Assembly: GCF_048403405.1 (NCBI RefSeq) | Contig: NZ_CP183136.1 | Length of the DNA stretch: 64,000 bases | Reading direction: 5' to 3' (one strand) | Source of the DNA: Escherichia coli | GTDB taxonomy: Bacteria; Pseudomonadota; Gammaproteobacteria; Enterobacterales; Enterobacteriaceae | In this document: in pieces, positions 1-64,000 of the stretch | Position numbering within the stretch: the first letter of the stretch is position 1 | Layout: every line of letters starts with the position of its first letter | Notes under the pieces: model-generated | The model's input: the letters and a program-made list of their open reading frames with translations, nothing else | Told to the model about the DNA's origin: nothing | Databases searched by the model: none | Position numbers and translations under genes: made by a program

Positions 1-1
1 A

Positions 2-223
2 CCTGAACAGATAATTACTCCCCGTCGTCGGGAAGACAAACAGAACGATCTCTGGACAACCTGGCAGCGGGTTCAGGAGAATATGATAAAAGGTGGATTA
101 TCGGGGCGAAGTGCCTCCGGGAAAAATACCAGGACAAGAGCCATTACAGGTATTGATGGTGATATAAGAATCAACAAGGCGTTATGGGTGATTGCCGAAC
201 AGTTCAGAAAGTGGAAGTCATGA
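2..223 (+). CDS. 3' end of a hypothetical ORF whose start lies outside the window
   Basis: Frame open from window edge to TGA at 221-223, followed by a hairpin terminator; no start codon in window. Confidence 0.4.
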   Translation, partial: PEQIITPRRREDKQNDLWTTWQRVQENMIKGGLSGRSASGKNTRTRAITGIDGDIRINKALWVIAEQFRKWKS

Positions 224-233
224 TAATATAAGT

Positions 234-261
234 AAAGCCCCGAAAAAATTTTCGGGGCTTT
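234..261. terminator. Rho-independent-type hairpin between two convergent genes
   Basis: Inverted repeat AAAGCCCCGAAAA / TTTTCGGGGCTTT with flanking A/T runs. Confidence 0.6.
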
Positions 262-418
262 ACTTATATTATCATTTTGCGGCATTGCTGTGTCGTCTGA
301 TATACCTCAATTTCATCAACCGGCTTTCCGGTTGTCTGTAAATATTGTGCCCGCGAAAAATGGTCTGGCAGGAGGCTGCACAGTTACCGGGTATATATAA
401 GATGGGTTCCCGCTTCGC

Positions 419-494
419 GGGGCTTCGGCCAGTCAGCATTATCACTCATATGATATTTTTGTGTGTGGCCTTCCATGCCGCTGTCGCGGCATAA
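419..494. repeat. Diverged copy of a short element (core CCTTCCATGCCGCTG.CGCGGCATAA) also found near 39.1 kb and 47.7 kb
   Basis: Shared core sequence read directly at three loci; boundaries approximate. Confidence 0.4.
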
Positions 495-584
495 CCGGTA
501 TTTGACAATGTCTATAAGATTAATTGTTCTGCACACTGTTAATTTGCGGAAAGTGATTTCTTCGTGGTCGGAAGCCGGATGCCT

Positions 585-1031
585 TTACTGCTTTTTATCC
601 CAGGTATAAATCCGGTAAACCTCTGATGCGTAGGCAAGACGTCTCTGGTTCTGGCGTTCGGTCTTCCTGAATCCGGCATTGTATGCACCAACGGCCTCCC
701 AGGTGACGCCCCATTTTTTAAAGGCTATTGCCAGATAATAAGCACCGGTATAAATGTTCATACAGGGATCTGTTGTCAGATGTTCCGGCTTAATTCCATA
801 GCGGGCCAGTTCGTTAAAATGCTGGGAATCTACCTGCATCAGTCCGCTGCCATATCCCGTTACCGGATTAATACCGATGGCATTAACCCGGTAACGGGAT
901 TCTTGCCATGATATCGCTCTCAGTAAATCCGGGTCTATTTTGTAATCCCGACCTGCAAGATCAAAGCAATCAGTGGCTTCGCAGATCTCATTTATAAACA
1001 TCAGGCAGATTGTTAACATCCATTTTTTCAT
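585..1031 (-). CDS. Lytic transglycosylase (F-plasmid gene X / orf169 family)
   Basis: Translation matches IncF orf169-type transglycosylase; likely start is the MKKWML methionine at 1031, the ORF-track start at 1124 runs into oriT. Confidence 0.85.
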
Positions 1032-1089
1032 TTTTCCACCTCTGGTGACTTTATCCGTAAATAATTTAACCCACTCCACAAAAAGGCTC

Positions 1090-1445
1090 AACAGGTTGGT
1101 GGTTCTCACCACCAAAAGCACCACACCCTACGCAAAAACAAGTTTTTGCTGATTTTTCTTTAATATCATAGAGTAGTATATGAAAAATTAGTATTGTCTT
1201 AACTCTCTTTATGATATTTAAAAAAGCGGTCGTCGACGCAGCTACAGCAACGCGCCGACACCGCTTTGTAGGGGTGGTACTGACTATTTTTATAAAAAAC
1301 ATTATTTTATATTAGGGGTGCTGCTAGCGGCGCGGTGTGTTTTTTTATAGGATACCGTCTAGGGGCGCTGCTAGCGGTGCGTCCCTGTTTGCACTATGAA
1401 TTCTAGTGTTTCGAAATTAACTTTGTTTTATGTTTAAAAAAGGTA
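1090..1445. other. oriT: Origin of transfer (oriT); predicted nic site on the minus strand near 1122/1123
   Basis: Minus strand reads GCGTAGGGTGT-GGTGCTTTT, the F/R100-type nic motif; sits between the transglycosylase gene and traM; AT-rich tracts. Confidence 0.8.
1310..1392. promoter_or_regulatory. Direct repeats consistent with TraM binding sites upstream of traM
   Basis: AGGGGTGCTGCTAGCGGCGCGGTG and AGGGGCGCTGCTAGCGGTGCG read as near-identical direct repeats. Confidence 0.5.
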
Positions 1446-1452
1446 ATATCTA

Positions 1453-1836
1453 ATGGCTAAGGTGAATCTGTATATCAGCAATGATGCTTATGAAAAAATA
1501 AACGCGATTATTGAAAAACGTCGACAGGAAGGGGCAAGAGAAAAAGATGTCAGTTTTTCAGCAACGGCTTCAATGCTTCTTGAACTGGGTCTTCGTGTAT
1601 ATGAGGCTCAGATGGAGCGCAAAGAGTCTGCATTTAATCAGGCCGAGTTTAATAAACTACTTCTTGAATGCGTTGTAAAAACACAGTCATCAGTAGCGAA
1701 AATTTTGGGTATTGAGTCTCTCAGTCCTCATGTCTCAGGAAATCCAAAGTTTGAATATGCCAATATGGTTGAAGATATCAGAGAGAAGGTGTCGGCTGAG
1801 ATGGAAAGGTTCTTTCCAAAAAATGATGATGAATAA
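1453..1836 (+). CDS. traM: TraM, oriT-binding relaxosome accessory protein
   Basis: 127-aa ORF whose sequence matches F-type TraM; immediately downstream of oriT. Confidence 0.95.
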   Translation: MAKVNLYISNDAYEKINAIIEKRRQEGAREKDVSFSATASMLLELGLRVYEAQMERKESAFNQAEFNKLLLECVVKTQSSVAKILGIESLSPHVSGNPKFEYANMVEDIREKVSAEMERFFPKNDDE

Positions 1837-1949
1837 AGGGAAATAAATTTTGACTTTGTTCAAATATCAGACTTTTTAATGGTTCAAACTGATGACAATA
1901 ATCGAGAGATAATTAGTATATTAATTACGTGGTTAATGCCACGTTAAAA

Positions 1950-2040
1950 TTTGAACTTGAAAATCGCCGATGCAGGGAGCTTGTCCCTCCCTGCATCGAC
2001 TGTCCATAGAATCCTTTGTGAGGAGGTTCCTATGTATCCG
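1950..2040 (-). ncRNA. finP: FinP antisense RNA region (approximate), complementary to the traJ leader
   Basis: Two inverted repeats (ACGTGG..CCACGT and GATGCAGGGA..TCCCTGCATC) just upstream of the traJ start; position conserved in F-like plasmids; ends not determined. Confidence 0.35.
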
Positions 2041-2726
2041 ATGGATCGTATTCAACAAAAACATGCTCGTCAAATCAGATCTGCTGGAAAATCTGACGGC
2101 AGTTATTCAGGATTATCCAAATCCAGCCTGTATCAGGGACGAAACTGGAAAATTTATTTTTTGCAATACGCTGTTTCATGAGTCATTTCTTACACATAGA
2201 TCAAAGTGCTGAAAAATGGCTTCTGTCGCAGAGAGATTTTTGTGAATTGATCTCTGTCACAGAGATGGAAGCATACAGGAATGAGCATACGCATCTTAAT
2301 CTTGTAGAGGATGTTTTTATTCAGAACAGATTCTGGACAATATCTGTCCAGTCATTTCTTAATGGACACAGAAATATTATTACTGGTGGCAATTTTATGA
2401 TGCTGCTCATGTTCGTCATAAAGACAGTTATAATCAAAAAACGATTGTCAGTGATGATATCAGAAATATAATCAGAAGAATGAGTGATGATTCTTCTGTA
2501 TCATCATATGTAAATGATGTCTTTTACTTATATAGCACCGGAATCAGTCATAATGCTATAGCAAGAATATTAAATATATCCATCTCCACATCAAAGATAA
2601 CACGCATCTCTGATATGCGACTACTTCTCTGTTTCTAATAAAGATGAGTTAATTATCTTACTCTACAATAAAAAGTTTATTTATTATTTATACGAGAAGG
2701 CTATGTGTATCATAAATACGCGTTAA
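2032..2726 (+). pseudogene. traJ: traJ (transfer activator), frame-disrupted as sequenced
   Basis: TraJ-like translation is spread over four reading frames (ORFs 1951-2181, 1970-2212, 2178-2471 and a further frame to 2726). Confidence 0.7.
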
Positions 2727-2824
2727 TAAGGTGTTGATAAAATATAGACTTTCCGTCTATTTACCTTTTCTGATTATTCTGTAAACATAAGTGGTAACCA
2801 GAAGATAAACAGCGGGAGGTGTTA

Positions 2825-3229
2825 TTGAAAAGATTTGGTACACGTTCTGCAACAGGTAAGATGGTAAAACTAAAATTACCTGTAGATGTGGAAAGTCTAT
2901 TAATTGAGGCAAGTAACAGAAGCGGAAGAAGTCGATCGTTTGAGGCAGTAATAAGACTTAAAGATCATCTTCACCGCTATCCAAAGTTTAACAGGGCAGG
3001 GAATATCTATGGTAAGTCGCTGGTTAAGTATCTGACAATGCGTCTGGATGATGAAACTAACCAGCTACTTACTTGCAGCCAAAAATCGTAGTGGATGGTG
3101 TAAAACAGATGAGGCATGCAGACAGAGTTATTGATCATTTGATCAAGTTATCCTGATTTTTATAACTCGGAGAAATATTCAGGGAGGCAGATAGAAGAGG
3201 AACGATATCAACATTTAAATACACTCTAG
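2825..3229 (+). pseudogene. traY: traY (F-type), frame-disrupted in the 3' half
   Basis: ORF 2819-3091 matches the TraY N-terminal part then stops early; the remaining TraY-like residues are in other frames. Confidence 0.65.
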
Positions 3230-3266
3230 TTTTATTCATTTATCCGTATTAATTAGAGGTAATCTT

Positions 3267-3637
3267 ATGAATGCTGTTTTAAGTGTTCAGGGTGCTTCTG
3301 CGCCCGTCGAAAAGAAGTCGTTTTTTTCTAAATTCACTCGTCTGAATATGCTTCGCCTGGCTCGCGCAGTGATCCCGGCTGCTGTTCTGATGATGTTCTT
3401 CCCTGCAGCTGGCGATGGCCGCTGGCAGCAATGGTCACGGACCTGATGGCTAAGCGGTCAGGACCACGGTTAAGGCGACCTTCGGTAAGGACTCCAGTAT
3501 CGTTAAATGGGTTGTTCTGGCTGAAGTTCTGGTCGGTGCAGTCATGTACATGATGACCAAAAACGTCAAGTTCCTGGTCGGCTTTGCCATACATCTCTGT
3601 ATTTATTGCTGTGGGTATGGCCGTCGTTGGCTTCTGA
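3267..3637 (+). pseudogene. traA: traA (propilin), frame-disrupted
   Basis: ATG at 3267 gives the pilin leader, then the frame breaks near 3400-3440; the pilin C-terminus appears in the frame of ORF 3544-3963. Confidence 0.7.
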
Positions 3638-3651
3638 CAGGAAATAAAACG

Positions 3652-3963
3652 ATGTCGGGAGACGAGAATAAACTTAAGAAATATCGTTTCCCGGAAACAC
3701 TGACCAACCAGAGCCGCTGGTTTGGCCTGCCACTGGATGAACTGATCCCCGCAGCAATCTGTATTGGCTGGGGTATCACAACATCGAAATATCTGTTCGG
3801 TATTGGTGCAGCGGTTCTGGTTTATTTCGGGATTAAAAAACTGAAAAAAGGGCGGGGCAGTTCCTGGTTACGTGACCTGATTTACTGGTATATGCCAACA
3901 GCCCTGCTGCGCGGTATTTTTCATAATGTTCCCGATTCGTGTTTCCGGCAGTGGATTAAATAG
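3652..3963 (+). CDS. traL: TraL, pilus assembly protein
   Basis: ATG at 3652 within ORF 3544-3963; translation [17 protein letters not shown]... matches TraL. Confidence 0.9.
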
Positions 3964-3984
3964 AACTGATACCAGGATTGTTAT

Positions 3985-4551
3985 ATGGAACACGGTGCCC
4001 GTTTAAGTACCAGTCGTGTAATGGCCATCGCCTTTATATTTATGTCAGTGCTTATTGTTCTCAGCCTCTCTGTTAACGTCATTCAGGGGGTGAATAACTA
4101 CCGTCTTCAGAATGAGCAACGCACTGCCGTGACGCCAATGGCATTTAATGCCCCCTTTGCCGTGTCACAGAACAGTGCCGACGCCTCTTATTTACAGCAG
4201 ATGGCGCTGTCATTTATTGCCCTCCGTCTGAATGTTTCATCAGAAACCGTCGATGCCTCACATCAGGCGCTTCTGCAATATATCCGCCCGGGCGCACAGA
4301 ACCAGATGAAAGTTATTCTGGCTGAAGAAGCGAAGCGTATTAAAAACGATAACGTGAACTCAGCCTTTTTCCAGACCAGTGTTCGTGTCTGGCCTCAGTA
4401 TGGCCGTGTGGAAATTCGAGGTGTGCTTAAAACCTGGATTGGTGATTCAAAACCTTTCACTGATATCAAACATTACATCCTTATTCTGAAGCGGGAAAAC
4501 GGGGTGACCTGGCTGGATAATTTCGGGGAAACAGACGATGAGAAAAAATAA
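3985..4551 (+). CDS. traE: TraE, pilus assembly protein
   Basis: 188-aa ORF with N-terminal membrane anchor; TraE family; conserved order. Confidence 0.9.
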
Positions 4552-5266
4552 TACGGCAATAATATTCGGCAGCCTGTTTTTTTCCTGCAGCGTGATGGCC
4601 GCAAACGGTACGCTGGCCCCCACCGTGGTGCCAATGGTGAACGGTGGTCAGGCCAGTATTGCCATCAGCAATACCAGCCCGAATCTGTTTACCGTTCCCG
4701 GTGACCGGATTATCGCCGTGAACAGTCTGGATGGTGCCCTGACCAATAATGAGCAGACCGCCTCCGGCGGTGTGGTGGTTGCCACCGTCAACAAAAAGCC
4801 CTTTACGTTCATTCTGGAAACAGAACGTGGTCTGAATCTTTCCATTCAGGCCGTTCCCCGTGAAGGCGCGGGGCGTACCATTCAGCTGGTCAGTGACCTG
4901 CGCGGAACCGGAGAAGAAGCCGGTGCGTGGGAAACGTCCACGCCTTACGAATCCCTGCTTGTGACCATCAGCCAGGCCGTCCGTGGCGGAAAATTACCCG
5001 CAGGCTGGTATCAGGTCCCAGTGACAAAGGAAACCCTGCAGGCCCCGGCGGGGCTGTCTTCAGTGGCAGATGCCGTATGGACGGGGAATCACCTGAAGAT
5101 GGTCCGCTTTGCCGTGGAAAATAAAACGCTGTCTGCCCTGAATATCCGGGAAAGTGACTTCTGGCAGCCGGGAACCCGTGCCGTGATGTTCAGCCAGCCT
5201 GCCAGCCAGTTACTGGCAGGTGCGCGCATGGATGTGTATGTCATCCGTGACGGGGAGGGCAACTGA
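4538..5266 (+). CDS. traK: TraK, secretin-like T4SS component
   Basis: 242-aa ORF with signal peptide; overlaps traE and traB as in F. Confidence 0.9.
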
Positions 5267-6693
5267 TGGCCAGTATCAATACCATTGTGAAACGCAAGCA
5301 GTACCTGTGGCTGGGGATTGTGGTTGTCGGTACAGCCTCCGCGATTGGTGGGGCACTGTATCTGTCTGATGTGGACATGTCCGGTAACGGTGAAACCGTG
5401 GCTGAACAGGAGCCTGTGCCGGATATGACCGGTGTGGTGGATACGACCTTTGATGACAAGGTGCGTCAGCATGCCACCACCGAGATGCAGGTGACGGCAG
5501 CGCAGATGCAGAAGCAGTATGAGGAAATCCGTCGTGAGCTGGATGTTCTGAACAAACAGCGCGGTGATGACCAGCGTCGTATTGAAAAGTTGGGACAGGA
5601 CAATGCCGCCCTGGCAGAGCAGGTAAAAGCCCTGGGTGCTAATCCCGTCACGGCGACCGGTGAGCCTGTACCGCAGATGCCTGCCTCACCGCCCGGCCCG
5701 GAAGGCGAACCACAGCCAGGAAACACCCCCGTATCCTTCCCGCCGCAGGGCAGCGTTGCTGTTCCACCGCCGACGGCGTTTTATCCCGGGAATGGTGTCA
5801 CGCCACCACCACAGGTGACGTACCAGTCTGTGCCGGTGCCTAACCGGATACAGCGTAAGGTGTTTACCCGTAATGAGGGAAAACAGGGACCATCACTGCC
5901 GTACATTCCGTCAGGAAGTTTTGCGAAAGCCATGCTGATTGAAGGGGCGGATGCCAATGCCTCTGTCACCGGTAATGAATCCACGGTGCCGATGCAGCTG
6001 CGTATCACCGGCCTGGTGGAAATGCCGAACAGCAAGACGTATGACGCAACGGGATGTTTTGTGGGTCTGGAAGCCTGGGGGGATGTGTCCAGTGAGCGTG
6101 CCATTGTACGCACCCGCAATATCAGTTGCCTGAAGGACGGCAAAACTATTGATATGCCGATTAAGGGGCATGTCAGCTTCCGGGGTAAAAACGGTATCAA
6201 GGGCGAAGTGGTGATGCGTAACGGCAAAATCCTCGGCTGGGCATGGGGCGCGGGATTTGTTGACGGTATCGGTCAGGGAATGGAGCGCGCCTCCCAGCCG
6301 GCTGTCGGGCTGGGTGCCACAGCCGCTTACGGGGCTGGTGATGTCCTGAAAATGGGTATCGGTGGCGGCGCATCGAAAGCCGCACAGACGCTCAGTGACT
6401 ACTACATCAAACGTGCCGAACAGTATCACCCGGTGATACCGATTGGTGCGGGCAACGAAGTGACCGTGGTGTTCCAGGACGGCTTCCAGCTGAAAACCGT
6501 GGAAGAGATGGCGCTGGAACGCACGCAGAGCAGAGCGGAAGAAGACAATCCGGAAAGTCCGGTTCCTGTTCCGCCATCGGCTGAAAGTCATCTTAACGGC
6601 TTTAATACTGACCAGATGCTGAAGCAGCTGGGCAACCTGAATCCGCAGCAGTTTATGTCCGGCAGCCAGGGAGGGGGCAACGATGGCAAATAA
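5266..6693 (+). CDS. traB: TraB, T4SS inner-membrane component (VirB10-like)
   Basis: 475-aa ORF with a proline-rich region and C-terminal conserved domain. Confidence 0.9.
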   Translation: MASINTIVKRKQYLWLGIVVVGTASAIGGALYLSDVDMSGNGETVAEQEPVPDMTGVVDTTFDDKVRQHATTEMQVTAAQMQKQYEEIRRELDVLNKQRGDDQRRIEKLGQDNAALAEQVKALGANPVTATGEPVPQMPASPPGPEGEPQPGNTPVSFPPQGSVAVPPPTAFYPGNGVTPPPQVTYQSVPVPNRIQRKVFTRNEGKQGPSLPYIPSGSFAKAMLIEGADANASVTGNESTVPMQLRITGLVEMPNSKTYDATGCFVGLEAWGDVSSERAIVRTRNISCLKDGKTIDMPIKGHVSFRGKNGIKGEVVMRNGKILGWAWGAGFVDGIGQGMERASQPAVGLGATAAYGAGDVLKMGIGGGASKAAQTLSDYYIKRAEQYHPVIPIGAGNEVTVVFQDGFQLKTVEEMALERTQSRAEEDNPESPVPVPPSAESHLNGFNTDQMLKQLGNLNPQQFMSGSQGGGNDGK

Positions 6694-7273
6694 TATGTCG
6701 TCCCGTCAGGCGTGCCATGCCGCCCGGTATGTTGTCGCCCGGGTTCTGCGAGGACTGTTCTGGTGTCTGAAGTACACCGTCATTCTGCCACTGGCCACAA
6801 TGGCCCTGATGGCTCTGTTTGTTTTATGGAAGGACAACACCACGCCGGGGAAATTACTGGTTAAGGAGATTAACTTCGTAAGACAAACAGCACCTGCCGG
6901 ACAGTTCCCGGTCAGTGAATGCTGGTTTTCTTCCTCTGATTCTTCAGGCAGATCAGAAATACAGGATATCTGCCATTACCGCGCGGCTGATGCTGCAGAT
7001 TATGTCAGGGAGACTGACCGGTCACTGATGCAACTGGTCACCGCATTATGGGCAACACTGGCACTGATGTATGTCTCGCTGGCAGCGATCACCGGGAAAT
7101 ATCCGGTGCGACCAGGAAAAATGAAATGTATCCGGGTGGTAACCGCAGATGAACATCTGAAGGAAGTTTATACGGAAGACGCTTCCCTGCCGGGAAAAAT
7201 CAGGAAATGCCCTGTTTATCTTCCTGATGACAGAACAAACAGAAACAACGGAGATAAAAATGAACATGCGTAA
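6683..7273 (+). CDS. traP: TraP
   Basis: 196-aa membrane protein ORF in the conserved position after traB. Confidence 0.85.
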   Translation: MANNMSSRQACHAARYVVARVLRGLFWCLKYTVILPLATMALMALFVLWKDNTTPGKLLVKEINFVRQTAPAGQFPVSECWFSSSDSSGRSEIQDICHYRAADAADYVRETDRSLMQLVTALWATLALMYVSLAAITGKYPVRPGKMKCIRVVTADEHLKEVYTEDASLPGKIRKCPVYLPDDRTNRNNGDKNEHA

Positions 7274-7457
7274 TATTAATGTTATTACAGCCCTCTCTGT
7301 GCCGGGTAAAACCGTGTCAGATGATTTTATGCATGCTGTTCTCAGTAACTGCGCCACAAGAATCGTACTTCCTGCACCGGAGAAATTCGGTTCTGAGTCA
7401 TTGCCGGACAATTTTAATATGACTGCTGTCGGTGTGATGAAGAATTCAGAAATATAA
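7260..7457 (+). CDS. trbD: TrbD
   Basis: Small ORF starting MNMRNINVIT... at the ATG at 7260 within ORF 7227-7457. Confidence 0.75.
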   Translation: MNMRNINVITALSVPGKTVSDDFMHAVLSNCATRIVLPAPEKFGSESLPDNFNMTAVGVMKNSEI

Positions 7458-7468
7458 GGAACCCTTCG

Positions 7469-7720
7469 ATGAATAAGCTGGTTTCTGATGGCAGCGTCAA
7501 AAAAATAAATTATCCGGTGCTGTATGAGTCCGGAATAACACCTCCGTTATGTGAAGTCAGTGCACCAGAACCTGATGCGGGTGGGAAACGCATTGTGGCA
7601 TATGTTTATAAATCATCACGGAGTACGGTTTTTGAAAATCCTGACATTGTAAAAACCTGTACGGTCAGGGATTTGAAGAAGGATTTTGTGAACTGCGATG
7701 AGAAAGGTGAGGGACAATGA
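7469..7720 (+). CDS. trbG: TrbG
   Basis: 83-aa ORF in conserved position between trbD and traV. Confidence 0.8.
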   Translation: MNKLVSDGSVKKINYPVLYESGITPPLCEVSAPEPDAGGKRIVAYVYKSSRSTVFENPDIVKTCTVRDLKKDFVNCDEKGEGQ

Positions 7721-8232
7721 AACAGATTTCTTTCTTTATTCCTCTGCTGGGGACCTTATTACTTTCCGGCTGTGCCGGAACCAGTACGGAATTTGAGTGT
7801 AACGCCACCACATCCGATACCTGTATGACGATGGAGCAGGCCAATGAGAAGGCCAAAAAACTGGAGCAGTCCTCAGAAGCAAAGCCGGTTGCGGCATCAC
7901 TGCCGCGCCTGGCTGAAGGGAACTTCCGGACAATGCCGGTGCAGACCGTCACCGCGACCACTCCGTCCGGCAGCAGACCTGCGGTGACAGCACATCCGGA
8001 GCAGAAACTGCTGGCACCTCGCCCGCTGTTTACCGCTGCCCGGGAAGTGAAAACGGTTGTTCCGGTCAGTTCAGTTACGCCGGTAACACCTCCTCGTCCG
8101 CTAAGAACGGGTGAGCAGACGGCAGCATTATGGATAGCGCCTTATATTGATAACCAGGATGTTTATCATCAGCCATCCAGCGTGTTTTTTGTTATTAAAC
8201 CGTCTGCGTGGGGAAAACCACGTATTAATTAA
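7717..8232 (+). CDS. traV: TraV, outer-membrane lipoprotein of the T4SS
   Basis: Lipobox LLSGCAG near the N-terminus; 171 aa. Confidence 0.9.
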   Translation: MKQISFFIPLLGTLLLSGCAGTSTEFECNATTSDTCMTMEQANEKAKKLEQSSEAKPVAASLPRLAEGNFRTMPVQTVTATTPSGSRPAVTAHPEQKLLAPRPLFTAAREVKTVVPVSSVTPVTPPRPLRTGEQTAALWIAPYIDNQDVYHQPSSVFFVIKPSAWGKPRIN

Positions 8233-8366
8233 CTGGCCCTGAAGTTGTATATCAGCCGGCAATGCCGGCGGGCTTTCTGTATTCAAAATCCGCCTGTAAA
8301 ACGAGTGCCCTGTGCGTGAAAAGGGATGGGCGGTAGCGTGTCAGAACATGTCGGGAGGAATATTCC

Positions 8367-8588
8367 GTGAGTGATGAAGCCGATGAAGCATATTCAGTGA
8401 CAGAACAACTGACCATGACAGGAATAAACCGGATACGCCAGAAAATAAATGCTCATGGTATTCCTGTTTATCTCTGTGAAGCATGCGGAAATCCTATTCC
8501 GGAAGCCCGGCGGAAAATATTTCCCGGTGTGACGTTGTGCGTTGAATGTCAGGCGTATCAGGAAAGACAGAGAAAACATTATGCATAA
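8367..8588 (+). CDS. traR: TraR, DksA/TraR-type zinc-finger protein
   Basis: 73-aa ORF with C4 motif CEACG...CVEC. Confidence 0.9.
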   Translation: MSDEADEAYSVTEQLTMTGINRIRQKINAHGIPVYLCEACGNPIPEARRKIFPGVTLCVECQAYQERQRKHYA

Positions 8589-8747
8589 GTCAGTCGCAGA
8601 ACATAGTGATTTAATTCCGGATGAACATGAGTGGATATTCAGAAAACAGAAATCTTTGTATATGCGCCGGGAAATGGCGCGTTAATTACAGGTATTCCCT
8701 TCATGGCTACCGCATTTCTCGCTTTATTTTTCAACTAAGGAATTCAT

Positions 8748-11375
8748 GTGAATAACCCACTTGAGGCCGTCACTCAGGCGGTTAACTCCCTCGTCACAGC
8801 ACTGAAACTGCCTGACGAATCCGCAAAGGCCAATGAAGTTCTGGGCGAAATGAGCTTCCCGCAGTTCAGCCGTCTGCTGCCGTACCGTGATTACAACCAG
8901 GAATCCGGTCTGTTCATGAATGACACCACGATGGGCTTTATGCTGGAAGCCATCCCCATCAATGGGGCGAATGAGTCCATTGTGGAGGCCCTCGATCACA
9001 TGCTGCGCACCAAACTGCCGCGCGGTATTCCGTTGTGTATCCATCTGATGTCCAGTCAGCTGGTTGGTGACAGGATTGAATACGGGCTGCGTGAGTTCTC
9101 CTGGTCAGGTGAACAGGCTGAACGGTTTAACGCCATTACCCGGGCCTATTATATGAAAGCGGCAGCGACACAGTTTCCGCTGCCGGAGGGGATGAATCTG
9201 CCCCTGACCCTGCGCCATTACCGGGTGTTTATCTCGTACTGTTCTCCTTCGAAGAAAAAAAGCCGGGCCGACATTCTGGAAATGGAAAACCTGGTGAAAA
9301 TCATCCGGGCGTCGTTACAGGGGGCCAGTATCACCACACAGACGGTGGATGCACAGGCCTTTATCGATATTGTCGGGGAGATGATTAACCATAACCCGGA
9401 CTCCCTGTACCCGAAAAGACGTCAGCTGGACCCGTATTCTGATCTGAATTATCAGTGTGTGGAGGACAGTTTTGATCTGAAAGTCCGGGCTGATTACCTG
9501 ACGCTGGGCCTGCGTGAGAACGGCAGGAACAGCACGGCCCGCATCCTGAATTTCCATCTGGCCCGTAACCCGGAAATCGCCTTCCTGTGGAACGTGGCCG
9601 ACAACTACAGCAACCTGCTGAACCCGGAACTGTCCATCTCCTGTCCGTTCATCCTGACGCTGACTCTGGTGGTGGAAGACCAGGTGAAAACCCACAGCGA
9701 AGCCAACCTGAAGTACATGGACCTGGAGAAAAAGTCGAAGACCTCCTATGCCAAATGGTTTCCGTCCGTGGAGAAAGAGGCGAAGGAGTGGGGGGAACTG
9801 CGTCAGCGGCTGGGCTCCGGTCAGTCCTCCGTGGTGTCCTACTTCCTCAACATCACAGCATTCTGCAAGGACAATAATGAAACGGCGCTGGAAGTGGAGC
9901 AGGACATCCTGAACAGCTTTCGTAAAAACGGTTTTGAGCTGATTTCACCGCGCTTTAACCACATGCGCAATTTCCTGACCTGCCTGCCCTTTATGGCCGG
10001 GAAAGGGCTGTTTAAACAGTTGAAAGAGGCCGGAGTGGTTCAGCGCGCAGAGAGCTTTAATGTTGCCAACCTGATGCCGTTAGTGGCGGATAACCCCCTG
10101 ACACCGGCAGGTCTGCTGGCACCCACCTACCGTAACCAGCTGGCGTTTATCGATATTTTCTTCCGGGGGATGAATAACACCAACTACAACATGGCGGTCT
10201 GTGGCACCTCCGGGGCCGGTAAAACCGGGCTGATACAGCCACTTATCCGCAGCGTGCTGGACTCCGGAGGCTTTGCCGTGGTGTTCGACATGGGGGATGG
10301 ATACAAGTCCCTGTGTGAGAACATGGGCGGGGTGTATCTGGACGGTGAAACCCTGCGTTTTAACCCGTTTGCGAACATCACCGATATTGACCAGTCAGCG
10401 GAGCGTGTCCGTGACCAGTTGTCAGTGATGGCCAGCCCCAACGGTAACCTGGATGAAGTGCATGAAGGTCTGCTGTTGCAGGCGGTCAGAGCCTCCTGGC
10501 TGGCCAAAGAGAACAGAGCACGTATTGATGACGTGGTGGATTTCCTGAAAAACGCCAGTGACAGCGAGCAGTATGCCGAGTCACCGACTATCCGCAGCCG
10601 TCTGGACGAAATGATTGTGCTGCTTGACCAGTACACTGCCAACGGCACTTACGGCCAGTATTTTAACTCTGATGAGCCGTCCCTGCGGGATGACGCAAAA
10701 ATGGTGGTGCTGGAGCTGGGCGGACTGGAAGACCGTCCGTCACTGCTGGTTGCGGTGATGTTCTCCCTGATTATCTACATCGAGAACAGGATGTACCGCA
10801 CGCCGCGTAACCTCAAGAAACTGAACGTTATTGATGAAGGCTGGCGTCTGCTGGACTTCAAAAATCACAAGGTCGGTGAATTTATTGAGAAAGGCTACCG
10901 TACGGCCCGCCGTCATACCGGTGCCTATATCACCATCACACAGAACATCGTCGACTTTGACTCTGATAAGGCCTCCAGTGCTGCCCGCGCGGCATGGGGT
11001 AACTCCTCCTACAAAATTATCCTCAAACAGAGTGCGAAGGAGTTCGCGAAATACAACCAACTGTATCCGGACCAGTTCCTGCCACTGCAGCGCGACATGA
11101 TTGGTAAGTTTGGTGCGGCCAAAGACCAGTGGTTCAGTTCCTTCCTGCTGCAGGTGGAAAACCATTCCTCCTGGCACCGTCTGTTTGTGGACCCGTTAAG
11201 CCGCGCCATGTACAGCTCTGACGGCCCGGATTTTGAGTTTGTGCAGCAGAAGCGTAAAGAGGGGCTGAGTATTCATGAGGCAGTGTGGCAGCTGGCGTGG
11301 AAGAAGTCAGGGCCGGAAATGGCTTCGCTGGAAGCCTGGCTGGAAGAACATGAGAAATACAGGAGTGTGGCATGA
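8748..11375 (+). CDS. traC: TraC, T4SS ATPase (VirB4-like)
   Basis: 875-aa ORF, GTG start, Walker A GTSGAGKT; matches F TraC along its length. Confidence 0.97.
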   Translation: MNNPLEAVTQAVNSLVTALKLPDESAKANEVLGEMSFPQFSRLLPYRDYNQESGLFMNDTTMGFMLEAIPINGANESIVEALDHMLRTKLPRGIPLCIHLMSSQLVGDRIEYGLREFSWSGEQAERFNAITRAYYMKAAATQFPLPEGMNLPLTLRHYRVFISYCSPSKKKSRADILEMENLVKIIRASLQGASITTQTVDAQAFIDIVGEMINHNPDSLYPKRRQLDPYSDLNYQCVEDSFDLKVRADYLTLGLRENGRNSTARILNFHLARNPEIAFLWNVADNYSNLLNPELSISCPFILTLTLVVEDQVKTHSEANLKYMDLEKKSKTSYAKWFPSVEKEAKEWGELRQRLGSGQSSVVSYFLNITAFCKDNNETALEVEQDILNSFRKNGFELISPRFNHMRNFLTCLPFMAGKGLFKQLKEAGVVQRAESFNVANLMPLVADNPLTPAGLLAPTYRNQLAFIDIFFRGMNNTNYNMAVCGTSGAGKTGLIQPLIRSVLDSGGFAVVFDMGDGYKSLCENMGGVYLDGETLRFNPFANITDIDQSAERVRDQLSVMASPNGNLDEVHEGLLLQAVRASWLAKENRARIDDVVDFLKNASDSEQYAESPTIRSRLDEMIVLLDQYTANGTYGQYFNSDEPSLRDDAKMVVLELGGLEDRPSLLVAVMFSLIIYIENRMYRTPRNLKKLNVIDEGWRLLDFKNHKVGEFIEKGYRTARRHTGAYITITQNIVDFDSDKASSAARAAWGNSSYKIILKQSAKEFAKYNQLYPDQFLPLQRDMIGKFGAAKDQWFSSFLLQVENHSSWHRLFVDPLSRAMYSSDGPDFEFVQQKRKEGLSIHEAVWQLAWKKSGPEMASLEAWLEEHEKYRSVA

Positions 11376-11758
11376 GTTCAACGCAGAAACCCGCCGACGT
11401 CATGGCAGAACGACGCAGCCACTGGTGGTGGACGGTGCCGGGATGCCTGGCAATGGTGTTACTGAACGCAGCCGTCAGTTACGGCATTGTCAGACTGAAC
11501 GCACCGGTGACTGTCGCCTTCAACATGAAACAGACCGTGGATGCGTTTTTTGACAGAGCCAGTCAGAAACAACTGTCAGAAGCGCAGTCAAAAGCCCTTT
11601 CAGCGCGTTTTAACACGGCACTGGAAGCCAGCCTGCAGGCGTGGCAGCAGAAACACCACGCGGTCATTCTGGTGTCGCCTGCTGTGGTACAGGGGGCACC
11701 GGATATCACCCGGGAAATCCAGCAGGATATTGCCCGGCGAATGAGGGCGGAACCATGA
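11372..11758 (+). CDS. trbI: TrbI
   Basis: 128-aa ORF overlapping the traC stop; conserved order. Confidence 0.85.
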   Translation: MSSTQKPADVMAERRSHWWWTVPGCLAMVLLNAAVSYGIVRLNAPVTVAFNMKQTVDAFFDRASQKQLSEAQSKALSARFNTALEASLQAWQQKHHAVILVSPAVVQGAPDITREIQQDIARRMRAEP

Positions 11759-12387
11759 GATGCCGGGGGCTGATTGCCCTGCTGATATGGGGGCAGAGTG
11801 TGGCCGCCGCCGATCTTGGTACCTGGGGCGATCTGTGGCCGGTAAAGGAGCCGGACATGCTGACGGTGATCATGCAGCGCCTGACGGCACTGGAGCAGTC
11901 CGGTGAGATGGGCCGGAAAATGGATGCCTTTAAGGAGCGGGTGATCCGCAACAGTCTGCGGCCCCCTGCCGTGCCCGGTATCGGACGCACGGAGAAATAC
12001 GGCAGCCGGTTGTTTGACCCGTCCGTCAGACTGGCTGCGGATATCCGGGATAACGAAGGGCGGGTGTTTGCCCGTCAGGGTGAAGTGATGAATCCGCTGC
12101 AGTATGTTCCTTTTAACCAGACGCTGTATTTCATCAATGGCGATGATCCGGCGCAGGTGGCCTGGATGAAACGCCAGACGCCGCCCACACTGGAGAGCAA
12201 AATTATCCTCGTGCAGGGCAGTATCCCGGAGATGCAGAAGTCTCTGGACAGCCGTGTTTACTTTGACCAGAACGGTGTGCTCTGCCAGCGCCTCGGCATT
12301 GATCAGGTCCCGGCACGGGTGAGCGCCGTTCCCGGCGATCGCTTCCTGAAGGTGGAATTTATTCCGGCAGAGGAGGGCAGAAAATGA
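11755..12387 (+). CDS. traW: TraW, pilus assembly protein
   Basis: ATG at 11755 within ORF 11641-12387 gives a signal peptide MRCRGLIALLIWGQSVAA. Confidence 0.85.
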   Translation: MRCRGLIALLIWGQSVAAADLGTWGDLWPVKEPDMLTVIMQRLTALEQSGEMGRKMDAFKERVIRNSLRPPAVPGIGRTEKYGSRLFDPSVRLAADIRDNEGRVFARQGEVMNPLQYVPFNQTLYFINGDDPAQVAWMKRQTPPTLESKIILVQGSIPEMQKSLDSRVYFDQNGVLCQRLGIDQVPARVSAVPGDRFLKVEFIPAEEGRK

Positions 12388-13376
12388 AGCGAAGGCTGTG
12401 GCTGCTGATGTTATTCCTTTTCGCCGGTCATGTCCCTGCGGCGTCTGCGGATTCTGCCTGTGAGGGGCGTTTTGTAAACCCGATCACAGATATCTGCTGG
12501 AGCTGTATTTTCCCGCTCTCGCTGGGCAGTATCAAAGTCAGTCAGGGGAAGGTCCCCGACACGGCGAACCCGTCGATGCCCATTCAGATTTGTCCGGCAC
12601 TGCCGCCGCTGTTCAGGCGTATCGGGCTGGCCATTGGTTACTGGGAGCCGATGGCGTTGACGGACGTCACCCGGTCACCGGGATGCATGGTGAACCTGGG
12701 CTTCAGCCTGCCGGCTTTTGGTAAAACGGCACAGGGAACGGCGAAAAAGGATGAGAAGCAGGTAAATGGGGCGTTCTATCACGTTCACTGGTACAAATAC
12801 CCGCTGACGTACTGGCTGAACATCATCACATCGCTGGGCTGTCTGGAAGGTGGTGACCTGGATATCGCTTATCTTTCTGAAATCGACCCCACCTGGACGG
12901 ACAGCAGCCTGACCACCATTCTCAATCCGGAAGCTGTCATCTTTGCCAATCCGATAGCACAGGGAGCCTGCGCAGCAGATGCGATTGCCAGCGCCTTTAA
13001 TATGCCTCTCGATGTTCTGTTCTGGTGTGCCGGTTCGCAGGGAAGTATGTACCCGTTCAATGGCTGGGTGAGTAATGAGTCCAGTCCGTTGCAGTCCTCC
13101 CTGCTGGTCAGTGAACGCATGGCGTTCAAGCTGCACCGTCAGGGCATGATTATGGAAACCATCGGGAAAAATAACGCCGTCTGTAATGAATATCCATCCC
13201 CAATCCTGCCCAAAGAACGCTGGCGTTACCAGATGGTGAATATGTACCCGGACAGCGGACAGTGCCACCCGTTCGGGCGCAGTGTGACCCGCTGGGAAAC
13301 CGGGAAAAATCCGCCCAATACAAAGAAAAACTTCGGCTACCTGATGTGGCGTAAACGTAACTGTGTCTTCCTGTGA
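12384..13376 (+). CDS. traU: TraU, pilus assembly / DNA transfer protein
   Basis: 330-aa ORF with signal peptide, conserved order. Confidence 0.9.
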   Translation: MKRRLWLLMLFLFAGHVPAASADSACEGRFVNPITDICWSCIFPLSLGSIKVSQGKVPDTANPSMPIQICPALPPLFRRIGLAIGYWEPMALTDVTRSPGCMVNLGFSLPAFGKTAQGTAKKDEKQVNGAFYHVHWYKYPLTYWLNIITSLGCLEGGDLDIAYLSEIDPTWTDSSLTTILNPEAVIFANPIAQGACAADAIASAFNMPLDVLFWCAGSQGSMYPFNGWVSNESSPLQSSLLVSERMAFKLHRQGMIMETIGKNNAVCNEYPSPILPKERWRYQMVNMYPDSGQCHPFGRSVTRWETGKNPPNTKKNFGYLMWRKRNCVFL

Positions 13377-13381
13377 GGTGA

Positions 13382-14023
13382 ATGATGAAGCTGAGTATGA
13401 AATCTCTGGCAGCACTGCTGATGATGCTGAACGGGGCGGTTATGGCGTCAGAAAACGTGAACACTCCTGAAAACCGCCAGTTCCTGAAGCAGCAGGAAAA
13501 TTTAAGCAGACAACTGCGTGAAAAACCTGACCATCAGCTGAAAGCCTGGGCGGAGAAGCAGGTGCTGGAAACCCCCCTTCAGCGTTCAGATAACCATTTC
13601 CTGGATGAGCTGGTTCGTAAACAGCAGGCTTCGCAGGACGGGAAACCCCGGCAGGGTGCCCTGTATTTTGTGTCGTTTTCCATTCCCGAAGAGGGGCTGA
13701 AACGAATGCTGGGCGAAACCCGGCACTACGGTATACCCGCCACACTGCGGGGCATGGTGAACAATGACCTGAAGACCACCGCTGAAGCCGTGCTGTCCCT
13801 GGTGAAAGACGGCGCGACTGATGGTGTTCAGATCGACCCGACGCTGTTTTCACAGTACGGCATTCGCAGTGTACCGGCACTGGTGGTGTTCTGCAGTCAG
13901 GGATACGACATCATCCGGGGAAACCTGCGGGTCGGCCAGGCGCTGGAGAAAGTGGCCGCCACGGGTGACTGCCGGCAGGTGGCTCATGATTTACTGGCAG
14001 GGAAAGGAGATTCCGGGAAATGA
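13382..14023 (+). CDS. trbC: TrbC, pilus assembly protein
   Basis: 213-aa ORF with signal peptide, conserved order. Confidence 0.85.
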   Translation: MMKLSMKSLAALLMMLNGAVMASENVNTPENRQFLKQQENLSRQLREKPDHQLKAWAEKQVLETPLQRSDNHFLDELVRKQQASQDGKPRQGALYFVSFSIPEEGLKRMLGETRHYGIPATLRGMVNNDLKTTAEAVLSLVKDGATDGVQIDPTLFSQYGIRSVPALVVFCSQGYDIIRGNLRVGQALEKVAATGDCRQVAHDLLAGKGDSGK

Positions 14024-15828
14024 AACGTATTTTACCTCTGATACTGGCTCTGGTTGCCGGCATGGCACAGGCTGACAGCAACAGTGATTACCGGGCCGGC
14101 TCTGATTTTGCTCACCAGATCAAAGGGCAGGGAAGCAGCAGTATTCAGGGCTTTAAGCCACAGGAGAGTATCCCCGGCTATAACGCGAATCCGGACGAGA
14201 CAAAATATTACGGTGGCGTGACTGCCGGCGGGGATGGCGGCCTGAAAAATGACGGCACCACGGAATGGGCGACCGGTGAAACCGGAAAAACCATCACAGA
14301 GTCATTCATGAACAAGCCGAAAGACATTCTTTCACCGGATGCACCGTTTATCCAGACCGGCAGGGATGTGGTGAACCGGGCTGACAGCATTGTGGGAAAC
14401 ACCGGGCAGCAGTGCAGTGCGCAGGAGATTAGCCGGAGTGAATACACGAATTACACCTGTGAGAGGGATTTACAGGTGGAGCAGTACTGCACACGAACTG
14501 CCCGTATGGAGCTGCAGGGGAGTACCACATGGGAAACCCGGACGCTGGAGTATGAAATGAGTCAGCTACCTGCACGTGAAGTGAATGGTCAGTATGTTGT
14601 CTCCATTACCTCTCCCGTTACCGGTGAAATTGTCGATGCGCATTACAGCTGGAGTCGTACTTACCTGCAGAAGAGTGTACCTATGACAATTACAGTACTG
14701 GGAACCCCACTGAGCTGGAATGCCAAATACTCAGCAGATGCCTCATTTACACCAGTACAGAAAACACTGACTGCCGGTGTTGCTTTTACGTCATCTCACC
14801 CCGTCCGGGTCGGGAATACAAAATTCAAACGTCATACGGCAATGAAGCTGCGTCTGGTTGTCAGGGTAAAAAAAGCCTCGTACACCCCGTATGTTGTCTG
14901 GTCTGAAAGCTGCCCGTTCAGCAAGGAGCTGGGGAAACTGACAAAAACAGAATGTACGGAGGCTGGCGGGAACAGGACGCTGGTGAAAGACGGTCAGTCA
15001 TACAGCATGTACCAGAGCTGCTGGGCATACCGGGACACGTATGTCACGCAGTCAGCAGACAAGGGAACCTGTCAGACCTACACCGACAATCCTGCCTGTA
15101 CCCTGGTGTCACACCAGTGTGCCTTTTACTCCGAAGAAGGTGCCTGTCTGCATGAATATGCCACGTACTCCTGTGAGTCAAAAACATCCGGGAAAGTGAT
15201 GGTCTGTGGGGGAGACGTCTTCTGTCTCGATGGCGAATGCGATAAGGCTCAGAGCGGGCAGAGTAATGATTTTGCCGAAGCCGTTTCTCAGCTGGCGGCA
15301 CTGGCCGCAGCAGGTAAGGATGTTGCGGCGCTGAACGGGGTGGATGTCCGTGCTTTCACCGGTCAGGCGAAATTTTGTAAGAAGGCTGCAGCCGGATACA
15401 GCAACTGCTGTAAGGACAGCGGCTGGGGACAGGATATCGGGCTGGCCAAATGCAGCAGTGATGAAAAGGCCCTGGCTAAAGCAAAATCAAACAAACTGAC
15501 CGTCAGCGTCGGGGAGTTCTGTTCGAAGAAAGTGCTGGGTGTCTGTCTGGAGAAAAAACGCAGCTACTGTCAGTTTGATTCGAAGCTGGCGCAGATAGTC
15601 CAGCAGCAGGGGCGCAACGGTCAGTTGCGTATCAGTTTTGGTAGTGCGAAGCATCCTGACTGTCGGGGGATTACGGTTGATGAGCTGCAGAAAATTCAGT
15701 TCAACAGACTGGATTTCACTAACTTCTACGAAGACCTGATGAATAACCAGAAAATCCCGGACAGTGGCGTTCTGACGCAGAAAGTGAAAGAGCAGATTGC
15801 TGACCAGCTGAAACAGGCAGGACAGTAA
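14020..15828 (+). CDS. traN: TraN, cysteine-rich outer-membrane mating-pair stabilisation protein
   Basis: 602-aa ORF with signal peptide and many Cys in the C-terminal half. Confidence 0.95.
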   Translation: MKRILPLILALVAGMAQADSNSDYRAGSDFAHQIKGQGSSSIQGFKPQESIPGYNANPDETKYYGGVTAGGDGGLKNDGTTEWATGETGKTITESFMNKPKDILSPDAPFIQTGRDVVNRADSIVGNTGQQCSAQEISRSEYTNYTCERDLQVEQYCTRTARMELQGSTTWETRTLEYEMSQLPAREVNGQYVVSITSPVTGEIVDAHYSWSRTYLQKSVPMTITVLGTPLSWNAKYSADASFTPVQKTLTAGVAFTSSHPVRVGNTKFKRHTAMKLRLVVRVKKASYTPYVVWSESCPFSKELGKLTKTECTEAGGNRTLVKDGQSYSMYQSCWAYRDTYVTQSADKGTCQTYTDNPACTLVSHQCAFYSEEGACLHEYATYSCESKTSGKVMVCGGDVFCLDGECDKAQSGQSNDFAEAVSQLAALAAAGKDVAALNGVDVRAFTGQAKFCKKAAAGYSNCCKDSGWGQDIGLAKCSSDEKALAKAKSNKLTVSVGEFCSKKVLGVCLEKKRSYCQFDSKLAQIVQQQGRNGQLRISFGSAKHPDCRGITVDELQKIQFNRLDFTNFYEDLMNNQKIPDSGVLTQKVKEQIADQLKQAGQ

Positions 15829-15851
15829 GGTATGGGAAATAACCGGGGGAA

Positions 15852-16112
15852 ATGATGAAAGTCATATTCACGTCGAACCGTTTTATTGATTTTCTTATCC
15901 GGCTTTTGATTACAGCGATTGTCATTTCTCTGGTAATTATCTGGTCGTGGGATACGGTAAAAGAAACCACGGCAGACGGGATGCTTGCCGCTGCTTTCGT
16001 TATCCTTTACTCCGGTGTGCTCCTGTTTATTCTGTATTTTTGTTTTTCTGCCCTGACTGACCTGCAGAAACCTGATGAAAGAAAAAGTGATGAAAGGAAT
16101 GAAGATGAATAA
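15852..16112 (+). CDS. trbE: TrbE
   Basis: 86-aa small membrane protein in conserved position. Confidence 0.8.
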   Translation: MMKVIFTSNRFIDFLIRLLITAIVISLVIIWSWDTVKETTADGMLAAAFVILYSGVLLFILYFCFSALTDLQKPDERKSDERNEDE

Positions 16113-16848
16113 AGCATTACTGCCACTGTTACTCTGCTGCTTTATTTTTCCGGCGTCAGGAAAAGATGCAGGCTGGCAGTGGTATAACGAGAAAATAAAT
16201 CCGAAGGAAAAAGAAAATAAACCTGTACCTGCAGCCCCCCGTCAGGAACCGGATATTATGCAGAAACTGGCCGCACTGCAGACGGCAACAAAGCGGGCGC
16301 TGTACGAAGCCATTCTGTATCCCGGCGTGGATAATTTTGTGAAATATTTCCGGCTGCAAAATTACTGGACTCAGCAGGCCGGGCTTTTCACCATGAGCGC
16401 CAGAAAGGCCATGCTGGCACATCCTGAACTGGACTATAACCTGCAGTACAGCCATTACAACGGCACGGTACGGAACCAGCTGGCAGCAGACCAGGCGCAG
16501 CAGCGACAGGCCATTGCGAAACTGGCTGAACACTACGGCATCATGTTTTTTTACCGGGGGCAGGACCCCATCGACGGGCAGCTGGCGCAGGTCATTAATG
16601 GCTTCCGGGATACCTATGGTCTGAGTGTTATTCCCGTTTCCGTGGATGGCGTGATTAATCCGCTGTTGCCGGATTCCCGGACTGACCAGGGGCAGGCGCA
16701 GCGCCTCGGCGTGAAATATTTCCCGGCCATGATGCTGGTTGACCCGAAACAGGGTAGTGTTCGTCCGTTATCATACGGTTTTATTTCGCAGGACGACCTG
16801 GCAAAACAGTTCCTGAATGTCTCTGAGGATTTTAAACCGAATTTTTAA
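16105..16848 (+). CDS. traF: TraF, thioredoxin-fold pilus assembly protein
   Basis: ATG at 16105 within ORF 16075-16848 gives a 247-aa protein with signal peptide MNKALLPLLLCCF. Confidence 0.9.
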   Translation: MNKALLPLLLCCFIFPASGKDAGWQWYNEKINPKEKENKPVPAAPRQEPDIMQKLAALQTATKRALYEAILYPGVDNFVKYFRLQNYWTQQAGLFTMSARKAMLAHPELDYNLQYSHYNGTVRNQLAADQAQQRQAIAKLAEHYGIMFFYRGQDPIDGQLAQVINGFRDTYGLSVIPVSVDGVINPLLPDSRTDQGQAQRLGVKYFPAMMLVDPKQGSVRPLSYGFISQDDLAKQFLNVSEDFKPNF

Positions 16849-16861
16849 CCAAAGGATATAT

Positions 16862-17203
16862 ATGCATACAGGGGATTTGTGTTTTTTTACAGGTGCCAGC
16901 CTGTTTATCGTGGGGGTTGTTGGTTATTTCTTTACAGGACTAAATAATAAAGGAGTTTATCTACTGAGCTCGTTTGTCTTCTTTGTAGTAAATGTCATAA
17001 GTGTATGTATGCTGCCAGATAATTTCTTGTTTCTTTGTGGTGCGGTTATGAATCAGTGTGCCGTACCGGTTGTTTCAATGGCAGTCAGCACCATGCCGAT
17101 TATCACGAAGTTTGACAGTTTCAGAAGGATGTTTATTTGTATTATGTTGTCAGCCATATGGTCTGGAGTGATGTGGTTTTTTATTATTTCATTAGTGAAA
17201 TGA
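16862..17203 (+). CDS. trbA: TrbA, small membrane protein
   Basis: ATG at 16862 (MHTGDLCFF...) within ORF 16817-17203; hydrophobic. Confidence 0.75.
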   Translation: MHTGDLCFFTGASLFIVGVVGYFFTGLNNKGVYLLSSFVFFVVNVISVCMLPDNFLFLCGAVMNQCAVPVVSMAVSTMPIITKFDSFRRMFICIMLSAIWSGVMWFFIISLVK

Positions 17204-17519
17204 CTGGTGCTAATTTGTCATAAATGCCAAATCCAATAGTGAGGTTGATTACCACAGACCAGAGGATAAACCAGACTGCTATCCAGTGACTTCTGAATAA
17301 ATCACAAAAATAAACATAGATGATTAGAAATAGCCATATCACAACAGCGATAATTGCTATAAATAACAGTATCGTCACAAATAAATCAGCAAAGGTTTTA
17401 ATGGGGAGAGTGTGCAATAATGAATACACCAGTAAAGCAAAAGCCGCATTACCTGATAATGACTCTCTTATGATGTTTCTCACTATTTCCAGTTTTTCTT
17501 TAAAAGATCGCTTTTCCAT
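17184..17519 (-). CDS. artA: ArtA-like antisense ORF
   Basis: 111-aa hydrophobic ORF on the opposite strand between trbA and traQ, as in F; expression not inferable. Confidence 0.45.
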   Translation of the reverse strand: MEKRSFKEKLEIVRNIIRESLSGNAAFALLVYSLLHTLPIKTFADLFVTILLFIAIIAVVIWLFLIIYVYFCDLFRSHWIAVWFILWSVVINLTIGFGIYDKLAPVISLMK

Positions 17520-17599
17520 TTGTACCTCTGACTAATATCACACAAACGCGAATATTACAGACATGAATACTCTCATGTAAATAATAACCGGAGTTTAAC

Positions 17600-17884
17600 A
17601 TGATAAGTAAACGCAGATTCTCTTTACCCCGGCTTGATATTACGGGAATGTGGGTATTTTCCCTGGGCGTCTGGTTTCATATCGTCGCCCGTCTTGTTCA
17701 CAGCAAACCCTGGATGGCTTTTTTTCTGGCGGAGCTGATTGCGGCCATCCTTGTGCTGTTCGGCGCATACCAGGTGCTGGATGCATGGATTGCCCGTGTC
17801 AGCCGGGAAGAGCGTGAGGCACTGGAAGCCAGGCAACAGGCCATGATGGCAGAGCAGCAGGAGGGCGGACATGTCTCTCACTAA
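17600..17884 (+). CDS. traQ: TraQ, pilin chaperone
   Basis: 94-aa membrane protein in conserved position. Confidence 0.9.
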   Translation: MISKRRFSLPRLDITGMWVFSLGVWFHIVARLVHSKPWMAFFLAELIAAILVLFGAYQVLDAWIARVSREEREALEARQQAMMAEQQEGGHVSH

Positions 17885-18425
17885 ATTACTGCCGGTTATT
17901 CTGTTGATGATGGCCACAGGTGTGCAGGCCTCCACCCGGGATGAAATTGAACGACTCTGGCATCCGCAGGGTATGGCTGCGCAGCCTGCACAACCGGCAG
18001 CAGACACGCCAGCCAGGACAGACAAGACAGAAAAGCCGGCTCCCCGCTGGTTCCGCCTCAGCAACGGCAGGCAGGTTAACCTGGCCGACTGGAAGGTGGT
18101 GCTGTTTATGCAGGGGCATTGCCCTTACTGTCACCAGTTTGACCCGGTACTGAAGCAGCTGGCACAGCAGTACGGCTTTTCCGTTTTTCCCTACACTCTG
18201 GATGGTCAGGGGGATATGGCCTTTCCGGAAGCATTACCGGTGCCACCGGACGTGATGCAGACCTTCTTCCCGAATATCCCGGTGGCCACACCGACCACCT
18301 TCCTGGTCAACGTCAACACGCTTGAGGCATTACCGCTTTTACAGGGGGCAACGGATGCCGCCGGTTTTATGGCGCGGATGGATACCGTTCTGCAGATGTA
18401 CGGAGGGAAAAAAGGTGCGAAATAA
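17871..18425 (+). CDS. trbB: TrbB, periplasmic thioredoxin-like disulfide isomerase
   Basis: Signal peptide and CPYC active-site motif. Confidence 0.9.
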   Translation: MSLTKLLPVILLMMATGVQASTRDEIERLWHPQGMAAQPAQPAADTPARTDKTEKPAPRWFRLSNGRQVNLADWKVVLFMQGHCPYCHQFDPVLKQLAQQYGFSVFPYTLDGQGDMAFPEALPVPPDVMQTFFPNIPVATPTTFLVNVNTLEALPLLQGATDAAGFMARMDTVLQMYGGKKGAK

Positions 18426-18729
18426 GCAGGTGGTGTTACTCATTGCCGGAATATCCGGCATCGCGACGGGAATAATCGTCAGCCTGAATATTCCCTTTAT
18501 CCGTCAGGGGCTTTTTTATCCCGCCAGTCCTGTAGAAATAGTCGTTTCGCTGTGTCTTACCTTTTCTGTTTCTGTTGTGTTTTTTGTGGGGGCAATTGTG
18601 GGATGGATTTCGGTGTCTGAAATATATTACAGCCGCATGACCGGTCTGAATGAATCATCAGTAATATCAGAGGAAACTTATAATGACAAAAAACAAAAAG
18701 AATCAGGAATTCAAAATCAGAAAAATTAG
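18415..18729 (+). CDS. trbJ: TrbJ
   Basis: GTG at 18415 within ORF 18322-18729 gives MRNKQVVLLIAG..., a small membrane protein. Confidence 0.7.
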   Translation: MRNKQVVLLIAGISGIATGIIVSLNIPFIRQGLFYPASPVEIVVSLCLTFSVSVVFFVGAIVGWISVSEIYYSRMTGLNESSVISEETYNDKKQKESGIQNQKN

Positions 18730-19075
18730 ACGGAATATTGAGTATAGTTTCAGAGGTTCTGACAGATATTTTTATTTGTTTATTGTTTTCCTTGTTGCCG
18801 GAATTGTTTTATGGGCTGTTATGCACGTTATTTTCGATGTCTGTATTGATTCGTGGATGGCCGACCCGAAATTACTTAATTTCCAGTATATGTGGAATGT
18901 TCTGATGAAAGTCATTCCGTTTACGTTATGGGCGCTGGCAGCAAGGTTTCTTGTTACATTTTTTCTGTCCCCAATGTGCGAATTAATATTCGGAAATATC
19001 ATGATATTCCTGCTGAAACGCCGTATGCGCCGGGAGAACACATTAAGGGAGGGCAAGAATGATGCCACGCATTAA
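18683..19075 (+). CDS. trbF: TrbF
   Basis: 130-aa membrane protein in conserved position. Confidence 0.8.
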   Translation: MTKNKKNQEFKIRKIRRNIEYSFRGSDRYFYLFIVFLVAGIVLWAVMHVIFDVCIDSWMADPKLLNFQYMWNVLMKVIPFTLWALAARFLVTFFLSPMCELIFGNIMIFLLKRRMRRENTLREGKNDATH

Positions 19076-20448
19076 ACCTCTTCTGGTTCTTTGTGCTGCT
19101 TTACTGACGGTCACACCCGCAGCGTCAGCGGATGTGAACAGCGACATGAATCAGTTCTTTAACAAGCTGGGCTTCGCCTCCAATACCACCCAGCCGGGCG
19201 TCTGGCAGGGGCAGGCCGCCGGCTATGCTTACGGTGGCTCCCTGTATGCCCGTACTCAGGTTAAAAATGTTCATCTGATTTCCATGACGCTGCCGGATAT
19301 CAATGCCGGATGTGGCGGCATCGACGCCTATCTCGGCTCGTTCAGCTTTATTAATAGCGAGCAGTTGCAGCGTTTTGTTAAGCAGATTATGAGCAATGCT
19401 GCCGGTTACTTCTTTGACCTTGCCCTGCAGACAACGGTGCCGGAAATCAAAACCGCAAAAGACTTCCTGCAGAAAATGGCAAGCGACATTAACAGTATGA
19501 ACCTCAGTTCCTGCCAGGCGGCACAGGGGATTATCGGCGGGCTTTTCCCCCGGACGCAGGTGTCCCAGCAGAAAGTCTGTCAGGACATTGCCGGTGAGAG
19601 CAATATTTTTGCTGACTGGGCTGCTTCCCGGCAGGGATGTACCGTTGGCGGGAAATCTCGACAGCGTCAGGGATAAAGCCAGCGACAAGGATAAGGAGCG
19701 GGTGACCGAAAAACATCAACATCATGTGGAATGCGCTTTCCAAAAACAGAATGTTTGACGGCAACAAAGAGCTGAAAGAGTTTGTGATGACGCTGACCGG
19801 CTCACTGGTGTTTGGTCCCAGACGGCGAAATCACACCGCTATCGGCGCAGAACCACTGACCGCTCATATTATCCGGGCCATGATGGAAGGCGGTACAGCA
19901 AAAATTTATCACTGCAACGATTCTGACAAATGCCTGAAAGTGGTGGCAGACACACCGGTGACCATCAGCCCGGGATAATGCACTGAAGTCTCAGATTACT
20001 AAACTTCTGGCCAGCATTCAGAACAAGGCTGTCAGTGACACGCCTCTGGATGACAAGGAAAAAGGCTTTATTTCCAGTACCACCATCCCCGTCTTCAAAT
20101 ACCTGGTTGACCCGCAGATGCTCGGTGTTTCCAACAGTATGATTTACCAGCTGACGGACTATATCGGTTACGACATCCTGCTGCAGTACATTCAGGAGCT
20201 GATACAGCAGGCCCGGGCGATGGTGGCCACCGGGAAATTATCGACGAAGCAGTTATCGAACAGTATTAACTGGACAATATGAATGATGCCACCGCGGCAG
20301 ATTGCGGCGTTTCCAGTCACAGGTACAGGTGCAGCAGGATGCGCTGCTGGTCGTCGACCGTCAGATGAGCTACATGCGTCAGCAGCTTTCCGCCCGCATG
20401 CTCAGTCGTTACCAGAACAACTATCACTTCGGAGGGAGCACGCTGTGA
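19059..20448 (+). pseudogene. traH: traH (pilus assembly), frame-disrupted
   Basis: ORF 19059-19676 matches the TraH N-terminal part with signal peptide; later TraH-like segments are in other frames (for example ORF 19724-19978); stop at 20446-20448. Confidence 0.75.
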
Positions 20449-23217
20449 ATGAAGTTTATGTGATTGCCGGTGGTGAATGGTTGCGGAATAACCTGAACGC
20501 CATTGCCGCCTTTATGGGAACCAGGACGTGGGATTCCATTGAAAAAATTGCTCTCACCCTGTCTGTTGTTGCGGTGGCCTTTATGTGGGTACAGCGGCAC
20601 AACGTGATGGATTTGCTGGGCTGGGCGGCGGTGTTTGTGCTTATCAGCCTGCTGGTTAATATCCGTACGTCGGTGCAGATTATTGATAACAGTGACCTGG
20701 TCAAAGTCCATCGGGTGGATAATGTGCCGGTCGGACTGGCGATGCCACTTTCACTGACGACCCGTATCGGGCATGCAATGGTGGCCAGTTACGAGATGAT
20801 CTACACGCAACCGGACAGTTTCACCTACAGCAAAACGGGGATGCTGTTTGGCGCAGAACCTGGTATGCAAAAAGCACCGACTTTTTGTCCCGCAATCCGG
20901 AAATCGCCAATCTTTTTCAGGATTATGTGCAGAACTGTGTGATGGGGGATATTTACCTGAACCACAAATACACGCTGGAGGAGCTGATGGCCTCCGCTGA
21001 TCCCTACACGCTGATTTTTTCCCGCCCCAGTCCGCTGCGGGGCGTTTATGACAGCAATAATAATTTCGTGACCTGTAAGGACGCGTCGGTTTCGCTGAAA
21101 GACAAGCTGAATCTGGACACACAGACGTGGCGGCAAAACCTGGCATTATTATGTGCAGCAGATATTTGGCGGTCAGCCCGGATCCGGACCTGTTATTCAG
21201 TGCAACTGGTTGAGTGACAGTTACCGTTATTTCTACGGCTCCAGCCAGTCTGCCAGTCAGATCATGCGCCAGAACGTCACCATGAATGCGCTGAAGGAGG
21301 GTATCACCAGTTATGCAGCCCGTAACGGTGACTACCGCCAGCCTGGTGAATCTGGCCACCACGTCATCGATGGAGAAGCAACGTCTGGCACATGTCTCCA
21401 TTGGTCATGTGGCTGATGCGAAACACTGCCGATGGCGCAGACCATTCTGGTGGGCATTACCATCGGTATTTTCCCGCTCCTGGTACTGGCGGCTGTCTTC
21501 AACAAACTGACGCTGTCTGTTCTGAGAGGCTATGTGTTTGCCCTGATGTGGTTGCAGTCATGGCCAATGTTGTATGCCATTCTGAACAGCGCCATGACAT
21601 TTTATGCGAAGCAGAATGGTGCACCGGTGGTGCTCTCGGAAATTTCACAGATACAGCTGAAATACTCCGATCTGGCTTCCACTGCCGGGTATCTTTCCAT
21701 GATGATACCCGCCATTATCCTGGATGATGGTCAGAGGCCTTGGCGCCGGTTTTTCCAGCGTGTACAGCCATTTCGCTTCCTCTGCTATCAGCCCGACTGC
21801 CAGTGCGGCAGGCAGTGTGGTTGACGGTAATTACTCCTACGGCAACATGCAGACGGAAAACGTGAACGGCTTCAGCTGGAGCACCAACAGCACCACGTCG
21901 TTTGGTCAGATGATGTACCAGACCGGCAGTGGCGCAACTGCCACACAGACCCGTGACGGTAATATGGTGATGGATGCAAGCGGAGCGATGTCCCGTTTAC
22001 CGGTTGGTATCAATGCAACGCGTCAGATTGCAGCGGCACAACAGGAAATGGCCCGGGAGGCGTCGAACAGAGCAGAAAGCGCCCTGCATGGTTTCAGCAG
22101 CAGTATTGCCAGTGCCTGGAACACGCTCAGTCAGTTTGGTTCTAACCGGGGGAGCAGTGATTCTGTCACCGGTGGCGCTGACAGCACCATGAGTGCACAG
22201 GACTCCATGATGGCCAGCCGTATGCGCAGTGCAGTGGAAAGCTATGCGAAGGCGCATAATATCAGTAATGAGCAGGCGACTCAGGAACTGGCATCAACAG
22301 GTTCTAGGTTCTCGTCTGGCGGAATGTATGCAGATGCTCATGCTGAATGGGGGATTAAACCTGAAATTCTTGGTGTTGGTGGTGGGGTTGGTGTCAGAGG
22401 CGGGTTTAAGGGAAGTCTTGGATGCGAACGGATGATGACTCACATTCTGCAAGTAGTGGCAGCAGAGCTACCCATGATGCTCGCCATGATATTGACGCTA
22501 AAGCCAGTACAGGACTTTAAAGAAGCCAGCGATTACTTTACCAGTCGCAAGGTCAGTGAGTCCGGCAGCCATACTGACAATAATGCTGACTCCCGGGTGG
22601 ACCAGTTGTCTGCAGCCCTGAACTCAGCGAAACAGAGTTACGACCAATACACGACGAATATGACCCGCAGCCATGAATATGCGGAAATGGCCTCCCGTAC
22701 TGAAAGCATGAGCGGGCAGATGAGTGAAGACCTGTCGCAACAGTTTGCACAGTATGTGATGAAACGCGCACCGCAGGATGCAGAAGCTATTCTGACAAAT
22801 ACCAGTTCGCCGGAGATTGCAGAACGTCGTCGGGCGATGGCATGGTCTTTTGTGCAGGAACAGGTACAGCCTGGTGTTGATAATGCCTGGCGGGAATCCC
22901 GTGGCGATATTGGTAAAGGAATGGAGAGCGTACCTTCGGGTGGTGGCAGTCAGGATATTATTGCTGACCATCAGGGACATCAGGCCATTATTGAGCAAAG
23001 AACGCAGAACAGTAATATCCGTAATGATGTAAAACATCAGGTTGATAATATGGTCACAGAATATCGTGGCAATATCGGAGATACTCAGAACAGTATCCGT
23101 GGCGAGGAAAATATTGTAAGACGGGCAGTATTCTGAACTGCAAAATCATCATAAAACAGGAGGCATTATCTACAGAATAATAAATATAATGAAGAGCAAG
23201 AAACGTCAGAAGATTAA
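20445..23217 (+). pseudogene. traG: traG (mating-pair stabilisation / entry exclusion), frame-disrupted in several places
   Basis: GTG at 20445 (MNEVYVIAGG...); TraG-like translation is split over ORFs 20283-20942, 20885-21217, 21153-21416, 21432-21824 and 21724-23136; 3' end approximate. Confidence 0.75.
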
Positions 23218-23290
23218 TACCTGACGCCATCAGAAGAGGCTGTGAAAACAGATGGTGGATGATAAGAAGGATACGACTGAAGGGGCCATT

Positions 23291-23699
23291 ATGATCACTC
23301 ACTATGATATAAAAACGGAGACACAGAAACTAAAGGATGTACTCTCTGTAGAGGGAGTTAATATTCCGCCATTATTACAAGTCATAAAGCCAGGGAACTG
23401 TATGTGTTTTTATGGGTTTTATTATGGCCAACTTTTCTGCGTTTAGCTATCAGTTAAAAGTTGATGTCCGGGATGCTGGCTTTGATATATGTGCTAGTGG
23501 CATGATGGGGTTCCTCCTTTTTGTGGCCATTACAAATGGAATGATGTTATACCTTGCGATTCCTGATAGTTTCAGAAATGAGTCGAAAATAATAACTTTT
23601 ATGTATGATAAGAACAAAACTTATATCTTGTCGTTTGTGATTGTTTTTTCTATGGTTTCCTTTGCTGCATACGTATCTTATTTGGGTTTTTGCATCTAA
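23291..23699 (+). pseudogene. traS: traS (entry exclusion), frame-disrupted
   Basis: ATG at 23291 (MITHYDIK...); hydrophobic translation is split between ORFs 23252-23446 and 23412-23699. Confidence 0.55.
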
Positions 23700-23824
23700 T
23701 GATTACTATTCGTAATTATTTCTCTTGGTGTATACCATAGATATAAATCGTTATAATCTCTCTGCAATAGTCTCAGTAATAGGTCTGTTCAAAAAAGAGT
23801 CTGTTAGTTAAAAGGATATTCTGG

Positions 23825-24556
23825 ATGAAAACAAAAAAATTGATGATGGTTGCACTGGTCAGTTCCACTCTGGCCCTTTCAGGGTGTGGTGCGATGAGCA
23901 CAGCAATCAAGAAGCGTAACCTTGAGGTGAAGACTCAGATGAGTGAGACCATCTGGCTTAAACCCGCCAGCGAACGCACGGTATTTCTGCAGATCAAAAA
24001 CACGTCTGATAAAGACATGAGTGGGCTGCAGGGCAAAATTGCTGATGCTGTGAAAGCAAAAGGATATCAGGTGGTGACTTCTCCGGATGCAGCCTACTAC
24101 TGGATTCAGGCGAATGTGCTGAAGGCCGATAAGATGGATCTGCGGGAGTCTCAGGGATGGCTGAACCGTGGTTATGAAGGCGCAGCTGTTGGTGCAGCGT
24201 TAGGTGCCGGTATTACCGGCTATAACTCAAATTCTGCCGGTGCCACACTCGGTGTAGGCCTTGCTGCTGGTCTGGTGGGTATGGCTGCAGATGCGATGGT
24301 GGAAGATGTGAACTATACCATGATCACGGATGTGCAGATTGCAGAGCGTACTAAGGCAACGGTGACAACGGATAATGTTGCCGCCCTGCGTCAGGGCACA
24401 TCAGGTGCGAAAATTCAGACCAGTACTGAAACAGGTAACCAGCATAAATACCAGACCCGTGTGGTCTCAAATGCGAACAAGGTTAACCTGAAATTTGAAG
24501 AGGCGAAGCCTGTTCTCGAAGACCAGCTGGCCAAATCAATCGCAAATATTCTCTGA
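23825..24556 (+). CDS. traT: TraT, surface-exclusion outer-membrane lipoprotein
   Basis: 243-aa ORF with lipobox LALSGCGAM; matches TraT. Confidence 0.95.
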
Positions 24557-24820
24557 TTATCTTCCGGAGGCTGGTCTGACCGGCCTCCTGACTGACGCCT
24601 CGCTTTGCTCGTTGTCCAACCCCGGAAAGAAATAAAATAAATTTTATTTCTCCCCGGCGTTTCCGAAATAAATATGAAAACACTGAGCGGTTGTGCAAAT
24701 TCTTTGTGCGACCGTGAAGTGTTGCCGGCGAAGCCCGGAATTCTGAACGTGATTATTGAATCTTATTGCGATACGATGTGAATAATCAGTCCGACTGACT
24801 TTTTTCTTCGGAATATCATC

Positions 24821-27155
24821 ATGAGTTTTAACGCAAAGGATATGACCCAGGGCGGTCAGATTGCGTCCATGCGTATCCGCATGTTCAGCCAGATCGCCAA
24901 TATCATGCTTTACTGCCTGTTTATTTTTTTCTGGATACTCGTTGGTCTGGTTTTATGGGTAAAAATAAGCTGGCAGACGTTTGTGAACGGCTGTATTTAC
25001 TGGTGGTGTACCACGCTGGAAGGCATGCGGGATTTAATCAAGTCCCAGCCGGTATATGAGATCCAGTATTACGGCAAAACCTTCCGGATGAACGCTGCTC
25101 AGGTACTGCATGATAAATATATGATTTGGTGCGGAGAGCAGCTATGGTCCGCATTCGTTCTGGCCACAGTTGTGGCACTGGTTATTTGCCTGATTACCTT
25201 CTTTGTTGTCTCCTGGATTCTGGGGCGTCAGGGTAAACAACAGAGCGAAAATGAAGTCACAGGTGGTCGTCAGCTGACAGACAATCCGAAAGACGTTGCC
25301 CGGATGCTGAAAAAAGACGGCAAGGACTCCGATATCCGGATTGGCGACCTGCCGATTATCCGGGATTCCGAAATCCAGAACTTCTGTCTGCACGGCACGG
25401 TCGGGGCCGGTAAGTCGGAGGTTATCCGTCGTCTGGCCAACTACGCCCGTCAGCGCGGTGATATGGTGGTGATTTATGACCGTTCAGGGGAATTTGTTAA
25501 AAGTTACTATGATCCCTCCATCGATAAAATCCTGAATCCGCTGGATGCCCGCTGTGCCGCATGGGATTTGTGGAAGGAGTGCCTGACACAGCCGGATTTT
25601 GATAATACCGCAAATACTCTGATCCCGATGGGTACAAAAGAGGACCCGTTCTGGCAGGGTTCAGGACGTACCATTTTTGCGGAAGCGGCGTACCTGATGC
25701 GTAATGACCCCAACCGCAGCTACAGCAAACTGGTGGACACACTGCTTTCCATCAAAATCGAAAAACTGCGTACCTTCCTGCGTAATTCACCGGCGGCCAA
25801 CCTGGTGGAAGAGAAAATCGAGAAAACGGCGATTTCCATCCGTGCTGTGCTGACCAACTACGTGAAAGCCATCCGTTACCTGCAGGGGATTGAGCATAAC
25901 GGTGAGCCCTTCACCATCCGTGACTGGATGCGTGGTGTCCGGGAAGATCAGAAAAACGGCTGGCTGTTTATCTCATCGAACGCCGACACCCATGCCTCCC
26001 TGAAGCCGGTGATCTCCATGTGGCTGTCCATTGCCATTCGTGGTCTGCTGGCAATGGGAGAAAACCGTAAACGTCGTGTGTGGTTTTTCTGTGACGAGTT
26101 ACCCACGTTACACAAACTGCCGGATCTGGTGGAGATCCTGCCGGAAGCCCGTAAGTTCGGTGGCTGTTATGTGTTTGGTATCCAGTCCTATGCCCAGCTG
26201 GAAGATATCTACGGTGAGAAAGCGGCGGCCACGCTGTTTGACGTCATGAACACCCGTGCTTTTTTCCGTTCTCCCGAGCCATAAGATTGCAGAGTTCGCT
26301 GCCGGTGAGATTGGTGAGAAAGAGCACCTGAAAGCCAGCGAGCAGTATTCCTACGGTGCTGATCCGGTACGTGACGGGGTATCGACCGGTAAGGATATGG
26401 AGCGTCAGACGCTGGTCAGTTATTCCGACATTCAGTCTCTGCCGGATCTGACCTGCTATGTCACTCTGCCCGGACCGTATCCGGCAGTAAAACTCTCTCT
26501 GAAATATCAGGCACGACCGAAGGTCGCTCCGGAGTTTATTCCGCGTGACATCAACCCGGAAATGGAGAACCGTCTGAGTGCCGTACTTGCCGCAAGGGAA
26601 GCAGAAGGTCGTCAGATGGCCAGCCTCTTCGAACCGGAGGTTGCCTCCGGAGAAGATGTGACTCAGGCTGAACAGCCACAACAGCCACAACAGCCACAAC
26701 AGCCACAACAGCCACAACAGTCACAACAGCCACAACAGCCACAACAGCCACAACAGCCACAACAGCCACAACAGCCACAACAGCCACAACAGCCACAACA
26801 GCCACAACAGCCACAACAGCCACAACAGCCACAACAGCCACAACAGCCACAACAGCCACAACAGCCACAACAGCCAGTGTCTCCTGCCATCAACGATAAG
26901 AAGTCAGATGCAGGTGTGAGTGTTCCGGCAGGGGGGATCGAGCAGGAGCTGAAAATGAAACCGGAAGAAGAGATGGAACAGCAACTGCCACCCGGGATCA
27001 GTGAATCCGGTGAAGTGGTGGATATGGCCGCTTATGAGGCATGGCAACAGGAAAATCATCCGGACACCCAGCAGCAGATGCAGCGTCGTGAAGAGGTGAA
27101 CATTAATGTGCACCGGGAGCGCGGGGAGGATGTTGAGCCGGGAGATGATTTCTGA
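24821..27155 (+). pseudogene. traD: traD (coupling protein), frameshifted near 26275 as sequenced
   Basis: ORF 24821-26284 has Walker A GTVGAGKS and ends [11 protein letters not shown]; the TraD C-terminal region with the QQP repeat continues in another frame (ORF 26256-27155). Confidence 0.85.
26673..26870 (+). repeat. Tandem 9-bp repeat (CAGCCACAA, about 22 units) encoding the TraD QQP tract
   Basis: Repeat units read directly; one variant unit CAGTCACAA. Confidence 0.9.
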
Positions 27156-30100
27156 TGTTGAGTTTCAGCGTTGGTTAAATCGGCAGGCAGTGCCGGAAAC
27201 TATTACACCGACAAGGATAATTACTATGTGCTGGGCAGCATGGGAGAACGCTGGGCTGGTCAGGGGGGCTGAACAGCTTGGGACTGCAGGGCAGCGTCGA
27301 TAAGGATGTTTTTACCCGTCTTCTGGAGGGCAGGCTGCCGGACGGAGCGGATTTAAGCCGCATGCAGGATGGCAGTAATAAGCATCGTCCCGGCTACGAC
27401 CTGACCTTCTCCGCCCCCAAAAGTGTCTCCATGATGGCCATGCTCGGGGGCGATAAACGCCTGATTGATGCACATAACCAGGCCGTGGATTTTGCTGTCC
27501 GTCAGGTGGAGGCGCTGGCTTCCACACGGGTGATGACGGACGGACAGTCAGAAACGGTGCTGACCGGTAATCTGGTGATGGCACTGTTTAACCATGACAC
27601 CAGTCGCGATCAGGACCCACAGTTACACACGCATGTAGTGGTGGCTAATGTCACGCAGCATAACGGCGAGTGGAAGACACTGAGCAGTGACAAAGTGGGG
27701 AAAACCGGATTTATCCGAGAACGTGCTACGCGAACCGGATTGCGTTCGGGAAGATCTATCAGAGTGAGTTACTGTCAGCGCAGGTTGAGGCGCTGGGTTA
27801 TGAAACCGAAGTGGTCGGTAAGCACGGTATGTGGGAGATGCCGGGCGTACCGGTGGAGGCCTTTTCCAGTCGTTCACAGGCTATCAGGGAGGCCGTCGGT
27901 GAAGACGCCTCGCTGAAATCCCGGGATGTGGCGGCACTGGATACGCGAAAATCCAAACAGCACGTCGATCCGGAAATCAGAATGGCTGAATGGATGCAGA
28001 CGCTGAAGGAAACCGGGTTCGACATCCGGGCATATCGTGACGCGGCGGATCAGCGTGCGGAGACCCGCACGCAGGCGCCCGGGGCTGTTTCACAGGAGGG
28101 GCCGGATGTGCAGCAGGCGGTGACACAGGCCATTGCCGGATTAAGTGAACGAAAAGTGCAGTTTACGTACACGGACGTGCTGGCCAGAACGGTCGGTATA
28201 CTGCCGCCGGAAAATGGTGTGATTGAACGGGCACGCGCCGGTATCGATGAGGCCATCAGTCGTGAGCAGCTTATCCCCCTCGACCGTGAGAAGGGGCTGT
28301 TCACATCAGGAATTCATGTGCTCGATGAGCTGTCCGTCCGGGCACTCAGTCGTGACATCATGAAACAGAACCGGGTGACCGTACATCCGGAGAAAAGTGT
28401 CCCCCGGACGGCTGGTTACAGCGATGCGGTCAGTGTTCTGGCACAGGACCGTCCGTCGCTGGCCATTGTGTCCGGGCAGGGCGGTGCAGCCGGGCAGCGT
28501 GAGCGGGTGGCTGAACTGGTCATGATGGCCCGGGAGCAGGGGCGGGAGGTGCAGATTATCGCTGCTGACCGTCGCTCGCAGATGAACCTGAAGCAGGATG
28601 AACGGCTGTCCGGTGAGCTGATAACCGGACGTCGTCAGCTGCAGGAGGGCATGGTCTTCACGCCGGGCAGTACTGTTATCGTCGACCAGGGCGAAAAACT
28701 CTCCCTGAAAGAGACGTTAACCCTGCTGGACGGTGCCGCACGTCATAACGTACAGGTCCTGATAACCGACAGCGGGCAGCGAACCGGTACAGGCAGTGCG
28801 CTGATGGCCATGAAGGATGCCGGGGTGAACACGTATCGCTGGCAGGGCGGAGAACAGCGACCGGCAACCATCATCAGTGAACCGGACCGGAATGTCCGCT
28901 ATGACCGGCTGGCCGGAGATTTTGCGGCCAGCGTGAAAGCCGGAGAAGAGAGCGTGGCACAGGTCAGCGGGGTACGGGAACAGGCCATACTGACACAGGC
29001 CATTCGCAGTGAGCTGAAAACACAGGGCGTGCTCGGACACCCGGAGGTGACCATGACCGCCCTGTCACCGGTCTGGCTGGACAGCCGGAGCCGTTATCTG
29101 CGGGATATGTACCGACCGGGGATGGTGATGGAGCAGTGGAACCCGGAGACACGCAGTCATGACCGCTATGTTATCGACCGGGTGACGGCGCAGAGTCACA
29201 GCCTGACCCTGCGGGATGCGCAGGGCGAAACGCAGGTGGTGCGTATTTCCTCCCTGGACAGCAGCTGGTCGCTGTTCCGGCCGGAAAAAATGCCGGTGGC
29301 AGACGGCGAGCGACTGAGGGTGACAGGGAAAATTCCCGGACTCCGCGTCTCCGGCGGTGACCGCCTGCAGGTGGCATCCGTCAGTGAAGATGCGATGACG
29401 GTTGTTGTGCCGGGGCGGGCTGAACCGGCCACCCTGCCTGTGGCTGATTCACCGTTCACGGCACTGAAGCTGGAGAACGGCTGGGTGGAAACGCCCGGGC
29501 ATTCCGTCAGTGACAGTGCGACGGTGTTTGCCTCCGTCACACAGATGGCAATGGACAACGCCACCCTGAACGGTCTGGCCCGCAGCGGTCGTGATGTCCG
29601 GCTGTATTCCTCACTGGATGAAACCCGTACTGCGGAAAAACTTGCCCGCCATCCCTCCTTTACGGTGGTTTCTGAGCAGATAAAGGCGCGGGCCGGTGAG
29701 ACATCGCTGGAAACCGCTATCAGTCTGCAGAAAACCGGGCTGCACACGCCGGCACAGCAGGCCATTCATCTGGCCCTTCCTGTGCTGGAAAGTAAAAACC
29801 TGGCCTTCAGCATGGTGGACCTGCTGACAGAGGCGAAGTCGTTTGCTGCAGAAGGAACCGGTTTTACTGAACTGGGAGGGGAAATCAATGCGCAGATAAA
29901 ACGCGGTGACTTACTGTATGTGGATGTGGCAAAAGGCTATGGCACAGGCCTGCTGGTTTCTCGTGCGTCGTATGAGGCAGAAAAAAGTATTCTTCGCCAT
30001 ATTCTCGAAGGTAAGGAGGCGGTCACGCCGCTGATGGAGAGAGTACCCGGCGAACTCATGGAGACGTTAACGTCGGGACAGCGTGCCGCCACCCGTATGA

Positions 30101-32433
30101 TACTGGAAACGTCCGACCGTTTCACGGTGGTACAGGGTTATGCCGGTGTGGGTAAGACCACACAGTTCCGGGCGGTGATGTCAGCCGTGAACATGCTGCC
30201 GGCGAGTGAGCGTCCCCGAGTTGTGGGGCTGGGGCCCACGCACCGTGCGGTCGGTGAGATGCGCAGCGCCGGCGTGGATGCACAGACGCTGGCGTCCTTT
30301 CTGCATGACACGCAGCTGCAGCAGCGCAGCGGAGAAACGCCGGATTTCAGCAACACGCTGTTCCTGCTCGATGAGAGCTCAATGGTGGGCAATACCGACA
30401 TGGCACGGGCATACGCCCTGATTGCGGCCGGTGGCGGTCGTGCCGTGGCCAGTGGTGACACGGACCAGCTGCAGGCCATCGCGCCCGGTCAGCCTTTCCG
30501 TCTCCAGCAGACGCGCAGTGCTGCCGATGTGGTCATCATGAAGGAGATTGTGCGTCAGACGCCGGAACTGCGGGAGGCGGTATACAGCCTGATTAACCGG
30601 GATGTGGAAAAGGCACTGTCCGGGCTTGAGAGTGTGAAACCGTCTCAGGTGCCACGTCTGGAGGGCGCATGGGCACCGGAGCACTCCGTGACGGAGTTCA
30701 GTCACAGCCAGGAAGCGAAACTGGCAGAAGCGCAGCAGAAGGCGATGCTGAAAGGTGAGACTTTTCCGGATGTCCCCATGACACTGTATGAAGCCATTGT
30801 CCGCGACTATACCGGCAGGACACCGGAAGCACGGGAGCAGACGCTGATTGTCACGCACCTGAATGAGGACCGGCGCGTACTGAACAGCATGATTCATGAT
30901 GCACGGGAAAAGGCCGGTGAGCTGGGGCAGGAGCAGGTCATGGTGCCTGTCCTGAACACAGCGAATATACGTGACGGGGAGCTGCGTCGTCTCTCCACCT
31001 GGGAGAATAACCCGGATGCCCTTGCCCTGGTGGATAGTGTGTATCACCGGATTGCCGGTATCAGCAAGGATGACGGGCTGATAACCCTGGAGGATGCGGA
31101 AGGTAACACGCGGCTGATTTCGCCCCGGGAGGCGGTGGCTGAAGGTGTCACACTGTACACCCCGGACAAAATCCGGGTGGGGACCGGCGACCGGATGCGC
31201 TTCACGAAGAGTGACCGGGAGCGCGGTTATGTGGCCAACAGCGTCTGGACGGTGACAGCGGTTTCCGGTGACAGTGTCACGCTGTCAGACGGACAGCAGA
31301 CCCGGGTGATTCGCCCCGGCCAGGAGCGGGCAGAGCAACATATTGACCTGGCTTATGCCATCACCGCCCACGGTGCGCAGGGGGCGAGTGAAACCTTTGC
31401 CATCGCGCTTGAAGGCACGGAAGGTAACCGGAAACTGATGGCCGGCTTTGAGTCAGCCTACGTGGCCCTGTCGCGTATGAAGCAGCATGTGCAGGTGTAC
31501 ACCGATAACCGTCAGGGCTGGACGGATGCCATTAACAATGCCGTACAGAAAGGAACTGCCCACGATGTGCTGGAGCCGAAACCGGACCGGGAGGTCATGA
31601 ATGCGCAGCGGCTGTTCAGTACGGCACGGGAACTGCGGGACGTGGCGGCAGGCCGTGCCGTTCTCCGTCAGGCAGGGCTGGCCGGGGGAGACAGCCCTGC
31701 ACGGTTTATTGCACCGGGACGTAAATATCCGCAGCCGTATGTGGCACTGCCGGCGTTTGACCGTAACGGCAAGTCAGCTGGTATCTGGCTGAACCCACTG
31801 ACCACGGATGACGGAAACGGGCTGCGGGGATTCAGTGGTGAAGGACGGGTGAAAGGCAGCGGGGATGCGCAGTTCGTGGCCCTGCAGGGCAGCCGTAACG
31901 GAGAGAGCCTGCTGGCTGATAATATGCAGGATGGCGTCCGGATTGCCCGTGATAATCCTGACAGCGGTGTGGTGGTGAGAATTGCCGGTGAAGGTCGTCC
32001 GTGGAATCCCGGTGCCATCACCGGTGGCCGCGTGTGGGGGGATATCCCGGATAACAGCGTCCAGCCGGGGGCCGGAAATGGCGAACCGGTCACGGCAGAG
32101 GTACTGGCACAGCGGCAGGCTGAAGAGGCCATCCGCCGTGAAACGGAACGCCGCGCAGATGAAATTGTCAGGAAAATGGCAGAGAACAAACCTGACTTGC
32201 CGGACGGCAAAACAGAGCTGGCTGTCAGGGATATTGCCGGGCAGGAACGTGACCGGACTGCCACTTCTGAACGGGAAACCGCACTGCCGGAGAGTGTGCT
32301 GCGTGAATCACAACGGGAGCGGGAAGCGGTCCGGGAGGTTGCCCGGGAAAATCTGCTGCAGGAGCGTCTGCAGCAGATGGAGCGGGATATGGTTCGTGAC
32401 CTGCAGAAAGAGAAAACCCTGGGCGGAGACTGA
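27155..32433 (+). pseudogene. traI: traI (relaxase-helicase), N-terminal roughly 650 nt frame-disrupted; remainder intact
   Basis: ATG at 27155 overlaps the traD stop but hits TAA after 7 codons; relaxase-domain residues are spread over three frames (ORFs 27106-27303, 27278-27916); ORF 27811-32433 (1540 aa) has helicase motif GYAGVGKT. Confidence 0.85.
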
Positions 32434-32452
32434 TACAGGAAGACAAACACTG

Positions 32453-33199
32453 ATGACAACGGATAACACGAACACGACACGTAACGATTCACTGGCTGCA
32501 CGGACCGATACCTGGTTGCAGTCGTTTCTGGTCTGGTCACCCGGACAGCGGGATATCATCAAAACGGTGGCGCTGGTGCTGATGGTACTGGACCACATCA
32601 ATCTGATATTCCAGCTGAAGCAGGAATGGATGTTTCTGGCCGGGCGAGGAGCCTTTCCGCTGTTTGCCCTGGTGTGGGGGCTGAATCTGTCCCGTCATGC
32701 GCATATCCGGCAACCGGCCATTAACCGGCTGTGGGGATGGGGAATTATTGCCCAGTTCGCATATTATCTGGCCGGCTTTCCCTGGCATGAGGGGAATATC
32801 CTGTTTGCCTTTGCAGTGGCGGCACAGGTGCTGACGTGGTGTGAAACGCGCAGTGGGTGGCGTACAGCAGCGGCCATTCTTCTGATGGCCCTGTGGGGGC
32901 CTTTGTCCGGCACCAGTTACGGCATTGCCGGGCTGCTGATGCTGGCGGTCAGTTACCGACTGTACCGGGCGGAAGACAGAGCGGAACGTCTGGCGCTGCT
33001 TGCATGCCTGCTGGCCGTTATTCCGGCACTTAACCTTGCCTCCAGTGATGCAGCGGCGGTGGCCGGTCTTGTAATGACGGTGCTGACCGTTGGTCTGGTG
33101 TCGTGTGCAGGAAAATCATTACCCCGTTTCTGGCCCGGGGATTTTTTCCCGGTATTCTACGCCTGTCATCTGGCTGTGCTGGGCGTTCTGGCGTTGTGA
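32453..33199 (+). CDS. traX: TraX, F-pilin acetyltransferase
   Basis: ATG at 32453 gives a 248-aa polytopic membrane protein; conserved position after traI. Confidence 0.9.
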   Translation: MTTDNTNTTRNDSLAARTDTWLQSFLVWSPGQRDIIKTVALVLMVLDHINLIFQLKQEWMFLAGRGAFPLFALVWGLNLSRHAHIRQPAINRLWGWGIIAQFAYYLAGFPWHEGNILFAFAVAAQVLTWCETRSGWRTAAAILLMALWGPLSGTSYGIAGLLMLAVSYRLYRAEDRAERLALLACLLAVIPALNLASSDAAAVAGLVMTVLTVGLVSCAGKSLPRFWPGDFFPVFYACHLAVLGVLAL

Positions 33200-33257
33200 C
33201 TGGTATGATACTGACGCTGATTCTGATTATTAATAAACAACATAACACAGGATATTT

Positions 33258-34118
33258 ATGAAAATTACGGATCACAAACTCTCTGAAGGTATTGCCCTGA
33301 CATTTCGTGTTCCTGAAGGAAATATAAAACATCCTTTGATTATCTTATGCCATGGGTTTTGCGGTATCAGGAATGTTCTGCTCCCTTGCTTTGCGAATGC
33401 CTTCACAGAAGCAGGATTCGCAACGATTACTTTTGATTATCGAGGATTCGGTGAGAGTGATGGAGAACGAGGGCGTCTGGTTCCTGCAATGCAGACCGAA
33501 GATATTATTTCAGTTATCAATTGGGCAGAAAAGCAGGAATGTATTGATAATCAGCGTATTGGGTTATGGGGAACATCGCTGGGAGGGGGGCATGTCTTCA
33601 GTGCAGCTGCGCAGGACCAACGCGTAAAATGTATTGTCAGCCAGCTGGCTTTTGCTGACGGTGATGTTCTGGTTACCGGAGAGATGAATGAATCGGAGAG
33701 AGCGTCTTTTCTGTCCACGCTGAATAAAATGGCAGAGAAGAAGAAAAACACCGGGAAAGAGATGTTTGTGGGGGTTACCCGGGTACTGAGTGATAATGAA
33801 TCAAAGGTATTCTTCGAGAAGGTAAAAGGTCAGTATCCTGAAATGGATATAAAAATACCTTTCCTTACGGTTATGGAGACGTTGCAATATAAACCGGCAG
33901 AGAGCGCAGCCAAAGTACAGTGCCCAGTTTTGATTGTTATTGCCGGCCAGGATAGTGTTAATCCACCAGAACAGGGAAAAGCCTTATATGATGCTGTTGC
34001 TTCTGGTACTAAGGAATTATACGAGGAAGCTGACGCATGCCATTATGATATTTATGAAGGCGCGTTTTTTGAACGTGTGGCGGCAGTACAGACGCAATGG
34101 TTTAAAAAACATCTTTAA
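33258..34118 (+). CDS. Alpha/beta-fold hydrolase
   Basis: 286-aa ORF with GTSLGG nucleophile-elbow motif; a hydrolase is common between traX and finO in IncF backbones. Confidence 0.75.
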   Translation: MKITDHKLSEGIALTFRVPEGNIKHPLIILCHGFCGIRNVLLPCFANAFTEAGFATITFDYRGFGESDGERGRLVPAMQTEDIISVINWAEKQECIDNQRIGLWGTSLGGGHVFSAAAQDQRVKCIVSQLAFADGDVLVTGEMNESERASFLSTLNKMAEKKKNTGKEMFVGVTRVLSDNESKVFFEKVKGQYPEMDIKIPFLTVMETLQYKPAESAAKVQCPVLIVIAGQDSVNPPEQGKALYDAVASGTKELYEEADACHYDIYEGAFFERVAAVQTQWFKKHL

Positions 34119-34220
34119 TTGTCGGTATTAATATGTCAGAGGTCGTTGAGGTCAGCTTAATATCATAGTGAGTAGTTTCAACGACCTGGAGGACATATTT
34201 TCACAAAGGTCAGGGCAATC

Positions 34221-34781
34221 ATGACAGAGCAGAAACGACCGGTACTGACACTGAAACGGAAAACGGAAGGGGAAACACCGACCCGGAGCCGGAAAACCAT
34301 CATCAATGTCACCACGCCACCAAAATGGAAGGTGAAAAAGCAGAAACTGGCGGAGAAGGCTGCCCGGGAAGCAGAGCTGACAGCAAAAAAAGCGCAGGCC
34401 AGACAGGCGCTGTCCATTTATCTGAACCTGCCCTCGCTGGATGAGGCCGTGAACACCCTGAAACCCTGGTGGCCGGGATTATTTGACGGTGACACACCCC
34501 GACTTCTGGCCTGCGGTATCCGGGACGTGTTACTGGAAGACGTGGCGCAGCGGAATATCCCGCTCTCGCATAAAAAACTGCGCAGGGCGCTGAAGGCCAT
34601 CACCCGTTCAGAAAGCTATCTGTGTGCCATGAAAGCCGGTGCCTGCCGGTATGACACGGAAGGGTATGTGACGGAGCATATTTCTCAGGAGGAAGAAGTG
34701 TATGCGGCAGAGCGTCTGGATAAAATCCGCCGCCAGAACCGGATAAAGGCAGAACTTCAGGCCGTGCTTGATGAACAATAA
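34221..34781 (+). CDS. finO: FinO, fertility-inhibition RNA chaperone
   Basis: 186-aa basic protein matching FinO; appears intact. Confidence 0.95.
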
Positions 34782-35353
34782 AAAAGCCTCCTTCACACTA
34801 AAGGAGGCGGAAAAATAAGGCTTCTCTGAAACCTTCTTCCATACCCGGCAGAAGAAGGTTATAAAAATTTATAACACATTCACCGGCCTGGATTAAAGGG
34901 GGAAGGAAAATGAACGGAACAGGGCGTGATTCGCAAAACTCCGGGGTATGGCGCTACCGGCAGGTCGGACGCCGGGCTGTCCGGCTGGAAGTCAGGGGGA
35001 CTGGCCGGGAGCCGCTGAGGCATGGCTACGGGCTGCGCAGTCTGCTCCCCGGACAGACTGGCAGCAGTTTGCCCGAAAAAGGGCTGAACACTGCCACCGG
35101 CGCTGCCGGGGAAGGGTGTAACGAAAAAGCAGCCTTCATTACTCCAGGGATTCAGAAGGCTGAATAATGCATGAGATTTGCTTTTTTTAATATCCGGTCG
35201 GAAAGTATGACCGGACAGTTCTGAGTAGCACAGAGTTTTTTCCATATTAAGTCGTGATTTTATATTTTGTGATTAATTTCACAAAATAAGGTGTTATTCA
35301 GTGTGTGCTGCGATATTCAGGATTACCTGAAATACAGGTGCCATTTATCTGAT

Positions 35354-35827
35354 ATGGAGAATAACATGAGGAAATATATTCCACTGGTATTATTTATCTT
35401 TTCATGGCCGGTATTGTGTGCAGATATTCATGGACGGGTTGTTCGTGTACTGGACGGTGATACCATCGAGGTCATGGACTCACGGAAGGCAGTGCGGATC
35501 AGGCTGATAAATATTGATGCACCGGAAAAGAAACAGGATTATGGCCGGTGGTCAACGGACATGATGAAATCACTGGTTGCAGGAAAAACGGTTACCGTCA
35601 CATATTTTCAGCGAGATCGTTATGGTCGTATTCTCGGGCAGGTTTATGCACCAGACGGAATGAATGTTAATCAGTTTATGGTCCGGGCCGGGGCTGCCTG
35701 GGTATATGAGCAGTACAACACAGATCCCGTGCTGCCTGTCCTTCAGAACGAAGCCAGACAACAAAAACGTGGGCTCTGGTCAGATGCTGATCCGGTTCCC
35801 CCCTGGATATGGAGACACCGTAAATAA
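35354..35827 (+). CDS. Secreted thermonuclease (SNase-like) family nuclease
   Basis: Signal peptide plus RLINIDAPE motif typical of staphylococcal-nuclease homologues; start at 35354 or 35366. Confidence 0.8.
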   Translation: MENNMRKYIPLVLFIFSWPVLCADIHGRVVRVLDGDTIEVMDSRKAVRIRLINIDAPEKKQDYGRWSTDMMKSLVAGKTVTVTYFQRDRYGRILGQVYAPDGMNVNQFMVRAGAAWVYEQYNTDPVLPVLQNEARQQKRGLWSDADPVPPWIWRHRK

Positions 35828-35872
35828 AGCGATGGCAATCTTATCATTCATCTGTTCTCAGCGGGAATAAAA

Positions 35873-36082
35873 ATGGCGAAAACAAAACAGGAATGGCTGT
35901 ATCAGTTACGGCGATGTTCATCAGTCAATACGCTGGAAAAAATTATTCATAAAAACAGAGACAGTTTATTAAACAGTGAACGTGAATCATTTAATTCAGC
36001 AGCAGACCACCGGTTAGCGGAATTAATCACCGGAAAGTTATATGACAGGATACCAAAAGAGATATGGAAATATGTAAGGTAA
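35873..36082 (+). CDS. Hypothetical small protein
   Basis: 69-aa ORF with upstream purine-rich stretch; no recognised domain. Confidence 0.45.
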   Translation: MAKTKQEWLYQLRRCSSVNTLEKIIHKNRDSLLNSERESFNSAADHRLAELITGKLYDRIPKEIWKYVR

Positions 36083-36119
36083 TAATTCAGAATAATTAAT
36101 TACCAGGAGCAGATAAACA

Positions 36120-36710
36120 ATGAAGCTGATTATTTTTATTCTCATTGTTCTGATTATTGCAGCGTTACTTATCCGGATTATCCTCAAAAGTGTAAATCAG
36201 CATTCTCCTTTGCTGATGCAGTTGCATGCGGCAGGTATACGGACCGGTGATGCAGAGCGAATACTGTCCGGCGGTGAATACTGGCAACGTCAGAAGACGC
36301 TGCTGACAGAAAGGGAAGTCAGTTTTATGAAAGGACTGTTCAGAATTGTGGATATGAAGCGGTGGTATCTGTGTCCGCAGGTACGGGTCGCGGATATCGT
36401 CCAGCTGAACGGGAATATCCGGCCACGATCACGCCAGTGGTGGCAGTTATTCAGGATGGTGTCTCAGTGGCATGTTGATGTGGTTATCGTTGAGCGGCGT
36501 TCGTTCAGTATTGTTGCAGCAGTAGAGCTGGATGATGCCAGCCATTTACGACCGGAACGCAGACGCCGGGATATTCTTCTGGAAGAGGTTCTGAGGCAGG
36601 CTGGTATTCCGTTGCTCAGAAGCCACGATGCCAGAAAACTGCTGCAGATGACCGGAGAATGGCTGAATACAACAGGAACTGATCAGCAATCACCGGAACA
36701 TCGTAGCTGA
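36120..36710 (+). CDS. Membrane-anchored hypothetical protein, possibly DUF2726 / nuclease-fold-like
   Basis: N-terminal TM helix; C-terminal region with D..E-type acidic motifs (VDVVIVERR); family assignment from recall only. Confidence 0.55.
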   Translation: MKLIIFILIVLIIAALLIRIILKSVNQHSPLLMQLHAAGIRTGDAERILSGGEYWQRQKTLLTEREVSFMKGLFRIVDMKRWYLCPQVRVADIVQLNGNIRPRSRQWWQLFRMVSQWHVDVVIVERRSFSIVAAVELDDASHLRPERRRRDILLEEVLRQAGIPLLRSHDARKLLQMTGEWLNTTGTDQQSPEHRS

Positions 36711-36949
36711 CGCCTTCGCGTTGCTCAGTTGTCCAACCCCGGAAACGGGAAAAAGCAAGTTTTCCCCGCTCCCGGCGTTTCCATAACTGAAAACCATACT
36801 ATTTCACAGTTTAAATCACATTAAACGACAGTAATCCCCGTTGATTTGTGCGCCAACACAGATCTTCGTCACAATTCTCAAGTCGCTGATTTCAAAAAAC
36901 TGTAGTATCCTCTGCGAAACGATCCCTGTTTGAGTATTGAGGAGGCGAG

Positions 36950-37207
36950 ATGTCGCAGACAGAAAATGCAGTGACTTCCTCATCTGGCGCAAAACGAGCA
37001 TACAGAAAGGGTAAACCTTTGAGTGAAGCAGAACGACAGAGAGCAGCTTCTGCGCGCAAACGATCTGTATGTAAAGAGATCAAGGTTTTCGTCAGACCAG
37101 AACTGAAAAACTACCTTACCAGTCTGTGTGCAGAGGAAGGGGTAACTCAGGCAGAGTTGATAGAAAGGCTTATCGAGAAAGAGGCCTGTCACAGGAACAT
37201 GATGTGA
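36950..37207 (+). CDS. copB: CopB (RepA2), transcriptional repressor of repA1
   Basis: 85-aa ORF starting MSQTENAVTSSSGAKRAYRKG..., characteristic of the IncFII replicon. Confidence 0.9.
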   Translation: MSQTENAVTSSSGAKRAYRKGKPLSEAERQRAASARKRSVCKEIKVFVRPELKNYLTSLCAEEGVTQAELIERLIEKEACHRNMM

Positions 37208-37269
37208 TGGGATCACATTCTTGCTAGTTTTTTCTGTCAGTGCTAGATTACTGATCGTTTAAGGAATTT

Positions 37270-37390
37270 TGTGGCTGGCCACGCCGTAAGGTGGCAGGGA
37301 ACTGGTTCTGATGTGGATTTACAGGAGCCAGAAAAGTGAAAACCCCGATAATCTTCAGCAAGTTTGGCGACTAAGAAGAAGATTAACGGG
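37270..37390 (-). ncRNA. copA: CopA antisense RNA region (approximate)
   Basis: Position between copB and tap on the opposite strand as in R1/R100; ends not determined. Confidence 0.35.
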
Positions 37391-37442
37391 GCTAACAAGA
37401 AACCGCATAGAAGCTGTTGCTCTATGCGGGGAGTATAGTTAT

Positions 37443-37517
37443 ATGCCCGGAAAAGTTCAAGACTTCTTTCTGTGCTCACTCCTTCTGTGCAACATAAGTG
37501 CAGGATGGTGTGACTGA
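37443..37517 (+). CDS. tap: Tap (RepA6) leader peptide, translationally coupled to repA1
   Basis: 24-codon [27 protein letters not shown] whose stop overlaps the repA1 GTG start. Confidence 0.7.
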
Positions 37518-38367
37518 TCTTCACCAAACGTATTACCGCCAGGTAAAGAACCCGAATCCGGTGTTTACACCCCGTAAAGGTGCCGGAACGCTGAAGTTCT
37601 GCGAAAAACTGATGGAAAAGGCGGTGGGCTTCACCTCCCGTTTTGACTTCGCCATTCATGTGGCGCATGCCCGTTCGCGTGGTCTGCGTCGACGCATGCC
37701 ACCGGTGCTGCGTCGACGGGCAATTGATGCGCTGCTGCAGGGGCTGTGTTTCCACTATGACCCGCTGGCCAACCGCGTCCAGTGCTCCATCACCACACTG
37801 GCCATTGAGTGCGGACTGGCGACAGAGTCCGGTGCAGGAAAACTCTCCATCACCCGTGCCACCCGGGCCCTGACGTTCCTGTCAGAGCTGGGACTGATTA
37901 CCTACCAGACGGAATATGACCCGCTTATCGGGTGCTACATTCCGACCGACATCACGTTCACACCGGCACTGTTTGCCGCTCTCGATGTGTCTGAGGTGGC
38001 GGTGGCTTCCGCACGCCGCAGTCGTGTGGAATGGGAAAACAGACAGCGCAAGAAGCAGGGACTGGATGCACTGGGCATGGATGAACTGATAGCGAAAGCC
38101 TGGCGTTTTGTTCGTGAGCGTTTTCGCAGTTATCAGACAGAGCTTAAGTCCCGGGGAATAAAGCGTGCCCGTGCGCGTCGTGATGCGGACAGGGAACGTC
38201 AGGATATTGTCACCCTGGTGAAACGGCAGCTGACGCGCGAAATCGCGGAAGGGCGCTTCACTGCCAATCGTGAGGCGGTAAAACGCGAAGTTGAGCGTCG
38301 TGTGAAGGAGCGCATGATTCTGTCACGTAACCGTAATTACAGCCGGCTGGCCACAGCTTCCCCCTGA
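37510..38367 (+). CDS. repA1: RepA1, IncFII replication initiator
   Basis: GTG at 37510 gives [19 protein letters not shown]..., matching IncFII RepA1 along its length. Confidence 0.95.
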
Positions 38368-38399
38368 AAGTGACCTCCTCTGAATAATCCGGCCCGCGC

Positions 38400-38700
38400 T
38401 GGAGGCATTCGCACGCCTGAAGCCCGTCGATGCACAAAAAAACAGCACCACATACAAAAAACAACCTCATCATCCAGCTTCTGGTGCATCCGGCCCCCCC
38501 TGTTTTCGATACAAAACACGCCTCACAGACGGGGAATTTTGCTTATCCACATTAAACTGCAAGGGACTTCCCCATAAGGTTACAACCGTTCATGTCATAA
38601 AGCGCCAGCCGCCAGTCTTACAGGGTGCAATGTATCTTTTAAACACCTGTTTATATCTCCTTTAAACTACTTAATTACATTCATTTAAAAAGAAAACCTA
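38400..38700. other. oriR, vegetative replication origin region (approximate)
   Basis: Perfect DnaA box TTATCCACA at 38543-38551 and AT-rich tract downstream of repA1. Confidence 0.6.
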
Positions 38701-39083
38701 TTCACTGCCTGTCCTGTGGACAGACAGATATGCACCTCCCACCGCAAGCGGCGGGCCCCGACCGGAGCCATTTTAGTTACAACACTCAAATACAAGCACC
38801 GGGAAAACCCCAGTCCAGCGCAGAACTGAAACCACAAAGCCCCTCCTCATAACTGAAAAGCGGCCCCGCCCCGGCCCGAAGGGCCGGAACAGAGTCGCTT
38901 TTAATTATGAATGTTGTAACTACATCATCATCGCTGTCAGTCTTCTGGCTGGAAGTTCTCAGTACACGCTCGTAAGCGGCCCTGACGGCCCGCTAACGCG
39001 GAGATACGCCCCGACTTCGGGTAAACCCTCGTCGGGACCACTCCGACCGCGCACAGAAGCTCTCTCATAGCTGAAAACGGGTA

Positions 39084-39217
39084 TAGTCTGGCAGGGCAAG
39101 GGATGGGTAAGGTGAAATCTATCAATCAGTACCGGCTTACGCCGGGCTTCGGCGGTTTTACTCCGGTATCACATGTAACCACAGCGTGCCGCCTTCCATG
39201 CCGCTGGCGCGGCATAA
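39084..39217. repeat. Copy of a short element (GGTAAGGTGAAA..CAGTACCGGCTTACGCCGG..GCCGCCTTCCATGCCGCTGGCGCGGCATAA) repeated near 47.7 kb in the same orientation
   Basis: Near-identical stretch at 47724-47815 and a diverged copy at 419-494; contains hairpin CCGGCTTACGCCGG. Confidence 0.6.
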
Positions 39218-39433
39218 GCATATGTTGGTGGCTGTGTCTGAAAGGTTATATACTCTGCATAAAACCTGACAACACGCAGATTGCCAGGCAAATGAGCATT
39301 ATGCATCCGGTTATCGCCTGCCTGTGAAACAATATCACCGGGGCGAATATCGATACTCTGACTCGTTATACCCATGCGTGCGGCATCAAAAAACCTGCAA
39401 TTGCCCTTTATTGAATGAAAGGGGGAGTCAATT

Positions 39434-39697
39434 ATGAATAGCACCACACATTACGAAAACGCCAATTTCCTGCGCGAGCTGGCCGAAAGCCTGCCTCGTA
39501 TTTTTCCAGAAGGCAGTACAGACAAGTCTGCACTATTGCAACGCCTCGCTAATGAAGAACTGGCACGGGCGGAATACGACGAACAGATCCGAGCGAAAGT
39601 TGCCGCTGCCCGCGCCGATAAGCGGCCGGGAATGAGTTCCGCGCAACTGCGCCAGCAACTACAGGGACGTTATCAGGAACTGCGCAATGAGTTATGA
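39434..39697 (+). CDS. Type II antitoxin (ParD/RelB-like)
   Basis: 87-aa ORF overlapping by 11 nt the downstream toxin ORF. Confidence 0.65.
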   Translation: MNSTTHYENANFLRELAESLPRIFPEGSTDKSALLQRLANEELARAEYDEQIRAKVAAARADKRPGMSSAQLRQQLQGRYQELRNEL

Positions 39698-39986
39698 AAT
39701 AGAATGGCGACCAGGTGCGATTGAGGATATAACGGCGTTGTTTGAATATCTGGTCGAGAATGCATCTCTTTGGGATGCAAGGAACGTGACAGAGCGTCTG
39801 ATCACTGCAACCGATCGCCTGGCTGATTACCCCAGGCTGTATGAAACGGATGAACGCTATGGTGAAGGGGTTCGCCGTATTAGCTTACTTGGACAGCATG
39901 TACTTTATGAAGTGAATGATGAGGCCAGTCGTGTCAATATCCTGGCGGTTGTAGGCCAGCGTCAGAATCCCCGATTCATTCTTTGA
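39687..39986 (+). CDS. Type II toxin of the RelE/ParE superfamily
   Basis: 99-aa ORF with RelE/ParE-like character, overlapping the upstream antitoxin. Confidence 0.7.
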   Translation: MSYEIEWRPGAIEDITALFEYLVENASLWDARNVTERLITATDRLADYPRLYETDERYGEGVRRISLLGQHVLYEVNDEASRVNILAVVGQRQNPRFIL

Positions 39987-40021
39987 GTGTCCGGCTTGGA
40001 ACTCCATCTTCAGAGAATCGA

Positions 40022-40687
40022 TCAACGTTCTTTAGCTCCTTCCACTAACAGCCGACCTATCTCAAACACCGCAGCTGACCGTCCCGACTTCACCGCTTCG
40101 GCTTTCTGTCCCTCAACAAACCAGTTATTACCGTCCGTTCGGACCAACTCAAACATCCATGACATATCGTAAACGTGTTCCGGGATCAGCGACCCTTCTC
40201 CGGCCAGAATACCCGCCGTTATGGAGTGGTTGCCCCCGTGCACAAAGCCAATACGCCAGGGCAACCACAGGTCAACATAGTGGTTGTTTTTATCTTGCTT
40301 CCACGGCTTCCCCTTATGGGTTCCAATGCGTGAAACGTTATCGATATAGCGTGGTAGGCTCCAAGGCCACGGCAGCACTATGTCGCTTGCCAGCGACAAC
40401 GGATAATCAGCGCCGTTCATCTCACACTCTTTCATCTTTTCGTAAGATTGTATTTGGGTAAGTCCCTTAAAGAAGAACTCCTGCGGGGTCATATCCGGGC
40501 GGGCATCTGTTCCCTCCTCAGCTACCGCCAGCAAGAAATCACTCTGTACTGGCCGCACGATAGCGCGAATGAGATCTGGTAGCGCCTTAACGGGTAGTTT
40601 CTCTGCCACAGAAAGCAGATGATTGAAGCGTTTTTTTTCATTGGCTATAGTTGCTTTATCTTTCTTGTTTCGGTTCCAGAACATCAC
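40022..40687 (-). CDS. Hypothetical protein, 221 aa, no recognised domain
   Basis: Clean ORF convergent with the TA pair, same strand as the mcb operon, separated from mcbG by about 570 bp without ORFs. Confidence 0.5.
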   Translation of the reverse strand: MMFWNRNKKDKATIANEKKRFNHLLSVAEKLPVKALPDLIRAIVRPVQSDFLLAVAEEGTDARPDMTPQEFFFKGLTQIQSYEKMKECEMNGADYPLSLASDIVLPWPWSLPRYIDNVSRIGTHKGKPWKQDKNNHYVDLWLPWRIGFVHGGNHSITAGILAGEGSLIPEHVYDMSWMFELVRTDGNNWFVEGQKAEAVKSGRSAAVFEIGRLLVEGAKER

Positions 40688-41256
40688 TGTCTGTAGCCCT
40701 CCTTATCGTGATCAGGATGATGGTTTTCATTCTAATGGTGTAGTAGTTTCACGTCACGCGCACGTGCATATTCTTCGAAAGCTTCGGCGTTAGCCGGTCA
40801 ACCAGGGGGTTGAGGCCCAACCGTACGAGATCGTACGCTAAGTTCATTTTTTGAGCAGAAGAGGTGAGTAAAGAAAACGAGGGTTTTGTTTACTCTTCCC
40901 GTCAATGCCAGTAGCCATGCGGTTTCAGGGACTTTCAGTGTTAATAAACTCGGTAATCAAATCAACGTAAACCTGCCTAACAACGCCACGACTTTATTGA
41001 CTTAAAATCATATAGTTAGCTTCTTAGCGTACGTTTCCGCTCCATTGGGCTTCAAACCCCACACCCAATGACATGAGAAAAGCTGGATCTGATTCTCAAA
41101 ATGCTGGGATACCCATCGAGATGGAGAACTCAGTCAATGTTCCATTCTTTCTGAAATATGTGTGGGGACACTGATCTGTCGGGAGCCGGATGCGGTAGTT
41201 CCGCAGGTCCGGTTCTGAGGAGGGGCCCGTCCGGGCAACCGGCGGGTCTACTCACC

Positions 41257-41820
41257 TCATCCCCCTACAACCACTCCCATTCGTTTAAGTATTTTTAAAC
41301 CTGCTTCCTGTGGTATCTTTATAGATAAGATCCTGTTTATCTCAGGATTTATATCGAGACCTTCTGTCATTGAAAAATCACAGTGAGACAAATCAGAATG
41401 TCTGAACTCTGTATTATTAAACTCCGAACCAGTAAAATCAGATTTACGAAGGTCTGTTTCCTCAAATAAACAATCACGGAAGCGACTGGATAAAAAAATA
41501 GATTTCTGTAACCGTAAACTAATAAAATCAACAAATCTCAAATCACAATTTACAAGAGAAAAAGTACAGGGAAACATAATGTCTGCTGCATTTACTCCTT
41601 GTAATAAACAATCTTTGAATTCACAGTCAATAAGTTTAAAAAAATTAAGTTTTAAATTCTTTATTGAGCAGTTTACGAAGCGACATTTTTCGAACTCACA
41701 ATCGCGAAAGTTAAAGTTGTCAAGCTGTATTCGTTCAAATATACAATTGTAATAATTTACACCTGATAATTCACTTTCACTGAGGTGTCGTTTTGTGATT
41801 CTTTTTTCTATTATATCCAT
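41257..41820 (-). CDS. mcbG: McbG, pentapeptide-repeat microcin B17 immunity protein
   Basis: 187-aa ORF made of pentapeptide-like repeats; last gene of the operon. Confidence 0.9.
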   Translation of the reverse strand: MDIIEKRITKRHLSESELSGVNYYNCIFERIQLDNFNFRDCEFEKCRFVNCSIKNLKLNFFKLIDCEFKDCLLQGVNAADIMFPCTFSLVNCDLRFVDFISLRLQKSIFLSSRFRDCLFEETDLRKSDFTGSEFNNTEFRHSDLSHCDFSMTEGLDINPEINRILSIKIPQEAGLKILKRMGVVVGG

Positions 41821-41823
41821 GTG

Positions 41824-42555
41824 TCAGTCTCCTGTTCCCATAACTTCTTTAATAAATGCCTTTTCTGGAGTTGTTTCATTATTGGATTGAATAAAATCAC
41901 TCATATCAGAATAACGATTTATACTATTTTTTGAAAGCATATAGAAGGGGATTTTATCTCTTGTTAATTCATCAAAAATATGAGTTGAGAAAAATACAGT
42001 TTTCCCGTCAGCGGTGATCTTATTTATCAGTTCCCATAACATCATTCTGTACTGAATATCAATGCCTACAGTTGGTTCATCCAGTAAAAATAAACGGGCA
42101 TTTTTGCAAAGCGTTAGCATCAAAGATATGATAAGCCAACGCTTCTCTCCATAACTTACCGTGTAAGTCCTTTTACGTCTTATTTTATCATAGCGAATGA
42201 AAAAATTATCATTCCATTTATGATTAAGCTCTGTCCATGCCTGTTTTTTAGTTAACTTATTGAAGCAGCAAATCAAATCAAGAACCTCCTCATTCCTTAG
42301 TGTACCTGAAAGATTTATGACTTGAGGTAGACTTACTAATTCTCCATCAGAGAAATTTCGCTTGAGGGTCCCTTCATAATTACTGACTCCGCCCCTGATA
42401 AGGTTAAAAAGAGTGGTCTTCCCGGCTCCATTTTCTCCAAGCAGACCTATCAACTCTCCCTGCTCAATCTTAAGCGACAGATTATTGAAAACAGGGGGTA
42501 AATTTACTTTATATGAAAAGCTCAGAGAGTTGATTTCTAAAAGAGGTATGGTCAT
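41824..42555 (-). CDS. mcbF: McbF, ABC transporter ATP-binding protein (microcin B17 export/immunity)
   Basis: Walker A GENGAGKTT; overlaps mcbE. Confidence 0.9.
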   Translation of the reverse strand: MTIPLLEINSLSFSYKVNLPPVFNNLSLKIEQGELIGLLGENGAGKTTLFNLIRGGVSNYEGTLKRNFSDGELVSLPQVINLSGTLRNEEVLDLICCFNKLTKKQAWTELNHKWNDNFFIRYDKIRRKRTYTVSYGEKRWLIISLMLTLCKNARLFLLDEPTVGIDIQYRMMLWELINKITADGKTVFFSTHIFDELTRDKIPFYMLSKNSINRYSDMSDFIQSNNETTPEKAFIKEVMGTGD

Positions 42556-43277
42556 TGAGAACTCCAGACTGGCTCAGTTTTGAAGGTTAGTGCTGAAATA
42601 ATACTTATGATTAACATTATACTATAGAAAAATATCGTCATCAGAGACAACTCCTGATCTGACTGGAGTATTGTAGAATAGATGGCGATAGGATTAACCT
42701 GATTTATCCAGTAAACGATCCCCTCATTATATTTTAATGATACAATTCCTGATACCATACAGACAGTTATTAATACAGAATAGATAGTGCTGGCTGTTTG
42801 GAATGTGACTCTGAACGATGCCATGAAAGTGAGTGAAACCATCATAAATGCATTTATGTATATCGATTTTAAAATAATCATTACTATTTGATAATCTGGA
42901 CTTGCCTGGAATCCTGTTAGTACGACTAAAATGAAAAAAAACACATACAAAATAGACATGATAAGTGAGGCTATTAATTGAGAACGAATAAATAATAGTC
43001 GACCATCCATATTATGCACGAAGGTAGCAATAAAACCACTTTCTCTTCTTCCGACCAGATACAGACAGTAATTAAACAGAACAACAGAAAAAGAAATGTA
43101 GCCTACAAACCATGATATTTGTTTTCCGAGCCATGCTGTATCACCATAATGAAGTTCAATTTCATTGAAATGAAGGAAAAAGAACAACACTGTAGGTGAC
43201 ATAATTGTCCATATTAAGCTGAAAGGGGTTCTGATTTGTTCCATCAGAAAAATTATCGCCATTTTTAATGTAACCAT
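42552..43277 (-). CDS. mcbE: McbE, ABC transporter permease (microcin B17 export/immunity)
   Basis: 241-aa polytopic membrane protein directly upstream of mcbF. Confidence 0.9.
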   Translation of the reverse strand: MVTLKMAIIFLMEQIRTPFSLIWTIMSPTVLFFFLHFNEIELHYGDTAWLGKQISWFVGYISFSVVLFNYCLYLVGRRESGFIATFVHNMDGRLLFIRSQLIASLIMSILYVFFFILVVLTGFQASPDYQIVMIILKSIYINAFMMVSLTFMASFRVTFQTASTIYSVLITVCMVSGIVSLKYNEGIVYWINQVNPIAIYSTILQSDQELSLMTIFFYSIMLIISIISALTFKTEPVWSSQ

Positions 43278-43286
43278 TTGTTATCC

Positions 43287-44477
43287 TTATGGGAATGGTA
43301 CCATCTTTGATTCTCTGACTTTAATACCGTCCCCGGTATGGTAAATTTTATTATTAATGTTTATTGCACCTGAGTTATTCATATGAAGGAAAAAATCAGG
43401 GCTTACTATTTTTGTGTACCAGACAAGGCTGTTACTTACTCTTTCCCTGGCATAGTAAACAAAAATATTATCAGAAATTTGTTGAAGATAGTTTAATAAA
43501 TTTGTGTCTGACGTAATATTTTCCTCAAGCGTTAACTTGACATCATCAGACAGTAGTACCGTATTTTCACACAAATCCGTAAACGACTCGTACTTGTTGC
43601 ATGACATAAAGTGACGCTGGTAACTATCAATGATGTCATCATCAGTATAACCGCCAATAAGAAAGTTGTGCAGGCATATATACGATTGCCACAATTCCAC
43701 TACGGATTTACAAAGTGCTTTTTTCAGACTATTAGCATAGGATAATCCGGTACTGTATTTTATTCGACTGATTTTGTTTTTTGTGCCATACAGGGTTAGT
43801 ACTGCGTGTCCAGGAGCTCCGGGCAGGGTGATATCGAAAATCCTGATATCTCCTTCTGACCTGAGAGCCAGTAAAATCTCATCTATATGATTTATGCCTG
43901 TTACTATTTCACTGGATATTTCAGTATTGGCTTTTCCCTGTAACCAGTAAAGAAGGAGGGACTGTCTCTCCATAAATTCACACAAGGAACCTTCTATGGC
44001 ATCGTTCAAACTACCATGAAAGCTACATCCGCATGTATCTCTGTCAGGATAAAATTTCAGATCATCTGCAGCGGTTATATTGTCGAGTGCAATTATGACT
44101 GCAGGTATTTCTTGTTGTTCAAGGCTAAACAGATTAAAGGCTCTGACCGTTTTAAATTTATGGGTTATGATTTCATCGCGGGTCAGTGATGAGATCTGAA
44201 AAAATGCTTCGGTAAAAGCCTTTGCAGCAGATGGAGGCATCATCTCATATAATGTTTTCTGACCACCGGTGACTATCTCATTAAAAAAATGACGGCGTTC
44301 AAAATATTCACCTATTGCCCCCTGAATTGACTTCAGAGTTTCACCGGCCGCGCTGGCTGGTGTAATACGCTCATAGTCCCATATCTGAGAAAACGTTGGC
44401 ATATTTCTGTTCAGTTTTGGACTCATGGCCATTGTGGCCGGCCATGCGGACATAAGGTTACTGTAGACATTTATCAT
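43287..44477 (-). CDS. mcbD: McbD, YcaO-type cyclodehydratase of microcin B17 synthetase
   Basis: 396-aa ORF in operon position; matches McbD. Confidence 0.9.
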   Translation of the reverse strand: MINVYSNLMSAWPATMAMSPKLNRNMPTFSQIWDYERITPASAAGETLKSIQGAIGEYFERRHFFNEIVTGGQKTLYEMMPPSAAKAFTEAFFQISSLTRDEIITHKFKTVRAFNLFSLEQQEIPAVIIALDNITAADDLKFYPDRDTCGCSFHGSLNDAIEGSLCEFMERQSLLLYWLQGKANTEISSEIVTGINHIDEILLALRSEGDIRIFDITLPGAPGHAVLTLYGTKNKISRIKYSTGLSYANSLKKALCKSVVELWQSYICLHNFLIGGYTDDDIIDSYQRHFMSCNKYESFTDLCENTVLLSDDVKLTLEENITSDTNLLNYLQQISDNIFVYYARERVSNSLVWYTKIVSPDFFLHMNNSGAININNKIYHTGDGIKVRESKMVPFP

Positions 44478-45276
44478 CGTTTACATCTCCAAAAAACTGA
44501 ACGATCAGTGGCGCTACAGTCCTCTGATCCAGATTCATTGTTTTTGCTACGTATGAATCGGTATATCCCGCCCATACCCGGTTTTTCAGTCCTATTTGAT
44601 CTGCAACCAATACTGCGTTCTGATACATCGAACCTGTTTCCATTAAGGCCATCCGGTATCCTCTGTAGCGATATTTGAACAAAGCTTTTTCAAAAATAAT
44701 GCAATAGACGAGAGCAAAATGGGGTTTACCAAGACGTTCCGAATCCCCACCGGACAGGCTTCGGTAGAGTGACTGAGTATTACATGTAGCAACAGGTTCC
44801 AGTGCCTGACTTAGCGGCAGGTAGTGATAAACATTAGTTCCTGCCTGCCAGTTTTCTGTATTTTCAGATAATCTGCATAAAAAAACTTCAATCGGGTACA
44901 ATGCCCCCCCAGAAGGATAAGGTCTTCTTACAGAGCCAGGATCAGGTGAGCTGAATGCATTGACTAATAACTTTTCAATAGTACGAATGGAAAGTTTATT
45001 TTTGTCGCAAAAGTTTATTCCTGATGGGAGCCTTTCACGACTAAAATTATGTGATGAGGATATGTTTATTACGGAGCTGAAACCTGGCCTGAAGAGAACT
45101 TCTTTATTTTCAAATTTCTCCAGATGGGCAAGAGGTACCGCGGACACGAAAGTTCGTTCAGCAAATTCGGGGAGGGAAGCAAAGTTACCTCTGACATGAA
45201 AATCTTTAACAATGGCCAGAACTTCAGGATCTGTGTAATGCGTTACTTCCACTAAAGAGAGTTCGTGTTTTGACAT
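44458..45276 (-). CDS. mcbC: McbC, FMN-dependent dehydrogenase of microcin B17 synthetase
   Basis: 272-aa ORF in operon position; matches McbC. Confidence 0.9.
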   Translation of the reverse strand: MSKHELSLVEVTHYTDPEVLAIVKDFHVRGNFASLPEFAERTFVSAVPLAHLEKFENKEVLFRPGFSSVINISSSHNFSRERLPSGINFCDKNKLSIRTIEKLLVNAFSSPDPGSVRRPYPSGGALYPIEVFLCRLSENTENWQAGTNVYHYLPLSQALEPVATCNTQSLYRSLSGGDSERLGKPHFALVYCIIFEKALFKYRYRGYRMALMETGSMYQNAVLVADQIGLKNRVWAGYTDSYVAKTMNLDQRTVAPLIVQFFGDVNDDKCLQ

Positions 45277-46065
45277 GTTATCTCTCCAGACAGCTGCAAG
45301 CCTGCCAGTGAATTACCGGCTCTTTACATAAAATACAGGTGATTAAATCAGCGCTAACAGATGACATAAAGTTATCGACATGACTTTTAACCAGTGAAGT
45401 ACCTGTCAACTCCTGAAGTCGCCGTTTTATTAAATGATAGCTGAATCCTCTTTCTGATTCGCCTAAAGCCAATGCTGGTAGTGTCATTTGGTATTTTTTC
45501 AGTAACTGAAGTAAGTTTGCCCAGGACATTTCGTTACGTCTGAAGCTTTTTTCTTCCCTGCTCAGCCATCTATCTATATGACAAAAATGGCAGGGAGTAC
45601 CAAGATCAGGTGAATATACTCCATCTATCCTGAATGACTCCTTTAGGTAGTAGCTTTGGATGAAGGCAACACCAGGGTTACTTTCAAATTTTGAATAGAT
45701 TCTTTTTACAATGTCTGAATGATAGTTTTCGAGATGTAACCAGATTAGTGTTGAATCGCTCACATTAATATTATTATCTTTTATATCAATGATATGAGAA
45801 ACAAAAACACCATCAGATTTCCATTGTTCCCGGGCATTACTGAAAAGATGTGGAACATCGCTTATTATGACTGAGTTTACCCAGAGAGGTGATGTTTTCG
45901 TTTTATTTATCACGCCTGTGGTAATAAGAAACTCTTTGCCCTTGTCTTTATCAATAAGCGATTCGTCCAGTAGTTTATCAAGGAGGTATTCAGAAATAAT
46001 ACCCTGTTTGGATCGTAGGCTTTCGAGTACTTTTTTCATTCCCTCATGTGTAATGTCTACTGAAG

Positions 46066-46074
46066 AAATGTAGG
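46066..46074. repeat. Target-site duplication AAATGTAGG, left copy
   Basis: Identical 9 bp directly flank both IS ends. Confidence 0.9.
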
Positions 46075-47131
46075 GGCTTTGTTGAATAAATCGAACTTTT
46101 GCTGAGTTGAAGGATCAGATCACGCATCTTCCCGACAACGCAGACCGTTCCGTGGCAAAGCAAAAGTTCAAAATAACCAACTGGCCCACCTACAATAAAG
46201 CCCTCATCAACCGTGGCTCCATAACTTTCTGGCTGGATGATGAAGCTATTCAGGCCTGGTATGAGTCAGCAACACCTTCTTCACGAGGCAGACCTCAGCG
46301 CTATTCTGACCTTGCCATCACGACTGTGCTGGTCATTAAACGCGTATTCAGGCTGACCCTGCGCGCTGCGCAGGGCTTTATTGATTCCATTTTTTCTCTG
46401 ATGAACGTTCCGCTACGCTGCCCGGATTACAGCTGTGTCAGCAGGCGGGCAAAGTCGGTTAATATCAGTTTCAAAACGCCCACCCGGGGTGAAATCGCAC
46501 ACCTGGTAATTGATTCCACCGGGCTGAAGGTCTTCGGTGAAGGCGAGTGGAAAGTCAAAAAGCATGGTCAGGAACGCCGCCGTATCTGGCGTAAGCTGCA
46601 TCTGGCAGTTGACAGCAACACACATGAAATCATCTGTGCAGACCTGTCGCTGAACAATGTGACGGACTCAGAAGCCTTCCCGGGTCTTATCCGGCAGACT
46701 CACAGAAAAATCAGGGCAGCATCGGCAGACGGCGCTTACGACACCCGGCTCTGTCACGATGAACTGCGGCGTAAGAAAATCAGCGCGCTTATCCCACCCC
46801 GAAAAGGCGCGGGTTACTGGCCCGGTGAATATGCAGACCGTAACCGTGCTGTTGCGAATCAGCGAATGACCGGGAGTAATGCGCGGTGGAAATGGACAAC
46901 AGATTACAACCGTCGCTCGATAGCGGAAACGGCGATGTACCGGGTAAAACAGCTGTTCGGGGGTTCACTGACGCTGCGTGACTACGATGGTCAGGTTGCG
47001 GAGGCTATGGCCCTGGTACGAGCGCTGAACAAAATGACGAAAGCAGGTATGCCTGAAAGCGTGCGTATTGCCTGAAAACACAACCCGCTACGGGGGAGAC
47101 TTACCCGAAATCTGATTTATTCAACAAAGCC
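46075..47131 (+). mobile_element. IS903-type insertion sequence (IS5 family), 1057 bp
   Basis: 18-bp terminal inverted repeats GGCTTTGTTGAATAAATC at both ends, single transposase ORF, 9-bp direct duplication. Confidence 0.9.
46152..47075 (+). CDS. IS903 transposase (DDE)
   Basis: GTG at 46152 within ORF 46107-47075 gives 307 aa; fills the IS. Confidence 0.85.
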   Translation: MAKQKFKITNWPTYNKALINRGSITFWLDDEAIQAWYESATPSSRGRPQRYSDLAITTVLVIKRVFRLTLRAAQGFIDSIFSLMNVPLRCPDYSCVSRRAKSVNISFKTPTRGEIAHLVIDSTGLKVFGEGEWKVKKHGQERRRIWRKLHLAVDSNTHEIICADLSLNNVTDSEAFPGLIRQTHRKIRAASADGAYDTRLCHDELRRKKISALIPPRKGAGYWPGEYADRNRAVANQRMTGSNARWKWTTDYNRRSIAETAMYRVKQLFGGSLTLRDYDGQVAEAMALVRALNKMTKAGMPESVRIA

Positions 47132-47140
47132 AAATGTAGG
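47132..47140. repeat. Target-site duplication AAATGTAGG, right copy
   Basis: Identical 9 bp directly flank both IS ends. Confidence 0.9.
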
Positions 47141-47257
47141 TAATAAGCAGGGTCTTTGTATTTCTGGAAATTATCTCAAACGGCAGAATATTGATCATAT
47201 CTTTTCCTTTTTTAATATCAGGGAGCACCATGCTCCCTGAACGGTTAATTCAACGTA

Positions 47258-47467
47258 TCAGATATGTGAACCACTTCCGCCGCTGCCACCGTTTCCACCA
47301 CTACAACCGTTGCTGCAACCACCACAACCGCCACCTTGACCACCGCAGCTACCGCCGCCGCCGCCGCCGCCACCACCACCAATGCCAACACCTAATGGAG
47401 ACTGGCGTGATAATTTAAGAGCATCAACGGACAAAACTACACCAAATTCACTCGCTTTTAATTCCAT
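47258..47467 (-). CDS. mcbA: McbA, microcin B17 precursor peptide
   Basis: 69-aa ORF with leader then Gly/Ser/Cys-rich core (GGGGGGGGGGSCGGQGGGCGGCSNGCSGGNGGSGGSGSHI). Confidence 0.95.
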   Translation of the reverse strand: MELKASEFGVVLSVDALKLSRQSPLGVGIGGGGGGGGGGSCGGQGGGCGGCSNGCSGGNGGSGGSGSHI

Positions 47468-47620
47468 AAGGACTCCTTTTTTAAGGGAAATTAATGCTTA
47501 TGACATCTGAATAGTATGTTGGCCAACACTAGTTACTTGCCGTAATTAACTATATTTTGCAATGATAATTTGAACTAAATTTGTACGCTTGTTAAATATT
47601 TAATAATAATATCAGTTGGT
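47468..47620 (-). promoter_or_regulatory. Probable mcb operon promoter region
   Basis: AT-rich sequence immediately upstream of mcbA; individual promoter elements not resolved. Confidence 0.35.
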
Positions 47621-47723
47621 TATGTTTATGCTGTTATTGTTTTTTTACAAAAATTAATATTGTGTTTACATTTTGCTTTCAGTTGCTGTCAGGATGTCAC
47701 ACTACCCCTTTAAGCCCCCACTG

Positions 47724-47815
47724 GTCTGGCAGGGCCGGGGGTGGGTAAGGTGAAACCTGTCAATCAGTACCGGCTTACGCCGGTATCATATGCAACAACT
47801 GAGTGCCGCCTTCCA
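47724..47815. repeat. Second copy of the element at 39084-39217, shorter by an internal gap
   Basis: Shares GGTAAGGTGAAA..CAGTACCGGCTTACGCCGG..GCCGCCTTCCAT in the same orientation. Confidence 0.6.
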
Positions 47816-47996
47816 TATCATATCATTTGCCCGTTTCCCGCCGTGCAGATCCGGTTTCCGGCTGAAGTGGATCCAGACCTGATTTGTTGCTGAGTATCGG
47901 TAAAAGAGCGGCTTATAATCTATTCTGAAACATGGCAAGTGAATCTGGGCTGTATAATTCCGGCAAGTGTCATCTGTATTTAAAGGTCGTGTGAGT

Positions 47997-48449
47997 ATGA
48001 AATTTATGGAATGTGCTGTCCGGGATGTGATTTATGGGACCAATGTCCGTATTGTCAAACCGGTCAACATTTATGAATGTGAACTCAGGGACAATGTGTT
48101 TGTCGGCCCCTTCGTTGAGATACAGAAAGGCTGTGTCATTGGTAGTGGAAGCCGGATACAGTCGCACACGTTTATTTGTGAGAACGTAACACTGGGGGAG
48201 AACTGCTTCATTGGTCATAACGTGACGTTCGCCAACGATCTGTTTCGTTCAGGAGCACCAGATCCGTCACCGGATAACTGGATCAGCATTACCCTGGGGG
48301 ATTCGGTTACTGTTGGCAGTGGAGCCATTATTCTGTCTCCGTATATATGCAGCGGAGCTGTTATTGGTGCGGGGGCAGTTGTAGTAAAACCGATTGAGAA
48401 CAAAGGCATTTATGCAGGAAACCCGGCAAGACTGATCAGAATATTATGA
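47997..48449 (+). CDS. Hexapeptide-repeat (left-handed beta-helix) acyltransferase
   Basis: Tandem imperfect hexapeptide repeats (IGSGSRIQSHTFICENVTLGENCFIGHNVTF...); ATG at 47997 within ORF 47967-48449. Confidence 0.7.
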   Translation: MKFMECAVRDVIYGTNVRIVKPVNIYECELRDNVFVGPFVEIQKGCVIGSGSRIQSHTFICENVTLGENCFIGHNVTFANDLFRSGAPDPSPDNWISITLGDSVTVGSGAIILSPYICSGAVIGAGAVVVKPIENKGIYAGNPARLIRIL

Positions 48450-48454
48450 AAAAG

Positions 48455-48480
48455 AAAAGGGCCGTTACTGGCCCTTTTTA
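48455..48480. terminator. Hairpin terminator after the acyltransferase gene
   Basis: AAGGGCC-GTTACT-GGCCCTT followed by a T-run. Confidence 0.6.
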
Positions 48481-48851
48481 TCAGAGGTAGGTCTGTGAAT
48501 ACGGCAGGTGTACAGAAATCGACTGCCGGGGATCGATTTCCAGGGCCGCCCGGTATTCTGCGTCAGTGATATCACCTTTTTTCAGTAAATAACCGAGAGC
48601 ATCGTTTCCCAGCCCTGACAGTATGCGTATTCTGGCGATCCGGACTGGCAAATAACCCATCAAAAACGTTATTGCCAGACATTGCGAACTCACCAATTTT
48701 GATTATTGGAGCCACTTTTTCATAAGTTCCGTGAAATTATTTCATAATAACGACCCTGTTTATTTTATGTAATGACTGGCAATAAAATAACTTGATTAAG
48801 TTCCCTTTATCCAGCCTGATAGTGGATAAAGGAAACTCAATCATAATTTAA

Positions 48852-49205
48852 TTAGTTTATTAACTTCATCGCATTCTTTTTTGTCTCCTCATCACTTTTT
48901 TGCTCCGATTGTGAAGAGGACTGAATGATTGTTGAAGAATTTAAATCGGCCATCTCTTTTGGAAATAGCGATCTCAATATATTCACGATATCTGAAAATG
49001 TGGTTTCTTTCGTCAGCAGTTCACATAAAAGGAAAGGGGCCCTGGGATCTTGTCTGTATAAGGCCAGACCTGCCGTCAGTGCAGCCCGGTTAAGGCGGCT
49101 GCGTTCCCCTTGCGGGATACTGTCCAGTGTATCACAAACAATTTTATCTGTTTGATTTACATCTGGATTTAGCTTAAAGGCAATGGTTCTGCGCTTGTCC
49201 ATCAT
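48852..49205 (-). CDS. parR: ParR (StbB), partition adaptor/repressor
   Basis: 117-aa ORF matching R1-type ParR; directly downstream of parM. Confidence 0.9.
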   Translation of the reverse strand: MMDKRRTIAFKLNPDVNQTDKIVCDTLDSIPQGERSRLNRAALTAGLALYRQDPRAPFLLCELLTKETTFSDIVNILRSLFPKEMADLNSSTIIQSSSQSEQKSDEETKKNAMKLIN

Positions 49206-50167
49206 TAATTACCTATGAGATACATACCGTTAACTAAATCATATTGAGAGTTATTGGTTTTAAAAAAACGTTCATCACGAATCTGTGTGTGTTTTTTTAC
49301 TGCATCGCATATTAATTCTGCGCCACCACCTATAACCATAACATGAGTATAACCAGAAAATTCATTGAGTGTATTTAATACACGTTGCTCAAGTTTACGA
49401 AGTGCTTCATTCATTGCTTCGGTGACTATTGATATTTTGTTCTCATCATTAATTCGTTGCTTCAGATAGTTATTATCTTTTCTGTGAATAATTATATCAT
49501 CAGCAAGATAGCTACTTCCTTTTGTTCTCGCAAGAGAAAGGGCATCTTTTACTGCAGATGTGACCAGAGATACACCAAGAGATGAGTCTCCGTATATTTT
49601 ACTGATCCCCGATAATTTCCCCATTACCTGAGAAATATCTAATGTGGTGCCCCCGAGATCTATAATTAATAAAGAATCTAACTCATCCAGTTCTTGTAGA
49701 ACTTCATAACCTGCCGGTATAGATTCAGGCATGACTTTTACATCTTTTATTGTGAATGTATCCCCACCATTTAATGTAATTTTTTTCCGGAAGTTTGCTT
49801 TCTTACGCTCAATATTTTCCGTATTGGGTTGGTTATTCCTGTCGTAATACTCTGTCAGAGGAAGTGTGCAAACAATATCCACTTCGCTTACCGGCAGACC
49901 ACTGGTCAGTAAGGCGTGGTGCACCGCAACGACATTAACGTCGCTGTATTGCCATGCGATATTGGTTGTGACTACAGCATCCGGGCTGATTGGATCAAAT
50001 GAATACTGTTCGCCGTTCAGTGTGTAGTTAAAGACCTTTTTATCACCAAAAGAAACTGCCCACTCGCGTTTGAAGCTGTTCGGGCTAATGTGCTGTTTAA
50101 TTGTTCCGTCGCTTTCCTGCCACTGTAGTTTGATGTTTGTTGAACCGTCATCAATGAATACCAACAT
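49205..50167 (-). CDS. parM: ParM (StbA), actin-like partition ATPase
   Basis: 320-aa ORF matching R1-type ParM. Confidence 0.95.
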
Positions 50168-50335
50168 TTATAAAACTCCTTATGGTGTTTTTTTGGTGTT
50201 TGTTTGGGTGTGTTTTGGGCTTTAAATGGGTTTATTTGTCAAGTTTACCCCATTTTAACTATCAATCAATGATTATTTGTCTTGTTTTGGTGTTTTGTTG
50301 GGCTTGGTATGGGTTGTTTTTGGGTTTTGTTTGGC
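50168..50335. promoter_or_regulatory. parC: parC-like centromere/promoter region
   Basis: Clustered short direct repeats (GGTGTTTT/GGGTGTGTTTTGG-type) upstream of parM; boundaries approximate. Confidence 0.55.
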
Positions 50336-50347
50336 GGATAACAAAAG

Positions 50348-50660
50348 ATGTCGCCGGGCTCCTCTTTTTACTGCGCCGGCTGACGCGGCGCGGCATAAAC
50401 GCTGCCTGTGGTCAGTGTCCCGCGTCCGGTGGGCACGGGACGGGCGCTTTTACCGCTCCCGGCTGGCGTCGGTGACAGTGTACGCCAGCCTGTCGCCCTT
50501 TTCTGATGAACGCCCTTCAAGCCGCTTTCGCGGCATAGCCTTGCCGTCAGAAAGACGACGGCTGCGGTATTCCACGGTCGGCCTGACCCGTTACCGGACG
50601 CGGTGAACAGCCCACAGGCAGCGGGGAACGGGCGCCACAGGGGCGCCCTCCCGATGCTCC
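50348..50660 (+). repeat. Large repeat, family A copy 1 (about 315 bp, GC-rich, structured); candidate Frpo-type single-strand promoter
   Basis: Near-identical to 51652-51970; ORF-track entries 50277-50606 and 51567-51911 are the same sequence translated. Confidence 0.7.
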
Positions 50661-50661
50661 T

Positions 50662-51603
50662 GTGAGGATAATTCCCATGCCAAACTGGTGCTCGAATCGT
50701 ATGTATTTTTCTGGTGAACCGGCACAGATCGCTGAGATTAAACGACTGGCCAGCGGTGCAGTCACACCGCTTTATCGCCGCGCCACAAATGAAGGTATTC
50801 AGCTGTTTCTGGCCGGAAGTGCCGGACTTCTGCAGATCACTGAAAATATCCGCTCTGAGCAGTGCCCCGGAGTGACGGCTGCCGGACGTGGTGCTGTATC
50901 ACTGGAAAATATCGCGTTCACCCGCTGGCTGACACACCTGCAGAACGGTGTACTGCTGGATGAGCAAAACTGCCTGATGCTGCATGAACTCTGGCTGCAG
51001 AGCGGTACTGGACAGCGTCGCTGGGAAGGGTTACCGGATGATGTCAGGGAAACTATCACTGTGCATTTCACCGCAAAAAGAGGTGACTGGTGTGACATCT
51101 GGGGTAACGAGGATGTATCGGTGTGGTGGAACCGTCTGTGTGACAACGTACTGCCGGAAAAAACCATGCCGTTTGACCTGCTGACGGTTTTGCCGACCCG
51201 CCTGGATATTGAAGTGAATGGCTTTAACGGCGGTGTTCTGAACGGTGTTCCTTCTGCATATCACTGGTATACAGAACGGTATGGCGTGAAGTGGCCTTGT
51301 GGGTATGACCTGAATATCAGCAGTCAGGGGGAAAACTTCATTCAGGTGGATTTCGACACGCCGTGGTGTCAGCCGGAAAGCGACGTTGTTGCAGAATTAA
51401 GCCGCCGTTTCGGCTGCACGCTGGAGCACTGGTACGCCGAACAGGGCTGCAATTTCTGTGGCTGGCAGTTGTATGAGCGCGGAGAGCTTGTTGATGTGCT
51501 GTGGGGGGAACTGGAATGGTCTTCCCCGACAGATGACGATGAGCTGCCGGAAGTCACCGGACCTGCGTGGATAGTCGACAATGTGACGCATTATGGCGGA
51601 TGA
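50662..51603 (+). CDS. Hypothetical leading-region protein, 313 aa (possibly DUF1281-like)
   Basis: Clean ORF between the two family-A repeat copies; family name from recall only. Confidence 0.55.
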   Translation: MRIIPMPNWCSNRMYFSGEPAQIAEIKRLASGAVTPLYRRATNEGIQLFLAGSAGLLQITENIRSEQCPGVTAAGRGAVSLENIAFTRWLTHLQNGVLLDEQNCLMLHELWLQSGTGQRRWEGLPDDVRETITVHFTAKRGDWCDIWGNEDVSVWWNRLCDNVLPEKTMPFDLLTVLPTRLDIEVNGFNGGVLNGVPSAYHWYTERYGVKWPCGYDLNISSQGENFIQVDFDTPWCQPESDVVAELSRRFGCTLEHWYAEQGCNFCGWQLYERGELVDVLWGELEWSSPTDDDELPEVTGPAWIVDNVTHYGG

Positions 51604-51651
51604 AGTATGACGGAGACGGGCGGGCAACCGCCCGTTTCTTTTCCGACAAAG

Positions 51652-51970
51652 GATGTCGCCGTGCTCCTCTTTTTACTGCGCCGGCTGACGCGGCGCGGCA
51701 TAAACGCTGCCTGTGGTCAGTGTCCCGCGTCCGGCGGGCACGGGGCGGGCGCTTTTACCGCTCCCGGCTGGCGTCGGTGACAGTGTACGCCAGCCCGTCG
51801 CCCTTTTCTGATGAACGCCCTTCAAGCCGCTTTCGCGGCATAACCTTGCCGTCAAAAAGACGACGGCTGCGGTATTCCACGGTCGGCCTGACCCGTTACC
51901 GGACGCGGTGAACAGCCCACAGGCAGCGGGGAACGGGCACCACAGGGGTGCCCTCCCGGTGCCCTCTGTA
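51652..51970 (+). repeat. Large repeat, family A copy 2; candidate single-strand promoter upstream of the methyltransferase operon
   Basis: Near-identical to 50348-50660. Confidence 0.7.
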
Positions 51971-51986
51971 AGAGAAGGAGTTTCGT

Positions 51987-52670
51987 ATGTCCCGTTTTGT
52001 CCTCGGTAACTGCATCGATGTTATGGCCCGTATTCCTGATAACGCCATTGATTTCATCCTCACCGACCCGCCATATCTCGTCGGTTTCCGTGACCGTTCC
52101 GGGCGCACCATCGCCGGCGATAAAACCGATGAGTGGCTGCAACCGGCCTGTAATGAAATGTTCCGCGTGCTGAAAAAAGACGCGTTAATGGTGAGCTTCT
52201 ACGGCTGGAACCGCGTCGATCGCTTTATGGCCGCCTGGAAAAATGCGGGATTCAGCGTTGTTGGTCACCTGGTCTTCACCAAAAACTATACATCGAAGGC
52301 CGCATATGTGGGCTATCGCCACGAATGCGCCTACATCCTGGCAAAAGGCCGTCCACGTCTGCCACAAAACCCGCTGCCGGACGTGCTGGGCTGGAAATAT
52401 TCGGGCAATCGCCATCACCCGACGGAAAAGCCCGTTACCAGCCTGCAACCGCTGATTGAGAGCTTCACACACCCGAACGCAATTGTGCTGGACCCGTTTG
52501 CAGGCAGCGGCTCAACCTGCGTCGCCGCCCTCCAGTCCGGACGCCGGTATATCGGTATCGAGCTGCTTGAGCAGTATCACCGTGCCGGGCAGCAACGCCT
52601 TGCCGCCGTGCAACGGGCCATGCAGCAGGGGGCCGCGAATGATAACTGGTTTATGCCGGAGGCTGCGTAA
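51987..52670 (+). CDS. Orphan DNA amino-methyltransferase (N6-adenine or N4-cytosine)
   Basis: DPPY catalytic motif followed by FAGSGST AdoMet motif; no adjacent restriction endonuclease ORF. Confidence 0.85.
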   Translation: MSRFVLGNCIDVMARIPDNAIDFILTDPPYLVGFRDRSGRTIAGDKTDEWLQPACNEMFRVLKKDALMVSFYGWNRVDRFMAAWKNAGFSVVGHLVFTKNYTSKAAYVGYRHECAYILAKGRPRLPQNPLPDVLGWKYSGNRHHPTEKPVTSLQPLIESFTHPNAIVLDPFAGSGSTCVAALQSGRRYIGIELLEQYHRAGQQRLAAVQRAMQQGAANDNWFMPEAA

Positions 52671-52892
52671 ATGAACTATGCAGGACACGAAAAACTGCGC
52701 GCCGAAGTGGCGGAGGTGGCCAATGCCATGTGCGACCTGCGTACAACCATGAATGAGATGGAGCAGCGGTACAGCTTTAATGCCGACACCCTGCCGGAAC
52801 GTCTGGTGCGTCAGACGCTGTTTCGCGCAAACCGCCTCCTGATGGAGGCATATACCGAAATTCTGGAACTGGATGCGTGCTTTAAAGATTGA
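52671..52892 (+). CDS. Hypothetical small protein
   Basis: 73-aa ORF immediately after the methyltransferase gene. Confidence 0.5.
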   Translation: MNYAGHEKLRAEVAEVANAMCDLRTTMNEMEQRYSFNADTLPERLVRQTLFRANRLLMEAYTEILELDACFKD

Positions 52893-52905
52893 GAAGGAGA
52901 CGAGA

Positions 52906-53340
52906 ATGTACGGAACATGCGAAACGCTATGCCGGGAGCTGGCAGTAAAGTATCCGGGAGACATGCCGCTGATGCTGGTTATCTGGTCCCCGGAAGAGAT
53001 TCAGGCCCTCGCTGACGGAATGGATATTTCCCTGTCCGATCATGAAATCAGAACCGTCCTGGCGCGCCTGGAGGACATCCCGGAAGACCAGCGGACTGAA
53101 TCCGGTATTTCTTCCGGCGTGGCGATGGAGATCATCAATAACGTGAGCGAAAACCGCCAGGTGACCGTCCCTGCTGAACTGCTGGCGTCCCTGATTCAGA
53201 CCGCTGAACAGGCATTGTGGAAACGTGAATGGGCCGCCCGGGATCATGGCCTCGCCGTCCCGGAATGCGTCACCCGCCGTCAGGCGGTGATTAATCAGGC
53301 CCGCACCCTGCTGAAAAACAACAGACACGAAAACGACTGA
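52906..53340 (+). CDS. Hypothetical protein (DUF1380-like), paralogue of 55048-55467
   Basis: Shares MY.T..E...E and RQVTVPA motifs with the paralogue; start chosen at the MYGTCETL methionine. Confidence 0.55.
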   Translation: MYGTCETLCRELAVKYPGDMPLMLVIWSPEEIQALADGMDISLSDHEIRTVLARLEDIPEDQRTESGISSGVAMEIINNVSENRQVTVPAELLASLIQTAEQALWKREWAARDHGLAVPECVTRRQAVINQARTLLKNNRHEND

Positions 53341-53385
53341 TGTTATCGCCGCCTCCGGGCGGCGATTCAGGGAGAACGATTAATC

Positions 53386-54162
53386 ATGAACGAAAACACA
53401 ACGCTGAACGCACTGATTTGTCGCCACGCCCGTAACCTGCTGCTGGCGCAGGGCTGGCCGGAAGAGACGGATGTTGACCAGCGAAATCCGAACCATCCGG
53501 GCTGGATCAGCATTTACGTGCGGCTGGATGCGCCCCGGCTGGCGACGTTACTTATCAACCGTCACGGCGGCGTACTGCCGCCGGTCCTGGCGTCTGCCAT
53601 GCAAAAACTGACCGGAACCGTGGCGGAACTTGTACTGTCCGGCAGCCAGTGGCAGGCGCTGCCGGTACTTCCGGCAGACGGAACGCAGGTGTTTTTCCCG
53701 TATGCCGGTGAATGGCTGACGGAGGAAGAAATCAGGGCAGTTCTTGATGCGGTGCGCAATGCAGTACGAAGCATCTGTTACCAGGTGGCAGACGATGCGC
53801 GGCGTATCCGGGCGGCGCTGACCACCACCGGTCAGACGTTGCTGACCCGGCAGACGCGCCGCTTTCGTCTGGTTGTGAAGGAAAGCGATTACCCCTGCTG
53901 GCTTGATGAAGATGACGAAAATCTGCCCGTGGTGCTCGATGCCATTCTGAACCGTGGCGCCCGTTTTTCCTCTGTGGAAATGTACCTGGTCTGTGAGTGT
54001 GTGGAGCATATCCTGGCCAGTGGTCTGGTCTGTGATGTGCTGCGTATACCGGATGAACCGTCCCGTCGCTGGTTTGACAGGGATATTCTGCGGGAGGTTG
54101 TTCTGGAGGCACGGGATGAAATCCGCAGCATGGCGGATGCACTGGCGAAAATCAGGGGCTGA
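53386..54162 (+). CDS. Hypothetical leading-region protein, 258 aa
   Basis: Clean ORF in the same-strand array. Confidence 0.5.
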
Positions 54163-54575
54163 TGATGGCGGGGAAAATCCCCGCCTTTTTCCTGCCGGTC
54201 CCCGGACAGAGCACAAAGGAAGTCGCCGCCGGCTCCGCTTTACCCGGCCATGCGGGGCATGGCCTTGTGGGGGTTCAGTTATGTGGCCTCAGCGTCGTGT
54301 GCGGGCTGTGCCGTGCCTCCATCGTAGCCGGGCTTCTGCGGGCGGGTTGCAAGGTAAGGTGAACCGCTGCGGTCACCCGGTCCCTCCTTCCCGTCTGCCG
54401 TGATTTTCCGGTCGTTCACCCGCTCAGATTTCGCGGTCTCACCCTCCAACTCCCGCCAGCCGTGTGCGTCAGGCTGCGGCTTCCCTTGCGCCCTTGCAAC
54501 CCTGCAGGCCCGGCAAAGATGGAGGCACGGCACCGCCCGGTGTCGCGGAATATGTGAACAACGGAGGAAAACATC

Positions 54576-55001
54576 ATGCAATATGCGAAACCTGTCACTC
54601 TGAACGTTGAAGAGTGTGACCGTCTCTCCTTTCTGCCTTACCTGTTTGGCAACGATTTTCTGTATGCCGAGGCGTATGTGTACGCGCTGGCGCAAAAAAT
54701 GATGCCGGAATATCAGGGAGGCTTCTGGCATTTCATCCGCCTGCCGGACGGTGGCGGTTACATGATGCCGGATGGCGACCGTTTTCATCTGGTCAACGGT
54801 GAAAACTGGTTTGACCGCACTGTGAGTGCTGATGCCGCAGGTATCATCCTGACTTCCCTTGTGATTAACCGCCAGTTGTGGCTGTACCACGACAGCGGGG
54901 ATGCGGGACTGACACACCTTTACCGGATGCGCGATGCGCAGTTGTGGCGTCACATCGAATTTCACCCCGAATGCAATGCGATTTACGCGGCACTGGACTG
55001 A
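54576..55001 (+). CDS. Antirestriction protein of the ArdB/KlcA family (likely)
   Basis: 141-aa ORF with size and sequence character of KlcA-type proteins; family from recall only. Confidence 0.6.
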
Positions 55002-55047
55002 TTAACGGACGGGGCGGCGATGCCGCCCCTGTAAAGGAGACGAGAAC

Positions 55048-55467
55048 ATGTACTGTACTGTTAAAGAAATTATCCGCGAAGTGCTGGATACAGACGTGCC
55101 GGACAGTGAATGCGTTTTTGCCGTGGTGCTGACCCGTGGGGATGTGCGTCACATAGCCCAGGACTGGAGTCTGACAGACGATGAGCTGGAAACCGTCATG
55201 CAGCGGCTGGACGATGCCTTTGAGCATGGTGCTGATGTCAGCATTGTTCACGACGTTGTTTGTGAACTGATGGAAGAAAAGCGCGCCAGCCGTCAGGTGA
55301 CAGTCCCGGCGGTGATGCTGGAAAAAGTGATGGCGCTGGCAGGCAGTGAAATGAAGCGCCTGTATGCCGTCGGGAGTGAGAACGGGGGCGACGGTGACGC
55401 ATTTGTCAGGGAAGAACGTGAGATTATGCGGGTGATGCGTCAGGCGCTGGACGGGGAGAATGGGTAA
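55048..55467 (+). CDS. Hypothetical protein (DUF1380-like), paralogue of 52906-53340
   Basis: 139-aa ORF sharing motifs with the paralogue. Confidence 0.55.
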   Translation: MYCTVKEIIREVLDTDVPDSECVFAVVLTRGDVRHIAQDWSLTDDELETVMQRLDDAFEHGADVSIVHDVVCELMEEKRASRQVTVPAVMLEKVMALAGSEMKRLYAVGSENGGDGDAFVREEREIMRVMRQALDGENG

Positions 55468-55658
55468 TGAATATCAGCAAGGAAACCCGCGAAATTCTGC
55501 GTAATTACAGGGCCGTGATTAATGCGCGGCGTCGTGAAATGGGGCAGAAACCGCTCACCACCGCGCAGATTGTTGATGAAATATGTGATTTTGTGGTGAA
55601 TCAGCAGGCTGTTTTCCTCGGTGGTCACTACATCCTTCAGGGCAGCAGGCACAGGTGA
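55467..55658 (+). CDS. Hypothetical small protein
   Basis: 63-aa ORF overlapping the upstream stop codon. Confidence 0.4.
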   Translation: MNISKETREILRNYRAVINARRREMGQKPLTTAQIVDEICDFVVNQQAVFLGGHYILQGSRHR

Positions 55659-55789
55659 TACAGGGCAGGCGGTGGAGGCCGCCTGTCAGCCCGCGCGAAA
55701 ACCCCTGGCAGGCTGGCGCCTGCCGGAAGGGAAGCGGGCCACGCTGGCGCGTCGCCCGTTACCCTTCCCGTTTGTGATGTGTCCGGAAT

Positions 55790-56395
55790 GTTTTTTCCTG
55801 ATGTTATGTTTCTGTGGTTACTGTTCTTCTTCTTCCTCTTCTTTCCGTTCCTCTCCTGTTTATGCCTTTTCCGGGCGTCCCCCTGGCGGGGCGGGCTGTC
55901 GTGAACGGAGCCAGCGGAGCTGTCTCCGCCCTGGCGGGCTTCCATCCCTGACGCAAAACCCCGGGTTTGCAGCGACCGGAACGGTCGCGCCACCCCTGTC
56001 GCGCCGTGGCCTGCGCTCCCGGCATCCCGGCAAAAAGACGCCGGGATGTAAGGAGCAACGCCGTTTCGCAAACCGCGCTTCACGTCGTTGCAGCGGGTCC
56101 CTGCTCATTGCCTGCCGGGTGCCACACACCCGTATGAGTCCCTGTCGCCGGGGGCTGATACAGCCACAACCTGCCGCACTGACTGTCCAGGGTAAATGAA
56201 CAGCCCACAAAATTTTTTACCCAAAACCCGGTAAAAAATTTTGCGTTCTGCCCAGGACAGGTGCGTCAGGCCGTGGCAGTGATGCCCCTTGCGGCGAAGG
56301 TTCTCAAACGGGTGAAGTTCATACCACAGGGAATACAGCAGCAGGTTCCCGCGAAACGTCAAAACCGCGGCTCCCGAAACTCAACGGGTGATGTT
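55790..56395 (+). repeat. Large repeat, family B copy 1 (about 600 bp); Frpo-type single-strand promoter candidate
   Basis: Long near-identity with 59040-59695, including hairpin CAAAATTTTTTACCC..GGGTAAAAAATTTTG. Confidence 0.7.
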
Positions 56396-56625
56396 CTTTA
56401 AAAATCAGGATTTATTTCAGGCTCCGGCAATACGCATTTATGTGTTCTGTCAGTCATCCGGCTGGCAGGTAATGAAAACGCAGGAACAGAAGGAGGAAAA
56501 CACCGGAAAGCGTCAGATGCAGATATGAAAAAAAGCAGGTCAGGGACCTGCTTAATCCACGCCGTAAGAATTGTGCGACCAATTTTGACGGCATTGTTAA
56601 CCAATTTGTCATAAGGAATCCATTT

Positions 56626-56856
56626 ATGACTGTAAGCATTGTTTCACCTTCCGCAGCGGCTGTAAAGCCCCGCCGTCATCCCCGTTTCAGACGCGAAGAC
56701 ATCCCCGCGCCGGAACTTGACCCCGTGCTGAAAGCCTTCGGGCGACACATTGCCCGGAGTTTTCGCCGGGGGCGTGGTGTACACATCCCCGCCATGAAAA
56801 ACACGGCCTTCGGGCAGGTGCTCCGCACACTCGAACTGAAACGCGCTTTTAACTGA
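56626..56856 (+). CDS. Hypothetical small basic protein
   Basis: 76-aa ORF, first after the family-B repeat. Confidence 0.4.
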   Translation: MTVSIVSPSAAAVKPRRHPRFRREDIPAPELDPVLKAFGRHIARSFRRGRGVHIPAMKNTAFGQVLRTLELKRAFN

Positions 56857-56907
56857 TGAGGTGAGCCGCCCCGCGAGGGGCGGCAACAGACGGAAGGAGA
56901 ACATTTT

Positions 56908-58269
56908 ATGACATTAGCAGCAATCACCATGACCGCCCCGGAAGCCGCCAGCCCGGTGCAGATGTACCGCGCGACCTACTCACCGGATGACAACAAACTG
57001 CGCCTGTATGCCGTGTCACGTCTTGACCCGGAGACGTATAAAAAAGTGCATGATGCCGGTTTTCGCTGGGCACCAGAACAGGCGCTGTTTGTGGCTCCAG
57101 CCTGGACACCGGGCCGGGAAGACGTGCTCCTCTCACTTGCCGGAGAGATTGAGGATGAAGACAGCACGCTCGCTGAACGTCAGGAAGCACGGGCGGAGCG
57201 GTTTACCGGATACAGCGGAAAGCGGGCCAGTGAATCCGCACAGGCACTTGATGAAGTGGAAAGACTGGCCGCGATGATCCCGCCCGGTCAGCCCATTCTT
57301 GTGGGGCATCACAGCGAACGCCGCGCCCGTCGTGATGCGCAGCGTATTGAAAACGGCATGAAACGTGCCGTGATGCTCTTTGAACGTGCGGAATACTGGG
57401 AAGAACGTGCGCGGTCGGCACTGCTTCACGCGAAGTATAAAGAACGTCCGGACGTTCGCTGGCGTCGTATCAAAAAAATCGAAGCTGATTTGCGCAAGGC
57501 TGAAAAGACCATCGCACAGTCGCAGAAATATCTGACGATGTGGCGGGCTGAATCGCTGGATCTGAATATGGCAAAACTCATCAGCAGTCATGACCATATC
57601 AGCGCCTGTTTCCCGCTGGATACGTATCCGCGCCCGGCAGAAAAAAGCCAGTATGAAGGAAGTCGATCGTTATGGTCGGCCCTGGATGATGACATCATCA
57701 CCACGGAGCAGGCCCGCGAAATTGCGATCCGCTGTCATGAACGGCAGATTCAGCATCAGCAACGCTGGGTTAACCACTATCAGAACCGCCTGATCTATGA
57801 GCGTGCCATGCTGGACGAAAGCGGCGGCGTGGTTACCCGGACACAGGATTTTGAGCCGGGCGGACAGGTTTTCAGCCGGGGCGAGTGGCTGACCATCATC
57901 CGCGTGAACAAAAGCAACGGGGCGGTGAGTTCAGTCACAACGCCGAATTACAGTTTTCTCGGGTACAGCGGCACGATGAAAGTGACGCCCGATCGCATCA
58001 CGGACTACAAAGCACCATCGGCAGAAGAGGCTGCCGTCGCCAGCCAGGCCGCGAAGCGTCCGCCGGTAGTCAACTATCCGGGGGAAGGTTTCCGGGAAAT
58101 GACAAAGGCGCAGTGGGCCGCCCTGCCCCGGGACTGTAAGGCCGTGCGCAGTGTGGCAGAGACAGAAGACCACGGGGCATACCGCTACCGCCGCACAATG
58201 GACAATAATTTCCGCCTGGTGAATGTGTATATCACCGACATGAAAATCACGGAAATCCCGCAGAAATAA
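56908..58269 (+). CDS. Hypothetical leading-region protein, 453 aa
   Basis: Clean ORF with coiled-coil-like central region; no domain recognised. Confidence 0.55.
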   Translation: MTLAAITMTAPEAASPVQMYRATYSPDDNKLRLYAVSRLDPETYKKVHDAGFRWAPEQALFVAPAWTPGREDVLLSLAGEIEDEDSTLAERQEARAERFTGYSGKRASESAQALDEVERLAAMIPPGQPILVGHHSERRARRDAQRIENGMKRAVMLFERAEYWEERARSALLHAKYKERPDVRWRRIKKIEADLRKAEKTIAQSQKYLTMWRAESLDLNMAKLISSHDHISACFPLDTYPRPAEKSQYEGSRSLWSALDDDIITTEQAREIAIRCHERQIQHQQRWVNHYQNRLIYERAMLDESGGVVTRTQDFEPGGQVFSRGEWLTIIRVNKSNGAVSSVTTPNYSFLGYSGTMKVTPDRITDYKAPSAEEAAVASQAAKRPPVVNYPGEGFREMTKAQWAALPRDCKAVRSVAETEDHGAYRYRRTMDNNFRLVNVYITDMKITEIPQK

Positions 58270-58315
58270 GGTATATCCCCCCGGGAAATCCCCGGGGGAT
58301 GACGGAGATAATGAT

Positions 58316-58879
58316 ATGCACAGTCAGTTAAAAGAACGTATCCGGCTGATGCGCGCAAGGCTGGATAACGCCGCGCCGGTTGCTGAAATCCGGGCTGAAT
58401 CTCAGCTTTTTGTGACTCCTGCCCCGGTCTGTGATCGCCTGGTGACGCTGGCGGAGATCAGCAACCGTGATCACATTCTGGAACCCTCTGCCGGCACCGG
58501 GGCCATACTGCGGGCGATTCGTCATGTCGCGCCGGGGGCCATGTGTGATGCGGTGGAGATTAACAGCGGGCTGGTCCGGTATCTGCGGGATAATTTTAAC
58601 GGTGTCAGGGTTCAGTGTGGCGACTTCATGGAATGGCAGCCGGTGCAGTATTACAGCCGGATTATCATGAATCCGCCGTTCAGTCACGGGCAGGATATCC
58701 GGCATATCCTGCGGGCTTTTTCCCTGTTGCGTCCGGGTGGTGTGCTGGTTGCCGTCTGTCTGAACGGGCCGCGCCAGCAGGAGAAGCTGTTACCGTTTTC
58801 TGATGTCCGCGAGGTGCTGCCGTGCGGCACATTTGCTTATACCCGTGTTCCGACGATGATTATTCGTCTGCGTGCCTGA
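58316..58879 (+). CDS. Small orphan AdoMet-dependent methyltransferase (probable DNA amino-methyltransferase)
   Basis: EPSAGTG AdoMet motif and NPPF catalytic motif; no adjacent endonuclease. Confidence 0.75.
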   Translation: MHSQLKERIRLMRARLDNAAPVAEIRAESQLFVTPAPVCDRLVTLAEISNRDHILEPSAGTGAILRAIRHVAPGAMCDAVEINSGLVRYLRDNFNGVRVQCGDFMEWQPVQYYSRIIMNPPFSHGQDIRHILRAFSLLRPGGVLVAVCLNGPRQQEKLLPFSDVREVLPCGTFAYTRVPTMIIRLRA

Positions 58880-59039
58880 TGACTCCGGGCAGGCGGGAGG
58901 ATAAATGCCCGTCTGCCCGCGCCGGGAAAAGACCGCGCGCCGGTGGCGCTGAAAGGGGCCGCGCTTACGCGCCGCCCCTTTCATTACGCGGACGTTCTGC
59001 TGTGGGCTTCTGTCTTTTCAGACCTGTCATTTGCTTGTT

Positions 59040-59695
59040 ACTGATGATGTTGTTGTTCCTGCTACTGCTACTGCTACTGCTACTGCTACTGCTACTGCTA
59101 CTGCTACTGCTACTGTTCTTCTTTTTTCTGCTGCTCTGATTACTGTCTGTTTTGTTGTTCTCCTGCTTATGCCTTTTCCGGGCGTCCCCCTGGCGGGGCG
59201 GGCTGTCGTGAACGGAGCCAGCGGAGCTGTCTCCGCCCTGGCGGGCTTCCATCCCTGACGCAAAAACCCGGGTTTGCAGCGACCGGAACGGTCGCGCCAC
59301 CCTTGTCGCGCCGTGGCCTGCGCTCCCGGCATCCCGGCAAAAGACGCCGGGATGTAAGGAGCAACGCCGTTTCGCAAACCGCGCTTCACGTCGTTGCGGC
59401 GGGTCCCTGCCCGTTGTTCTGTCCGGTGCCATTCACCTGTTTAAGCCCCTGTCGCCGGGGGCATAGACAGCCACAACCTGCCGCACTGACTGTCCAGGGT
59501 AAATGAACAGCCCACAAAATTTTTTACCCAAAACCCGGTAAAAAATTTTGCGTTCTGCCCAGGACAGGTGCGTCAGGCCGTGGCAGTGATGCCCCATGCG
59601 GCGAAGGTTCTCAAACAGGTGATGGTGAATACCGGAGGGAACAAAAGGCAGGTCCCCGCAAAACGTCAAAACCGCGGCTCCCGAAACTCAACAGA
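59040..59695 (+). repeat. Large repeat, family B copy 2, upstream of ssb; Frpo-type single-strand promoter candidate
   Basis: Near-identical to 55790-56395 apart from the hexanucleotide tract and a short variable segment. Confidence 0.7.
59059..59115 (+). repeat. Hexanucleotide microsatellite (CTGCTA), about 9.5 units
   Basis: Read directly; absent from the paralogous repeat copy, which has an irregular pyrimidine tract instead. Confidence 0.9.
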
Positions 59696-59733
59696 TGATG
59701 GGGGCTGAAAACATCAACAGAAGGAGACACATC

Positions 59734-60261
59734 ATGGCAGTTCGTGGCATTAACAAGGTCATTCTTGTCGGTCGTCTGGGAAAAGATCCGGAAGTCCGTT
59801 ACATCCCCAACGGGGGCGCAGTGGCAAACCTGCAGGTGGCCACGTCAGAAACCTGGCGCGACAAACAGACGGGGGAAATGAAGGAGCAGACGGAATGGCA
59901 CCGCGTGGTGCTGTTCGGCAAGCTCGCGGAAGTGGCAGGTGAATATCTGCGTAAGGGGGCGCAGGTCTACATTGAAGGCCAGCTTCGCACCCGTAGCTGG
60001 GAAGATAACGGTATTACCCGTTACGTCACCGAAATCCTTGTTAAAACCACGGGCACCATGCAGATGCTGGGGAGTGCACCACAGCAGAACGCTCAGGTGC
60101 AACCGCAGCCTCAGCAGAATGGTCAGTCACAGAGTGCTGACGCGACGAAAAAAGGGAGCGCGAAAACGAAAGGCCGTGGACGTAAGGCTGCGCAGCCGGA
60201 GCCTCAGCCGCAACCACCGGAGGGGGAGGATTACGGGTTTTCAGACGATATCCCGTTCTGA
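59734..60261 (+). CDS. ssb: Plasmid single-stranded DNA-binding protein
   Basis: 175-aa ORF with SSB fold sequence and acidic C-terminal tail DDIPF; ATG at 59734 within ORF 59695-60261. Confidence 0.95.
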
Positions 60262-60279
60262 CTGGCCTGACTGTGATAA

Positions 60280-60552
<273 letters not shown>

Positions 60553-60612
60553 GAGAGGTGCCGGACGGGGATCACGTCCGGCAGACATTAACTACACAAT
60601 AAGGGGATAGTC

Positions 60613-62577
60613 ATGTCAGTAACAAAGTCTGAACCAAAATCTACCCGTAAAGCAAGCCGTAAACCTGCAAAAACGCAGGAAACTGTCCTGTCTGCCCTGC
60701 TGGCGCAGACGGAGGAAGTGAGCGTGCCGCTGGCCTCGCTGATTAAGTCACCACTGAATGTGCGCACGGTGCCGTATTCTGCGGAGTCCGTCAGCGAACT
60801 GGCTGATTCCATTAAGGGGGTCGGCCTGCTGCAGAATCTGGTTGTTCATGCCCTGCCAGGTGACCGCCACGGTGTCGCCGCAGGTGGTCGCCGACTGGCA
60901 GCACTCAACATGCTGGCAGAGCGTGGCATCATTCCGGCTGACTGGCCTGTCCGCGTGAAAATTATTCCGCAGGAACTGGCGACGGCCGCATCGATGACCG
61001 AGAACGGTCATCGTCGGGATATGCACCCAGCCGAACAGATTGCCGGATTCTGTGCAATGGCGCAGGAAGGCAAAACACCTGCACAAATCGGTGATTTGCT
61101 GGGCTATTCACCCCGCCACGTTCAGCGAATGCTGAAACTGGCTGACCTTGCGCCTGTCATCCTCGATGCGCTGGCAGAAGACCTCATCACCACCGAGCAC
61201 TGTCAGGCGCTGGCGCTGGAGAACGACACCGCGCGTCAGGTGCAGGTGTTTGAAGCCGCCTGTCAGTCGGGATGGGGCGGTAAACCGGAAGTACAGACCA
61301 TTCGTCGTCTGGTGACCGAAAGTGAAGTGGCGGTGGCAGGGAACAGTAAATTCCGCTTCGTGGGGGCTGATGCCTTCTCGCCAGATGAACTGCGCACTGA
61401 CCTGTTCAGCGACGACGAGGGTGGCTATGTGGACTGCGTGGCGCTCGATGCCGCCCTGCTGGAAAAACTCCAGGCTGTTGCTGAACACCTTCGGGAAGCC
61501 GAAGGCTGGGGATGGTGCGCCGGACGCATGGAGCCTGTCGGTGAGTGCCGTGAGGATGCCGGAACATACCGCTGTCTGCCGGAGCCGGAAGCGGTGCTGA
61601 CGGAGGCGGAAGAAGAACGTCTGAACGAACTGATGACGCGTTACGACGCGCTGGAAAACCAGTGTGAGGAATCTGACCTGCTGGAAGCAGAAATGAAGCT
61701 GATGCGCTGCATGGCGAAGGTCAGGGCGTGGACGCCGGAGATGCGTGCCGGAAGCGGTGTGGTGGTGTCCTGGCGTTATGGCAACGTGTGTGTCCAGCGT
61801 GGTGTGCAGTTGCGCAGCGAGGATGATGCGGCTGACGACGCTGACCGCACGGAACAGGTGCAGGAGAAAGCGCCCGTGGAGGAAATCAGTCTGCCACTGC
61901 TGACGAAAATGTCTTCCGAACGCACGCTGGCAGTCCAGGCAGCACTGATGCAGCAACCGGACAAATCTCTGTCACTGCTGGCATGGACGCTCTGCCTGAA
62001 TGTGTTTGGCAGCGGAGCGTACAGTAAACCAGCACAAATCAGCCTGGAATGTAAACATTATTCGCTGACCAGCGATGCGCCATCGGGGAAGGACGGTGCC
62101 GCATTCCTGGCGCTGATGGCAGAAAAAGCCCGTCTTGCAGCCCTGTTACCGGAGGGATGGTCACGGGATATGACGACATTCCTGTCACTCAGCCAGGAGG
62201 TACTGTTATCCCTGCTCAGTTTCTGCACCGCGTGCAGCATCCACGGCGTTCAGACCCGCGAGCATGGTCACACGTCACGCAGTCCGCTGGACTCGCTGGA
62301 GAGCGCTATCGGATTCCACATGCGCGACTGGTGGCAGCCGACGAAAGCAAACTTCTTCGGACACCTGCAAAAGCCGCAGATTATCGATGCCCTGAATGAT
62401 GCCGGACTGTCCGGTGCTGCGCGGGACGCGGAGAAAATGAAGAAAGGCGATGCCGCTGAACATGCAGAGTTCCACATGAAAGACAACCGCTGGGTGCCTG
62501 GCTGGATGTGTACACCACGTCCACAGGCAGAGACGGAAACCACGGAGTACCGTGACGACCAGGCAGAAGCCGCCTGA
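60613..62577 (+). CDS. ParB-like nuclease-domain protein of the leading region
   Basis: 654-aa ORF with N-terminal ParB/Srx-like region; conserved position between ssb and psiB. Confidence 0.8.
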
Positions 62578-62645
62578 CCGCCAGTCATAAACCATTTATC
62601 ACGCCGCCCTGCCGGAGACGGGGCGGCAGCAAGGGAGATACCGTG

Positions 62646-63080
62646 ATGAAAACTGAACTGACCCTGAATGTATTACAGACCATGAGCGCACAGGAATATG
62701 AAGATATCCGGGCTGCCGGAAGTGATGAACGTCGTGAACTCACACATGCCGTGATGCGGGAGCTGGATGCGCCGGATAACTGGACGATGAACGGCGAGTA
62801 TGGCAGCGAGTTCGGCGGCTTTTTCCCCGTCCAGGTCCGTTTCACGCCTGCCCACGAACGTTTTCACCTGGCGTTATGTTCACCGGGCGATGTCTCTCAG
62901 GTCTGGGTGCTGGTTCTGGTGAATGCCGGTGGTGAGCCGTTTGCGGTGGTTCAGGTACAGCGGCGGTTTGCACCGGAAGCCGTCAGCCATTCACTGGCAC
63001 TGGCGGCGTCACTGGACGCGCAGGGGTACAGCGTCAGTGACATCATCCATATCCTGATGGCGGAAGGAGGTCAGGCATGA
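62646..63080 (+). CDS. psiB: PsiB, plasmid SOS-inhibition protein
   Basis: Translation [12 protein letters not shown]... matches PsiB; ATG at 62646. Confidence 0.95.
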
Positions 63081-63796
63081 GCGCACGTTCACAGGCACTG
63101 GTTCCCCTCAGCGCAGAGCAACAGGCCGCATGGCGGGCGGTGGCGGAGACAGAAAAACGCCGCCACCAGGGAAACACGCTGGCGGAATATCCGTATGCGG
63201 GGGCGTTTTTCCGCTGTCTGAACGGAAGCCGCAGGATATCGCTGTCTGACCTGCGATTTTTCATGCCGTCCCTGACCGCAGAAGAACTGCGCGGCAACCG
63301 TTCTCAGTGGCTGTATGCCGTCGATGTGCTGATTGAAACTCAGGGCGAGGTCTGCCTTCTTCCCCTTCCCGGCGATGCAGCAGAGCGGCTGTTCCCGTCG
63401 GTGCGGTTCCGTGTCAGGGAGCGCAGTCGCCACAAATCCGCACTGGTCATGCAAAAGTACAGCCGCCAGCAGGCGAGGGAGGCAGAGCAGAAAGCCCGTG
63501 CGTACCAGGCGCTGGTCGCTCAGGCTGAAATCGAACTGGCATTCCATTCGCCGGAAACAGTCGGAAGCTGGCATGCCCGCTGGAGTGACCGGGTGGCAGA
63601 GCATGACCTGGAAACCCTGTTCTGGCAGTGGGGTGAGCGTTTTCCGTCACTGGCCGGAATGGAACGCTGGCAGTGGCAGGATATGCCGTTCTGGCAGGTT
63701 ATTGCGGAAGCCAGTCTTGCAGCAAGAGAGGCCGGTCACGCTGTCCGTGAGATGGAGCGGTGGATGGTGCCGAACAAACTCCGGGAGGCGGCGTGA
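63077..63796 (+). CDS. psiA: PsiA
   Basis: 239-aa ORF overlapping the psiB stop; matches PsiA. Confidence 0.95.
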
Positions 63797-63799
63797 TGC

Positions 63800-64000
63800 G
63801 GCAACAATCACACAGATTACCCGTAAACAGCCTGAATGAGCGGGTTATTTTCAGGAAAAGTGAGTGTGGTCAGCGTGCAGGTATATGGGCTATGATGTGC
63901 CCGGCGCTTGAGGCTTTCTGCCTCATGACGTGAAGGTGGTTTGTTACCGTGTTGTGTGGCAGAAAGAAGATAGCCCCGTAGTAAGTTAATTTTCATTAAC
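63800..64000. other. 5' part of a hok/sok-type (flm) post-segregational killing locus, cut by the window end
   Basis: Sequence after psiA matches the upstream/leader part of hok/sok loci from recall (GTGCAGGTATATGGGCTATGATGTGCCCGGCGCTTGAGGCTTTCTGCCTCATGACGTGAAGG); the hok ORF lies beyond the window. Confidence 0.6.

Follow-up and report, generated by a model that had tools for sequence, protein, structure and literature searches.

Frame disruptions in traJ, traY and traA of a microcin-type IncFII plasmid sequence very probably come from a consensus of two tra alleles

Introduction

The traJ and traY genes of the F-factor type, named TRAJ1_ECOLI and TRAY1_ECOLI, stand in the order traM-finP-traJ-traY-traA-traL. 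A second type is found in pMccB17 (ON989342), one of the ~70-kb IncFII F2:A-:B- microcin B17 plasmids (ON989342, PMC10912980; CP090301). The tra region of pMccB17 is intact, and its traJ (672 nt) and traY (228 nt) are of the shorter, R100-like type. In NZ_CP024860 (IS3), NZ_CP141101 (IS5) and NZ_CP184263 (IS1), the traJ-traY region is interrupted by a single large IS in an otherwise intact sequence, and loss of tra activation is expected. In long-read assembly, the collapse of two alleles with nearby variants has been described to give indel errors and apparent frameshifts that are gone on phasing; the alleles in that case came from homologous chromosomes in a diploid eukaryote (Cosentino et al. 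2021, PMC8445201).

Here we analyse a 64,000-nt stretch of Escherichia coli DNA (contig NZ_CP183136.1, assembly GCF_048403405.1), called the window throughout. The window shares the F-factor gene order, and its traJ and traY are identical to the F-factor type once repaired, but the copies as written have no intact frame and lie beside a traM and a backbone of the pMccB17/R100 type. Its backbone is 99-99.5% identical to that of CP090301, and it differs from pMccB17 in the F-type traJ and traY (690 and 396 nt when repaired) and in an IS903-like insertion in mcbB. With the three IS-inactivated relatives it has in common the region hit and the expected loss of tra activation; unlike them, it carries dozens of +1 changes and no IS. 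Its likeness to the case of Cosentino et al. is that alleles appear to be merged into a mosaic, the extra bases being those of the other allele and the two alleles alternating. The merged sequences would here be two F-like plasmids or plasmid variants, as judged from the sequence alone.

Results

The window opens in the last part of the leading region of an F-like plasmid and continues into the transfer region, in the order gene X - oriT - traM - finP/traJ - traY - traA - traL, colinear with annotated F-like plasmids (NZ_CP023372). The remaining tra operon follows traL as far as traX and finO, and the rest of the window is taken up by the IncFII replicon, the microcin B17 (mcb) operon and the leading region. 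Intact annotated relatives, namely NZ_CP023372, LC807779, LR890263 and NZ_AP022050, were used for alignment. The features at the start of the transfer region are as follows.

520..1124, minus strand: gene X/orf169 (SLT-domain lytic transglycosylase); the ORF as written ends early, at 585
1453..1836, plus strand: traM, intact, pMccB17/R100-type allele; NF010267, 232 bits against a cut-off of 104
1927..2037, plus strand: traJ 5' UTR, intact and full-length; RF00243, 124.4 bits against a gathering threshold of 50
1960..2038, minus strand: finP antisense RNA gene, intact and full-length; RF00107, 99.7 bits against a gathering threshold of 45
2032..2726, plus strand: traJ, F-type; five single-base insertions, at 2076, 2197, 2382, 2385 and 2598, and no substitutions
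2825..3229, plus strand: traY, F-type, 131 aa; nine inserted bases and no substitutions
3230..3266, plus strand: traY-traA spacer; five inserted bases, at 3247, 3249-50, 3255 and 3263
3267..3637, plus strand: traA (propilin); five inserted bases, at 3404, 3438, 3451, 3459 and 3591
3652..3963, plus strand: traL, intact, 100% identical to the reference; NCBIfam TraL match

Compared with NZ_CP023372 and NZ_AP022050, positions 2032-3637 hold 24 extra bases over 1.6 kb, all as insertions of 1-2 nt, with no deletions. The nine in traY are at 3072, 3116, 3150, 3173-74, 3194, 3203, 3209 and 3217, and the substitutions in traA are a mixture of F-type and pMccB17-type alleles. Raw translations reach stops soon after the first insertion of each gene: traJ meets its first stop after 49 codons and has no intact ORF, the traY ORF passes the insertion at 3072 and ends at residue 90, and the traA ORF stops after 59 codons. 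The sequence-only reading had described traJ, traY and traA as frame-disrupted, traJ several times over, between an intact traM and an intact traL. The extra bases located by alignment to the intact relatives bear this out, as do the translations of the two flanking genes. The end of traJ, however, is at 2726 and not near 2640. Compensating frameshifts that preserve function were rejected, the out-of-frame stretches containing stops and the net change being +5 in traJ, +9 (with stops) in traY and +5 in traA.

The region is a mosaic of F-type sequence from traJ to traH and pMccB17-like sequence in traM and the backbone. From ~27.8 to 64 kb and again from 1 to 2 kb, a span that includes repA, the mcb operon, parM, the leading region and traM, the window is 99-99.5% identical to CP090301, with no indels and only 2 mismatches in the alignment bin of traM. 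A pMccB17-type traM beside an F-type traJ is also found in the natural plasmid LC807779. Upstream of traM, extra bases at 550 and 599 shift and truncate the 3' end of gene X; taking out these two bases gives a 200-aa product, 196/200 residues of which are identical to WP_013362798.1, and this truncation is part of the same artefact block as the lesions from traJ to traA.

Several other features of the backbone were recorded. Between traX and finO, positions 33258-34118 match a UilS-family quorum-quenching N-acyl-homoserine lactonase (NF047920, 508.9 bits), and finO itself (34221-34781) is intact. The leading region contains a CTGCTA hexanucleotide array (~59050-59110) that exceeds its CP090301 counterpart by 3 units, or 18 nt. 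A 1057-bp element of the IS5 family, IS903 type, occupies 46075-47131; its terminal inverted repeats are 18 bp long (GGCTTTGTTGAATAAATC), and the target duplication is of 9 bp (AAATGTAGG). The element lies in the 5' end of mcbB, parting mcbA and its promoter from mcbB-G. The insertion looks genuine and should abolish microcin B17 production.

When five bases are removed from traJ and nine from traY, both genes become nucleotide-identical to the F-type genes of NZ_CP023372. The repaired traJ (690 nt) encodes a protein identical at 229/229 residues to WP_000283385.1, and the repaired traY (396 nt) one identical at 131/131 residues to WP_001309237.1. Each of the two sequences is present on at least 1000 contigs, and their exact-match clusters have 2460 (TraJ) and 697 (TraY) members. 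Repaired TraJ scores 541.7 bits over residues 1-229 with the equivalog NF010275 (cut-off 252), a membership that holds only on condition that the insertions are artefacts, because the written sequence has no intact ORF. Repaired TraY scores 302.3 bits with the equivalog NF010303 (cut-off 232). Repaired TraA, of 121 aa, scores 228.8 bits with NF010294 (cut-off 150) and 131.2 bits with TIGR02758 (cut-off 76.55); this exact protein is absent from a 15-billion-sequence protein collection.

The lesions fall within 2032-3637, as the sequence-only reading had it, but are not confined there, as gene X (550, 599) and a second block are also hit. This block and the segment that separates it from the first are laid out below.

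3592..19658, plus strand: clean segment of 16 kb, with the 3' end of traA and 22 intact genes from traL to trbF; no indels
19659..27782, plus strand: second insertion-only block, covering traH, traG, traS, the traT-traD spacer, traD and the 5' end of traI
19062-20448, plus strand: traH, +13 nt
20445-23294, plus strand: traG, +24 nt
23291-23811, plus strand: traS, +11 nt
23825-24556, plus strand: traT, intact
24821-27155, plus strand: traD, +1 nt at 26276

The 5' end of traI has +8 nt. A clean 16-kb segment, nearly identical to NZ_AP022050 (roughly 3 mismatches from about 3633 to about 20500), separates the affected blocks at about 550-3591 and 19659-27782. From this core the lesions extend leftwards for about 3 kb and rightwards for about 8 kb, becoming sparser with distance. 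Farther on, traX is intact, and beyond 27.8 kb the indels relative to CP090301 are few, balanced and located in diverged patches. In the C-terminal region of TraD, positions 26671-26876 contain 22.9 copies of the 9-nt unit AACAGCCAC, an array that exceeds that of NZ_AP022050 by 108 nt and that of CP090301 by about 72 nt; the extra length could reflect either natural variation of the repeat or a further effect of assembly.

Over the whole tra region, the window differs from the F-type NZ_AP022050 by 81 insertion events and one deletion, the latter being a 9-nt repeat unit. Functional natural relatives vary in another way: NZ_AP022050 and CP090301 differ by 658 substitutions and no indels from traH to traT, and by 79 substitutions and no indels from traL to traP. 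The insertions come in local bursts (13 in 45 nt, 11 in 90 nt), and they do not extend homopolymers: 21/71 of the extra bases repeat an adjacent letter, a share that would be about 44% if the base were random.

A three-way comparison suggested that an inserted base is mostly the one found in the other tra allele at the neighbouring polymorphic site. The origin of the extra bases was approached with exact 9-mers spanning the insertions, in a union test of F-type sequence and CP090301. In this test 11/84 were present in CP090301, a real enrichment over the 0.2% for simulated random insertions. The test is too strict, given that neighbouring SNPs differ, and it was replaced by a per-site allele test, in which the base inserted relative to NZ_AP022050 is compared with the CP090301 base at either flanking NZ_AP022050-CP090301 difference. 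The inserted base was the CP090301 base in 68/81 cases (84%), compared with 6.6% expected by simulation (binomial p~1e-66). The result by region was as follows.

traJ: 3/5 match the other allele, p=0.03
traY-traA: 16/19 match the other allele, p=4e-14
traH-traS: 42/48 match the other allele, p=2.5e-42
traD-traI: 7/9 match the other allele, p=2e-9

Upstream of traJ the roles swap: the window is there of the pMccB17 type, and 7/14 extra bases are the F-type base (p=4e-7). The alternative base lies 5' of the resident base about as often as 3' of it (33 vs 34). Judged from these alignments, both alleles stand in tandem at a subset of SNPs.

The CP090301 allele leaves 13/81 insertions unexplained. 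In the traT-traD spacer, 13 single-base insertions fall within 45 nt (24736-24780), and no base is substituted relative to NZ_AP022050. The burst is not accounted for by the CP090301 allele, which has an extra gene at this spacer, and interleaved CP090301 sequence found no support as its source (longest common subsequence 27; shuffled sequences gave a mean of 24.7 and at most 30). The second allele may differ from CP090301 at this point.

From about 21.0 to 24.0 kb, the window alternates between the F-type and the pMccB17-type allele every 1-3 informative SNPs, with 29 allele runs over 84 informative sites in one 500-nt stretch, and window-unique substitutions are almost absent. The best match of 20900-23800 (the 3' part of traG, and traS) among 72,556 plasmids (PLSDB) is only 94.4% identical, whereas the flanks match at 99-100%. 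This stretch is probably a chimeric consensus, and therefore the surface-/entry-exclusion allele is unreadable from the record.

The insertion-bearing sequence is absent from every other record among 72,556 plasmids and 5,426 complete E. coli genomes; the best plasmid and E. coli genome matches to the disrupted region are 95-98% identical and lack the insertions. Insertion-spanning 31-32-mers were not found in genome, viral and metagenome contig collections, in which a repaired 30-mer of intact F-type traJ is present. The truncated TraJ and TraA products were not found in the protein collection, and the search for the truncated TraD product returned no record. One contig that holds the intact F-type traJ 30-mer, CAAGKF010000127.1 (30 kb), is labelled as a Lachnospiraceae MAG and is probably a mis-binned enterobacterial plasmid contig.

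Discussion

Our results point with high confidence to the frame disruptions being an artefact of one consensus built from F-type and pMccB17/R100-type tra alleles. The sequence-only reading had preferred local sequence error to neutral decay. Error over decay is supported because the lesions are insertion-only, traJ and traY carry no substitutions, and their repair gives known proteins; the error is not local, given the second block at 19.7-27.8 kb, nor is it generic read noise. A mixed template or collapsed consensus is indicated because the extra bases are the SNP bases of the alternative allele.

The sample may have held two F-like tra regions, one F-type and one pMccB17/R100-type, most likely on co-resident or co-sampled plasmids. 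The two templates would share a long identical segment, roughly 3.6-19.7 kb, and reads anchored in it would pile together across the diverged flanks, which agrees with the position of the lesions on either side of the clean core. At some SNPs the consensus would then keep the base of one allele and insert that of the other beside it, so that each doubled SNP would add +1 nt and shift the frame. A graph- or pile-up-based long-read consensus that handles mismatches as insertion-deletion pairs is our guess, from general knowledge, at the software step. Several observations count against this account. The two reference alleles are about 3% divergent over the clean 16-kb core, yet there is no doubling there; the templates would have to be identical in this segment, or it would have to come from different data. 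Nor is any doubling seen in traM, where 23 SNPs separate the alleles. The 13/81 insertions and the spacer burst that the CP090301 allele leaves unexplained also weigh against it.

Random local sequencing error, as from low-quality read tails, an unpolished gap fill or a gap-ignoring consensus, would introduce bases unrelated to any allele. It fits lesions that are insertion-only and clustered, and the insertions left unexplained by the CP090301 allele, the burst at 24736-24780 included. However, noise cannot give the agreement with the other allele seen at 68 of the 81 insertions, the insertions come without accompanying substitutions or deletions, and the bases lie outside homopolymer context. 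We regard this explanation as very unlikely. Homopolymer-type platform error (454, Ion Torrent or nanopore) was rejected on the low share of bases that match a neighbour (21/71) and on the lack of deletions.

Genuine pseudogenisation would mean that traJ, traY, traA, traH, traG, traS, traD and traI are truly frameshifted and the plasmid is non-conjugative. The frameshifts do stand in the sequence as given, F-like plasmids lose transfer functions in nature, several relatives have this region broken by IS elements, and the window itself has a bona fide insertion, the IS903-like element in mcbB. Against this are the ratio of 81 insertions to 1 deletion, the 5 and 9 inserted bases in traJ and traY with no substitution in either, the copying of another allele by the inserted bases, the 22 neighbouring tra genes that are perfectly intact, and the fact that none of thousands of related records shares the insertions. 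We place its probability lower still. Neutral decay in particular, under which indels should be joined by substitutions, deletions should equal or outnumber insertions and the changes should bear no relation to other alleles, does not accord with the 81:1 ratio, the unsubstituted traJ and traY and the 84% of allele copies.

The weakest of these explanations, to which we give hardly any weight, is a real F-type x pMccB17-type recombinant whose junction zones gained genuine +1 insertions from the partner by some form of homeologous recombination or repair: both allele types are mixed in the window, natural plasmids with the same traM/traJ combination exist (LC807779, for example) and the extra bases fall in zones flanking the F-type core, but no known repair or recombination mechanism sets both SNP alleles in tandem, random patch repair of compensating differences predicts -1 as often as +1 where 81:1 is observed, and eight tra genes would be inactivated at once. 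If it were true, exchange with a co-resident F-like plasmid would give +1 bursts flanking the exchanged segment and silence transfer in one step. Stress-induced frameshifting of the DinB type, a process near oriT on F plasmids, was rejected, since the -1 deletions that it causes in mononucleotide runs are opposite to the observed insertions.

Taken together, there is only a slight chance that the insertions are real. The loss of tra activation and pilin synthesis that the sequence-only reading foresaw for real changes agrees with F biology, in which a plasmid deprived of TraJ, TraY and pilin would not transfer, but this case is most likely not the one at hand. The disruptions are almost certainly not a biological feature, and the locus almost certainly holds no new biology; as far as the repaired reading frames tell, traJ, traY and traA are probably intact on the plasmid or plasmids behind the record. 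At face value, the record describes a microcin-type IncFII plasmid with eight dead transfer genes, and surveys would wrongly score it as non-conjugative or its genes as pseudogenes. Insertion-only lesions, the lack of substitutions and the agreement of inserted bases with a second allele at neighbouring SNPs together offer a diagnostic of a collapsed two-allele consensus that requires no reads. The same test marks 19.7-27.8 kb as chimeric, so that calls of the traG/traS exclusion type and of the traD/traI junction in this plasmid are untrustworthy.

Follow-up and report, generated by a model that had tools for sequence, protein, structure and literature searches.

The broken state of traH, traG and traS in this F-like plasmid region is, judging from its sequence, very probably an artefact of a collapsed or chimeric consensus of two alleles and not the result of gene decay. 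The two alleles are represented here by a pMB5823_1-like sequence (NZ_CP103646; allele A) and a p143-3-like sequence (NZ_CP091565; allele B). The window, i.e. the whole 64,000-nucleotide stretch of Escherichia coli DNA that was analysed, carries the distal part of an F-type (MPF_F) transfer operon in the order trbF-traH-traG-traS-traT-traD, with overlapping start and stop codons. Order and coordinates correspond one-to-one with annotated pMB5823_1, pAVS0787-A and p143-3. The IncF genes of pMB5823_1 and p143-3 thus have the gene order of the window, but the window as written contains 48 extra bases, together with an A/B mosaic found in none of the plasmids sampled. The genes are as follows:

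18683-19075, + strand: trbF, intact, 130 aa, allele A; NCBIfam NF010306, 206 bits against a cut-off of 144
19062-20448, + strand: traH (pilus assembly), 13 extra bases, 0 substitutions relative to allele A
20445-23294, + strand: traG (pilus assembly, mating-pair stabilisation, entry-exclusion partner), 24 extra bases
23291-23811, + strand: traS (entry exclusion), 11 extra bases, A and B calls finely interleaved
23825-24556, + strand: traT, intact, 243 aa, mostly allele-B bases; NCBIfam NF010291, 541.7 bits against a cut-off of 445

In thousands of plasmids the intact homologues of traH, traG and traS are single ORFs of 1374, 2826 and 510 nt. In the window, each of the three is broken into many out-of-frame pieces, which the ORF listing places between the intact trbF and traT:

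19059-19676 (205 aa), 19724-19978 (84 aa) and 20118-20282 (54 aa): TraH-like ORF pieces
20283-20942, 20885-21217, 21432-21824 and 21724-23136 (the last 470 aa): TraG-like ORF pieces
23252-23446 and 23412-23699: TraS-like ORF pieces

All nine tested pieces matched the NCBIfam equivalog models for TraH, TraG or TraS of the F-type T4SS (NF010279, NF010295 and NF010304, respectively), covering successive parts of the profiles, and every one scored under the curated cut-off. The best fragments as written reached 430 against 625 for TraH, 473 against 600 for TraG and 101.5 against 173 for TraS, and none of the three proteins qualifies as an equivalog at these cut-offs as the sequence stands. An earlier, sequence-only reading had described these three genes as fragmented and the flanking trbF and traT as clean; the ORF listing and the low scores of the pieces bear out the former, and the full length and above-cut-off scores of TrbF and TraT the latter. 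It was also right that traS is split, but it ended the gene at 23699, whereas the true end lies at 23811 and insertions at 23695, 23707 and 23714 shorten the ORF.

Compared with the intact reference, the window shows 48 extra bases and no deletions. No insertion lengthens a homopolymer of three or more bases or lies in a run of four or more, and the insertions are absent from all homologues compared. A 46-mer covering four of them had no exact match in collections of genome, metagenome and viral contigs, and exact look-ups of two of the fragment proteins likewise returned no match. Relative to the three references (L001, L002 and L003), the window has only two substitutions of its own. Homopolymer slippage and programmed ribosomal frameshifting were rejected; with no site in a run of at least four and no counterpart in homologues, these 48 frame-changing bases do not resemble phase variation either. 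The insertions in traH could be placed site by site in a three-way alignment:

19659, 19708, 19821, 19847, 19867, 19969, 20230, 20242, 20263, 20271-2, 20294 and 20313: extra bases in traH, from per-site contexts

When these 13 bases are taken out, traH is exactly allele A, and in the same alignment each of them is the allele B base of an adjoining site at which A and B vary. In traG the composition changes by stretch, being A-like to about 21130, finely mixed from 21130 to 21740 and B-like from about 21740 to 23150.

The frameshifts do stand in the sequence as given, and decay of tra genes is generally known in F-like plasmids, so that true pseudogenes have to be considered. Accumulated frameshifts would then have cost the plasmid traH, traG and traS and left it non-conjugative and defective in entry exclusion. 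We regard this as very unlikely. Decay is expected to leave private mutations of mixed type, deletions at least as numerous as insertions, and homopolymer slippage; the window does not show this pattern, because it combines two private substitutions with 48 insertions, no deletions and no insertion at a homopolymer. The ratio of insertions to deletions is the reverse of the usual bacterial deletion bias, and far more than two private substitutions would be expected beside 48 indels of genuine decay. Moreover, a known conjugative plasmid carries the adjoining 16 kb upstream without a single difference. Genuine tra decay in non-conjugative IncF plasmids resembles the present case in that several disrupted transfer genes lie beside intact ones, but it shows IS insertions, deletions and private point mutations, a pattern that the window lacks; examples with IS elements inside traG exist in PLSDB (H2-H6).

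A further argument comes from the identity of the inserted bases. A region of 5,874 bp was fitted as a choice between A and B at each site, with doublets of both bases allowed. This threading gave 33 doublets, 3 unexplained insertions, 2 mismatches and no deletions. Of the 48 extra bases, 36 were scored, the other 12 being absorbed free of cost by alignment columns with a gap in A or B, and 33 of these 36 (92%) are doublets in which the base of the other allele stands beside the A base at a polymorphic site. In 24 simulations of 36 random insertions, the mean was 2.8 doublets (about 8%) and the maximum 5. Among 702 substitution-type calls, 700 match A or B and 2 match neither, with 126 switches between A and B across the 700 informative sites. 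The differences thus fall at A/B sites and carry the base of the other allele, with 3 insertions in the region that the allele-B references used do not explain. To our knowledge, no mutational process copies the bases of a second allele into a gene as insertions at polymorphic sites, which argues further against pseudogenes.

These figures also bear on random sequencing error arising without a second allele, for example where coverage by an insertion-prone long-read technology was low. Early single-molecule reads have a raw error profile that resembles an insertion-only pattern outside homopolymers, and the errors here are clustered regionally. However, random insertions matched the adjacent base of the other allele about 8% of the time in simulation, against the 92% observed, and the substitutions in the zone correspond to one or other of the two alleles, not to random changes. 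Random error is, in our view, a highly improbable source of the pattern.

A collapsed or chimeric two-allele consensus could have produced the doublets in the following way. The input to the consensus would have been reads, or aligned sequences, from two diverged tra alleles, and these alleles might come from two co-resident F-like plasmids, from a cointegrate with two tra copies or from a mixed sample; PLSDB includes records with two tra copies on one plasmid. In transition zones, a single-base difference between A and B would be aligned as an insertion plus a deletion, and the consensus would then retain the A and B bases side by side, every such doublet adding one base and shifting the frame. 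Elsewhere in the mixing zone, the caller would have chosen A or B at each site, giving a fine mosaic. We infer that the technology was a long-read partial-order or overlap consensus, and that traH, traG and traS are intact on the plasmid or plasmids from which the sequence derives.

Along the window, the zones are arranged as follows:

547-3592: upstream mixing zone near oriT (traM/traJ/traY region), showing two-allele doublets as in the downstream zone
3641-19658, + strand: pure allele-A block that begins upstream of traL, ends midway through traH and is contained letter for letter in NZ_CP103646 pMB5823_1
19659-23723: mixing zone, with 48 inserted bases relative to allele A and 0 deletions
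26276, + strand: extra G in traD, splitting it into ORFs of 487 aa and 299 aa (alignment and tblastn frames)

The doublet signature is the same on both sides of the pure-A block. In the upstream zone, A/B doublets account for 21 of the 27 extra bases, where the null gave 2.75 on average and at most 5; the sequence-only reading had counted the traH-traS disruptions as a second cluster beside another, and the cluster at 547-3592 indeed shows the same cause. Between the zones, the block at 3641-19658 matches pMB5823_1 exactly as a string over 16,018 bp, with no allele-B signal though A and B differ at at least 709 sites there. This B-free block of 16 kb speaks against a mixture unless the latter was limited to transition zones of the contig, as would be plausible in a chimeric layout.

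Downstream, the mixing zone seems to run on to about 27.8 kb, the doublet signature being weak past traT. The disruptions do cluster in traH, traG and traS as had been claimed, but they are not restricted to these genes, since the frame also shifts in traD, at about 26276, and at the 5' end of traI, near 27260 and 27712. The extra G in traD is not explained by the three references compared. A suspected break near the 3' terminus of traI was dismissed: traI naturally stops at 32433, and the 405-aa ORF that overlaps it is traX with an upstream extension. As for traT, A and B differ at just 13 sites in the bins of 23933-24556, which cover most of the gene, compared with 20-60 sites per 250 bp in the neighbouring genes. 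This near-identity of the two alleles explains why traT is clean, and on this comparison it is not selectively spared.

The mosaic has no match among the 72,556 plasmids of PLSDB, where the best identities were 91-94%. The raw segment 20900-23800 reached 94.4%, the insertion-free traG stretch 21050-21750 reached 93.6% and the insertion-free traS region 91.3%, and a rare natural allele as the source of the mosaic was rejected on these values. A mosaic with best insertion-free matches of 91.3% and 93.6% therefore adjoins a flank identical to natural sequence over 16,018 bp. One might still propose a natural A x B recombinant with a heteroduplex-repair mosaic and real extra bases, as mosaic zones lie on both sides of a clean A block, like the heteroduplex ends of a conversion tract. 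Against this stands the lack of a counterpart among the sampled plasmids, and we know of no repair pathway that keeps the bases of both strands in tandem. A related proposal is an in-silico or generated consensus in place of a read assembly: a consensus of an A/B alignment that ignores gaps would yield the same doublets, but it would be an artefact all the same and not biology. Together, these two proposals have a very small probability. It is even less likely, to the point of being extremely improbable, that the doublets are real because diverged co-resident tra regions recombined and an undescribed processing of heteroduplex mismatches kept the bases of both strands in tandem; were this true, traH, traG and traS would have been inactivated in a single event.

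The two-allele consensus reading is further consistent with what is obtained when the reading frames are restored by taking out the insertions relative to allele A. Deleting the 48 bases yields full-length TraH, TraG and TraS, all past their NCBIfam equivalog cut-offs. The corrected TraH, of 457 aa, matches the allele-A protein at 100% identity and reaches 914.6 bits, the cut-off being 625. The corrected TraS has 169 aa and scores 247.5 bits against 173, and the corrected TraG has 941 aa and scores 1285.5 bits against 600, with one residual stop that probably stems from the wrong base of a doublet having been taken out. The local loss of mating-pair stabilisation and entry exclusion implied by the sequence-only reading is not supported: the frames are broken by 48 insertions only, with bases of the other allele and two private substitutions, and full-length proteins reappear once the insertions are removed.

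A similar situation has been described in the collapsed PacBio assembly of Trypanosoma brucei Tb427, where two diverged alleles were merged into one mosaic sequence (PMC8445201). More generally, closely neighbouring allelic variants are documented to give collapsed long-read assemblies indel errors and truncated ORFs (PMC8445201); in Tb427, close variants led to misalignment, indels, apparent frameshifts and truncated ORFs, which were gone once the alleles were separated (PMC8445201). In contrast to Tb427, the alleles here would be the tra regions of two F-like plasmids and not homologous chromosomes. The mixture is also limited to two zones, each a few kb long, on either side of a pure-A block, and the error is specifically a side-by-side doublet of the bases of both alleles.

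The practical value of our analysis is a quality flag on this contig, which appears to be a collapsed or chimeric view of two F-like tra regions. Its structure at about 0.5-3.6 kb and about 19.7-28 kb, possibly including a join between the A block and a B backbone, is untrustworthy without reads. The approach also offers a reusable diagnostic for telling such artefacts from pseudogenes, which asks whether there are insertions only, whether the inserted base is that of the other allele at a polymorphic site and whether private mutations are lacking. Anyone taking the sequence at face value would score the plasmid as non-conjugative and without entry exclusion and would annotate several of its genes as pseudogenes, and would be mistaken on both counts.

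The traH, traG and traS genes, which lie in an ordinary F-type traH-traG-traS-traT segment, are truly fragmented in the sequence as given, since their open reading frames (ORFs) are split in the 17.5-25.5 kb ORF listing whereas thousands of F-like plasmids have intact genes (traH 1374 nt, traG 2826 nt, traS 510 nt). The sequence-only reading had described this fragmentation between a clean trbF and a clean traT, and both observations hold. The genes concerned are as follows.

18683-19075: trbF, single ORF of 130 aa, above the NCBIfam cut-off
19062-20448: traH, broken
20445-23294: traG, broken
23291-23811: traS, broken
23825-24556: traT, single ORF of 243 aa, above the NCBIfam cut-off

The longest ORF between trbF and traT has 470 aa. 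On the NCBIfam equivalog profiles, the TraH pieces cover positions 1-201, 222-302 and 352-398, the TraG pieces 1-137, 147-235, 330-427 and 429-900, and the TraS piece 48-129; none reaches its curated cut-off. According to PMC9797247, whose title calls it a conjugative entry exclusion protein, TraG of F-like systems is anchored in the membrane and has a periplasmic C-terminal domain.

Global alignment of the window against pAVS0787-A and pMB5823_1 revealed 48 inserted bases over 19659-23714 (13 in traH, 24 in traG, 11 in traS, none in trbF or traT) and no deletions; not one of the insertions lengthens a homopolymer run of 3 or more. Because pMB5823_1 (NZ_CP103646) contains 3641-19658 (16,018 bp) without a single difference, the disruption begins abruptly at 19659, inside traH. 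The extra bases were compared with two tra alleles, one pMB5823_1-like (allele A) and one p143-3-like (NZ_CP091565; allele B). Apart from its 13 inserted bases, traH is exactly allele A, and in a three-way alignment with p143-3 / pJKHS004_3 as allele B every inserted base is the B base of the adjoining A/B-variant site. Both bases are thus written side by side as a doublet, as at 19708 (A, C; B, G; window, CG) and 19867 (A, A; B, T; window, AT). The window was then threaded through the A/B alignment by dynamic programming, each column being free to emit either allele's base or the two together. This accounted for the trbF-traT span of 5,874 bp with 33 doublets, 2 mismatches, 3 insertions left unexplained and no deletions, p143-3 only approximating the true allele B; 12 more extra bases sit in columns where A or B has a gap. 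By comparison, 36 random insertions in the cleaned sequence yielded a mean of 2.8 doublets (maximum 5) in 24 simulations. The insertions left without an A/B explanation are those at 19659, 20268 and 22316 and a G in traD.

These data contradict a true decay of the three genes: insertions outnumber deletions 48 to 0, their contexts are non-homopolymeric, private substitutions are lacking (only 2 relative to three references) and, most strongly, the inserted bases are those of allele B. This last identity also contradicts purely random read error. It is therefore very probable, as judged from the sequence comparisons, that mixing of two alleles in the consensus produced the fragmentation, which would be an artefact and not a biological feature.

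The substitutions form a mosaic as well, with 126 A/B switches across 700 informative sites.

Allele make-up along the segment
Up to 19707: pure A
19707 to about 21130: A with occasional doublets
21130-21740: A and B finely mixed
21740-23150: mostly B
traS: A and B finely mixed once more

No PLSDB plasmid matches this mosaic, the best identity being 94.4% for the raw segment 20900-23800; once insertions are removed, the traS region reaches at best 91.3% and the traG segment 21050-21750 at best 93.6%. A natural recombinant really carrying the doublets would need a repair outcome that is not known. In keeping with a consensus artefact, deletion of the 48 bases restored a TraH of 457 aa (100% identical to allele-A TraH), a TraG of 941 aa with one stop left, probably from removal of the wrong doublet member, and a TraS of 169 aa. 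The corrected proteins span their full NCBIfam profiles at 914.6, 1285.5 and 247.5 bits, respectively (cut-offs 625, 600 and 173).

In the best-reference map of the whole window, the 500-bp bins 4001-19500 differ from pMB5823_1 by zero, and 3641-19658 holds no trace of allele B although A and B differ there at at least 709 sites, which suggests a chimeric contig with an A block in a B backbone. The oriT-proximal region 547-3592 (traM/traJ/traY) is also an A/B mosaic, with 27 extra bases, 21 of them doublets (null mean 2.75); it is the same artefact, and probably the first cluster of the sequence-only reading. Downstream, traD (24821-27155) carries one extra G at about 26276 (CTCCC[G]AGCC), giving ORFs of 487 aa and 299 aa; it is unmatched in the references used, allele A and the aligned reference sequences L005 and L006 being identical at the site. 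The CAACAGCCA (Gln-Gln-Pro) repeats at the C-terminal end of traD (~26670-26880) form a longer tract than in all three aligned references, which may reflect either natural repeat-number variation or long-read repeat-length error. Two frame changes, one at about 27260 and one at about 27712, interrupt the TraI match at the traI 5' end (~27160-27800), where A/B doublets also occur. At its 3' end traI terminates naturally at 32433, and traX with an upstream extension accounts for the 405-aa ORF (31982-33199) that overlaps it. Threading of this downstream stretch left 61 extra bases unexplained, mostly from the longer traD tract, and recovered only 4 doublets, so the two-allele signature is demonstrated only as far as traT. 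Beyond about 28 kb the backbone resembles pJKHS004_3, a 69-kb plasmid with a microcin B17 operon. Overall, the alignments depict a pure-A block (3.6-19.7 kb) inside a B-type backbone, with a few-kb mixing zone at each junction.

Further features lie downstream of the transfer genes described above. A complete microcin B17 (mcb) operon lies on the minus strand at ~41200-46100 (TOMM precursor, McbB, SagB-type dehydrogenase, YcaO, immunity/ABC genes and pentapeptide-repeat McbG), with at most 1 substitution per 500-bp bin relative to the 69-kb plasmid NZ_CP147071. The alignment with pJKHS004_3 lacks about 1 kb at 46075-47131; this stretch holds a 322-aa ORF (46107-47075) and may be an insertion element. 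At 52000-64000 the leading-region genes, among them ssb, psiB and a ParB-like gene, differ from two references by many substitutions, and indels cluster in the bins that start at 53001, 56501, 59001 and 62501; this may reflect natural divergence or further allele mixing.

Such a layout might arise if a chimeric or collapsed contig joined two homologous tra regions, leaving an A block, a B backbone and mixed junctions. The two regions could come from two co-resident plasmids or from one cointegrate; PLSDB includes records with two tra copies. Consensus builders working on noisy alignments often write a mismatch as an adjoining insertion and deletion. Where both alleles had a good share of reads, both bases might clear the support threshold and both be written. 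The same class of artefact is known from a collapsed PacBio assembly of Trypanosoma brucei, in which close-set allelic variants led to misaligned reads, indel errors and truncated ORFs that phasing fixed (PMC8445201).

The intact flanks are accounted for in the same terms. trbF is clean because it lies upstream of the start of mixing. Across bins 23933-24556, which take in most of traT, just 13 sites separate A from B, against 20-60 per 250 bp in the adjoining genes; with doublets observed at about 6% of polymorphic sites, traT would be expected to carry fewer than one. That the flanks are intact and the genes between them broken is thus biologically uninformative and, with the fragmentation very probably artefactual, the loss of mating-pair stabilisation and entry exclusion implied by the sequence-only reading is not upheld. 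The value of the finding is as a flag on the assembly, and is otherwise low.

Follow-up and report, generated by a model that had tools for sequence, protein, structure and literature searches.

A structured, repeated element of F-like plasmid backbones, found after traT and again before copB

Why does the same short, foldable sequence stand directly after traT and again ahead of copB in a 64,000-nt stretch of Escherichia coli DNA (the window, by which we mean the whole stretch analyzed here)? An earlier note on this DNA had called the sequence terminator-like and had proposed that its duplication could mark a past recombination joining the transfer and replication segments of the backbone. 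Here, we describe the element, its relatives on other plasmids and the strand on which it folds, and weigh what these features say about its role.

A discrete element present twice in the window

The two copies, their neighbors and their hairpins are located as follows.

24592..24665, best structure on the minus strand: copy 1 of the element, between traT and traD, in the orientation of the tra genes
36707..36783, best structure on the minus strand: copy 2 of the element, between a DUF2726-family gene and copB
23825..24556, plus strand: traT, upstream neighbor of copy 1 (open reading frame; TraT length and annotation match in other records)
36120..36710, plus strand: DUF2726-family gene, upstream neighbor of copy 2 (open reading frame; annotation of near-identical plasmid records)
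36950..37207, plus strand: copB (repA2), replication regulatory protein, downstream of copy 2 (open reading frame; annotation)
37334-37425, minus strand: CopA RNA (Rfam match)
24618..24661, minus strand: main hairpin (HP2) of copy 1, with a contiguous stem on the minus strand only
36735..36779, minus strand: main hairpin (HP2) of copy 2, with 16 contiguous pairs plus AAC/GTT on the minus strand
24566..24588, plus strand: separate G+C-rich hairpin after the traT stop codon, with 10 pairs on the plus strand, interrupted on the minus strand

Copy 1 begins with CTGACGCC at 24592, 36 nt past the stop codon of traT, and ends in CGTTTCC; in copy 2, the first bases, cTGA, are themselves the stop codon of the DUF2726-family gene, and about 170 nt separate its end from the start codon of copB. 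Both copies have the same orientation within the window and have two exact words in common, the 18-mer GTTGTCCAACCCCGGAAA (at 24611 and 36728), with no further match in the window even when 3 mismatches are allowed, and the 12-mer CCCGGCGTTTCC (at 24653 and 36771), which occurs nowhere else in the window. By simple arithmetic, the chance expectation of a second exact 18-mer in 128,000 positions is ∼2e-6. The alignment of the two copies consists of a left arm of ∼45 nt with two 1-nt indels, a central stretch of ∼25 nt that differs and a right end of 12 identical nucleotides. Covariance models recovered both sites with E values of 1e-16 to 1e-25, copy 1 scoring 73.6 and 76.5 bits and copy 2 scoring 100 and 94 bits with two models; the first of these, derived from an RNAalifold consensus, had an implausible structure and was used for copy counting only, and was replaced by the second, with a hand-specified minus-strand structure. 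Covariance-model search, including runs with the filters off, found no third copy in the 64-kb window. The exact words and the model matches thus confirm the repeat that the earlier note had seen after traT and after the DUF2726-like gene, and the internal inverted repeats that it described are real, being the hairpins at 24618-24661 and 36735-36779; the range it drew from 24567 takes in copy 1 but also the unrelated G+C-rich hairpin at 24566-24588, which lies outside the repeat. Copies 1 and 2 are paralogs, and the element they represent is a discrete ∼74-nt component of the backbone of F-like conjugative plasmids.

In this element, the conserved blocks CTGACGCC, GTTGTCCAAC and CCGGCGTTTC surround a hairpin of ∼20 bp, HP2. 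Read on the gene-sense strand, the order is CTGACGCC, a short variable segment with a weak hairpin, GTTGTCCAAC, the ∼20-bp hairpin and TTTC, the tail after HP2 being CGTTTCC or CGTTTCT. The variable segment can pair back to CTGACGCC in two alternative registers, GCTCAG in type A and GGCGTC in type B. This left hairpin, HP1, was dropped as the defining structure because it is weak or absent in copy 1 and has no strand preference. The base of HP2, AACcCCGG/CCGGcGTT, is conserved, and its interior covaries freely: it is A+T-rich in copy 1 (GAAATAAAAT/ATTTTATTTC) and reads GGGAAAA/TTTTCCC in copy 2, wholly unlike its counterpart.

Several transfer genes of the window have disturbed reading frames. 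The traD gene is read as two overlapping open reading frames (24821-26284 and 26256-27155), the traI frame (region 27155-32433) opens only at 27811 rather than at about 27155, and traJ is split (1970-2212 and 2178-2471); these frameshifts are either transfer-gene pseudogenes or assembly indel errors. Within traD, at 26619-26921, a 9-nt unit is repeated in tandem more than 20 times.

Relatives of the element are found well beyond this plasmid. BLAST with either region, or with the arm alone, returned thousands of plasmid records from Escherichia, Klebsiella, Salmonella, Shigella, Enterobacter, Citrobacter and others, and family members occur on plasmids of Klebsiella, Salmonella, Enterobacter, Kluyvera and Pantoea. 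Matches are present in 3034 of 5426 complete E. coli genomes, at 4729 places on plasmids compared to 29 on chromosomes. R100 carries both copies at the same two positions, with a copy 2 score equal to that of the window. The F plasmid carries the traT copy only, with the same covariance-model score and essentially the same sequence as copy 1 of the window, and has a 732-bp segment in place of the region of the second copy. A single copy, preceding a PLD-nuclease gene and the replicon, is usual in Klebsiella-type plasmids. The element was not found in pCD1 of Yersinia pestis, which has an IncFII-type replicon and no tra region, and the idea that the element is intrinsic to the replicon is weakened by this case of a replicon without it.

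In total, we collected 137 instances, representing 41 distinct variants, from plasmids, genomes and metagenomes, and three more divergent copies (L001, L143B and L165B) were found by covariance model alone. Most instances were retrieved by a pattern requiring CTGACGCC and GTTGTCCAACCCCGG, such that the invariance of both blocks among them is by construction; in the copies retrieved by BLAST or by model, these blocks are conserved, not invariant. The hairpin and the right arm lay outside the retrieval pattern. An exact 15-nt pattern run over the genome collection gave mostly chance matches in unrelated phyla, the real ones being only L010, L014, L040, L061, L105 and L117. The core sequence appeared in no relevant paper of the literature searched, the one match being an unrelated paper on an insect protease. 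It appears, then, that this is a widespread structured element of F-like plasmid backbones that has so far gone undescribed.

The main hairpin is kept paired and tuned to the minus strand

In an alignment of 35 distinct sequences, which was fitted to the minus-strand hairpin model and hence leans towards that strand, standard pairs make up 96.1% of the hairpin cells and wobble pairs ∼8%, and both sides have changed in 9 of the 19 hairpin pairs. The compensatory cells number 74, a count that overstates independent events given that many instances are closely related, and this number was equalled in none of 500 shuffles; when partner columns were slid against each other as a control, pairing fell to 45-66%. 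These changes bear on the idea that the element is a functionless relic, the leftover of an old duplication or the end of a mobile element such as a transposon inverted repeat, kept by plasmid kinship. Many records are indeed near-identical, and the left arm has the words CTGACGC...TCAG in common with the Tn3 inverted repeat. Against this stand the compensatory changes themselves, the retention of the element in contexts that cannot be aligned and in several genera, and the same strand-consistent wobble in all variants, which together leave a relic very improbable.

The energies of the two strands, whose comparison does not depend on the alignment, point in one direction. The minus strand is more stable in 41 of 41 pattern-retrieved variants (mean RNA energy of −27.5 kcal/mol compared to −19.5 on the plus strand; mean DNA energy of −16.6 compared to −11.7), and the same bias holds for 6 of 6 instances retrieved by BLAST, making 47 of 47 tested. 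For the hairpin of copy 1, the values are −23.3 (minus) and −15.7 (plus) kcal/mol as RNA and −14.6 and −10.8 as DNA; for that of copy 2, they are −29.0 and −15.1 as RNA and −14.6 and −8.3 as DNA. The minus strand has this advantage because nearly all departures from Watson-Crick pairing set A against C on the gene strand and thus give G·T or G·U on the minus strand: copy 1 has two such A·C oppositions, each a G·T(U) pair in the minus-strand fold, four interrupt the plus strand of copy 2, and in the minus-fitted alignment there are 53 wobble cells on the minus strand compared to 6 on the plus strand. Natural variants with GG/CC, AA/CC and AAA/TTT at the same positions outline a path from G-C to A-T pairs via a wobble state of the minus strand.

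Copy 2 is the second most minus-biased 60-nt window among 6400 in the whole 64 kb. The most biased one, at 47321-47380, has −8.9 compared to −0.8 kcal/mol (DNA parameters). The hairpin at 24566-24588, with a T·G wobble pair on the plus strand, on which it folds better, serves as an internal control and shows the strand bias to be specific to the element. Together with the Frpo-type repeats described below, taken as a further control, it argues that the bias is not an artefact. Strand-biased mutation pressure could add to the excess of A·C oppositions but would not yield compensated pairs. These data show that selection keeps HP2 paired and tuned to the minus strand.

What the minus strand is in the life of the plasmid can be read from three further features.

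1112..1128, minus strand: F-type nic-site motif GGGTGTGGTGCTTTTGG, just upstream of traM, with the nic sequence of the F oriT
1453-1836, plus strand: traM, near the nic motif
59695-60261, plus strand: ssb, a leading-region gene

Leading-region genes are read from the transferred strand, or T-strand (PMC9849209, PMC11541004), and here ssb and other leading-region genes lie on the plus strand. Given the nic motif on the minus strand and the leading genes on the plus strand, the minus strand is the T-strand; the tra genes are transcribed from it, and it serves as leading-strand template in the IncFII replicon. The productive IncFII fork moves rightward here, as indicated by a Ter pair and by published work (PMC10331603). 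With forks moving rightward and the minus strand as leading-strand template, a signal for lagging-strand synthesis in vegetative IncFII replication can be discarded. The Ter-like pair lies just past repA1, in opposite orientations, at 38774-38783 (minus) and 38913-38922 (plus), with the sequence GTTGTAACTA, and matches the terRL/terRR fork trap of R1; the element itself is no Ter/Tus site, the likeness of GTTGTCCAAC to GTTGTAAC being superficial and the real pair lying at 38774/38913.

Other structured repeats share the window. Two repeats of ∼590 nt (55807-56393 and 59114-59700), 90-96% identical, form very stable stem-loops, the second ending at the start codon of ssb; in a folding scan of 49-64 kb, their minus strand came out 8-9 kcal/mol more stable than the plus strand. 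They occupy the expected place of, and probably are, single-strand promoters of the Frpo1/Frpo2 type. A dispersed direct repeat with a GCCGC-N4-GCGGC hairpin occurs at 39086-39217, 47724-47816, 463-494, 50507-50538 and 51812-51843. One of its copies lies ∼400 bp past the expected oriR, where R1 has a primase G-site; as a family, these copies may be priming signals on the same strand.

One rival reading is that the element works in mRNA, with its hairpin and CGUUUCY acting as a weak intrinsic terminator, an attenuator or a 3′ stabilizer that marks the ends of expression units (traT and the end of the tra operon) and insulates copB/repA from tra read-through. It shares with Rho-independent terminators and REP-like stabilizers the form of an intergenic hairpin 3′ of co-oriented genes with a short T-containing tail. 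In favor of an mRNA role, it always lies 3′ of a co-oriented gene, its TTTC tail is conserved, the plus-strand hairpin still reaches −14 to −28 kcal/mol, and the place before the copB promoter suits an insulator. Moreover, F lost copy 2 along with a functional RepFIC replicon, and a 1987 paper by Jalajakumari et al. names terminator activities after traT of F in its title, whichever hairpin is concerned. Yet the plus-strand hairpin is always the weaker one, in 47 of 47 tested variants, and the two to four oppositions of the common variants read A·C there, which is not the wobble expected of an RNA of that strand. A terminator scan gave no site at either copy, and no U-tract follows the stem. 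Copy 1 lies inside the tra operon, with traD downstream in the same operon, and in several plasmids the next same-strand gene (a PLD-nuclease gene and others) starts 26-41 nt downstream of the element, leaving no room for a promoter, such that transcription must pass through; these close start codons argue against an efficient plus-strand terminator. A separate plus-biased hairpin, at 24566-24588, already lies 3′ of traT. Its wobble pair falls on the mRNA strand, which makes it more plausible than the repeated element as the 3′ structure of traT mRNA. We therefore find a role in mRNA doubtful. The element is probably not a terminator for traT, the "terminator-like" label of the earlier note is weak on the same three grounds (no U-tract, close downstream genes and a better hairpin on the opposite strand), and annotation as the traT terminator is unwarranted as it stands. 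It also departs from REP sequences in being almost confined to plasmids (29 chromosomal compared to 4729 plasmid places). A MITE or REP identity was rejected on other grounds as well, namely a terminal complementarity of only 5 nt (ACGCC/GGCGT), no target duplication, two copies in 64 kb and a single orientation.

The minus bias could also reflect antisense RNA, the hairpin and its flanks being a stabilizing, processing or protein-binding structure of minus-strand transcripts that run into the ends of traT or of tra-distal genes. The bias itself and the ∼8% of G·U pairs, typical of RNA helices, are in line with this, as is the fact that the Rfam matches AS-traG, AS-traI, AS-pc01, AS-pc02, FinP and CopA all lie on the minus strand of the window; where a hok-family locus follows, the antisense RNA promoter known from hok/sok loci points leftward just downstream of the element. 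On the other hand, the right flank differs in 21 contexts, and no promoter is thus conserved with the element; no minus-strand promoter-like site was seen near either copy, no U-tract follows either hairpin on the minus strand, and Rfam gave no match to the element at gathering score and chance-level matches only at E ≤ 10. We consider this reading unlikely. The antisense RNA matches themselves, all on the minus strand, are AS-pc02 (35018-35201), AS-traI (30012-30088), AS-traG (21167-21255) and AS-pc01 (56530-56631), first described in plasmid pHK01 (Rfam); FinP, the traJ 5′ UTR and CopA are also Rfam matches in the window.

A promoter within the element was rejected, the candidate TTGTCC-N15-TAAAAT occurring in copy 1 only and not being conserved, with promoter scans empty. 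By eye, and set against the familiar consensus sequences, the element is likewise a poor match to a DnaA box, an IHF site, XerCD/dif, the RfaH ops site and, comparing GGGGTTGG with GGGGTGTGG, a TraI nic-like site.

Gene contexts and module junctions

Every instance lies directly 3′ of a same-strand gene, and all are co-oriented with their neighbors. The upstream genes include traT, the DUF2726 gene, a DsbA-like gene, finO, a gene for a 102-aa protein and others, and downstream lie traD (sometimes after an extra gene of 245-267 aa), copB, a hok-family locus, a PLD nuclease and others. Across the 137 instances, these flanks form 21 upstream and 21 downstream sequence clusters, joined in many pairings. 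Similarity is at background right outside CTGACGCC on the left and within two bases past GGCGTTTC on the right, and at least five unrelated upstream genes terminate at the TGA that belongs to the element.

Such junctions raise the possibility of a recombination site or cassette boundary, that is, the substrate or footprint of module exchange at the boundary of tra region and replicon, perhaps acting on the folded transferred strand as the bottom strand of attC does. The sharp loss of homology on both sides across the 21 by 21 contexts and the reuse of the element's TGA speak for it. In one metagenomic contig (L143), a gene of 337 aa sits exactly between two copies (9936-10013 and 11056-11133), and a related contig (L203), around 1720, has a single copy, with the site unoccupied and no 337-aa gene, a cassette-like arrangement. 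The likeness to integron attC sites extends to following a gene, sometimes giving its stop codon, conserved ends around a variable paired center, a fold on the non-coding strand and AAC...GTT at the hairpin base. The attC consensus is RYYYAAC/GTTRRRY. The left end, GTCCAAC, fits the R″ box RYYYAAC, but the right end, GTTTCCR, neither fits GTTRRRY nor is complementary to the left core beyond the AAC/GTT pair, and the element lacks the GTTRRRY right core, the 7-bp R box, a nearby integrase or attI, and arrays. Identity as an integron attC site was rejected on these grounds.

Further points argue against recombination in general. The element is not accompanied by a recombinase gene, none of the annotated contexts has an adjacent integrase, and plasmids have one or two copies, always in one orientation. 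No hybrid in which traT, the element and copB follow one another exists among the 137 instances, and the lineages of copy 1 and copy 2 differ consistently, from plasmid to plasmid, in left-arm length and stem interior. The sharp edges would also be expected if deletions stop at a constrained element, and the left edge is partly set by the retrieval pattern. A recombination site is therefore improbable in our view, and recombination between copies 1 and 2 in particular was rejected for want of a hybrid context. More speculative still, and a long shot, would be an attC-like site native to F-type backbones that acts on the folded transferred strand during conjugation and swaps element-tailed genes at the tra/replicon boundary; such swapping would account for junctions that are sharp and reassort as well as for the gene with a copy on either side.

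The distinctness of the two lineages across plasmids and the missing hybrid point to an old duplication, not the footprint of a recent join, and the copies are probably ancient, separately conserved lineages rather than a recent recombination scar. Of the earlier proposal that the duplication marks a past joining of transfer and replication segments, what holds is that the element stands at boundaries of backbone modules; what does not is a single event, since this arrangement is no one-off and both lineages are old. Compared with other IncF backbones, as the earlier note had suggested, both copies occur in R100, copy 1 in F and one or both in thousands of records, which is largely the picture of independently conserved copies that the note itself had set against its proposal.

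Two contigs show other events at the element. In L165 (4461-4541), a stretch of 107 bp is deleted between a GTTGCTCAG 9-mer of the DUF2726 coding sequence and a second such 9-mer in the left arm of the element, with loss of the end of the DUF2726 gene and of the first block of the element; the hairpin was kept. In L253, from about 1594, a Tn3-type inverted repeat belonging to a TEM-1 transposon is inserted 19 nt past the element. This repeat contains CTGACGC-TCAG, the same words as the left arm, which is probably a coincidence.

A possible signal on the transferred strand

The reading that we prefer, at a probability of roughly 40%, is that the element serves the transferred strand as a structural signal in single-stranded DNA, with priming as a possible function. 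The element would act as folded single-stranded DNA on the T-strand as it enters the recipient, where HP2 would offer a structure resistant to SSB with conserved single-stranded flanks that could nucleate the priming of complementary-strand synthesis. Synthesis primed on the T-strand would run rightward in window coordinates, such that a start at copy 2 would quickly render copB-repA-oriR double stranded and a start at copy 1 would lead over traD-traI. The A·C oppositions would at the same time weaken the hairpin on the mRNA strand and let operon transcription pass.

Two known kinds of signal offer a comparison. The Frpo/ssi single-strand DNA promoters of the F and ColIb-P9 leading regions resemble the element in being stem-loops of the T-strand, with the same strand bias in this window, and stem-loops of the Frpo type have been put forward as starting points of RNA and DNA synthesis on the single strand that enters (PMC9849209, PMC7690428, PMC12672017). 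Frpo promoters, in contrast, belong to the leading region, measure several hundred nucleotides and have −35/−10 boxes within their stems, and the element has 74 nt, no such boxes and a place inside or at the end of the tra region; the two are not similar in sequence. Measured against Frpo, then, the element has the T-strand orientation, with a stem of ∼20 bp devoid of conserved hexamers and a position after traT or before copB, and the Frpo-like repeats of this window lie at 55.8-59.7 kb, away from both copies. The second kind are the primase- or PriA-dependent ssi sites of the G4 and φX174 types, which, like the element, combine a short hairpin with single-stranded flanks on the template strand and are placed for synthesis into the replicon. 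Eleven ssi sequences were reportedly published by Nomura et al. in 1991. The conserved CTG start and the known consensus of these sites are absent from the element, and a priming role here is putative.

Several observations weigh against a T-strand signal. The element contains no conserved CTG primase start, no −35/−10 boxes and no known primosome-site motif; a CTG follows the hairpin in copy 2, not in copy 1, and has another position in type B variants. A wobble share of ∼8% fits RNA helices better than DNA hairpins, and the strand-biased mutation pressure considered above could contribute to the A·C excess. Co-orientation with neighboring genes holds everywhere, so orientation cannot separate a role on the T-strand from one in mRNA. 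Finally, F, which lacks copy 2, is proficient in conjugation.

In Enterobacteriaceae, resistance and virulence genes travel mainly on F-like plasmids, whose backbone is among the best-studied bacterial DNA. A non-coding element present in over half of complete E. coli genomes has apparently remained unnamed so far. The structural selection that it shows favors the transferred strand, not the mRNA. To our knowledge, structured signals of the incoming strand have so far come only from the leading region (Frpo/ssi). The element is a handy conserved landmark for aligning IncF backbones, and if it were a recombination hotspot, it would help to explain why these backbones are mosaic. If it instead aids the conversion of single-stranded DNA to duplex or primes synthesis across the replicon, it would represent a new step in plasmid establishment and a possible target.

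Follow-up and report, generated by a model that had tools for sequence, protein, structure and literature searches.

A 22-unit QQP repeat array in traD of an IncFII-type plasmid, very probably a long allele of an already described variable region

The QQP motif of F-like TraD proteins has been described as variable in length, with 5 residues (QPQQP) in F and 23 residues in R1 (Lang et al. 2011, PMC3245843). The same study suggests that the heterogeneity of the TraD C-terminus, including the length of QQP, may underlie the differences between F and R1 in infection by the R17 phage, and proposes phage resistance as a driver of the diversification (PMC3245843). On the DNA level, a 9-base repeat in traD is reported with 2, 6, 7 and 14 copies in closely related Salmonella plasmids (PMC7311658). 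The contact of TraD with TraM is located in the last ~8-15 residues of the protein, 710-717 in F (PMC7555446, PMC3159463, PMC10939261). For F and pED208, the last 15 residues of TraD stimulate cognate transfer 10^4 to 10^5-fold, while deletion of the rest of the unstructured C-terminal domain of F TraD costs only ~10 to 30-fold in transfer (PMC10939261). In addition, an avidity model has been put forward in which several TraD tails engage TraM tetramers (PMC3159463).

Here we present the traD gene found in a stretch of 64,000 nucleotides, referred to below as the window, and the repeat array that it contains. On the whole, the array is very probably the QQP variable region of F-like TraD that is already described, in a long allele. 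The gene matches thousands of plasmid traD genes, and the order of the tra operon around it is as expected: traT (23825..24556) precedes it and fragments of traI follow from 27155 on, an arrangement colinear with that of plasmid pCREC774-5. No near-identical record of the window was found in PLSDB or among complete E. coli genomes, where the best match has 97.9% identity over 24 kb. The features of the gene are as follows.

24821..27155, plus strand: traD, the gene of an F-type type IV coupling protein, as written an open reading frame at 24821..26284 followed by one in the next frame at 26256..27155
26272, plus strand: extra T shifting the traD frame, placed by alignment to intact relatives; the window reads TTC-T-CCCGAG where R100-type alleles have TTCCCCGAG and F-type alleles TTCTCCCAG
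26553..27152, plus strand: TraD C-terminal extension, residues 578-777 of the repaired protein, lying beyond the end of the TraD_Ftype model (residue 577)
26625..26930, plus strand: non-conserved linker of 102 aa, residues 602-703, 80% P/Q/A/S/T, between the conserved LFEP and GG.EQEL motifs and holding the QQP tract
27108..27152, plus strand: last 15 codons, the TraM-binding or C15 discrimination motif of the literature (PMC7555446, PMC3159463, PMC10939261), identical to F TraD

Removal of a single base, the T at 26272, gives a TraD of 777 aa, which scores 1667.6 bits against PRK13700 (cut-off 1221) and, over residues 8-577, 834.7 bits against the equivalog TIGR02759 (TraD_Ftype; cut-off 521). 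Pfam assigns PF12615 (TraD_N, membrane) to residues 32-128, PF10412 (TrwB-type nucleotide-binding) to 172-561 and PF12696 to 419-541, so that the repaired protein has the domain order of F-type TraD, the TraD_N membrane domain coming first and the TrwB/VirD4-type nucleotide-binding domain after it. As written, the reading frame is interrupted and the first open reading frame stops after 487 codons, an interruption that is probably due to the sequence as given rather than to the gene itself. The acidic tail ending in an aromatic residue is present and identical to that of F TraD, and would be expected to bind TraM as reported for F (PMC3159463, PMC7555446). Judged from the alleles it resembles, the window traD alternates on a fine scale between segments of the F type and of the R100 type. 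A separate translation of the downstream open reading frame, starting from the GTG at 26256, was also considered; inspection by eye finds no Shine-Dalgarno-like sequence ahead of it.

The array itself consists of the following parts.

26673..26870, plus strand: QQP repeat array of 22 complete 9-bp CAGCCACAA units, by unit count and Tandem Repeats Finder
26718..26726, plus strand: the sole variant unit CAGTCACAA, unit 6, changing Pro to Ser, by direct reading
26871..26876, plus strand: partial 23rd unit CAGCCA (Gln-Pro), which closes the tract and is followed by GTG TCT CCT (Val-Ser-Pro)

Each CAGCCACAA unit codes for Gln-Pro-Gln in register and is read as QQP repeats. Tandem Repeats Finder reports the array at 26671-26876 with period 9, 22.9 copies, 98% matches, no indels and a score of 405. 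The units are identical in 21 of 22 cases, synonymous positions included, and a probe of two units matches 21 times in the 64-kb window, every time inside the array, and not at all in 100 dinucleotide-preserving shuffles. Read in the open reading frame 26256..27155, the array gives QP(QQP)n, a tract of 68 residues (618-685 of the repaired TraD) that is continuous with the conserved C-terminus and is followed by 92 residues; there is no out-of-frame indel in the array, which is in frame with both flanks. The QQP repeats thus lie inside the C-terminal extension and upstream of the TraM interaction domain. The initial annotation had described about 22 tandem units at 26673-26870 coding for a long QQP tract in the C-terminal extension of TraD, and both the coordinates and the unit prove exact; its statement that the tract is longer than in F also holds, since F has one full unit, QPQQP (PMC3245843). 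It is right, too, in placing the tract in the extension that carries the TraM-binding function, but the tract itself is not the contact, which is made by the extreme C-terminal tail, 92 residues farther downstream.

Some further observations concern the array and its surroundings. The Ser in unit 6 comes from a single C-to-T change at 26718-26726, and the variant unit is not seen in the arrays of seven relatives, which were read at the protein or the DNA level; either a true private SNP or a mistake in the sequence may lie behind it. A metagenome search for this unit in its context returned 5 matches, of which the one inspected (L012) is an unrelated Q-rich sequence and not traD. In the right flank (26883-26894) the window has VSPAIN as in F, where its closest backbone relatives have VSSVIN, and farther downstream it has again the R100-type DAGVSV. 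The antisense open reading frames over the array (VAV..., WLL..., CCG...) are the repeat read in other frames. No promoter-like sites were found across 26300-27400, and the one terminator-like site in the same range (26976-26993, 3' of the array) does not exceed the number seen in shuffles. The folding of the repeat strand is weaker than that of shuffled sequence (z = +2.5). Nothing was found to indicate an additional role of the array on the DNA level.

It is of interest to compare the length of the array with those in other plasmids. For this, 656 bp across the array were used as a query against PLSDB and all complete E. coli genomes, and 60 records were taken at even steps down each ranking, which gave 113 full-length rows from two samples that overlap in content. 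Counts were obtained from match spans, by which F-type alleles are over-counted by one unit owing to a 9-bp insertion in the left flank. The apparent number of units lies between 1 and 33, the median being 8, and 4 of 113 records have at least 22 (22, 22, 29 and 33). In 111 of the 113 full-length rows the span differs from that of the window by exact multiples of 9 bp. Direct counts give 26 units in MS14387 plasmid 2, 23 in pCREC774-5, 33 in pKGu016_2, 22 in p1-2AR, 8 in pKMi006_1 and 1 in the F' of JM109, and their agreement with the spans validates the conversion of spans to units. The closest relative, pCREC774-5, thus has 23 units, and two other plasmids have exactly 22. Among plasmids with the backbone type of the window (~60-73 kb IncFII) we find 10, 12, 13, 13, 22 and 23 units, a more than two-fold spread among close relatives. 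The array is therefore variable in length among related plasmids, in the PLSDB sample as well as in that of complete E. coli genomes, and the window allele is located at roughly the 96th percentile, being neither the longest nor unique. The initial annotation had named a length typical of the family among the findings that would refute it, and this turns out to be half the case: the array belongs to the upper tail, yet it is within the known range, with relatives at 22-23 units and records up to 33.

Therefore, an allele of 22 units, though long, is nothing out of the ordinary for a tandem repeat whose copy number varies through replication slippage. All units are identical at synonymous positions in the arrays of four relatives counted at the DNA level. 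In pKGu016_2 and p1-2AR, the last four and the last two units at the 3' end, respectively, are CAGCCGCAA, showing that arrays have an internal polarity; the expansion appears to be confined to the CAGCCACAA (CCA) units. With near-identical units arranged head to tail, the array has the form of a slippage-driven VNTR. Whole 9-bp units, that is three codons each, would be gained and lost by replication slippage or unequal recombination, and since the unit has 9 bp the array always stays in frame and acts as a variable-number tandem repeat. The identity of units at synonymous sites points to recent turnover with frequent gain and loss of units, and argues against ancient divergence. As to the mechanism, the polymorphism between plasmids leads us to infer slippage. 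A phase-variable contingency locus is rejected, for the unit of 9 bp is a multiple of three and 111 of 113 spans differ in 9s, which leaves no frame switching.

Besides the DNA, the protein around the tract was compared. An alignment of 27 TraD homologs, with identities as low as 59%, shows no conserved column between the LF motif (L602/F603) and G705. The linkers of these homologs have 42-101 aa with 43-73% P/Q/A/S/T and no conserved sequence, while the window linker has 102 aa with 80%. The composition is thus kept while sequence and length are not conserved, as is typical of a disordered linker. In an AlphaFold model built on the 27-homolog alignment, residues 606-720 have pLDDT 24-36 and no secondary structure, and helices are predicted to flank this stretch at 579-603 and 735-757; the whole model is weak, with a mean pLDDT of 57 and a pTM of 0.38, so that the low pLDDT of the tract speaks only softly for disorder. 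The non-conserved linker, the model and the published deletions of the C-terminal domain (PMC10939261) together suggest that the tract serves as a spacer. The 68-residue QQP tract would then lengthen a non-conserved and probably disordered spacer, which would connect the hexameric ATPase body of TraD with the C-terminal tail by which TraM is captured at the relaxosome. The length of such a spacer would be tolerated over a wide range, within which 22 units would be a long allele.

An alternative to a neutral spacer of tolerated length is that long QQP arrays are adaptive. The tether length would tune the reach of the six TraD tails to TraM-bound oriT, the sensitivity to male-specific RNA phages or the mobilisation of other plasmids, and the repeat would be a fast-mutating tuning knob under selection. 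Such a role is in line with the connection drawn by Lang et al. between QQP length, R17 infection and phage-driven diversification (PMC3245843), with the avidity model, in which reach is a plausible variable (PMC3159463), and with unrelated TraD lineages having evolved non-repetitive linkers of ~100 aa. However, experiments varying the number of QQP were not found in the literature searched, and F transfer gains only ~10 to 30-fold from those parts of the C-terminal domain that precede the last 15 residues (PMC10939261). Moreover, copy numbers form a broad continuum between 1 and 33 and differ greatly inside one backbone, which neutral slippage fits at least as well. We consider the adaptive explanation improbable, and the specific proposition that array length sets transfer efficiency, mobilisation range or RNA phage susceptibility, with alleles of at least 20 units kept by selection in some IncFII lineages, highly doubtful.

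We now turn to the frameshift upstream of the array. The extra base shifts the frame at 26272 and leads to the stop TAA at 26282-26284. The two natural alleles at this position differ by two synonymous SNPs, and the window sequence TTCTCCCGAG keeps a base from each; the same pattern of a base from each allele is seen at 27263, 27283 and 27713. Not one of 3755 PLSDB records matches the window exactly across the 101 bases of the frameshift segment, and a search of the species-representative genome collection does not find the exact junction either. A programmed ribosomal frameshift at 26272 is rejected on the ground that the shift site is not conserved among relatives: besides this lack of identical records, all but one are without the extra base, the frame being intact where annotated.

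The extra T belongs to a much larger set. Compared with its closest relative and an intact reference, the window has ~76 insertions of one or two bases and 0 small deletions, which concentrate in clusters at 3142-3593, 19658-23723, 24736-24807, 26272 and 27167-27782 and fragment traH, traG, traS, traD and traI. Most of the single-base insertions (51 of 72) are outside any homopolymer. In four-way alignments, 41 of 42 insertion columns found only in the window are located no more than two columns from a site polymorphic among the references, where the background fraction is 0.42 (binomial p about 1e-14), and the same alignments contain no window-only deletions and no private window base at polymorphic sites. 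The inserted base equals the base of the other allele at the adjacent SNP in 39 of 43 cases, the T at 26272 included. This looks like the signature of two tra alleles merged into one consensus: reads from two co-resident or mixed tra alleles would have been combined into a single consensus, which would then carry extra bases. On this sequence evidence we infer that the frameshift ~400 bp upstream of the array is probably an assembly artefact, and the real traD is probably intact with its QQP tract translated. The initial annotation placed the array downstream of a traD frameshift near 26275. The position is borne out, with the extra base best placed at T 26272, and the frameshift is indeed present; it is no special feature tied to the repeat, and belongs with the ~76 insertions of one or two bases that carry the merged-allele signature.

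Other plasmids show frameshifts in the same region as well. The unrelated 155-kb river-water plasmid pKMi006_1 (NZ_CP091692.1) has the identical extra T at its position 10711; it has none of the other insertions of the window, carries single-base insertions of its own in traI, and gives three MOBF relaxase matches, in view of which the same cause, merged alleles, is plausible there. RefSeq annotates frameshifts in otherwise intact relatives, namely in traN of pDA33135-70, traI of pWP8-S17-ESBL-12_3 and traD of pMS20658. Assemblies of this plasmid family often contain a single tra gene called as frameshifted.

If the frameshift were real, traD would be a pseudogene cut at residue 487 in the nucleotide-binding domain, the plasmid would lack self-transfer, and the array would be an untranslated relic drifting freely. 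The extra base and the stop at 26282-26284 do stand in the sequence as given, and the fragmentation of traH, traG, traS and traI is as expected of a decaying transfer region; the same T in pKMi006_1 could be a recurrent or inherited mutation, and the frameshift annotations in pMS20658, pWP8-S17-ESBL-12_3 and pDA33135-70 can be read in the same way. Yet natural decay is unlikely in view of the insertion-only spectrum, 76 small insertions against 0 small deletions and mostly outside homopolymers, which decay does not produce. Against it are also the 39 of 43 inserted bases that copy the alternative allele at adjacent SNPs, the lack of private substitutions at polymorphic sites, and the state of the region itself, for the array has no out-of-frame indel, the 92 codons downstream are intact and the tail is identical to F. 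A real frameshift is hence quite improbable, and a consensus of two merged alleles remains the preferred explanation. An extra base wherever two alleles differ would create false pseudogenes in traD, traI, traG, traH and traS, and whoever judged from the annotation that the plasmid is non-conjugative would probably be misled.

It is very unlikely that the number of 22 units goes back to an error of assembly, by which a perfect repeat of 200 bp was collapsed or expanded from a true allele of another length: the consensus problems elsewhere in the window, the probably different array lengths of two mixed traD alleles and the Ser-variant unit, unique among the arrays examined, would favour it, but the array is free of single-base insertions and its frame agrees with that of both flanks, 22 and 23 units recur in independent assemblies of this backbone, and long reads as well as many paired short reads span an array of 200 bp.

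Both the motif and its variability being published and 22 units being inside the public range, the array means little as a discovery. Its use is rather practical: by its length the repeat can serve as a cheap marker of high discriminating power when closely related IncF plasmids are to be tracked, while assemblies may go wrong at this same place.

Several known systems can be compared with this locus. One is the XPZ region of the beta (Bac) protein of group B streptococci, a repeat spacer with a proline at every third residue. Residues 616-693 of the repaired TraD give a weak match to NF038253, the group B streptococcal IgA-binding protein BAC, at 25.5 bits where the cut-off is 1700; the two share the periodic proline at each third residue, while there is no homology and the likeness is compositional only. 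On the side of the plasmid, the window is not R100, an old compiled record that might have accounted for scattered errors: R100 is without mcb genes and differs in content from the window. The window has a microcin B17 operon at ~41257-47500, with homologs of mcbB-G (YcaO/SagB-type genes), to judge by 99.7% identity to the annotated pCREC774-5; from the annotation of the same plasmid, an IS903B transposase gene would lie between mcbB and the mcbA precursor gene.

Among TraD proteins, those of the Klebsiella type (765-772 aa; for example P0038, P0039 and P0045) are alike in having, at the same site, a P/A/S/T-rich linker of 91-101 residues, and have 208-215 aa after the GPYP motif against 220 in the window. 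Unlike that of the window, their linker is non-repetitive, with no tandem DNA repeat behind it. F TraD (717 aa) belongs to the same TIGR02759/PRK13700 family and has the same domain order and an identical tail; it differs in having one full repeat unit and a 3-residue PDV insertion in the left flank, and the window gene differs from it in being broken by the extra base. The hybrid virulence plasmids of Salmonella Enteritidis have a 9-bp QPQ repeat near the 3' end of traD as well, whose copy number varies among close relatives and explains most of their indels, whereas the host and the backbone are others and the arrays are shorter (PMC7311658). The QQP motif itself (PMC3245843) agrees with the window in the gene, in the site upstream of the TraM interaction domain, in the tripeptide and in the length variation between related plasmids. 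It is unlike in length only, the tract having 68 residues in the window against 5 in F and 23 in R1; the window tract is thus longer than any example given there, and shorter than the public records of 26, 29 and 33 units.

Follow-up and report, generated by a model that had tools for sequence, protein, structure and literature searches.

Frameshifts in traD and traI of an Escherichia coli F-like plasmid are best explained as consensus errors from two tra alleles

Does the plasmid in this record lack a working relaxase, or do the breaks in its traD and traI genes belong to the deposited sequence and not to the plasmid? The window, which is the whole stretch of 64,000 nucleotides analysed here (Escherichia coli assembly GCF_048403405.1, contig NZ_CP183136.1), appears to be an F-like plasmid (MOBF, IncFII, pMccB17-type) with an ordinary traD-traI pair, in which traD would encode the coupling protein and traI a relaxase-helicase with an R100-type N-terminus. 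The first-pass annotation concluded from the broken frames that the relaxase should be inactive and that the plasmid could not nick its own oriT. Our analysis of the sequence indicates that the frameshifts are very probably errors of the deposited consensus, introduced by co-assembling two F-like tra alleles, rather than mutations of the plasmid.

The traD and traI reading frames

The following features were defined in traD.

24821..26284, plus strand: traD 5' portion, a 487-aa ORF ending at a premature TAA (26282-26284)
26272..26276, plus strand: single extra base in traD, located by pairwise and three-way alignments
26274..27155, plus strand: traD 3' portion, read in the +1 frame to a TGA stop at 27153-27155 (ORF 26256..27155; homology 26274-27152)
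26671..26876, plus strand: 9-nt (Gln-Gln-Pro) tandem repeat of the TraD C-terminal region, with some 22-23 units that share the frame of the 3' portion

The frame shift reported near 26275 is real in the record: a 1-nt insertion at 26272-26276 leads to an early stop and leaves the C-terminal part in the +1 frame. By tblastn the 5' piece corresponds to TraD residues 1-485 (99.6% identity) and the 3' piece, in frame 3, to residues 485-729. The NCBIfam model TIGR02759 (TraD_Ftype) scores 699.8 bits on the 5' piece, against a cut-off of 521, while the 3' piece aligns to positions 474-566 of the same profile and to positions 485-646 of PRK13700. The ORF is split by one extra base. This base is the sole frame-breaking change relative to the intact genes of CP088434 or NZ_CP103646, and its deletion restores a 777-aa TraD in the corrected translation. 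The window reads TTCTCCCGAGCC where CP088434 has TTCCCCG-AGCC and NZ_CP103646 has TTCTCCC-AGCC; the bases of both alleles are present, and the extra base falls at 26272 (T) or 26276 (G) according to the reference allele used. A sequence look-up found no entry for the truncated 487-aa TraD. The Gln-Gln-Pro repeat (22.9 copies by TRF) has 22 units in the window and 5-16 in five relatives.

The traI gene was divided as follows.

27155..27178, plus strand: traI start, seven codons and a TAA (27176-27178, read directly)
27168..27269, plus strand: relaxase fragment in frame 3 with the GNYYTDKDNYY catalytic-tyrosine segment, from tblastn and the corrected translation
27284..27712, plus strand: relaxase fragment in frame 2 with the HDTSRDQDPQLHTH histidine motif, from NCBIfam profiles
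27713..27783, plus strand: second cluster, five extra bases (27713, 27729, 27773, 27782-83)
27784..32433, plus strand: remainder of traI (end of the relaxase domain, helicase and C-terminus) in a single frame, with the ORF finder placing a GTG start at 27811

Direct reading agrees with the annotated stop after seven codons: the gene opens as ATG TTG AGT TTC AGC GTT GGT TAA, its ATG at 27155 sharing bases with the traD stop in TGATG, and an extra G is present at 27173 in comparison with R100-type traI. The relaxase domain is indeed spread over three frames before the 1540-aa ORF at 27811, owing to eight inserted bases between 27173 and 27783. Relative to CP088434 these lie at 27173, 27263, 27283, 27713, 27729, 27773 and 27782-83, with no deletions, so that the frame runs 2/3/1/2/3/1/2/3/1 through nine segments; tblastn pieces were found in frames 3, 2 and 1. 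All eight fall inside 611 nt of a 5279-nt gene (P about 3e-7 if placed uniformly), and 27784..32433 has no indels relative to its relatives. At one site of the second cluster, the R100-type sequence is CGC--GTTGAG, the F-type is GAGCAGGTTGAG and the window has CGCAGGTTGAG.

The fragment at 27284-27712 scores 217.7 bits with TIGR02686 (relax_trwC; cut-off 145.5) and 177 bits with MobF (cut-off 100), and the 1540-aa ORF (27811..32433) scores 3551 bits with PRK14712 (cut-off 2486), which exceeds the curated whole-protein threshold for TraI (PRK14712 / PRK13709 / TIGR02760; MOBF). A continuous ORF from start codon to helicase is obtained only after removing the eight bases. The corrected TraI has 1756 aa, differs from the CP088434 protein by 10 residues and retains both the YY and the HxDxxxxHxH motif, GNYYTDKDNYY and HDTSRDQDPQLHTH both lying in an N-terminal TrwC/MobF relaxase domain. 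The gene identities given by the first-pass annotation are correct, and so is its literal reading of a truncated traD and of no continuous relaxase ORF as written.

Gene order and the TGATG overlap are those of TraI (MOBF12) and TraD in R100 and F. In contrast to these systems, the traD and traI frames are broken nine times as written; without the 1 + 8 extra bases the window has a TraI of 1756 aa with an R100-type N-terminus and a TraD of 777 aa, and the intact pieces pass NCBIfam equivalog models.

Extra bases across the tra region

Comparison of the window with intact relatives revealed approximately 115 extra bases and at most one deletion within patches of the tra genes (sign test, 1e-33). 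The damage is confined to three patches (547-3591, 19659-23714 and 26272-27783), and the traD/traI breaks are one patch of this window-wide pattern. Besides traD (1 extra base) and traI (8), six genes are affected.

547..3591, plus strand: first patch, from gene X/oriT to traA, breaking traJ (5 extra bases), traY (9) and traA (5)
3652..19072, plus strand: clean tra core from traL to trbF, with proteins 100.0% identical to those of NZ_CP103646, a modern plasmid, no indels and no substitutions
19659..23714, plus strand: second patch, breaking traH (13), traG (24) and traS (11)

The undamaged core spans 15.4 kb and adjoins the patches, and the non-tra backbone comprises 30 kb of genes, all in a single frame. 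Once the extra bases are removed, the genes are full-length and have no real internal stops. An internal stop in the corrected traG was dismissed, as it depends on which base is removed from an ambiguous insertion; dropping an A from the next A-run gives, by eye, an open frame. Substitutions are biased to the third codon position (25/14/111 in traG and 4/6/21 in traI, for positions one, two and three). No substitutions separate traJ and traY from those of NZ_CP103646, and traH has 13 insertions and one substitution.

These observations bear directly on genuine pseudogenisation, the view of the first-pass annotation, in which conjugation was lost, the frameshifts in the tra genes are real and a plasmid with a dead relaxase would move only with a helper. 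The frameshifts do exist in the sequence as given, Tra-defective F-like plasmids are known in general, and one disruption elsewhere on the plasmid is clearly real: mcbB is interrupted by an IS903B-like element with a 9-bp target duplication. This insertion looks unlike the damage in tra, and its junction is present in no PLSDB record. However, a decaying operon would be expected to accumulate deletions as well as nonsense and missense changes over its whole dispensable length, and we found 115 insertions against at most one deletion. There are no stop codons derived from substitutions, the substitutions follow a pattern of purifying selection, 15.4 kb of the same operon has no change at all, and traH combines 13 insertions with one substitution. 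The inserted bases also copy a second allele, as described below, which no known mutational process does. The marks of a decaying pseudogene, namely mixed indels, relaxed substitutions, nonsense changes and operon-wide spread, were not found, and we regard pseudogenisation as very unlikely.

Transfer-defective F-like plasmids typically carry deletions, IS insertions or truncations, and are not known to carry +1 insertions by the dozen in genes that are otherwise identical. Naturally defective plasmids of this kind do not self-transfer, which is the phenotype that the first-pass annotation predicted. An inactive relaxase, unable to nick oriT, is not supported for this plasmid because insertion-only damage in eight tra genes, with bases of a second allele and codon structure intact, is the hallmark of an artefact in the consensus or assembly and not of gene decay.

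The insertions are also restricted to this record. The traI insertions recur neither in the 4,246 plasmid matches nor in the 3,249 matches from E. coli RefSeq; the best identities are 98.1-98.3%, and every record lacks at least seven of the eight extra bases. An exact 43-mer across two of the traI insertions had no match in genome, viral and metagenome contig collections. A mixed-allele artefact should leave errors that other, independently determined sequences of the gene lack, and this is what was found.

Origin of the extra bases

In order to identify the source of the extra bases, we asked whether each insertion creates a 5-mer found at the corresponding position of a second allele, with 1000 simulations as the null. 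Positive sites numbered 14 of 17, 16 of 19, 7 of 13 and 4 of 8 in four segments, for which the null means were 0.8, 1.4, 1.2 and 0.4 and the null maxima 4, 6, 5 and 3. In total, 41 of 57 sites were positive and about 4 were expected. The extra base in traD was positive, and the strict test failed at four of the eight traI sites. Most of the inserted bases are those of a second tra allele, of the R100/pMccB17 type, and site-by-site alignments make the union of the two alleles' bases visible at the insertions. At the positive sites the extra base lies where alleles differ and is the other allele's base, traG and traS being uninformative in this respect. There the signal is absent (1 of 24 and 0 of 11 sites, respectively), and the window has an allele of its own for which no suitable second allele was among those compared. 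This allele, whose substitutions are third-position biased, has 101 sites unlike both references over 22617-24739 and 51 sites unlike all three references over 21700-23294; such sites, matching none, rule out traG-traS as a pure mosaic of the compared references.

Generic low-quality sequence could also be considered, with random insertion errors in low-coverage or single-read patches (uncorrected long reads or poor Sanger gap closure) and no second allele. Insertion-prone raw reads would equally give patchiness, insertion-only bias and uniqueness, and the missing signal in traG and traS is in their favour. Random errors, however, would not copy another allele at 41 of 57 sites, and poor reads should yield deletions and substitutions too, whereas traJ, traY and traH together have 27 insertions and at most one substitution. 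We consider this explanation unlikely. Homopolymer-type error in the style of 454, Ion Torrent or nanopore reads is excluded because only 12 of the 115 insertions extend a run of at least two identical bases.

The mixing does not extend over the whole region. A 50:50 mixture of NZ_CP103646 and NZ_CP069456 across all of tra was ruled out, since the core at 3.6-19.6 kb is purely of the NZ_CP103646 type. This core is 1-11% divergent from the second allele and yet free of insertions; therefore, mixing must be confined to the patches. Like the missing signal in traG and traS and the four traI sites that fail the strict test, this speaks against the mixed-allele reading.

Two further explanations take the extra bases as physically present. 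Recombination of two homeologous tra alleles, with crossovers between compensating indels, could leave net +1 frameshifts; allele types form a visible mosaic across the window, and every insertion sits where the alleles differ. Such exchange would nevertheless produce -1 as often as +1 events, and the counts stand at 115:1 or better. The number of crossovers required, many of them no more than 10 nt apart and within flanks that are purely of one allele (as in traH), is well above one hundred. The same junctions were seen in none of the 4,246 records. We give recombination next to no credence. Alternatively, heteroduplex mismatches between two homeologous F-like plasmids might have been resolved by keeping the bases of both strands, which we hold to be extremely unlikely; if so, templated +1 insertions would pepper the tra genes and silence conjugation, including the relaxase.

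The pattern is insertion-only, patchy, unique to this record and derived from a second allele, with codon structure preserved. As its cause we infer mixed-template consensus building. In the three patches the consensus would draw on two different tra alleles, one of them dominant; the second, of R100/pMccB17 or F type, presumably came from a co-resident F-like plasmid or a mixed template. Neighbouring substitutions may have been written by the aligner as a pair of gaps, so that the bases of both alleles were kept and a +1 insertion resulted. Consensus errors at variant sites, arising from co-assembled haplotypes or collapsed repeat copies, are a recognised class of assembly artefact. The window resembles this class in being insertion-only, in having its errors where two alleles differ, in keeping both alleles' bases, in switching alleles on a fine scale and in being free of errors where one allele contributes; a point of difference is that the mixing is limited to three patches.

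Plasmid context and implications

Fine-scale switching is also evident around the origin of transfer, where allele type alternates every 10-40 bp over 437-1240.

1114..1139, minus strand: oriT nic region, GCGTAGGGTGT/GGTGC on the transferred strand (the slash marks nic, whose position in this interval we assume from F and R100)

This variant is a hybrid, part way between GCGTGGGGTGT of the F type and GCGTAGTGTGT of the R100 type. Among 4,078 records, a full-length exact match to the nic region was found in one, CP042642.1. That record is sparsely annotated, with 44 features in 77 kb and many tra genes unannotated.

From about 28 to 64 kb the backbone (finO, repA, mcb operon, parMR and leading region) is 97-100% identical to, and collinear with, pMccB17 (ON989342) and IncFII microcin B17 plasmids of the NZ_CP069456 type. 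The tra core, unlike that of pMccB17, is the NZ_CP103646 allele. While mcbB of the window carries an IS, pMccB17 lacks any IS and its tra genes are intact (PMC10912980); the pMccB17 paper does not describe the plasmid of the window (PMC10912980). The A-type tra core, which meets the pMccB17-type backbone near 0.4-2 kb and 20-28 kb, may owe this join to chimeric assembly.

In the real plasmid TraD most likely has 777 aa and TraI 1756 aa, and this TraI would nick oriT as in R100 or F. Taken at face value, the frameshifts would have a microcin B17 plasmid annotated as non-conjugative, with relaxase and coupling protein dead, and mobility-typing surveys would then place it among the mobilizable or the non-mobilizable plasmids. 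According to the evidence, such an annotation would be an error inherited from a flawed consensus, and the eight tra genes of this record are best treated as unreliable. Insertion-only differences in which the extra base is that of another allele offer a reusable test for artefacts of this kind. With considerable confidence, judging from these comparisons, the frameshifts are an assembly artefact and not a real feature of the plasmid.

Plasmid layout and the traD-traI region

The window holds a near-complete F-like plasmid whose backbone matches the pMccB17 type (PMC10912980), with the tra operon followed by finO, the IncFII repA, the microcin B17 operon, parMR and the leading region. The identities of traD and traI come from the annotation of near-identical records and from NCBIfam models.

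tra operon: ~1.4-33 kb, plus strand
traD: 24821-27155, plus strand
traI: 27155-32433, plus strand

Both genes belong to the F/R100 TraD and TraI families and are unexceptional there. Their intact pieces score above the curated cut-offs of TraD_Ftype, relax_trwC, MobF and TraI PRK14712 (NCBIfam), and they depart from the families only in lacking a continuous ORF as written in the record. The frame shift in traD and the early stop in traI described in the first-pass annotation are present: a 487-aa traD ORF (24821..26284) stops at TAA, the remainder lying in the +1 frame and closing with the TGA at 27153-27155, and traI, translated from its ATG at 27155, gives M L S F S V G and then a stop. TraI is spread over frames 3, 2 and 1 by tblastn, and over nine segments by frame bookkeeping. 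The region is 99.1% identical overall to the intact traD-traI of CP088434. The frame-breaking differences from this record are one extra base at 26272 in traD and eight within traI (27173, 27263, 27283, 27713, 27729, 27773 and 27782-83), with no deletion in the window's traD-traI among them; 3' of 27783, traI is free of indels. A 54-nt difference in traD length corresponds to six additional in-frame Gln-Gln-Pro repeat units. This C-terminal repeat of TraD (26671-26876) has approximately 22 nine-nucleotide units in frame, including one variant unit, CAACAGTCA, compared with 5-16 units in five relatives, and its length could reflect either natural variation or assembly inflation.

Distribution of the extra bases

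The whole window was compared with its relatives, using NZ_CP103646, which carries the dominant (A-type) tra allele, as the reference for further patches. Two such patches of single extra bases, essentially without missing ones, were identified at ~547-3591 and 19659-~23714, and another cluster lies in the traT-traD spacer. The reading frames of traJ, traA, traH, traG, traS, traD and traI are broken into two or three per gene.

Insertions and deletions in the affected tra genes
traJ: 5 insertions, 0 deletions
traY: 9 insertions, 0 deletions
traA: 5 insertions, 0 deletions
traH: 13 insertions, 0 deletions
traG: 24 insertions, 0 deletions
traS: 11 insertions, 0 deletions
traD: 1 insertion, 0 deletions
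traI: 8 insertions, 0 deletions

From TraL to TrbF (3652-19072) all proteins are 100.0% identical to the reference, with zero nucleotide differences. The non-tra genes keep a single frame across 30 kb relative to NZ_CP069456, a plasmid with the second, R100/pMccB17-type allele, apart from a small regulator gene with a 1-nt deletion and mcbB, which a clean IS insertion interrupts. Taken together, the tra patches, the clean TraL-TrbF stretch and the intact backbone make the traD/traI damage one patch of a tra-wide pattern.

Real pseudogenisation of the tra genes is contradicted by this pattern, in which about 115 bases in total are added and at most one is missing (sign test, 1e-33). Together traJ, traY and traH have 27 extra bases and at most one substitution, and fifteen kilobases of the same operon, adjoining the damaged genes, are unchanged. 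Once the extra bases are removed all genes are open, the sole apparent stop, in the corrected traG, hinging on the choice of base deleted at an ambiguous insertion. Substitutions are strongly biased to the third codon position (25/14/111 in traG and 4/6/21 in traI), the pattern of functional genes. The corrected TraD has 777 aa; the corrected TraI has 1756 aa, differs from that of CP088434 at 10 residues and keeps the paired tyrosines and the histidine motif. The traI insertions are absent from all 4,246 matching plasmid records and all 3,249 E. coli RefSeq records, each of which is missing seven or more of the eight. As programmed frameshifting would need nine shifts in one gene and about 100 elsewhere, it is not a credible explanation, and recombination between compensating indels is unlikely, since it predicts -1 to be as frequent as +1.

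The plasmid is a mosaic (1-28000 versus 28000-64000). In its tra core (3.6-19.6 kb) it is identical to NZ_CP103646, a 187-kb IncFIA/FIB/FII plasmid; traM, of NZ_CP069456/pMccB17 type, adjoins a traJ of NZ_CP103646 type, and an R100-type traI N-terminus accompanies the pMccB17-type backbone. The A-type core within this backbone may be a chimeric join of two plasmids or a natural recombinant. In the backbone, the single-base deletion at 34995 puts a small ANR-family regulator gene into two frames and, with those at 38845 and 38925-38926, 3' of repA, is one of the sole deletion-type differences from NZ_CP069456 within high-identity sequence. mcbB is split by a 1057-bp IS5-family (IS903B-like) element (46075-47131) with ~33-nt terminal inverted repeats, flanked by a 9-bp target duplication, AAATGTAGG, at 46066-46074 and 47132-47140. 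It looks like a genuine insertion and should abolish microcin B17 maturation; its junction is in no PLSDB record. The leading region has a 30-nt CTGCTA hexamer run (59059-59088) missing in NZ_CP069456. Two ~290-nt copies (50314-50603 and 51646-51908), encoding similar small hypothetical proteins and both matched by one reference protein (tblastn), flank a DUF1281 gene.

Origin of the extra bases

Homopolymer slips were rejected, since only 12 of 115 insertions lengthen a run of at least two identical bases. In three-way alignments, bases of both major allele types are present in the window at each of the traD/traI sites, and the same holds for traH and the oriT-traM region. Generic low-quality reads, which would not copy another allele's bases, are therefore an unlikely source.

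Allele types and window at four sites
traI: R100-type CTTGGG-CTG; F-type CTGGGA-CTG; window CTTGGGACTG
traI: R100-type GTGCTA-GCG; F-type GTG-TACGCT; window GTGCTACGCG
traI: R100-type CGC--GTTGAG; F-type GAGCAGGTTGAG; window CGCAGGTTGAG
traD: alleles TTCCCCG-AGCC and TTCTCCC-AGCC; window TTCTCCCGAGCC

The window-specific 5-mer across each extra base was sought at the homologous place in NZ_CP069456, with 1000 simulations of random insertions as the null. A stricter test on adjacent columns pointed the same way. The traG/traS sites are uninformative in the 5-mer test, as the window carries an allele of its own in that region.

5-mer test by region
gene X to traM: 14/17 positive; null mean 0.8, maximum 4
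traY to traA: 16/19 positive; null mean 1.4, maximum 6
traH: 7/13 positive; null mean 1.2, maximum 5
traI N-terminus: 4/8 positive; null mean 0.4, maximum 3

Most likely, the consensus in the patches was built from two mixed tra alleles. Where allele differences lie side by side and an aligner can place them as a gap pair, the consensus would retain both bases, so that every such site appears as +1. The source of the second allele might be a co-resident F-like plasmid or mixed template, and the traG/traS insertions would presumably share this origin. A mixed-allele consensus accounts for the insertion-only bias, the second-allele origin of the bases, the perfect sequence where a single allele contributed, and the position of insertions in the most divergent stretches (traI 27155-27310 and 27700-27790); the conserved middle of traI has none. 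The clean core also differs by 1-11% from the second allele, yet is error-free, and mixing would thus have been confined to patches. The closest known phenomenon is consensus error from two haplotypes collapsed during assembly.

The oriT region and relaxase function

Between 437 and 1240 the window switches between both allele types at 10-40 bp intervals. The nic-region variant GCGTAGGGTGT|GGTGC (1114-1139, minus strand) is a hybrid, part F type (GTGGGGTGT) and part R100 type (GTAGTGTGT). It is exact across all 65 nt of the query in only one of 4,078 matching plasmid records, the sparsely annotated CP042642.1, and may itself come from mixed consensus. From the frameshifts, an inactive relaxase and a plasmid unable to nick its own oriT had been proposed. 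With an insertion-only, tra-wide pattern and the codon structure kept, this functional reading is unsupported, and the traD/traI frameshifts most likely do not correspond to a genuine feature of the plasmid.

Follow-up and report, generated by a model that had tools for sequence, protein, structure and literature searches.

YihA of R100-type IncFII plasmids is predicted to be a membrane-tethered, nuclease-fold accessory protein with relatives in uncultivated inoviruses

INTRODUCTION

What does a small protein with a membrane anchor and a nuclease-like domain do on an IncF plasmid, and does its gene belong to the replicon beside which it lies? The question is raised by yihA, an ORF in the 64,000-nucleotide stretch of Escherichia coli DNA that we analyzed as a whole (contig NZ_CP183136.1; here called the window). 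In Enterobacterales, ESBL and carbapenemase genes travel mainly on IncF plasmids, and yihA is part of the conserved IncF backbone: the plasmids of 55% of complete E. coli genomes match it. Its product falls in the DUF2726 family, which has been placed beside Vsr and DUF559 in the PD-(D/E)XK superfamily as a family of unknown function (Steczkiewicz et al., PMC3424549). DUF2726 has also been described as a DNase domain of the REase fold that is fused in some proteins to AbiJ N-terminal domains (Anantharaman et al., PMC3710099), and the AbiJ-DUF2726 fusion proteins have a presumed defence role (PMC3710099). We found no functional study of any DUF2726 protein in the literature naming DUF2726, PF10881, or plasmid yihA. 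The plasmid gene shares its name with the chromosomal YihA/EngB GTPase, and at least one study took the plasmid gene for that cell-division GTPase (PMC4794485). A gene labelled yihA on the IncFIIK plasmid pBIC1a, linked to the gene studied here by that name, showed low expression in RNA-seq, with 13 in the expression column (PMC6286996).

RESULTS

yihA is an annotated gene of R100-type IncFII plasmids

The surroundings of yihA in the window are those of an R100-type IncFII conjugative plasmid (Table 1). R100 has the same gene order, namely, traX, alpha/beta hydrolase gene, finO, ANR gene, thermonuclease gene, hha, yihA, and repA2, and its CDS at 87423-88013 has 98.9% amino acid identity to YihA over residues 23 to 196, the two proteins differing by few substitutions, e.g., K23R. 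yihA is a known, annotated gene of R100-type IncFII plasmids. The plasmid record H20 (PLSDB) labels it "yihA," apparently a kilobase-based y-name from R100, and RefSeq calls its product "DUF2726 domain-containing protein." An earlier note on this DNA had placed the ORF next to the replicon, and in terms of distance this is correct.

Table 1. Positions in the window of yihA, its parts, and the features around it
Feature	Position	Strand	Description
traX	end at 33199	+	Distal tra operon
Alpha/beta hydrolase gene	33258-34118	+	
finO	34221-34781	+	
Promoter-like site	35239-35266		Before thermonuclease gene
SNase-type thermonuclease gene	35366-35827	+	Pfam SNase, E 1e-30; signal-peptide-like N-terminus MRKYIPLVLFIFSWPVLCA
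hha (H-NS co-modulator)	35873-36082	+	Pfam HHA, E 4e-23; 37 bp upstream of yihA
Shine-Dalgarno-like AGGAG	36105-36109	+	10 nt before yihA ATG, read from sequence
yihA CDS	36120-36710	+	196 aa plus stop; N-terminal membrane anchor, then DUF2726 nuclease-fold domain
Predicted membrane helix (residues 3-22)	36126-36185	+	LIIFILIVLIIAALLIRIIL; from hydropathy, AlphaFold2, and charge bias in relatives
DUF2726 domain (residues 59-170)	36294-36629	+	Predicted Vsr/DUF559-type PD-(D/E)XK fold
Active-site-type motif	36471-36545	+	H118-x-D120 ... E136-L-D138-D139-x-S-H142; E66, R89, D92, R147, R150, and D151, beyond this segment, are conserved too
GC-rich stem-loop	36725-36790	+	No T-run; between yihA stop and copB promoter region
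repA2/copB	36950-37207	+	240 bp downstream of yihA
CopA antisense RNA	37334-37425	-	
repA1	37498-38367	+	

Both the ORF listing and the sequence give ATG as the start of yihA, and no Rfam family or credible opposite-strand gene overlaps the ORF. The product of the gene before it was recognized by the NCBIfam Hha model (95.7 bits against a cut-off of 90). Since a promoter-like site precedes the thermonuclease gene and the intergenic gaps measure 45 and 37 bp, nuc, hha, and yihA probably form a single transcription unit in which the thermonuclease gene comes first. Downstream, the RNA of positions 36700 to 36800 folds at -30.9 kcal/mol (z = -3.5 against 200 shuffles). The stem-loop in this segment was not called by the terminator scan, as it lacks a T-run; it may act as a transcription barrier or a processing site ahead of the copB promoter. 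There is no adjacent methyltransferase gene of the kind expected for type II restriction-modification, the neighbors of yihA being hha and repA2.

The ANR family transcriptional regulator ORF that occupies the finO-nuclease gap in R100 is frameshifted in the window (34910-35118, + strand), with residues 1 to 30 and 29 to 70 matching in separate frames. It is overlapped by the Rfam antisense RNA AS-pc02 (35018-35201, - strand; 229 bits).

yihA is widespread on conjugative plasmids and under apparent purifying selection

Matches to yihA were found on at least 5,000 PLSDB plasmids, mostly conjugative ones, whose hosts are mostly Escherichia, Klebsiella, Shigella, and Salmonella. Among complete E. 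coli genomes, 3,005 of 5,426 carry a match, which covers at least 80% of the gene in 1,805 of them, and nearly all of the matching places (3,453 of 3,474) are on plasmids. Copies are often truncated or fused to insertion sequences (IS), and that of plasmid pH1519-76 is interrupted by a 256-bp miniature element (MITE). The intact form nevertheless dominates, with 4,725 members in the full-length cluster versus a few hundred truncated ones.

A 256-bp element 99% identical to the one inside yihA of pH1519-76 is present elsewhere in the window, at 40805-41060. It has terminal inverted repeats of ~38 bp of the Tn3-family type (GGGG...TAAG). The pH1519-76 copy (NC_025177.1, about positions 2014 to 2269 of the retrieved locus L003) is flanked by a 5-bp duplication, AGAAA; a clean duplication is absent in the window, where the left flank reads AACCA and the right flank ACACC. 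E. coli yihA copies with 98 to 99% identity were also seen on contigs of 2 to 4.6 kb (L098, L099, and L101) filed under Acinetobacter idrijaensis and two Lachnospiraceae metagenome-assembled genomes. These are probably contamination or mis-binning and not part of the true host range.

An exhaustive HMMER search returned relatives of YihA in 4,583 clusters (50% identity) at E <= 0.001. Compared with homologues from IncFIIK plasmids and from Serratia, Hafnia, Raoultella, Enterobacter, and Salmonella (the values of two further loci, L107 and L108, being left out because they had been read in the wrong frame), yihA has diverged with pN of 0.31 to 0.40 and pS of 0.68 to 0.90. That pN is far below pS indicates purifying selection, at a dS that is saturated. 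Given the number of relative clusters, this excess of silent change, and the CDS annotated in R100 and in thousands of plasmids, the ORF is evidently not a chance reading frame.

The DUF2726 domain has a predicted nuclease fold

The earlier note had suggested that the C-terminal region resembles a DUF2726 or restriction-endonuclease-like fold, and the family assignment is firm: Pfam DUF2726 (PF10881) matches YihA at 77.1 bits against a gathering threshold of 24.7 (E = 1.3e-21, positions 2 to 110 of the 126 in the profile). The match of REase_MTES_1575 is below threshold (23 bits versus a cut-off of 38). Apart from DUF2726 and this weak second match, Pfam yielded neither DUF4041 nor GIY-YIG domains in YihA. 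No NCBIfam model and no RmuC domain model matched the protein, no family of the PADLOC-DB 2.0 defence-protein models did so at E <= 1, and the one PHROGs match, a weak one, was to a family without an assigned function. Across 69 diverse DUF2726 members that we aligned, E66, V88, R89, D92, and D120 are invariant, and F111, H118, E136, D138, D139, H142, R147, R150, and D151 are at least 90% conserved. YihA carries E66, R89, D92, H118, D120, E136, D138, D139, H142, R147, R150, and D151. The two acidic motifs that had been singled out as nuclease-like, VDVVIVERR and ELDD, lie at residues 119 to 127 and 136 to 139 and hold conserved active-site-type residues of the family.

An AlphaFold2 model of YihA built on the 69-member alignment (mean pLDDT, 94.2; pTM, 0.79) has a single continuous helix from residue 2 to residue 28. 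A linker with two short helices leads from it into an alpha/beta core, whose strands span residues 82-89, 118-125, 131-137, and 165-168 and whose helices span residues 64-76, 105-115, and 145-160. The predicted core is of the restriction-endonuclease-like type. Its second and third strands bear acidic residues that are candidates for the metal-binding ones of PD-(D/E)XK enzymes, D120 beginning strand 118-125 and E136 and D138 ending strand 131-137. Because D120 and E136-x-D138 would thus stand on adjacent core strands, as at a metal site, YihA is likely to be catalytically competent. The canonical lysine is replaced in YihA, as it is in the DUF559-type motif E-x-D-G-x-x-H. Structure prediction and fold comparison had been proposed as a check on the nuclease reading, and AlphaFold2 and Foldseek both point to a nuclease fold. 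Lower-placed matches in the fold comparison were VRR-NUC proteins, type II restriction enzymes, TnsA, and Hjc, and Foldseek against viral models returned DUF2726 proteins, a Vsr-type homing endonuclease, and VRR-NUC proteins. When the sequences of solved structures were searched with YihA and with the 69-sequence profile, only chance matches appeared. An hhalign comparison of the DUF2726 profile with E. coli Vsr was not significant, and the aligned part was limited to the C-terminal R-x-x-R-D ... G motif. The proposed relationship of YihA to Vsr therefore rests on modeled structure and not on sequence.

The nuclease domain is predicted to face the cytoplasm

The single N-terminal transmembrane helix reported for this 196-aa ORF was recovered here: residues L3 to L22 have a Kyte-Doolittle mean of 3.45 over 19 residues, and they lie within the first helix of the AlphaFold2 model. 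YihA taken alone is ambiguous as to orientation, K2 preceding the helix and R19 and K23 following it. We therefore turned to distant relatives of 150 to 235 aa, of which 51 of 63 have an N-terminal hydrophobic segment. In these 51 proteins, the mean K+R count is 0.14 for the 15 residues preceding the helix and 3.88 for the 15 residues following it, and the count is higher after the helix in 50 and lower in none. By the positive-inside rule as it applies across these relatives, the N-terminus of YihA is predicted to be outside and the nuclease domain to be cytoplasmic, at the inner face of the inner membrane. The predicted layout (a single N-terminal helix, the N-terminus out, and a cytoplasmic nuclease domain) is of the type known from SNIPE.

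yihA accompanies the distal tra region of F-like plasmids

IncFIIK plasmids have two hypothetical genes between finO and the DUF2726 gene; downstream of the latter come one hypothetical gene, a gene for a PLD-family nuclease, and then repA2. In a Serratia F-like plasmid, the DUF2726 gene directly follows traI, and an IS element and traX stand before repA2. Across IncFII, IncFIIK, and Serratia F-like plasmids, it always adjoins traI, traX, or finO and lies on the tra strand. These IncFIIK and Serratia gene orders tie the DUF2726 gene of F-like plasmids to the distal end of the tra operon and not to the replicon. Nor is yihA a required part of the IncFII replicon (repA2-copA-tap-repA1), as the RepFIC repA2 region of F does without it. 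In classic F, the stretches from traD to traX and from finO to repA2 contain no DUF2726 homologue. Since these are the stretches in which other F-like plasmids carry the gene, yihA appears to be dispensable for F-type transfer and replication. DUF2726 genes are also carried in IncX4 and IncI2 backbones (PMC12915395).

The distal tra region with the DUF2726 gene also holds a gene for a secreted-type nuclease, which is an SNase in IncFII/R100 and a PLD protein in IncFIIK (locus L001, 5051-5530). As a general rule, a secreted nuclease as an obligatory partner of YihA was ruled out, because the inovirus loci described below have neither SNase nor PLD.

DUF2726 genes are frequent accessory genes of uncultivated inoviruses

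Two relatives of ~38% identity, P0172 and P0183, are encoded directly beside integrated inoviruses in enterobacterial chromosomes (loci L006 and L014). The two prophages occupy different chromosomal sites, and their genes include those for Zot, a pVIII-type coat protein, G7P, G5P, Rep_trans, and a secretin. A scan of IMG/VR confirmed 116 DUF2726 relatives, and the best 80 of these 116 (L018 to L097) are mostly on contigs of 4 to 16 kb. An iteratively built Zot profile matched at 67 of these 80 viral loci. Pfam Zot confirmed 64 of 69 candidates, made up of 62 viral loci and the two prophage seeds, so that Zot is encoded together with a DUF2726 relative on 62 of the 80 viral contigs that have the best relatives. 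Three contigs of 4.6 to 11 kb (L022, L042, and L074), on which both Zot and DUF2726 exceed the Pfam thresholds, are terminally redundant, which suggests that they are complete circular genomes. The phage copies resemble YihA in size and architecture, with a hydrophobic segment before the domain in 60 of 83. The inovirus set consists of uncultivated IMG/VR contigs or prophage-derived sequences, and records of cultured phages gave no match to YihA or P0172. A protein made of a membrane helix and a DUF2726 domain is a frequent accessory gene product of uncultivated inoviruses, which is a new observation: the link is absent from literature naming DUF2726, and the main text of a large inovirus survey does not mention such a nuclease (PMC6813254).

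Chromosomal relatives have no obligatory partner

A pattern-limited scan with one genome per species confirmed 315 DUF2726 relatives in many phyla and classes, including Gammaproteobacteria, Planctomycetota, Verrucomicrobiota, Bacillota, Nitrospirota, and Chloroflexota. A Zot gene occurs within 10 kb at only 1 or 2 of 80 chromosomal loci examined, so inovirus carriage does not account for the whole family. Most chromosomal relatives thus lack an adjacent Zot gene, and many have ordinary contexts, so that a housekeeping role is possible. At the 65 non-enterobacterial genome loci with a called DUF2726 ORF, the 150 nearest neighbors (two per side) represent 137 Pfam families, each seen at most three times, and include neither a recurrent methyltransferase nor a conserved partner gene. 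The DUF2726 gene stands alone. About 10 of the 150 neighbors are of defence type, and the scattered neighbors include Mrr, reverse transcriptases, integrases, PLD proteins, and an EcoRI-type methylase; the association of chromosomal relatives with defence islands is weak.

DISCUSSION

It is very probable that YihA is a membrane-tethered, cytoplasm-facing accessory protein with a nuclease fold. We propose that it would be a bitopic inner-membrane protein with a very short periplasmic N-terminus, one helix, and a cytoplasmic PD-(D/E)XK domain and that it would cut DNA during entry across the inner membrane, the targets being competing plasmids and phages, including pilus-dependent filamentous phages. 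Tethering would hold the enzyme off the chromosome and the resident plasmid. Taken whole, this account of a tethered nuclease that cuts entering DNA, encoded by an accessory gene of F-like plasmids, is our best explanation, although we give it somewhat less than an even chance of being right. Its functional core, namely, action on incoming DNA as exclusion or defence, is offered a shade more tentatively; we infer the activity and the substrate as well as this purpose. Exclusion or defence is favored because the gene is dispensable, is carried by competing mobile elements, has no partner, and has relatives fused to Abi domains and because SNIPE provides a precedent. A defence role is weakened by the lack of a PADLOC match, by the few defence neighbors, by the ordinary contexts of many chromosomal copies, which would also suit a housekeeping role, and by the lack of an apparent sensor or DNA-binding domain in YihA. 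The low expression of the gene labelled yihA on pBIC1a and the uncultivated origin of the inovirus contigs count against it as well. In addition, filamentous phage f1 reportedly plates on hosts of derepressed R100-1, and this speaks against a strong exclusion of Ff phages.

F-like plasmids and inoviruses both deliver single-stranded DNA across the inner membrane, and both carry a DUF2726 gene. A more general form of the proposal is a minimal "entry nuclease," encoded by a single gene for ~170 to 200 aa in F-like plasmids and inoviruses, that would distinguish self from non-self by location only. In inoviruses it would serve superinfection exclusion, and in F-like plasmids it would protect piliated hosts or exclude rival plasmids; YihA would then correspond to SNIPE at a much smaller size and with a PD-(D/E)XK domain. 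In this general form we regard the idea as doubtful.

The traffic of single-stranded DNA might also be read the other way, with YihA processing the DNA of its own element by trimming or resolving the conjugated strand or, in inoviruses, the rolling-circle product during extrusion. That the gene lies at the distal tra end, shares the strand of the tra genes, and immediately follows traI in the Serratia plasmid would suit such a role, as would the relatives in inoviruses, which likewise move single-stranded DNA through the inner membrane. However, classic F transfers efficiently without yihA, many natural copies of the gene are truncated or interrupted, records of cultured phages hold no match to YihA or P0172, and most chromosomal relatives have neither an adjacent Zot gene nor a conserved partner. 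We therefore consider handling of the element's own DNA improbable.

It is also improbable that YihA is a latent toxin or abortive-infection effector, made harmless by sequestration at the membrane, that phage infection, plasmid loss, or envelope damage would free or activate to degrade the cell's own DNA. Removal of the membrane helix makes SNIPE highly toxic, an effect of its nuclease activity, other proteins join DUF2726 to AbiJ N-terminal domains, and yihA has no antitoxin-like or methyltransferase partner, all of which would fit this idea. Against it, we found no protease site, sensor domain, or partner gene through which release might be controlled, although the data do not separate such a toxin from a direct attack on incoming DNA.

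Could the hydrophobic segment instead act as a reversed signal anchor, so that the domain is periplasmic and works with the secreted SNase on periplasmic DNA, in the manner of EndA and NucA, the membrane-anchored nucleases of competent Gram-positive bacteria? The YihA N-terminus, M-K followed by at least 16 hydrophobic residues, is indeed signal-peptide-like, and F-like plasmids pair the gene with secreted nucleases of two unrelated types, SNase and PLD. This arrangement is nevertheless very unlikely given the K+R excess after the helix in 50 of 51 relatives, many of which have uncharged or acidic N-terminal extensions, the absence of an A-x-A-type cleavage region after the hydrophobic stretch of YihA, and the inovirus copies that lack a secreted-nuclease partner. 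Just as unlikely is a role other than that of a nuclease, for instance in plasmid positioning or regulation near the replicon, with YihA as a membrane tether or DNA-binding factor, because the acidic and histidine residues are invariant or nearly so across over 60 diverse members, a pattern that usually marks catalysis, and because yihA is linked to the tra end and F replicons work without it.

If YihA does cut incoming DNA, as we favor, it would help to decide which plasmids and phages become established in cells carrying IncF plasmids, and the recently described spatial discrimination of self from non-self would extend to a protein that is far smaller and occurs far more widely. If no such phenotype exists, yihA would be one of many dispensable backbone ORFs. 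The inovirus connection and the SNIPE paradigm make the gene a cheap and timely experimental target. New here are the topology predicted by the positive-inside rule, the association with inoviruses, the partnerless chromosomal relatives, and the absence of the gene between finO and repA2 of F.

YihA belongs to no catalogued defence system. Shield, a phage defence system of Pseudomonas reported by Macdonald et al. in 2023, has as its effector ShdA, a membrane helix joined to an RmuC-domain nuclease. ShdA is like YihA in being membrane anchored and in falling within the restriction-endonuclease-like superfamily, but its domain is RmuC and not DUF2726. Within the branch formed by Vsr, DUF559, and I-Bth0305I (PDB entries 1cw0, 3hrl, and 3r3p), to which YihA has sequence similarity below threshold, Vsr works in mismatch repair as a soluble enzyme and is paired with Dcm, whereas YihA is predicted to be membrane anchored and has no such partner; the intron homing enzyme I-Bth0305I has a DNA-binding domain, in place of which YihA has its membrane anchor. 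The likeness of YihA to SNIPE, a membrane-bound nuclease that cleaves phage DNA during injection and whose membrane anchor has been shown to prevent damage to host DNA (bioRxiv 10.1101/2025.11.03.685801), would be confined to topology. YihA is not a homologue of SNIPE or a member of its family: SNIPE combines a GIY-YIG nuclease with DUF4041, a DNA-binding domain that it requires, whereas YihA is a protein of ~196 aa with a predicted PD-(D/E)XK domain. Experiments have shown the activity of SNIPE as well as its interaction with ManYZ and with the tape-measure protein of the phage, whereas the properties given here for YihA are predictions from sequence and a model. What the two proteins share, on the YihA side by prediction, is an N-terminus outside, one helix, and a cytoplasmic nuclease, all encoded by a single gene.
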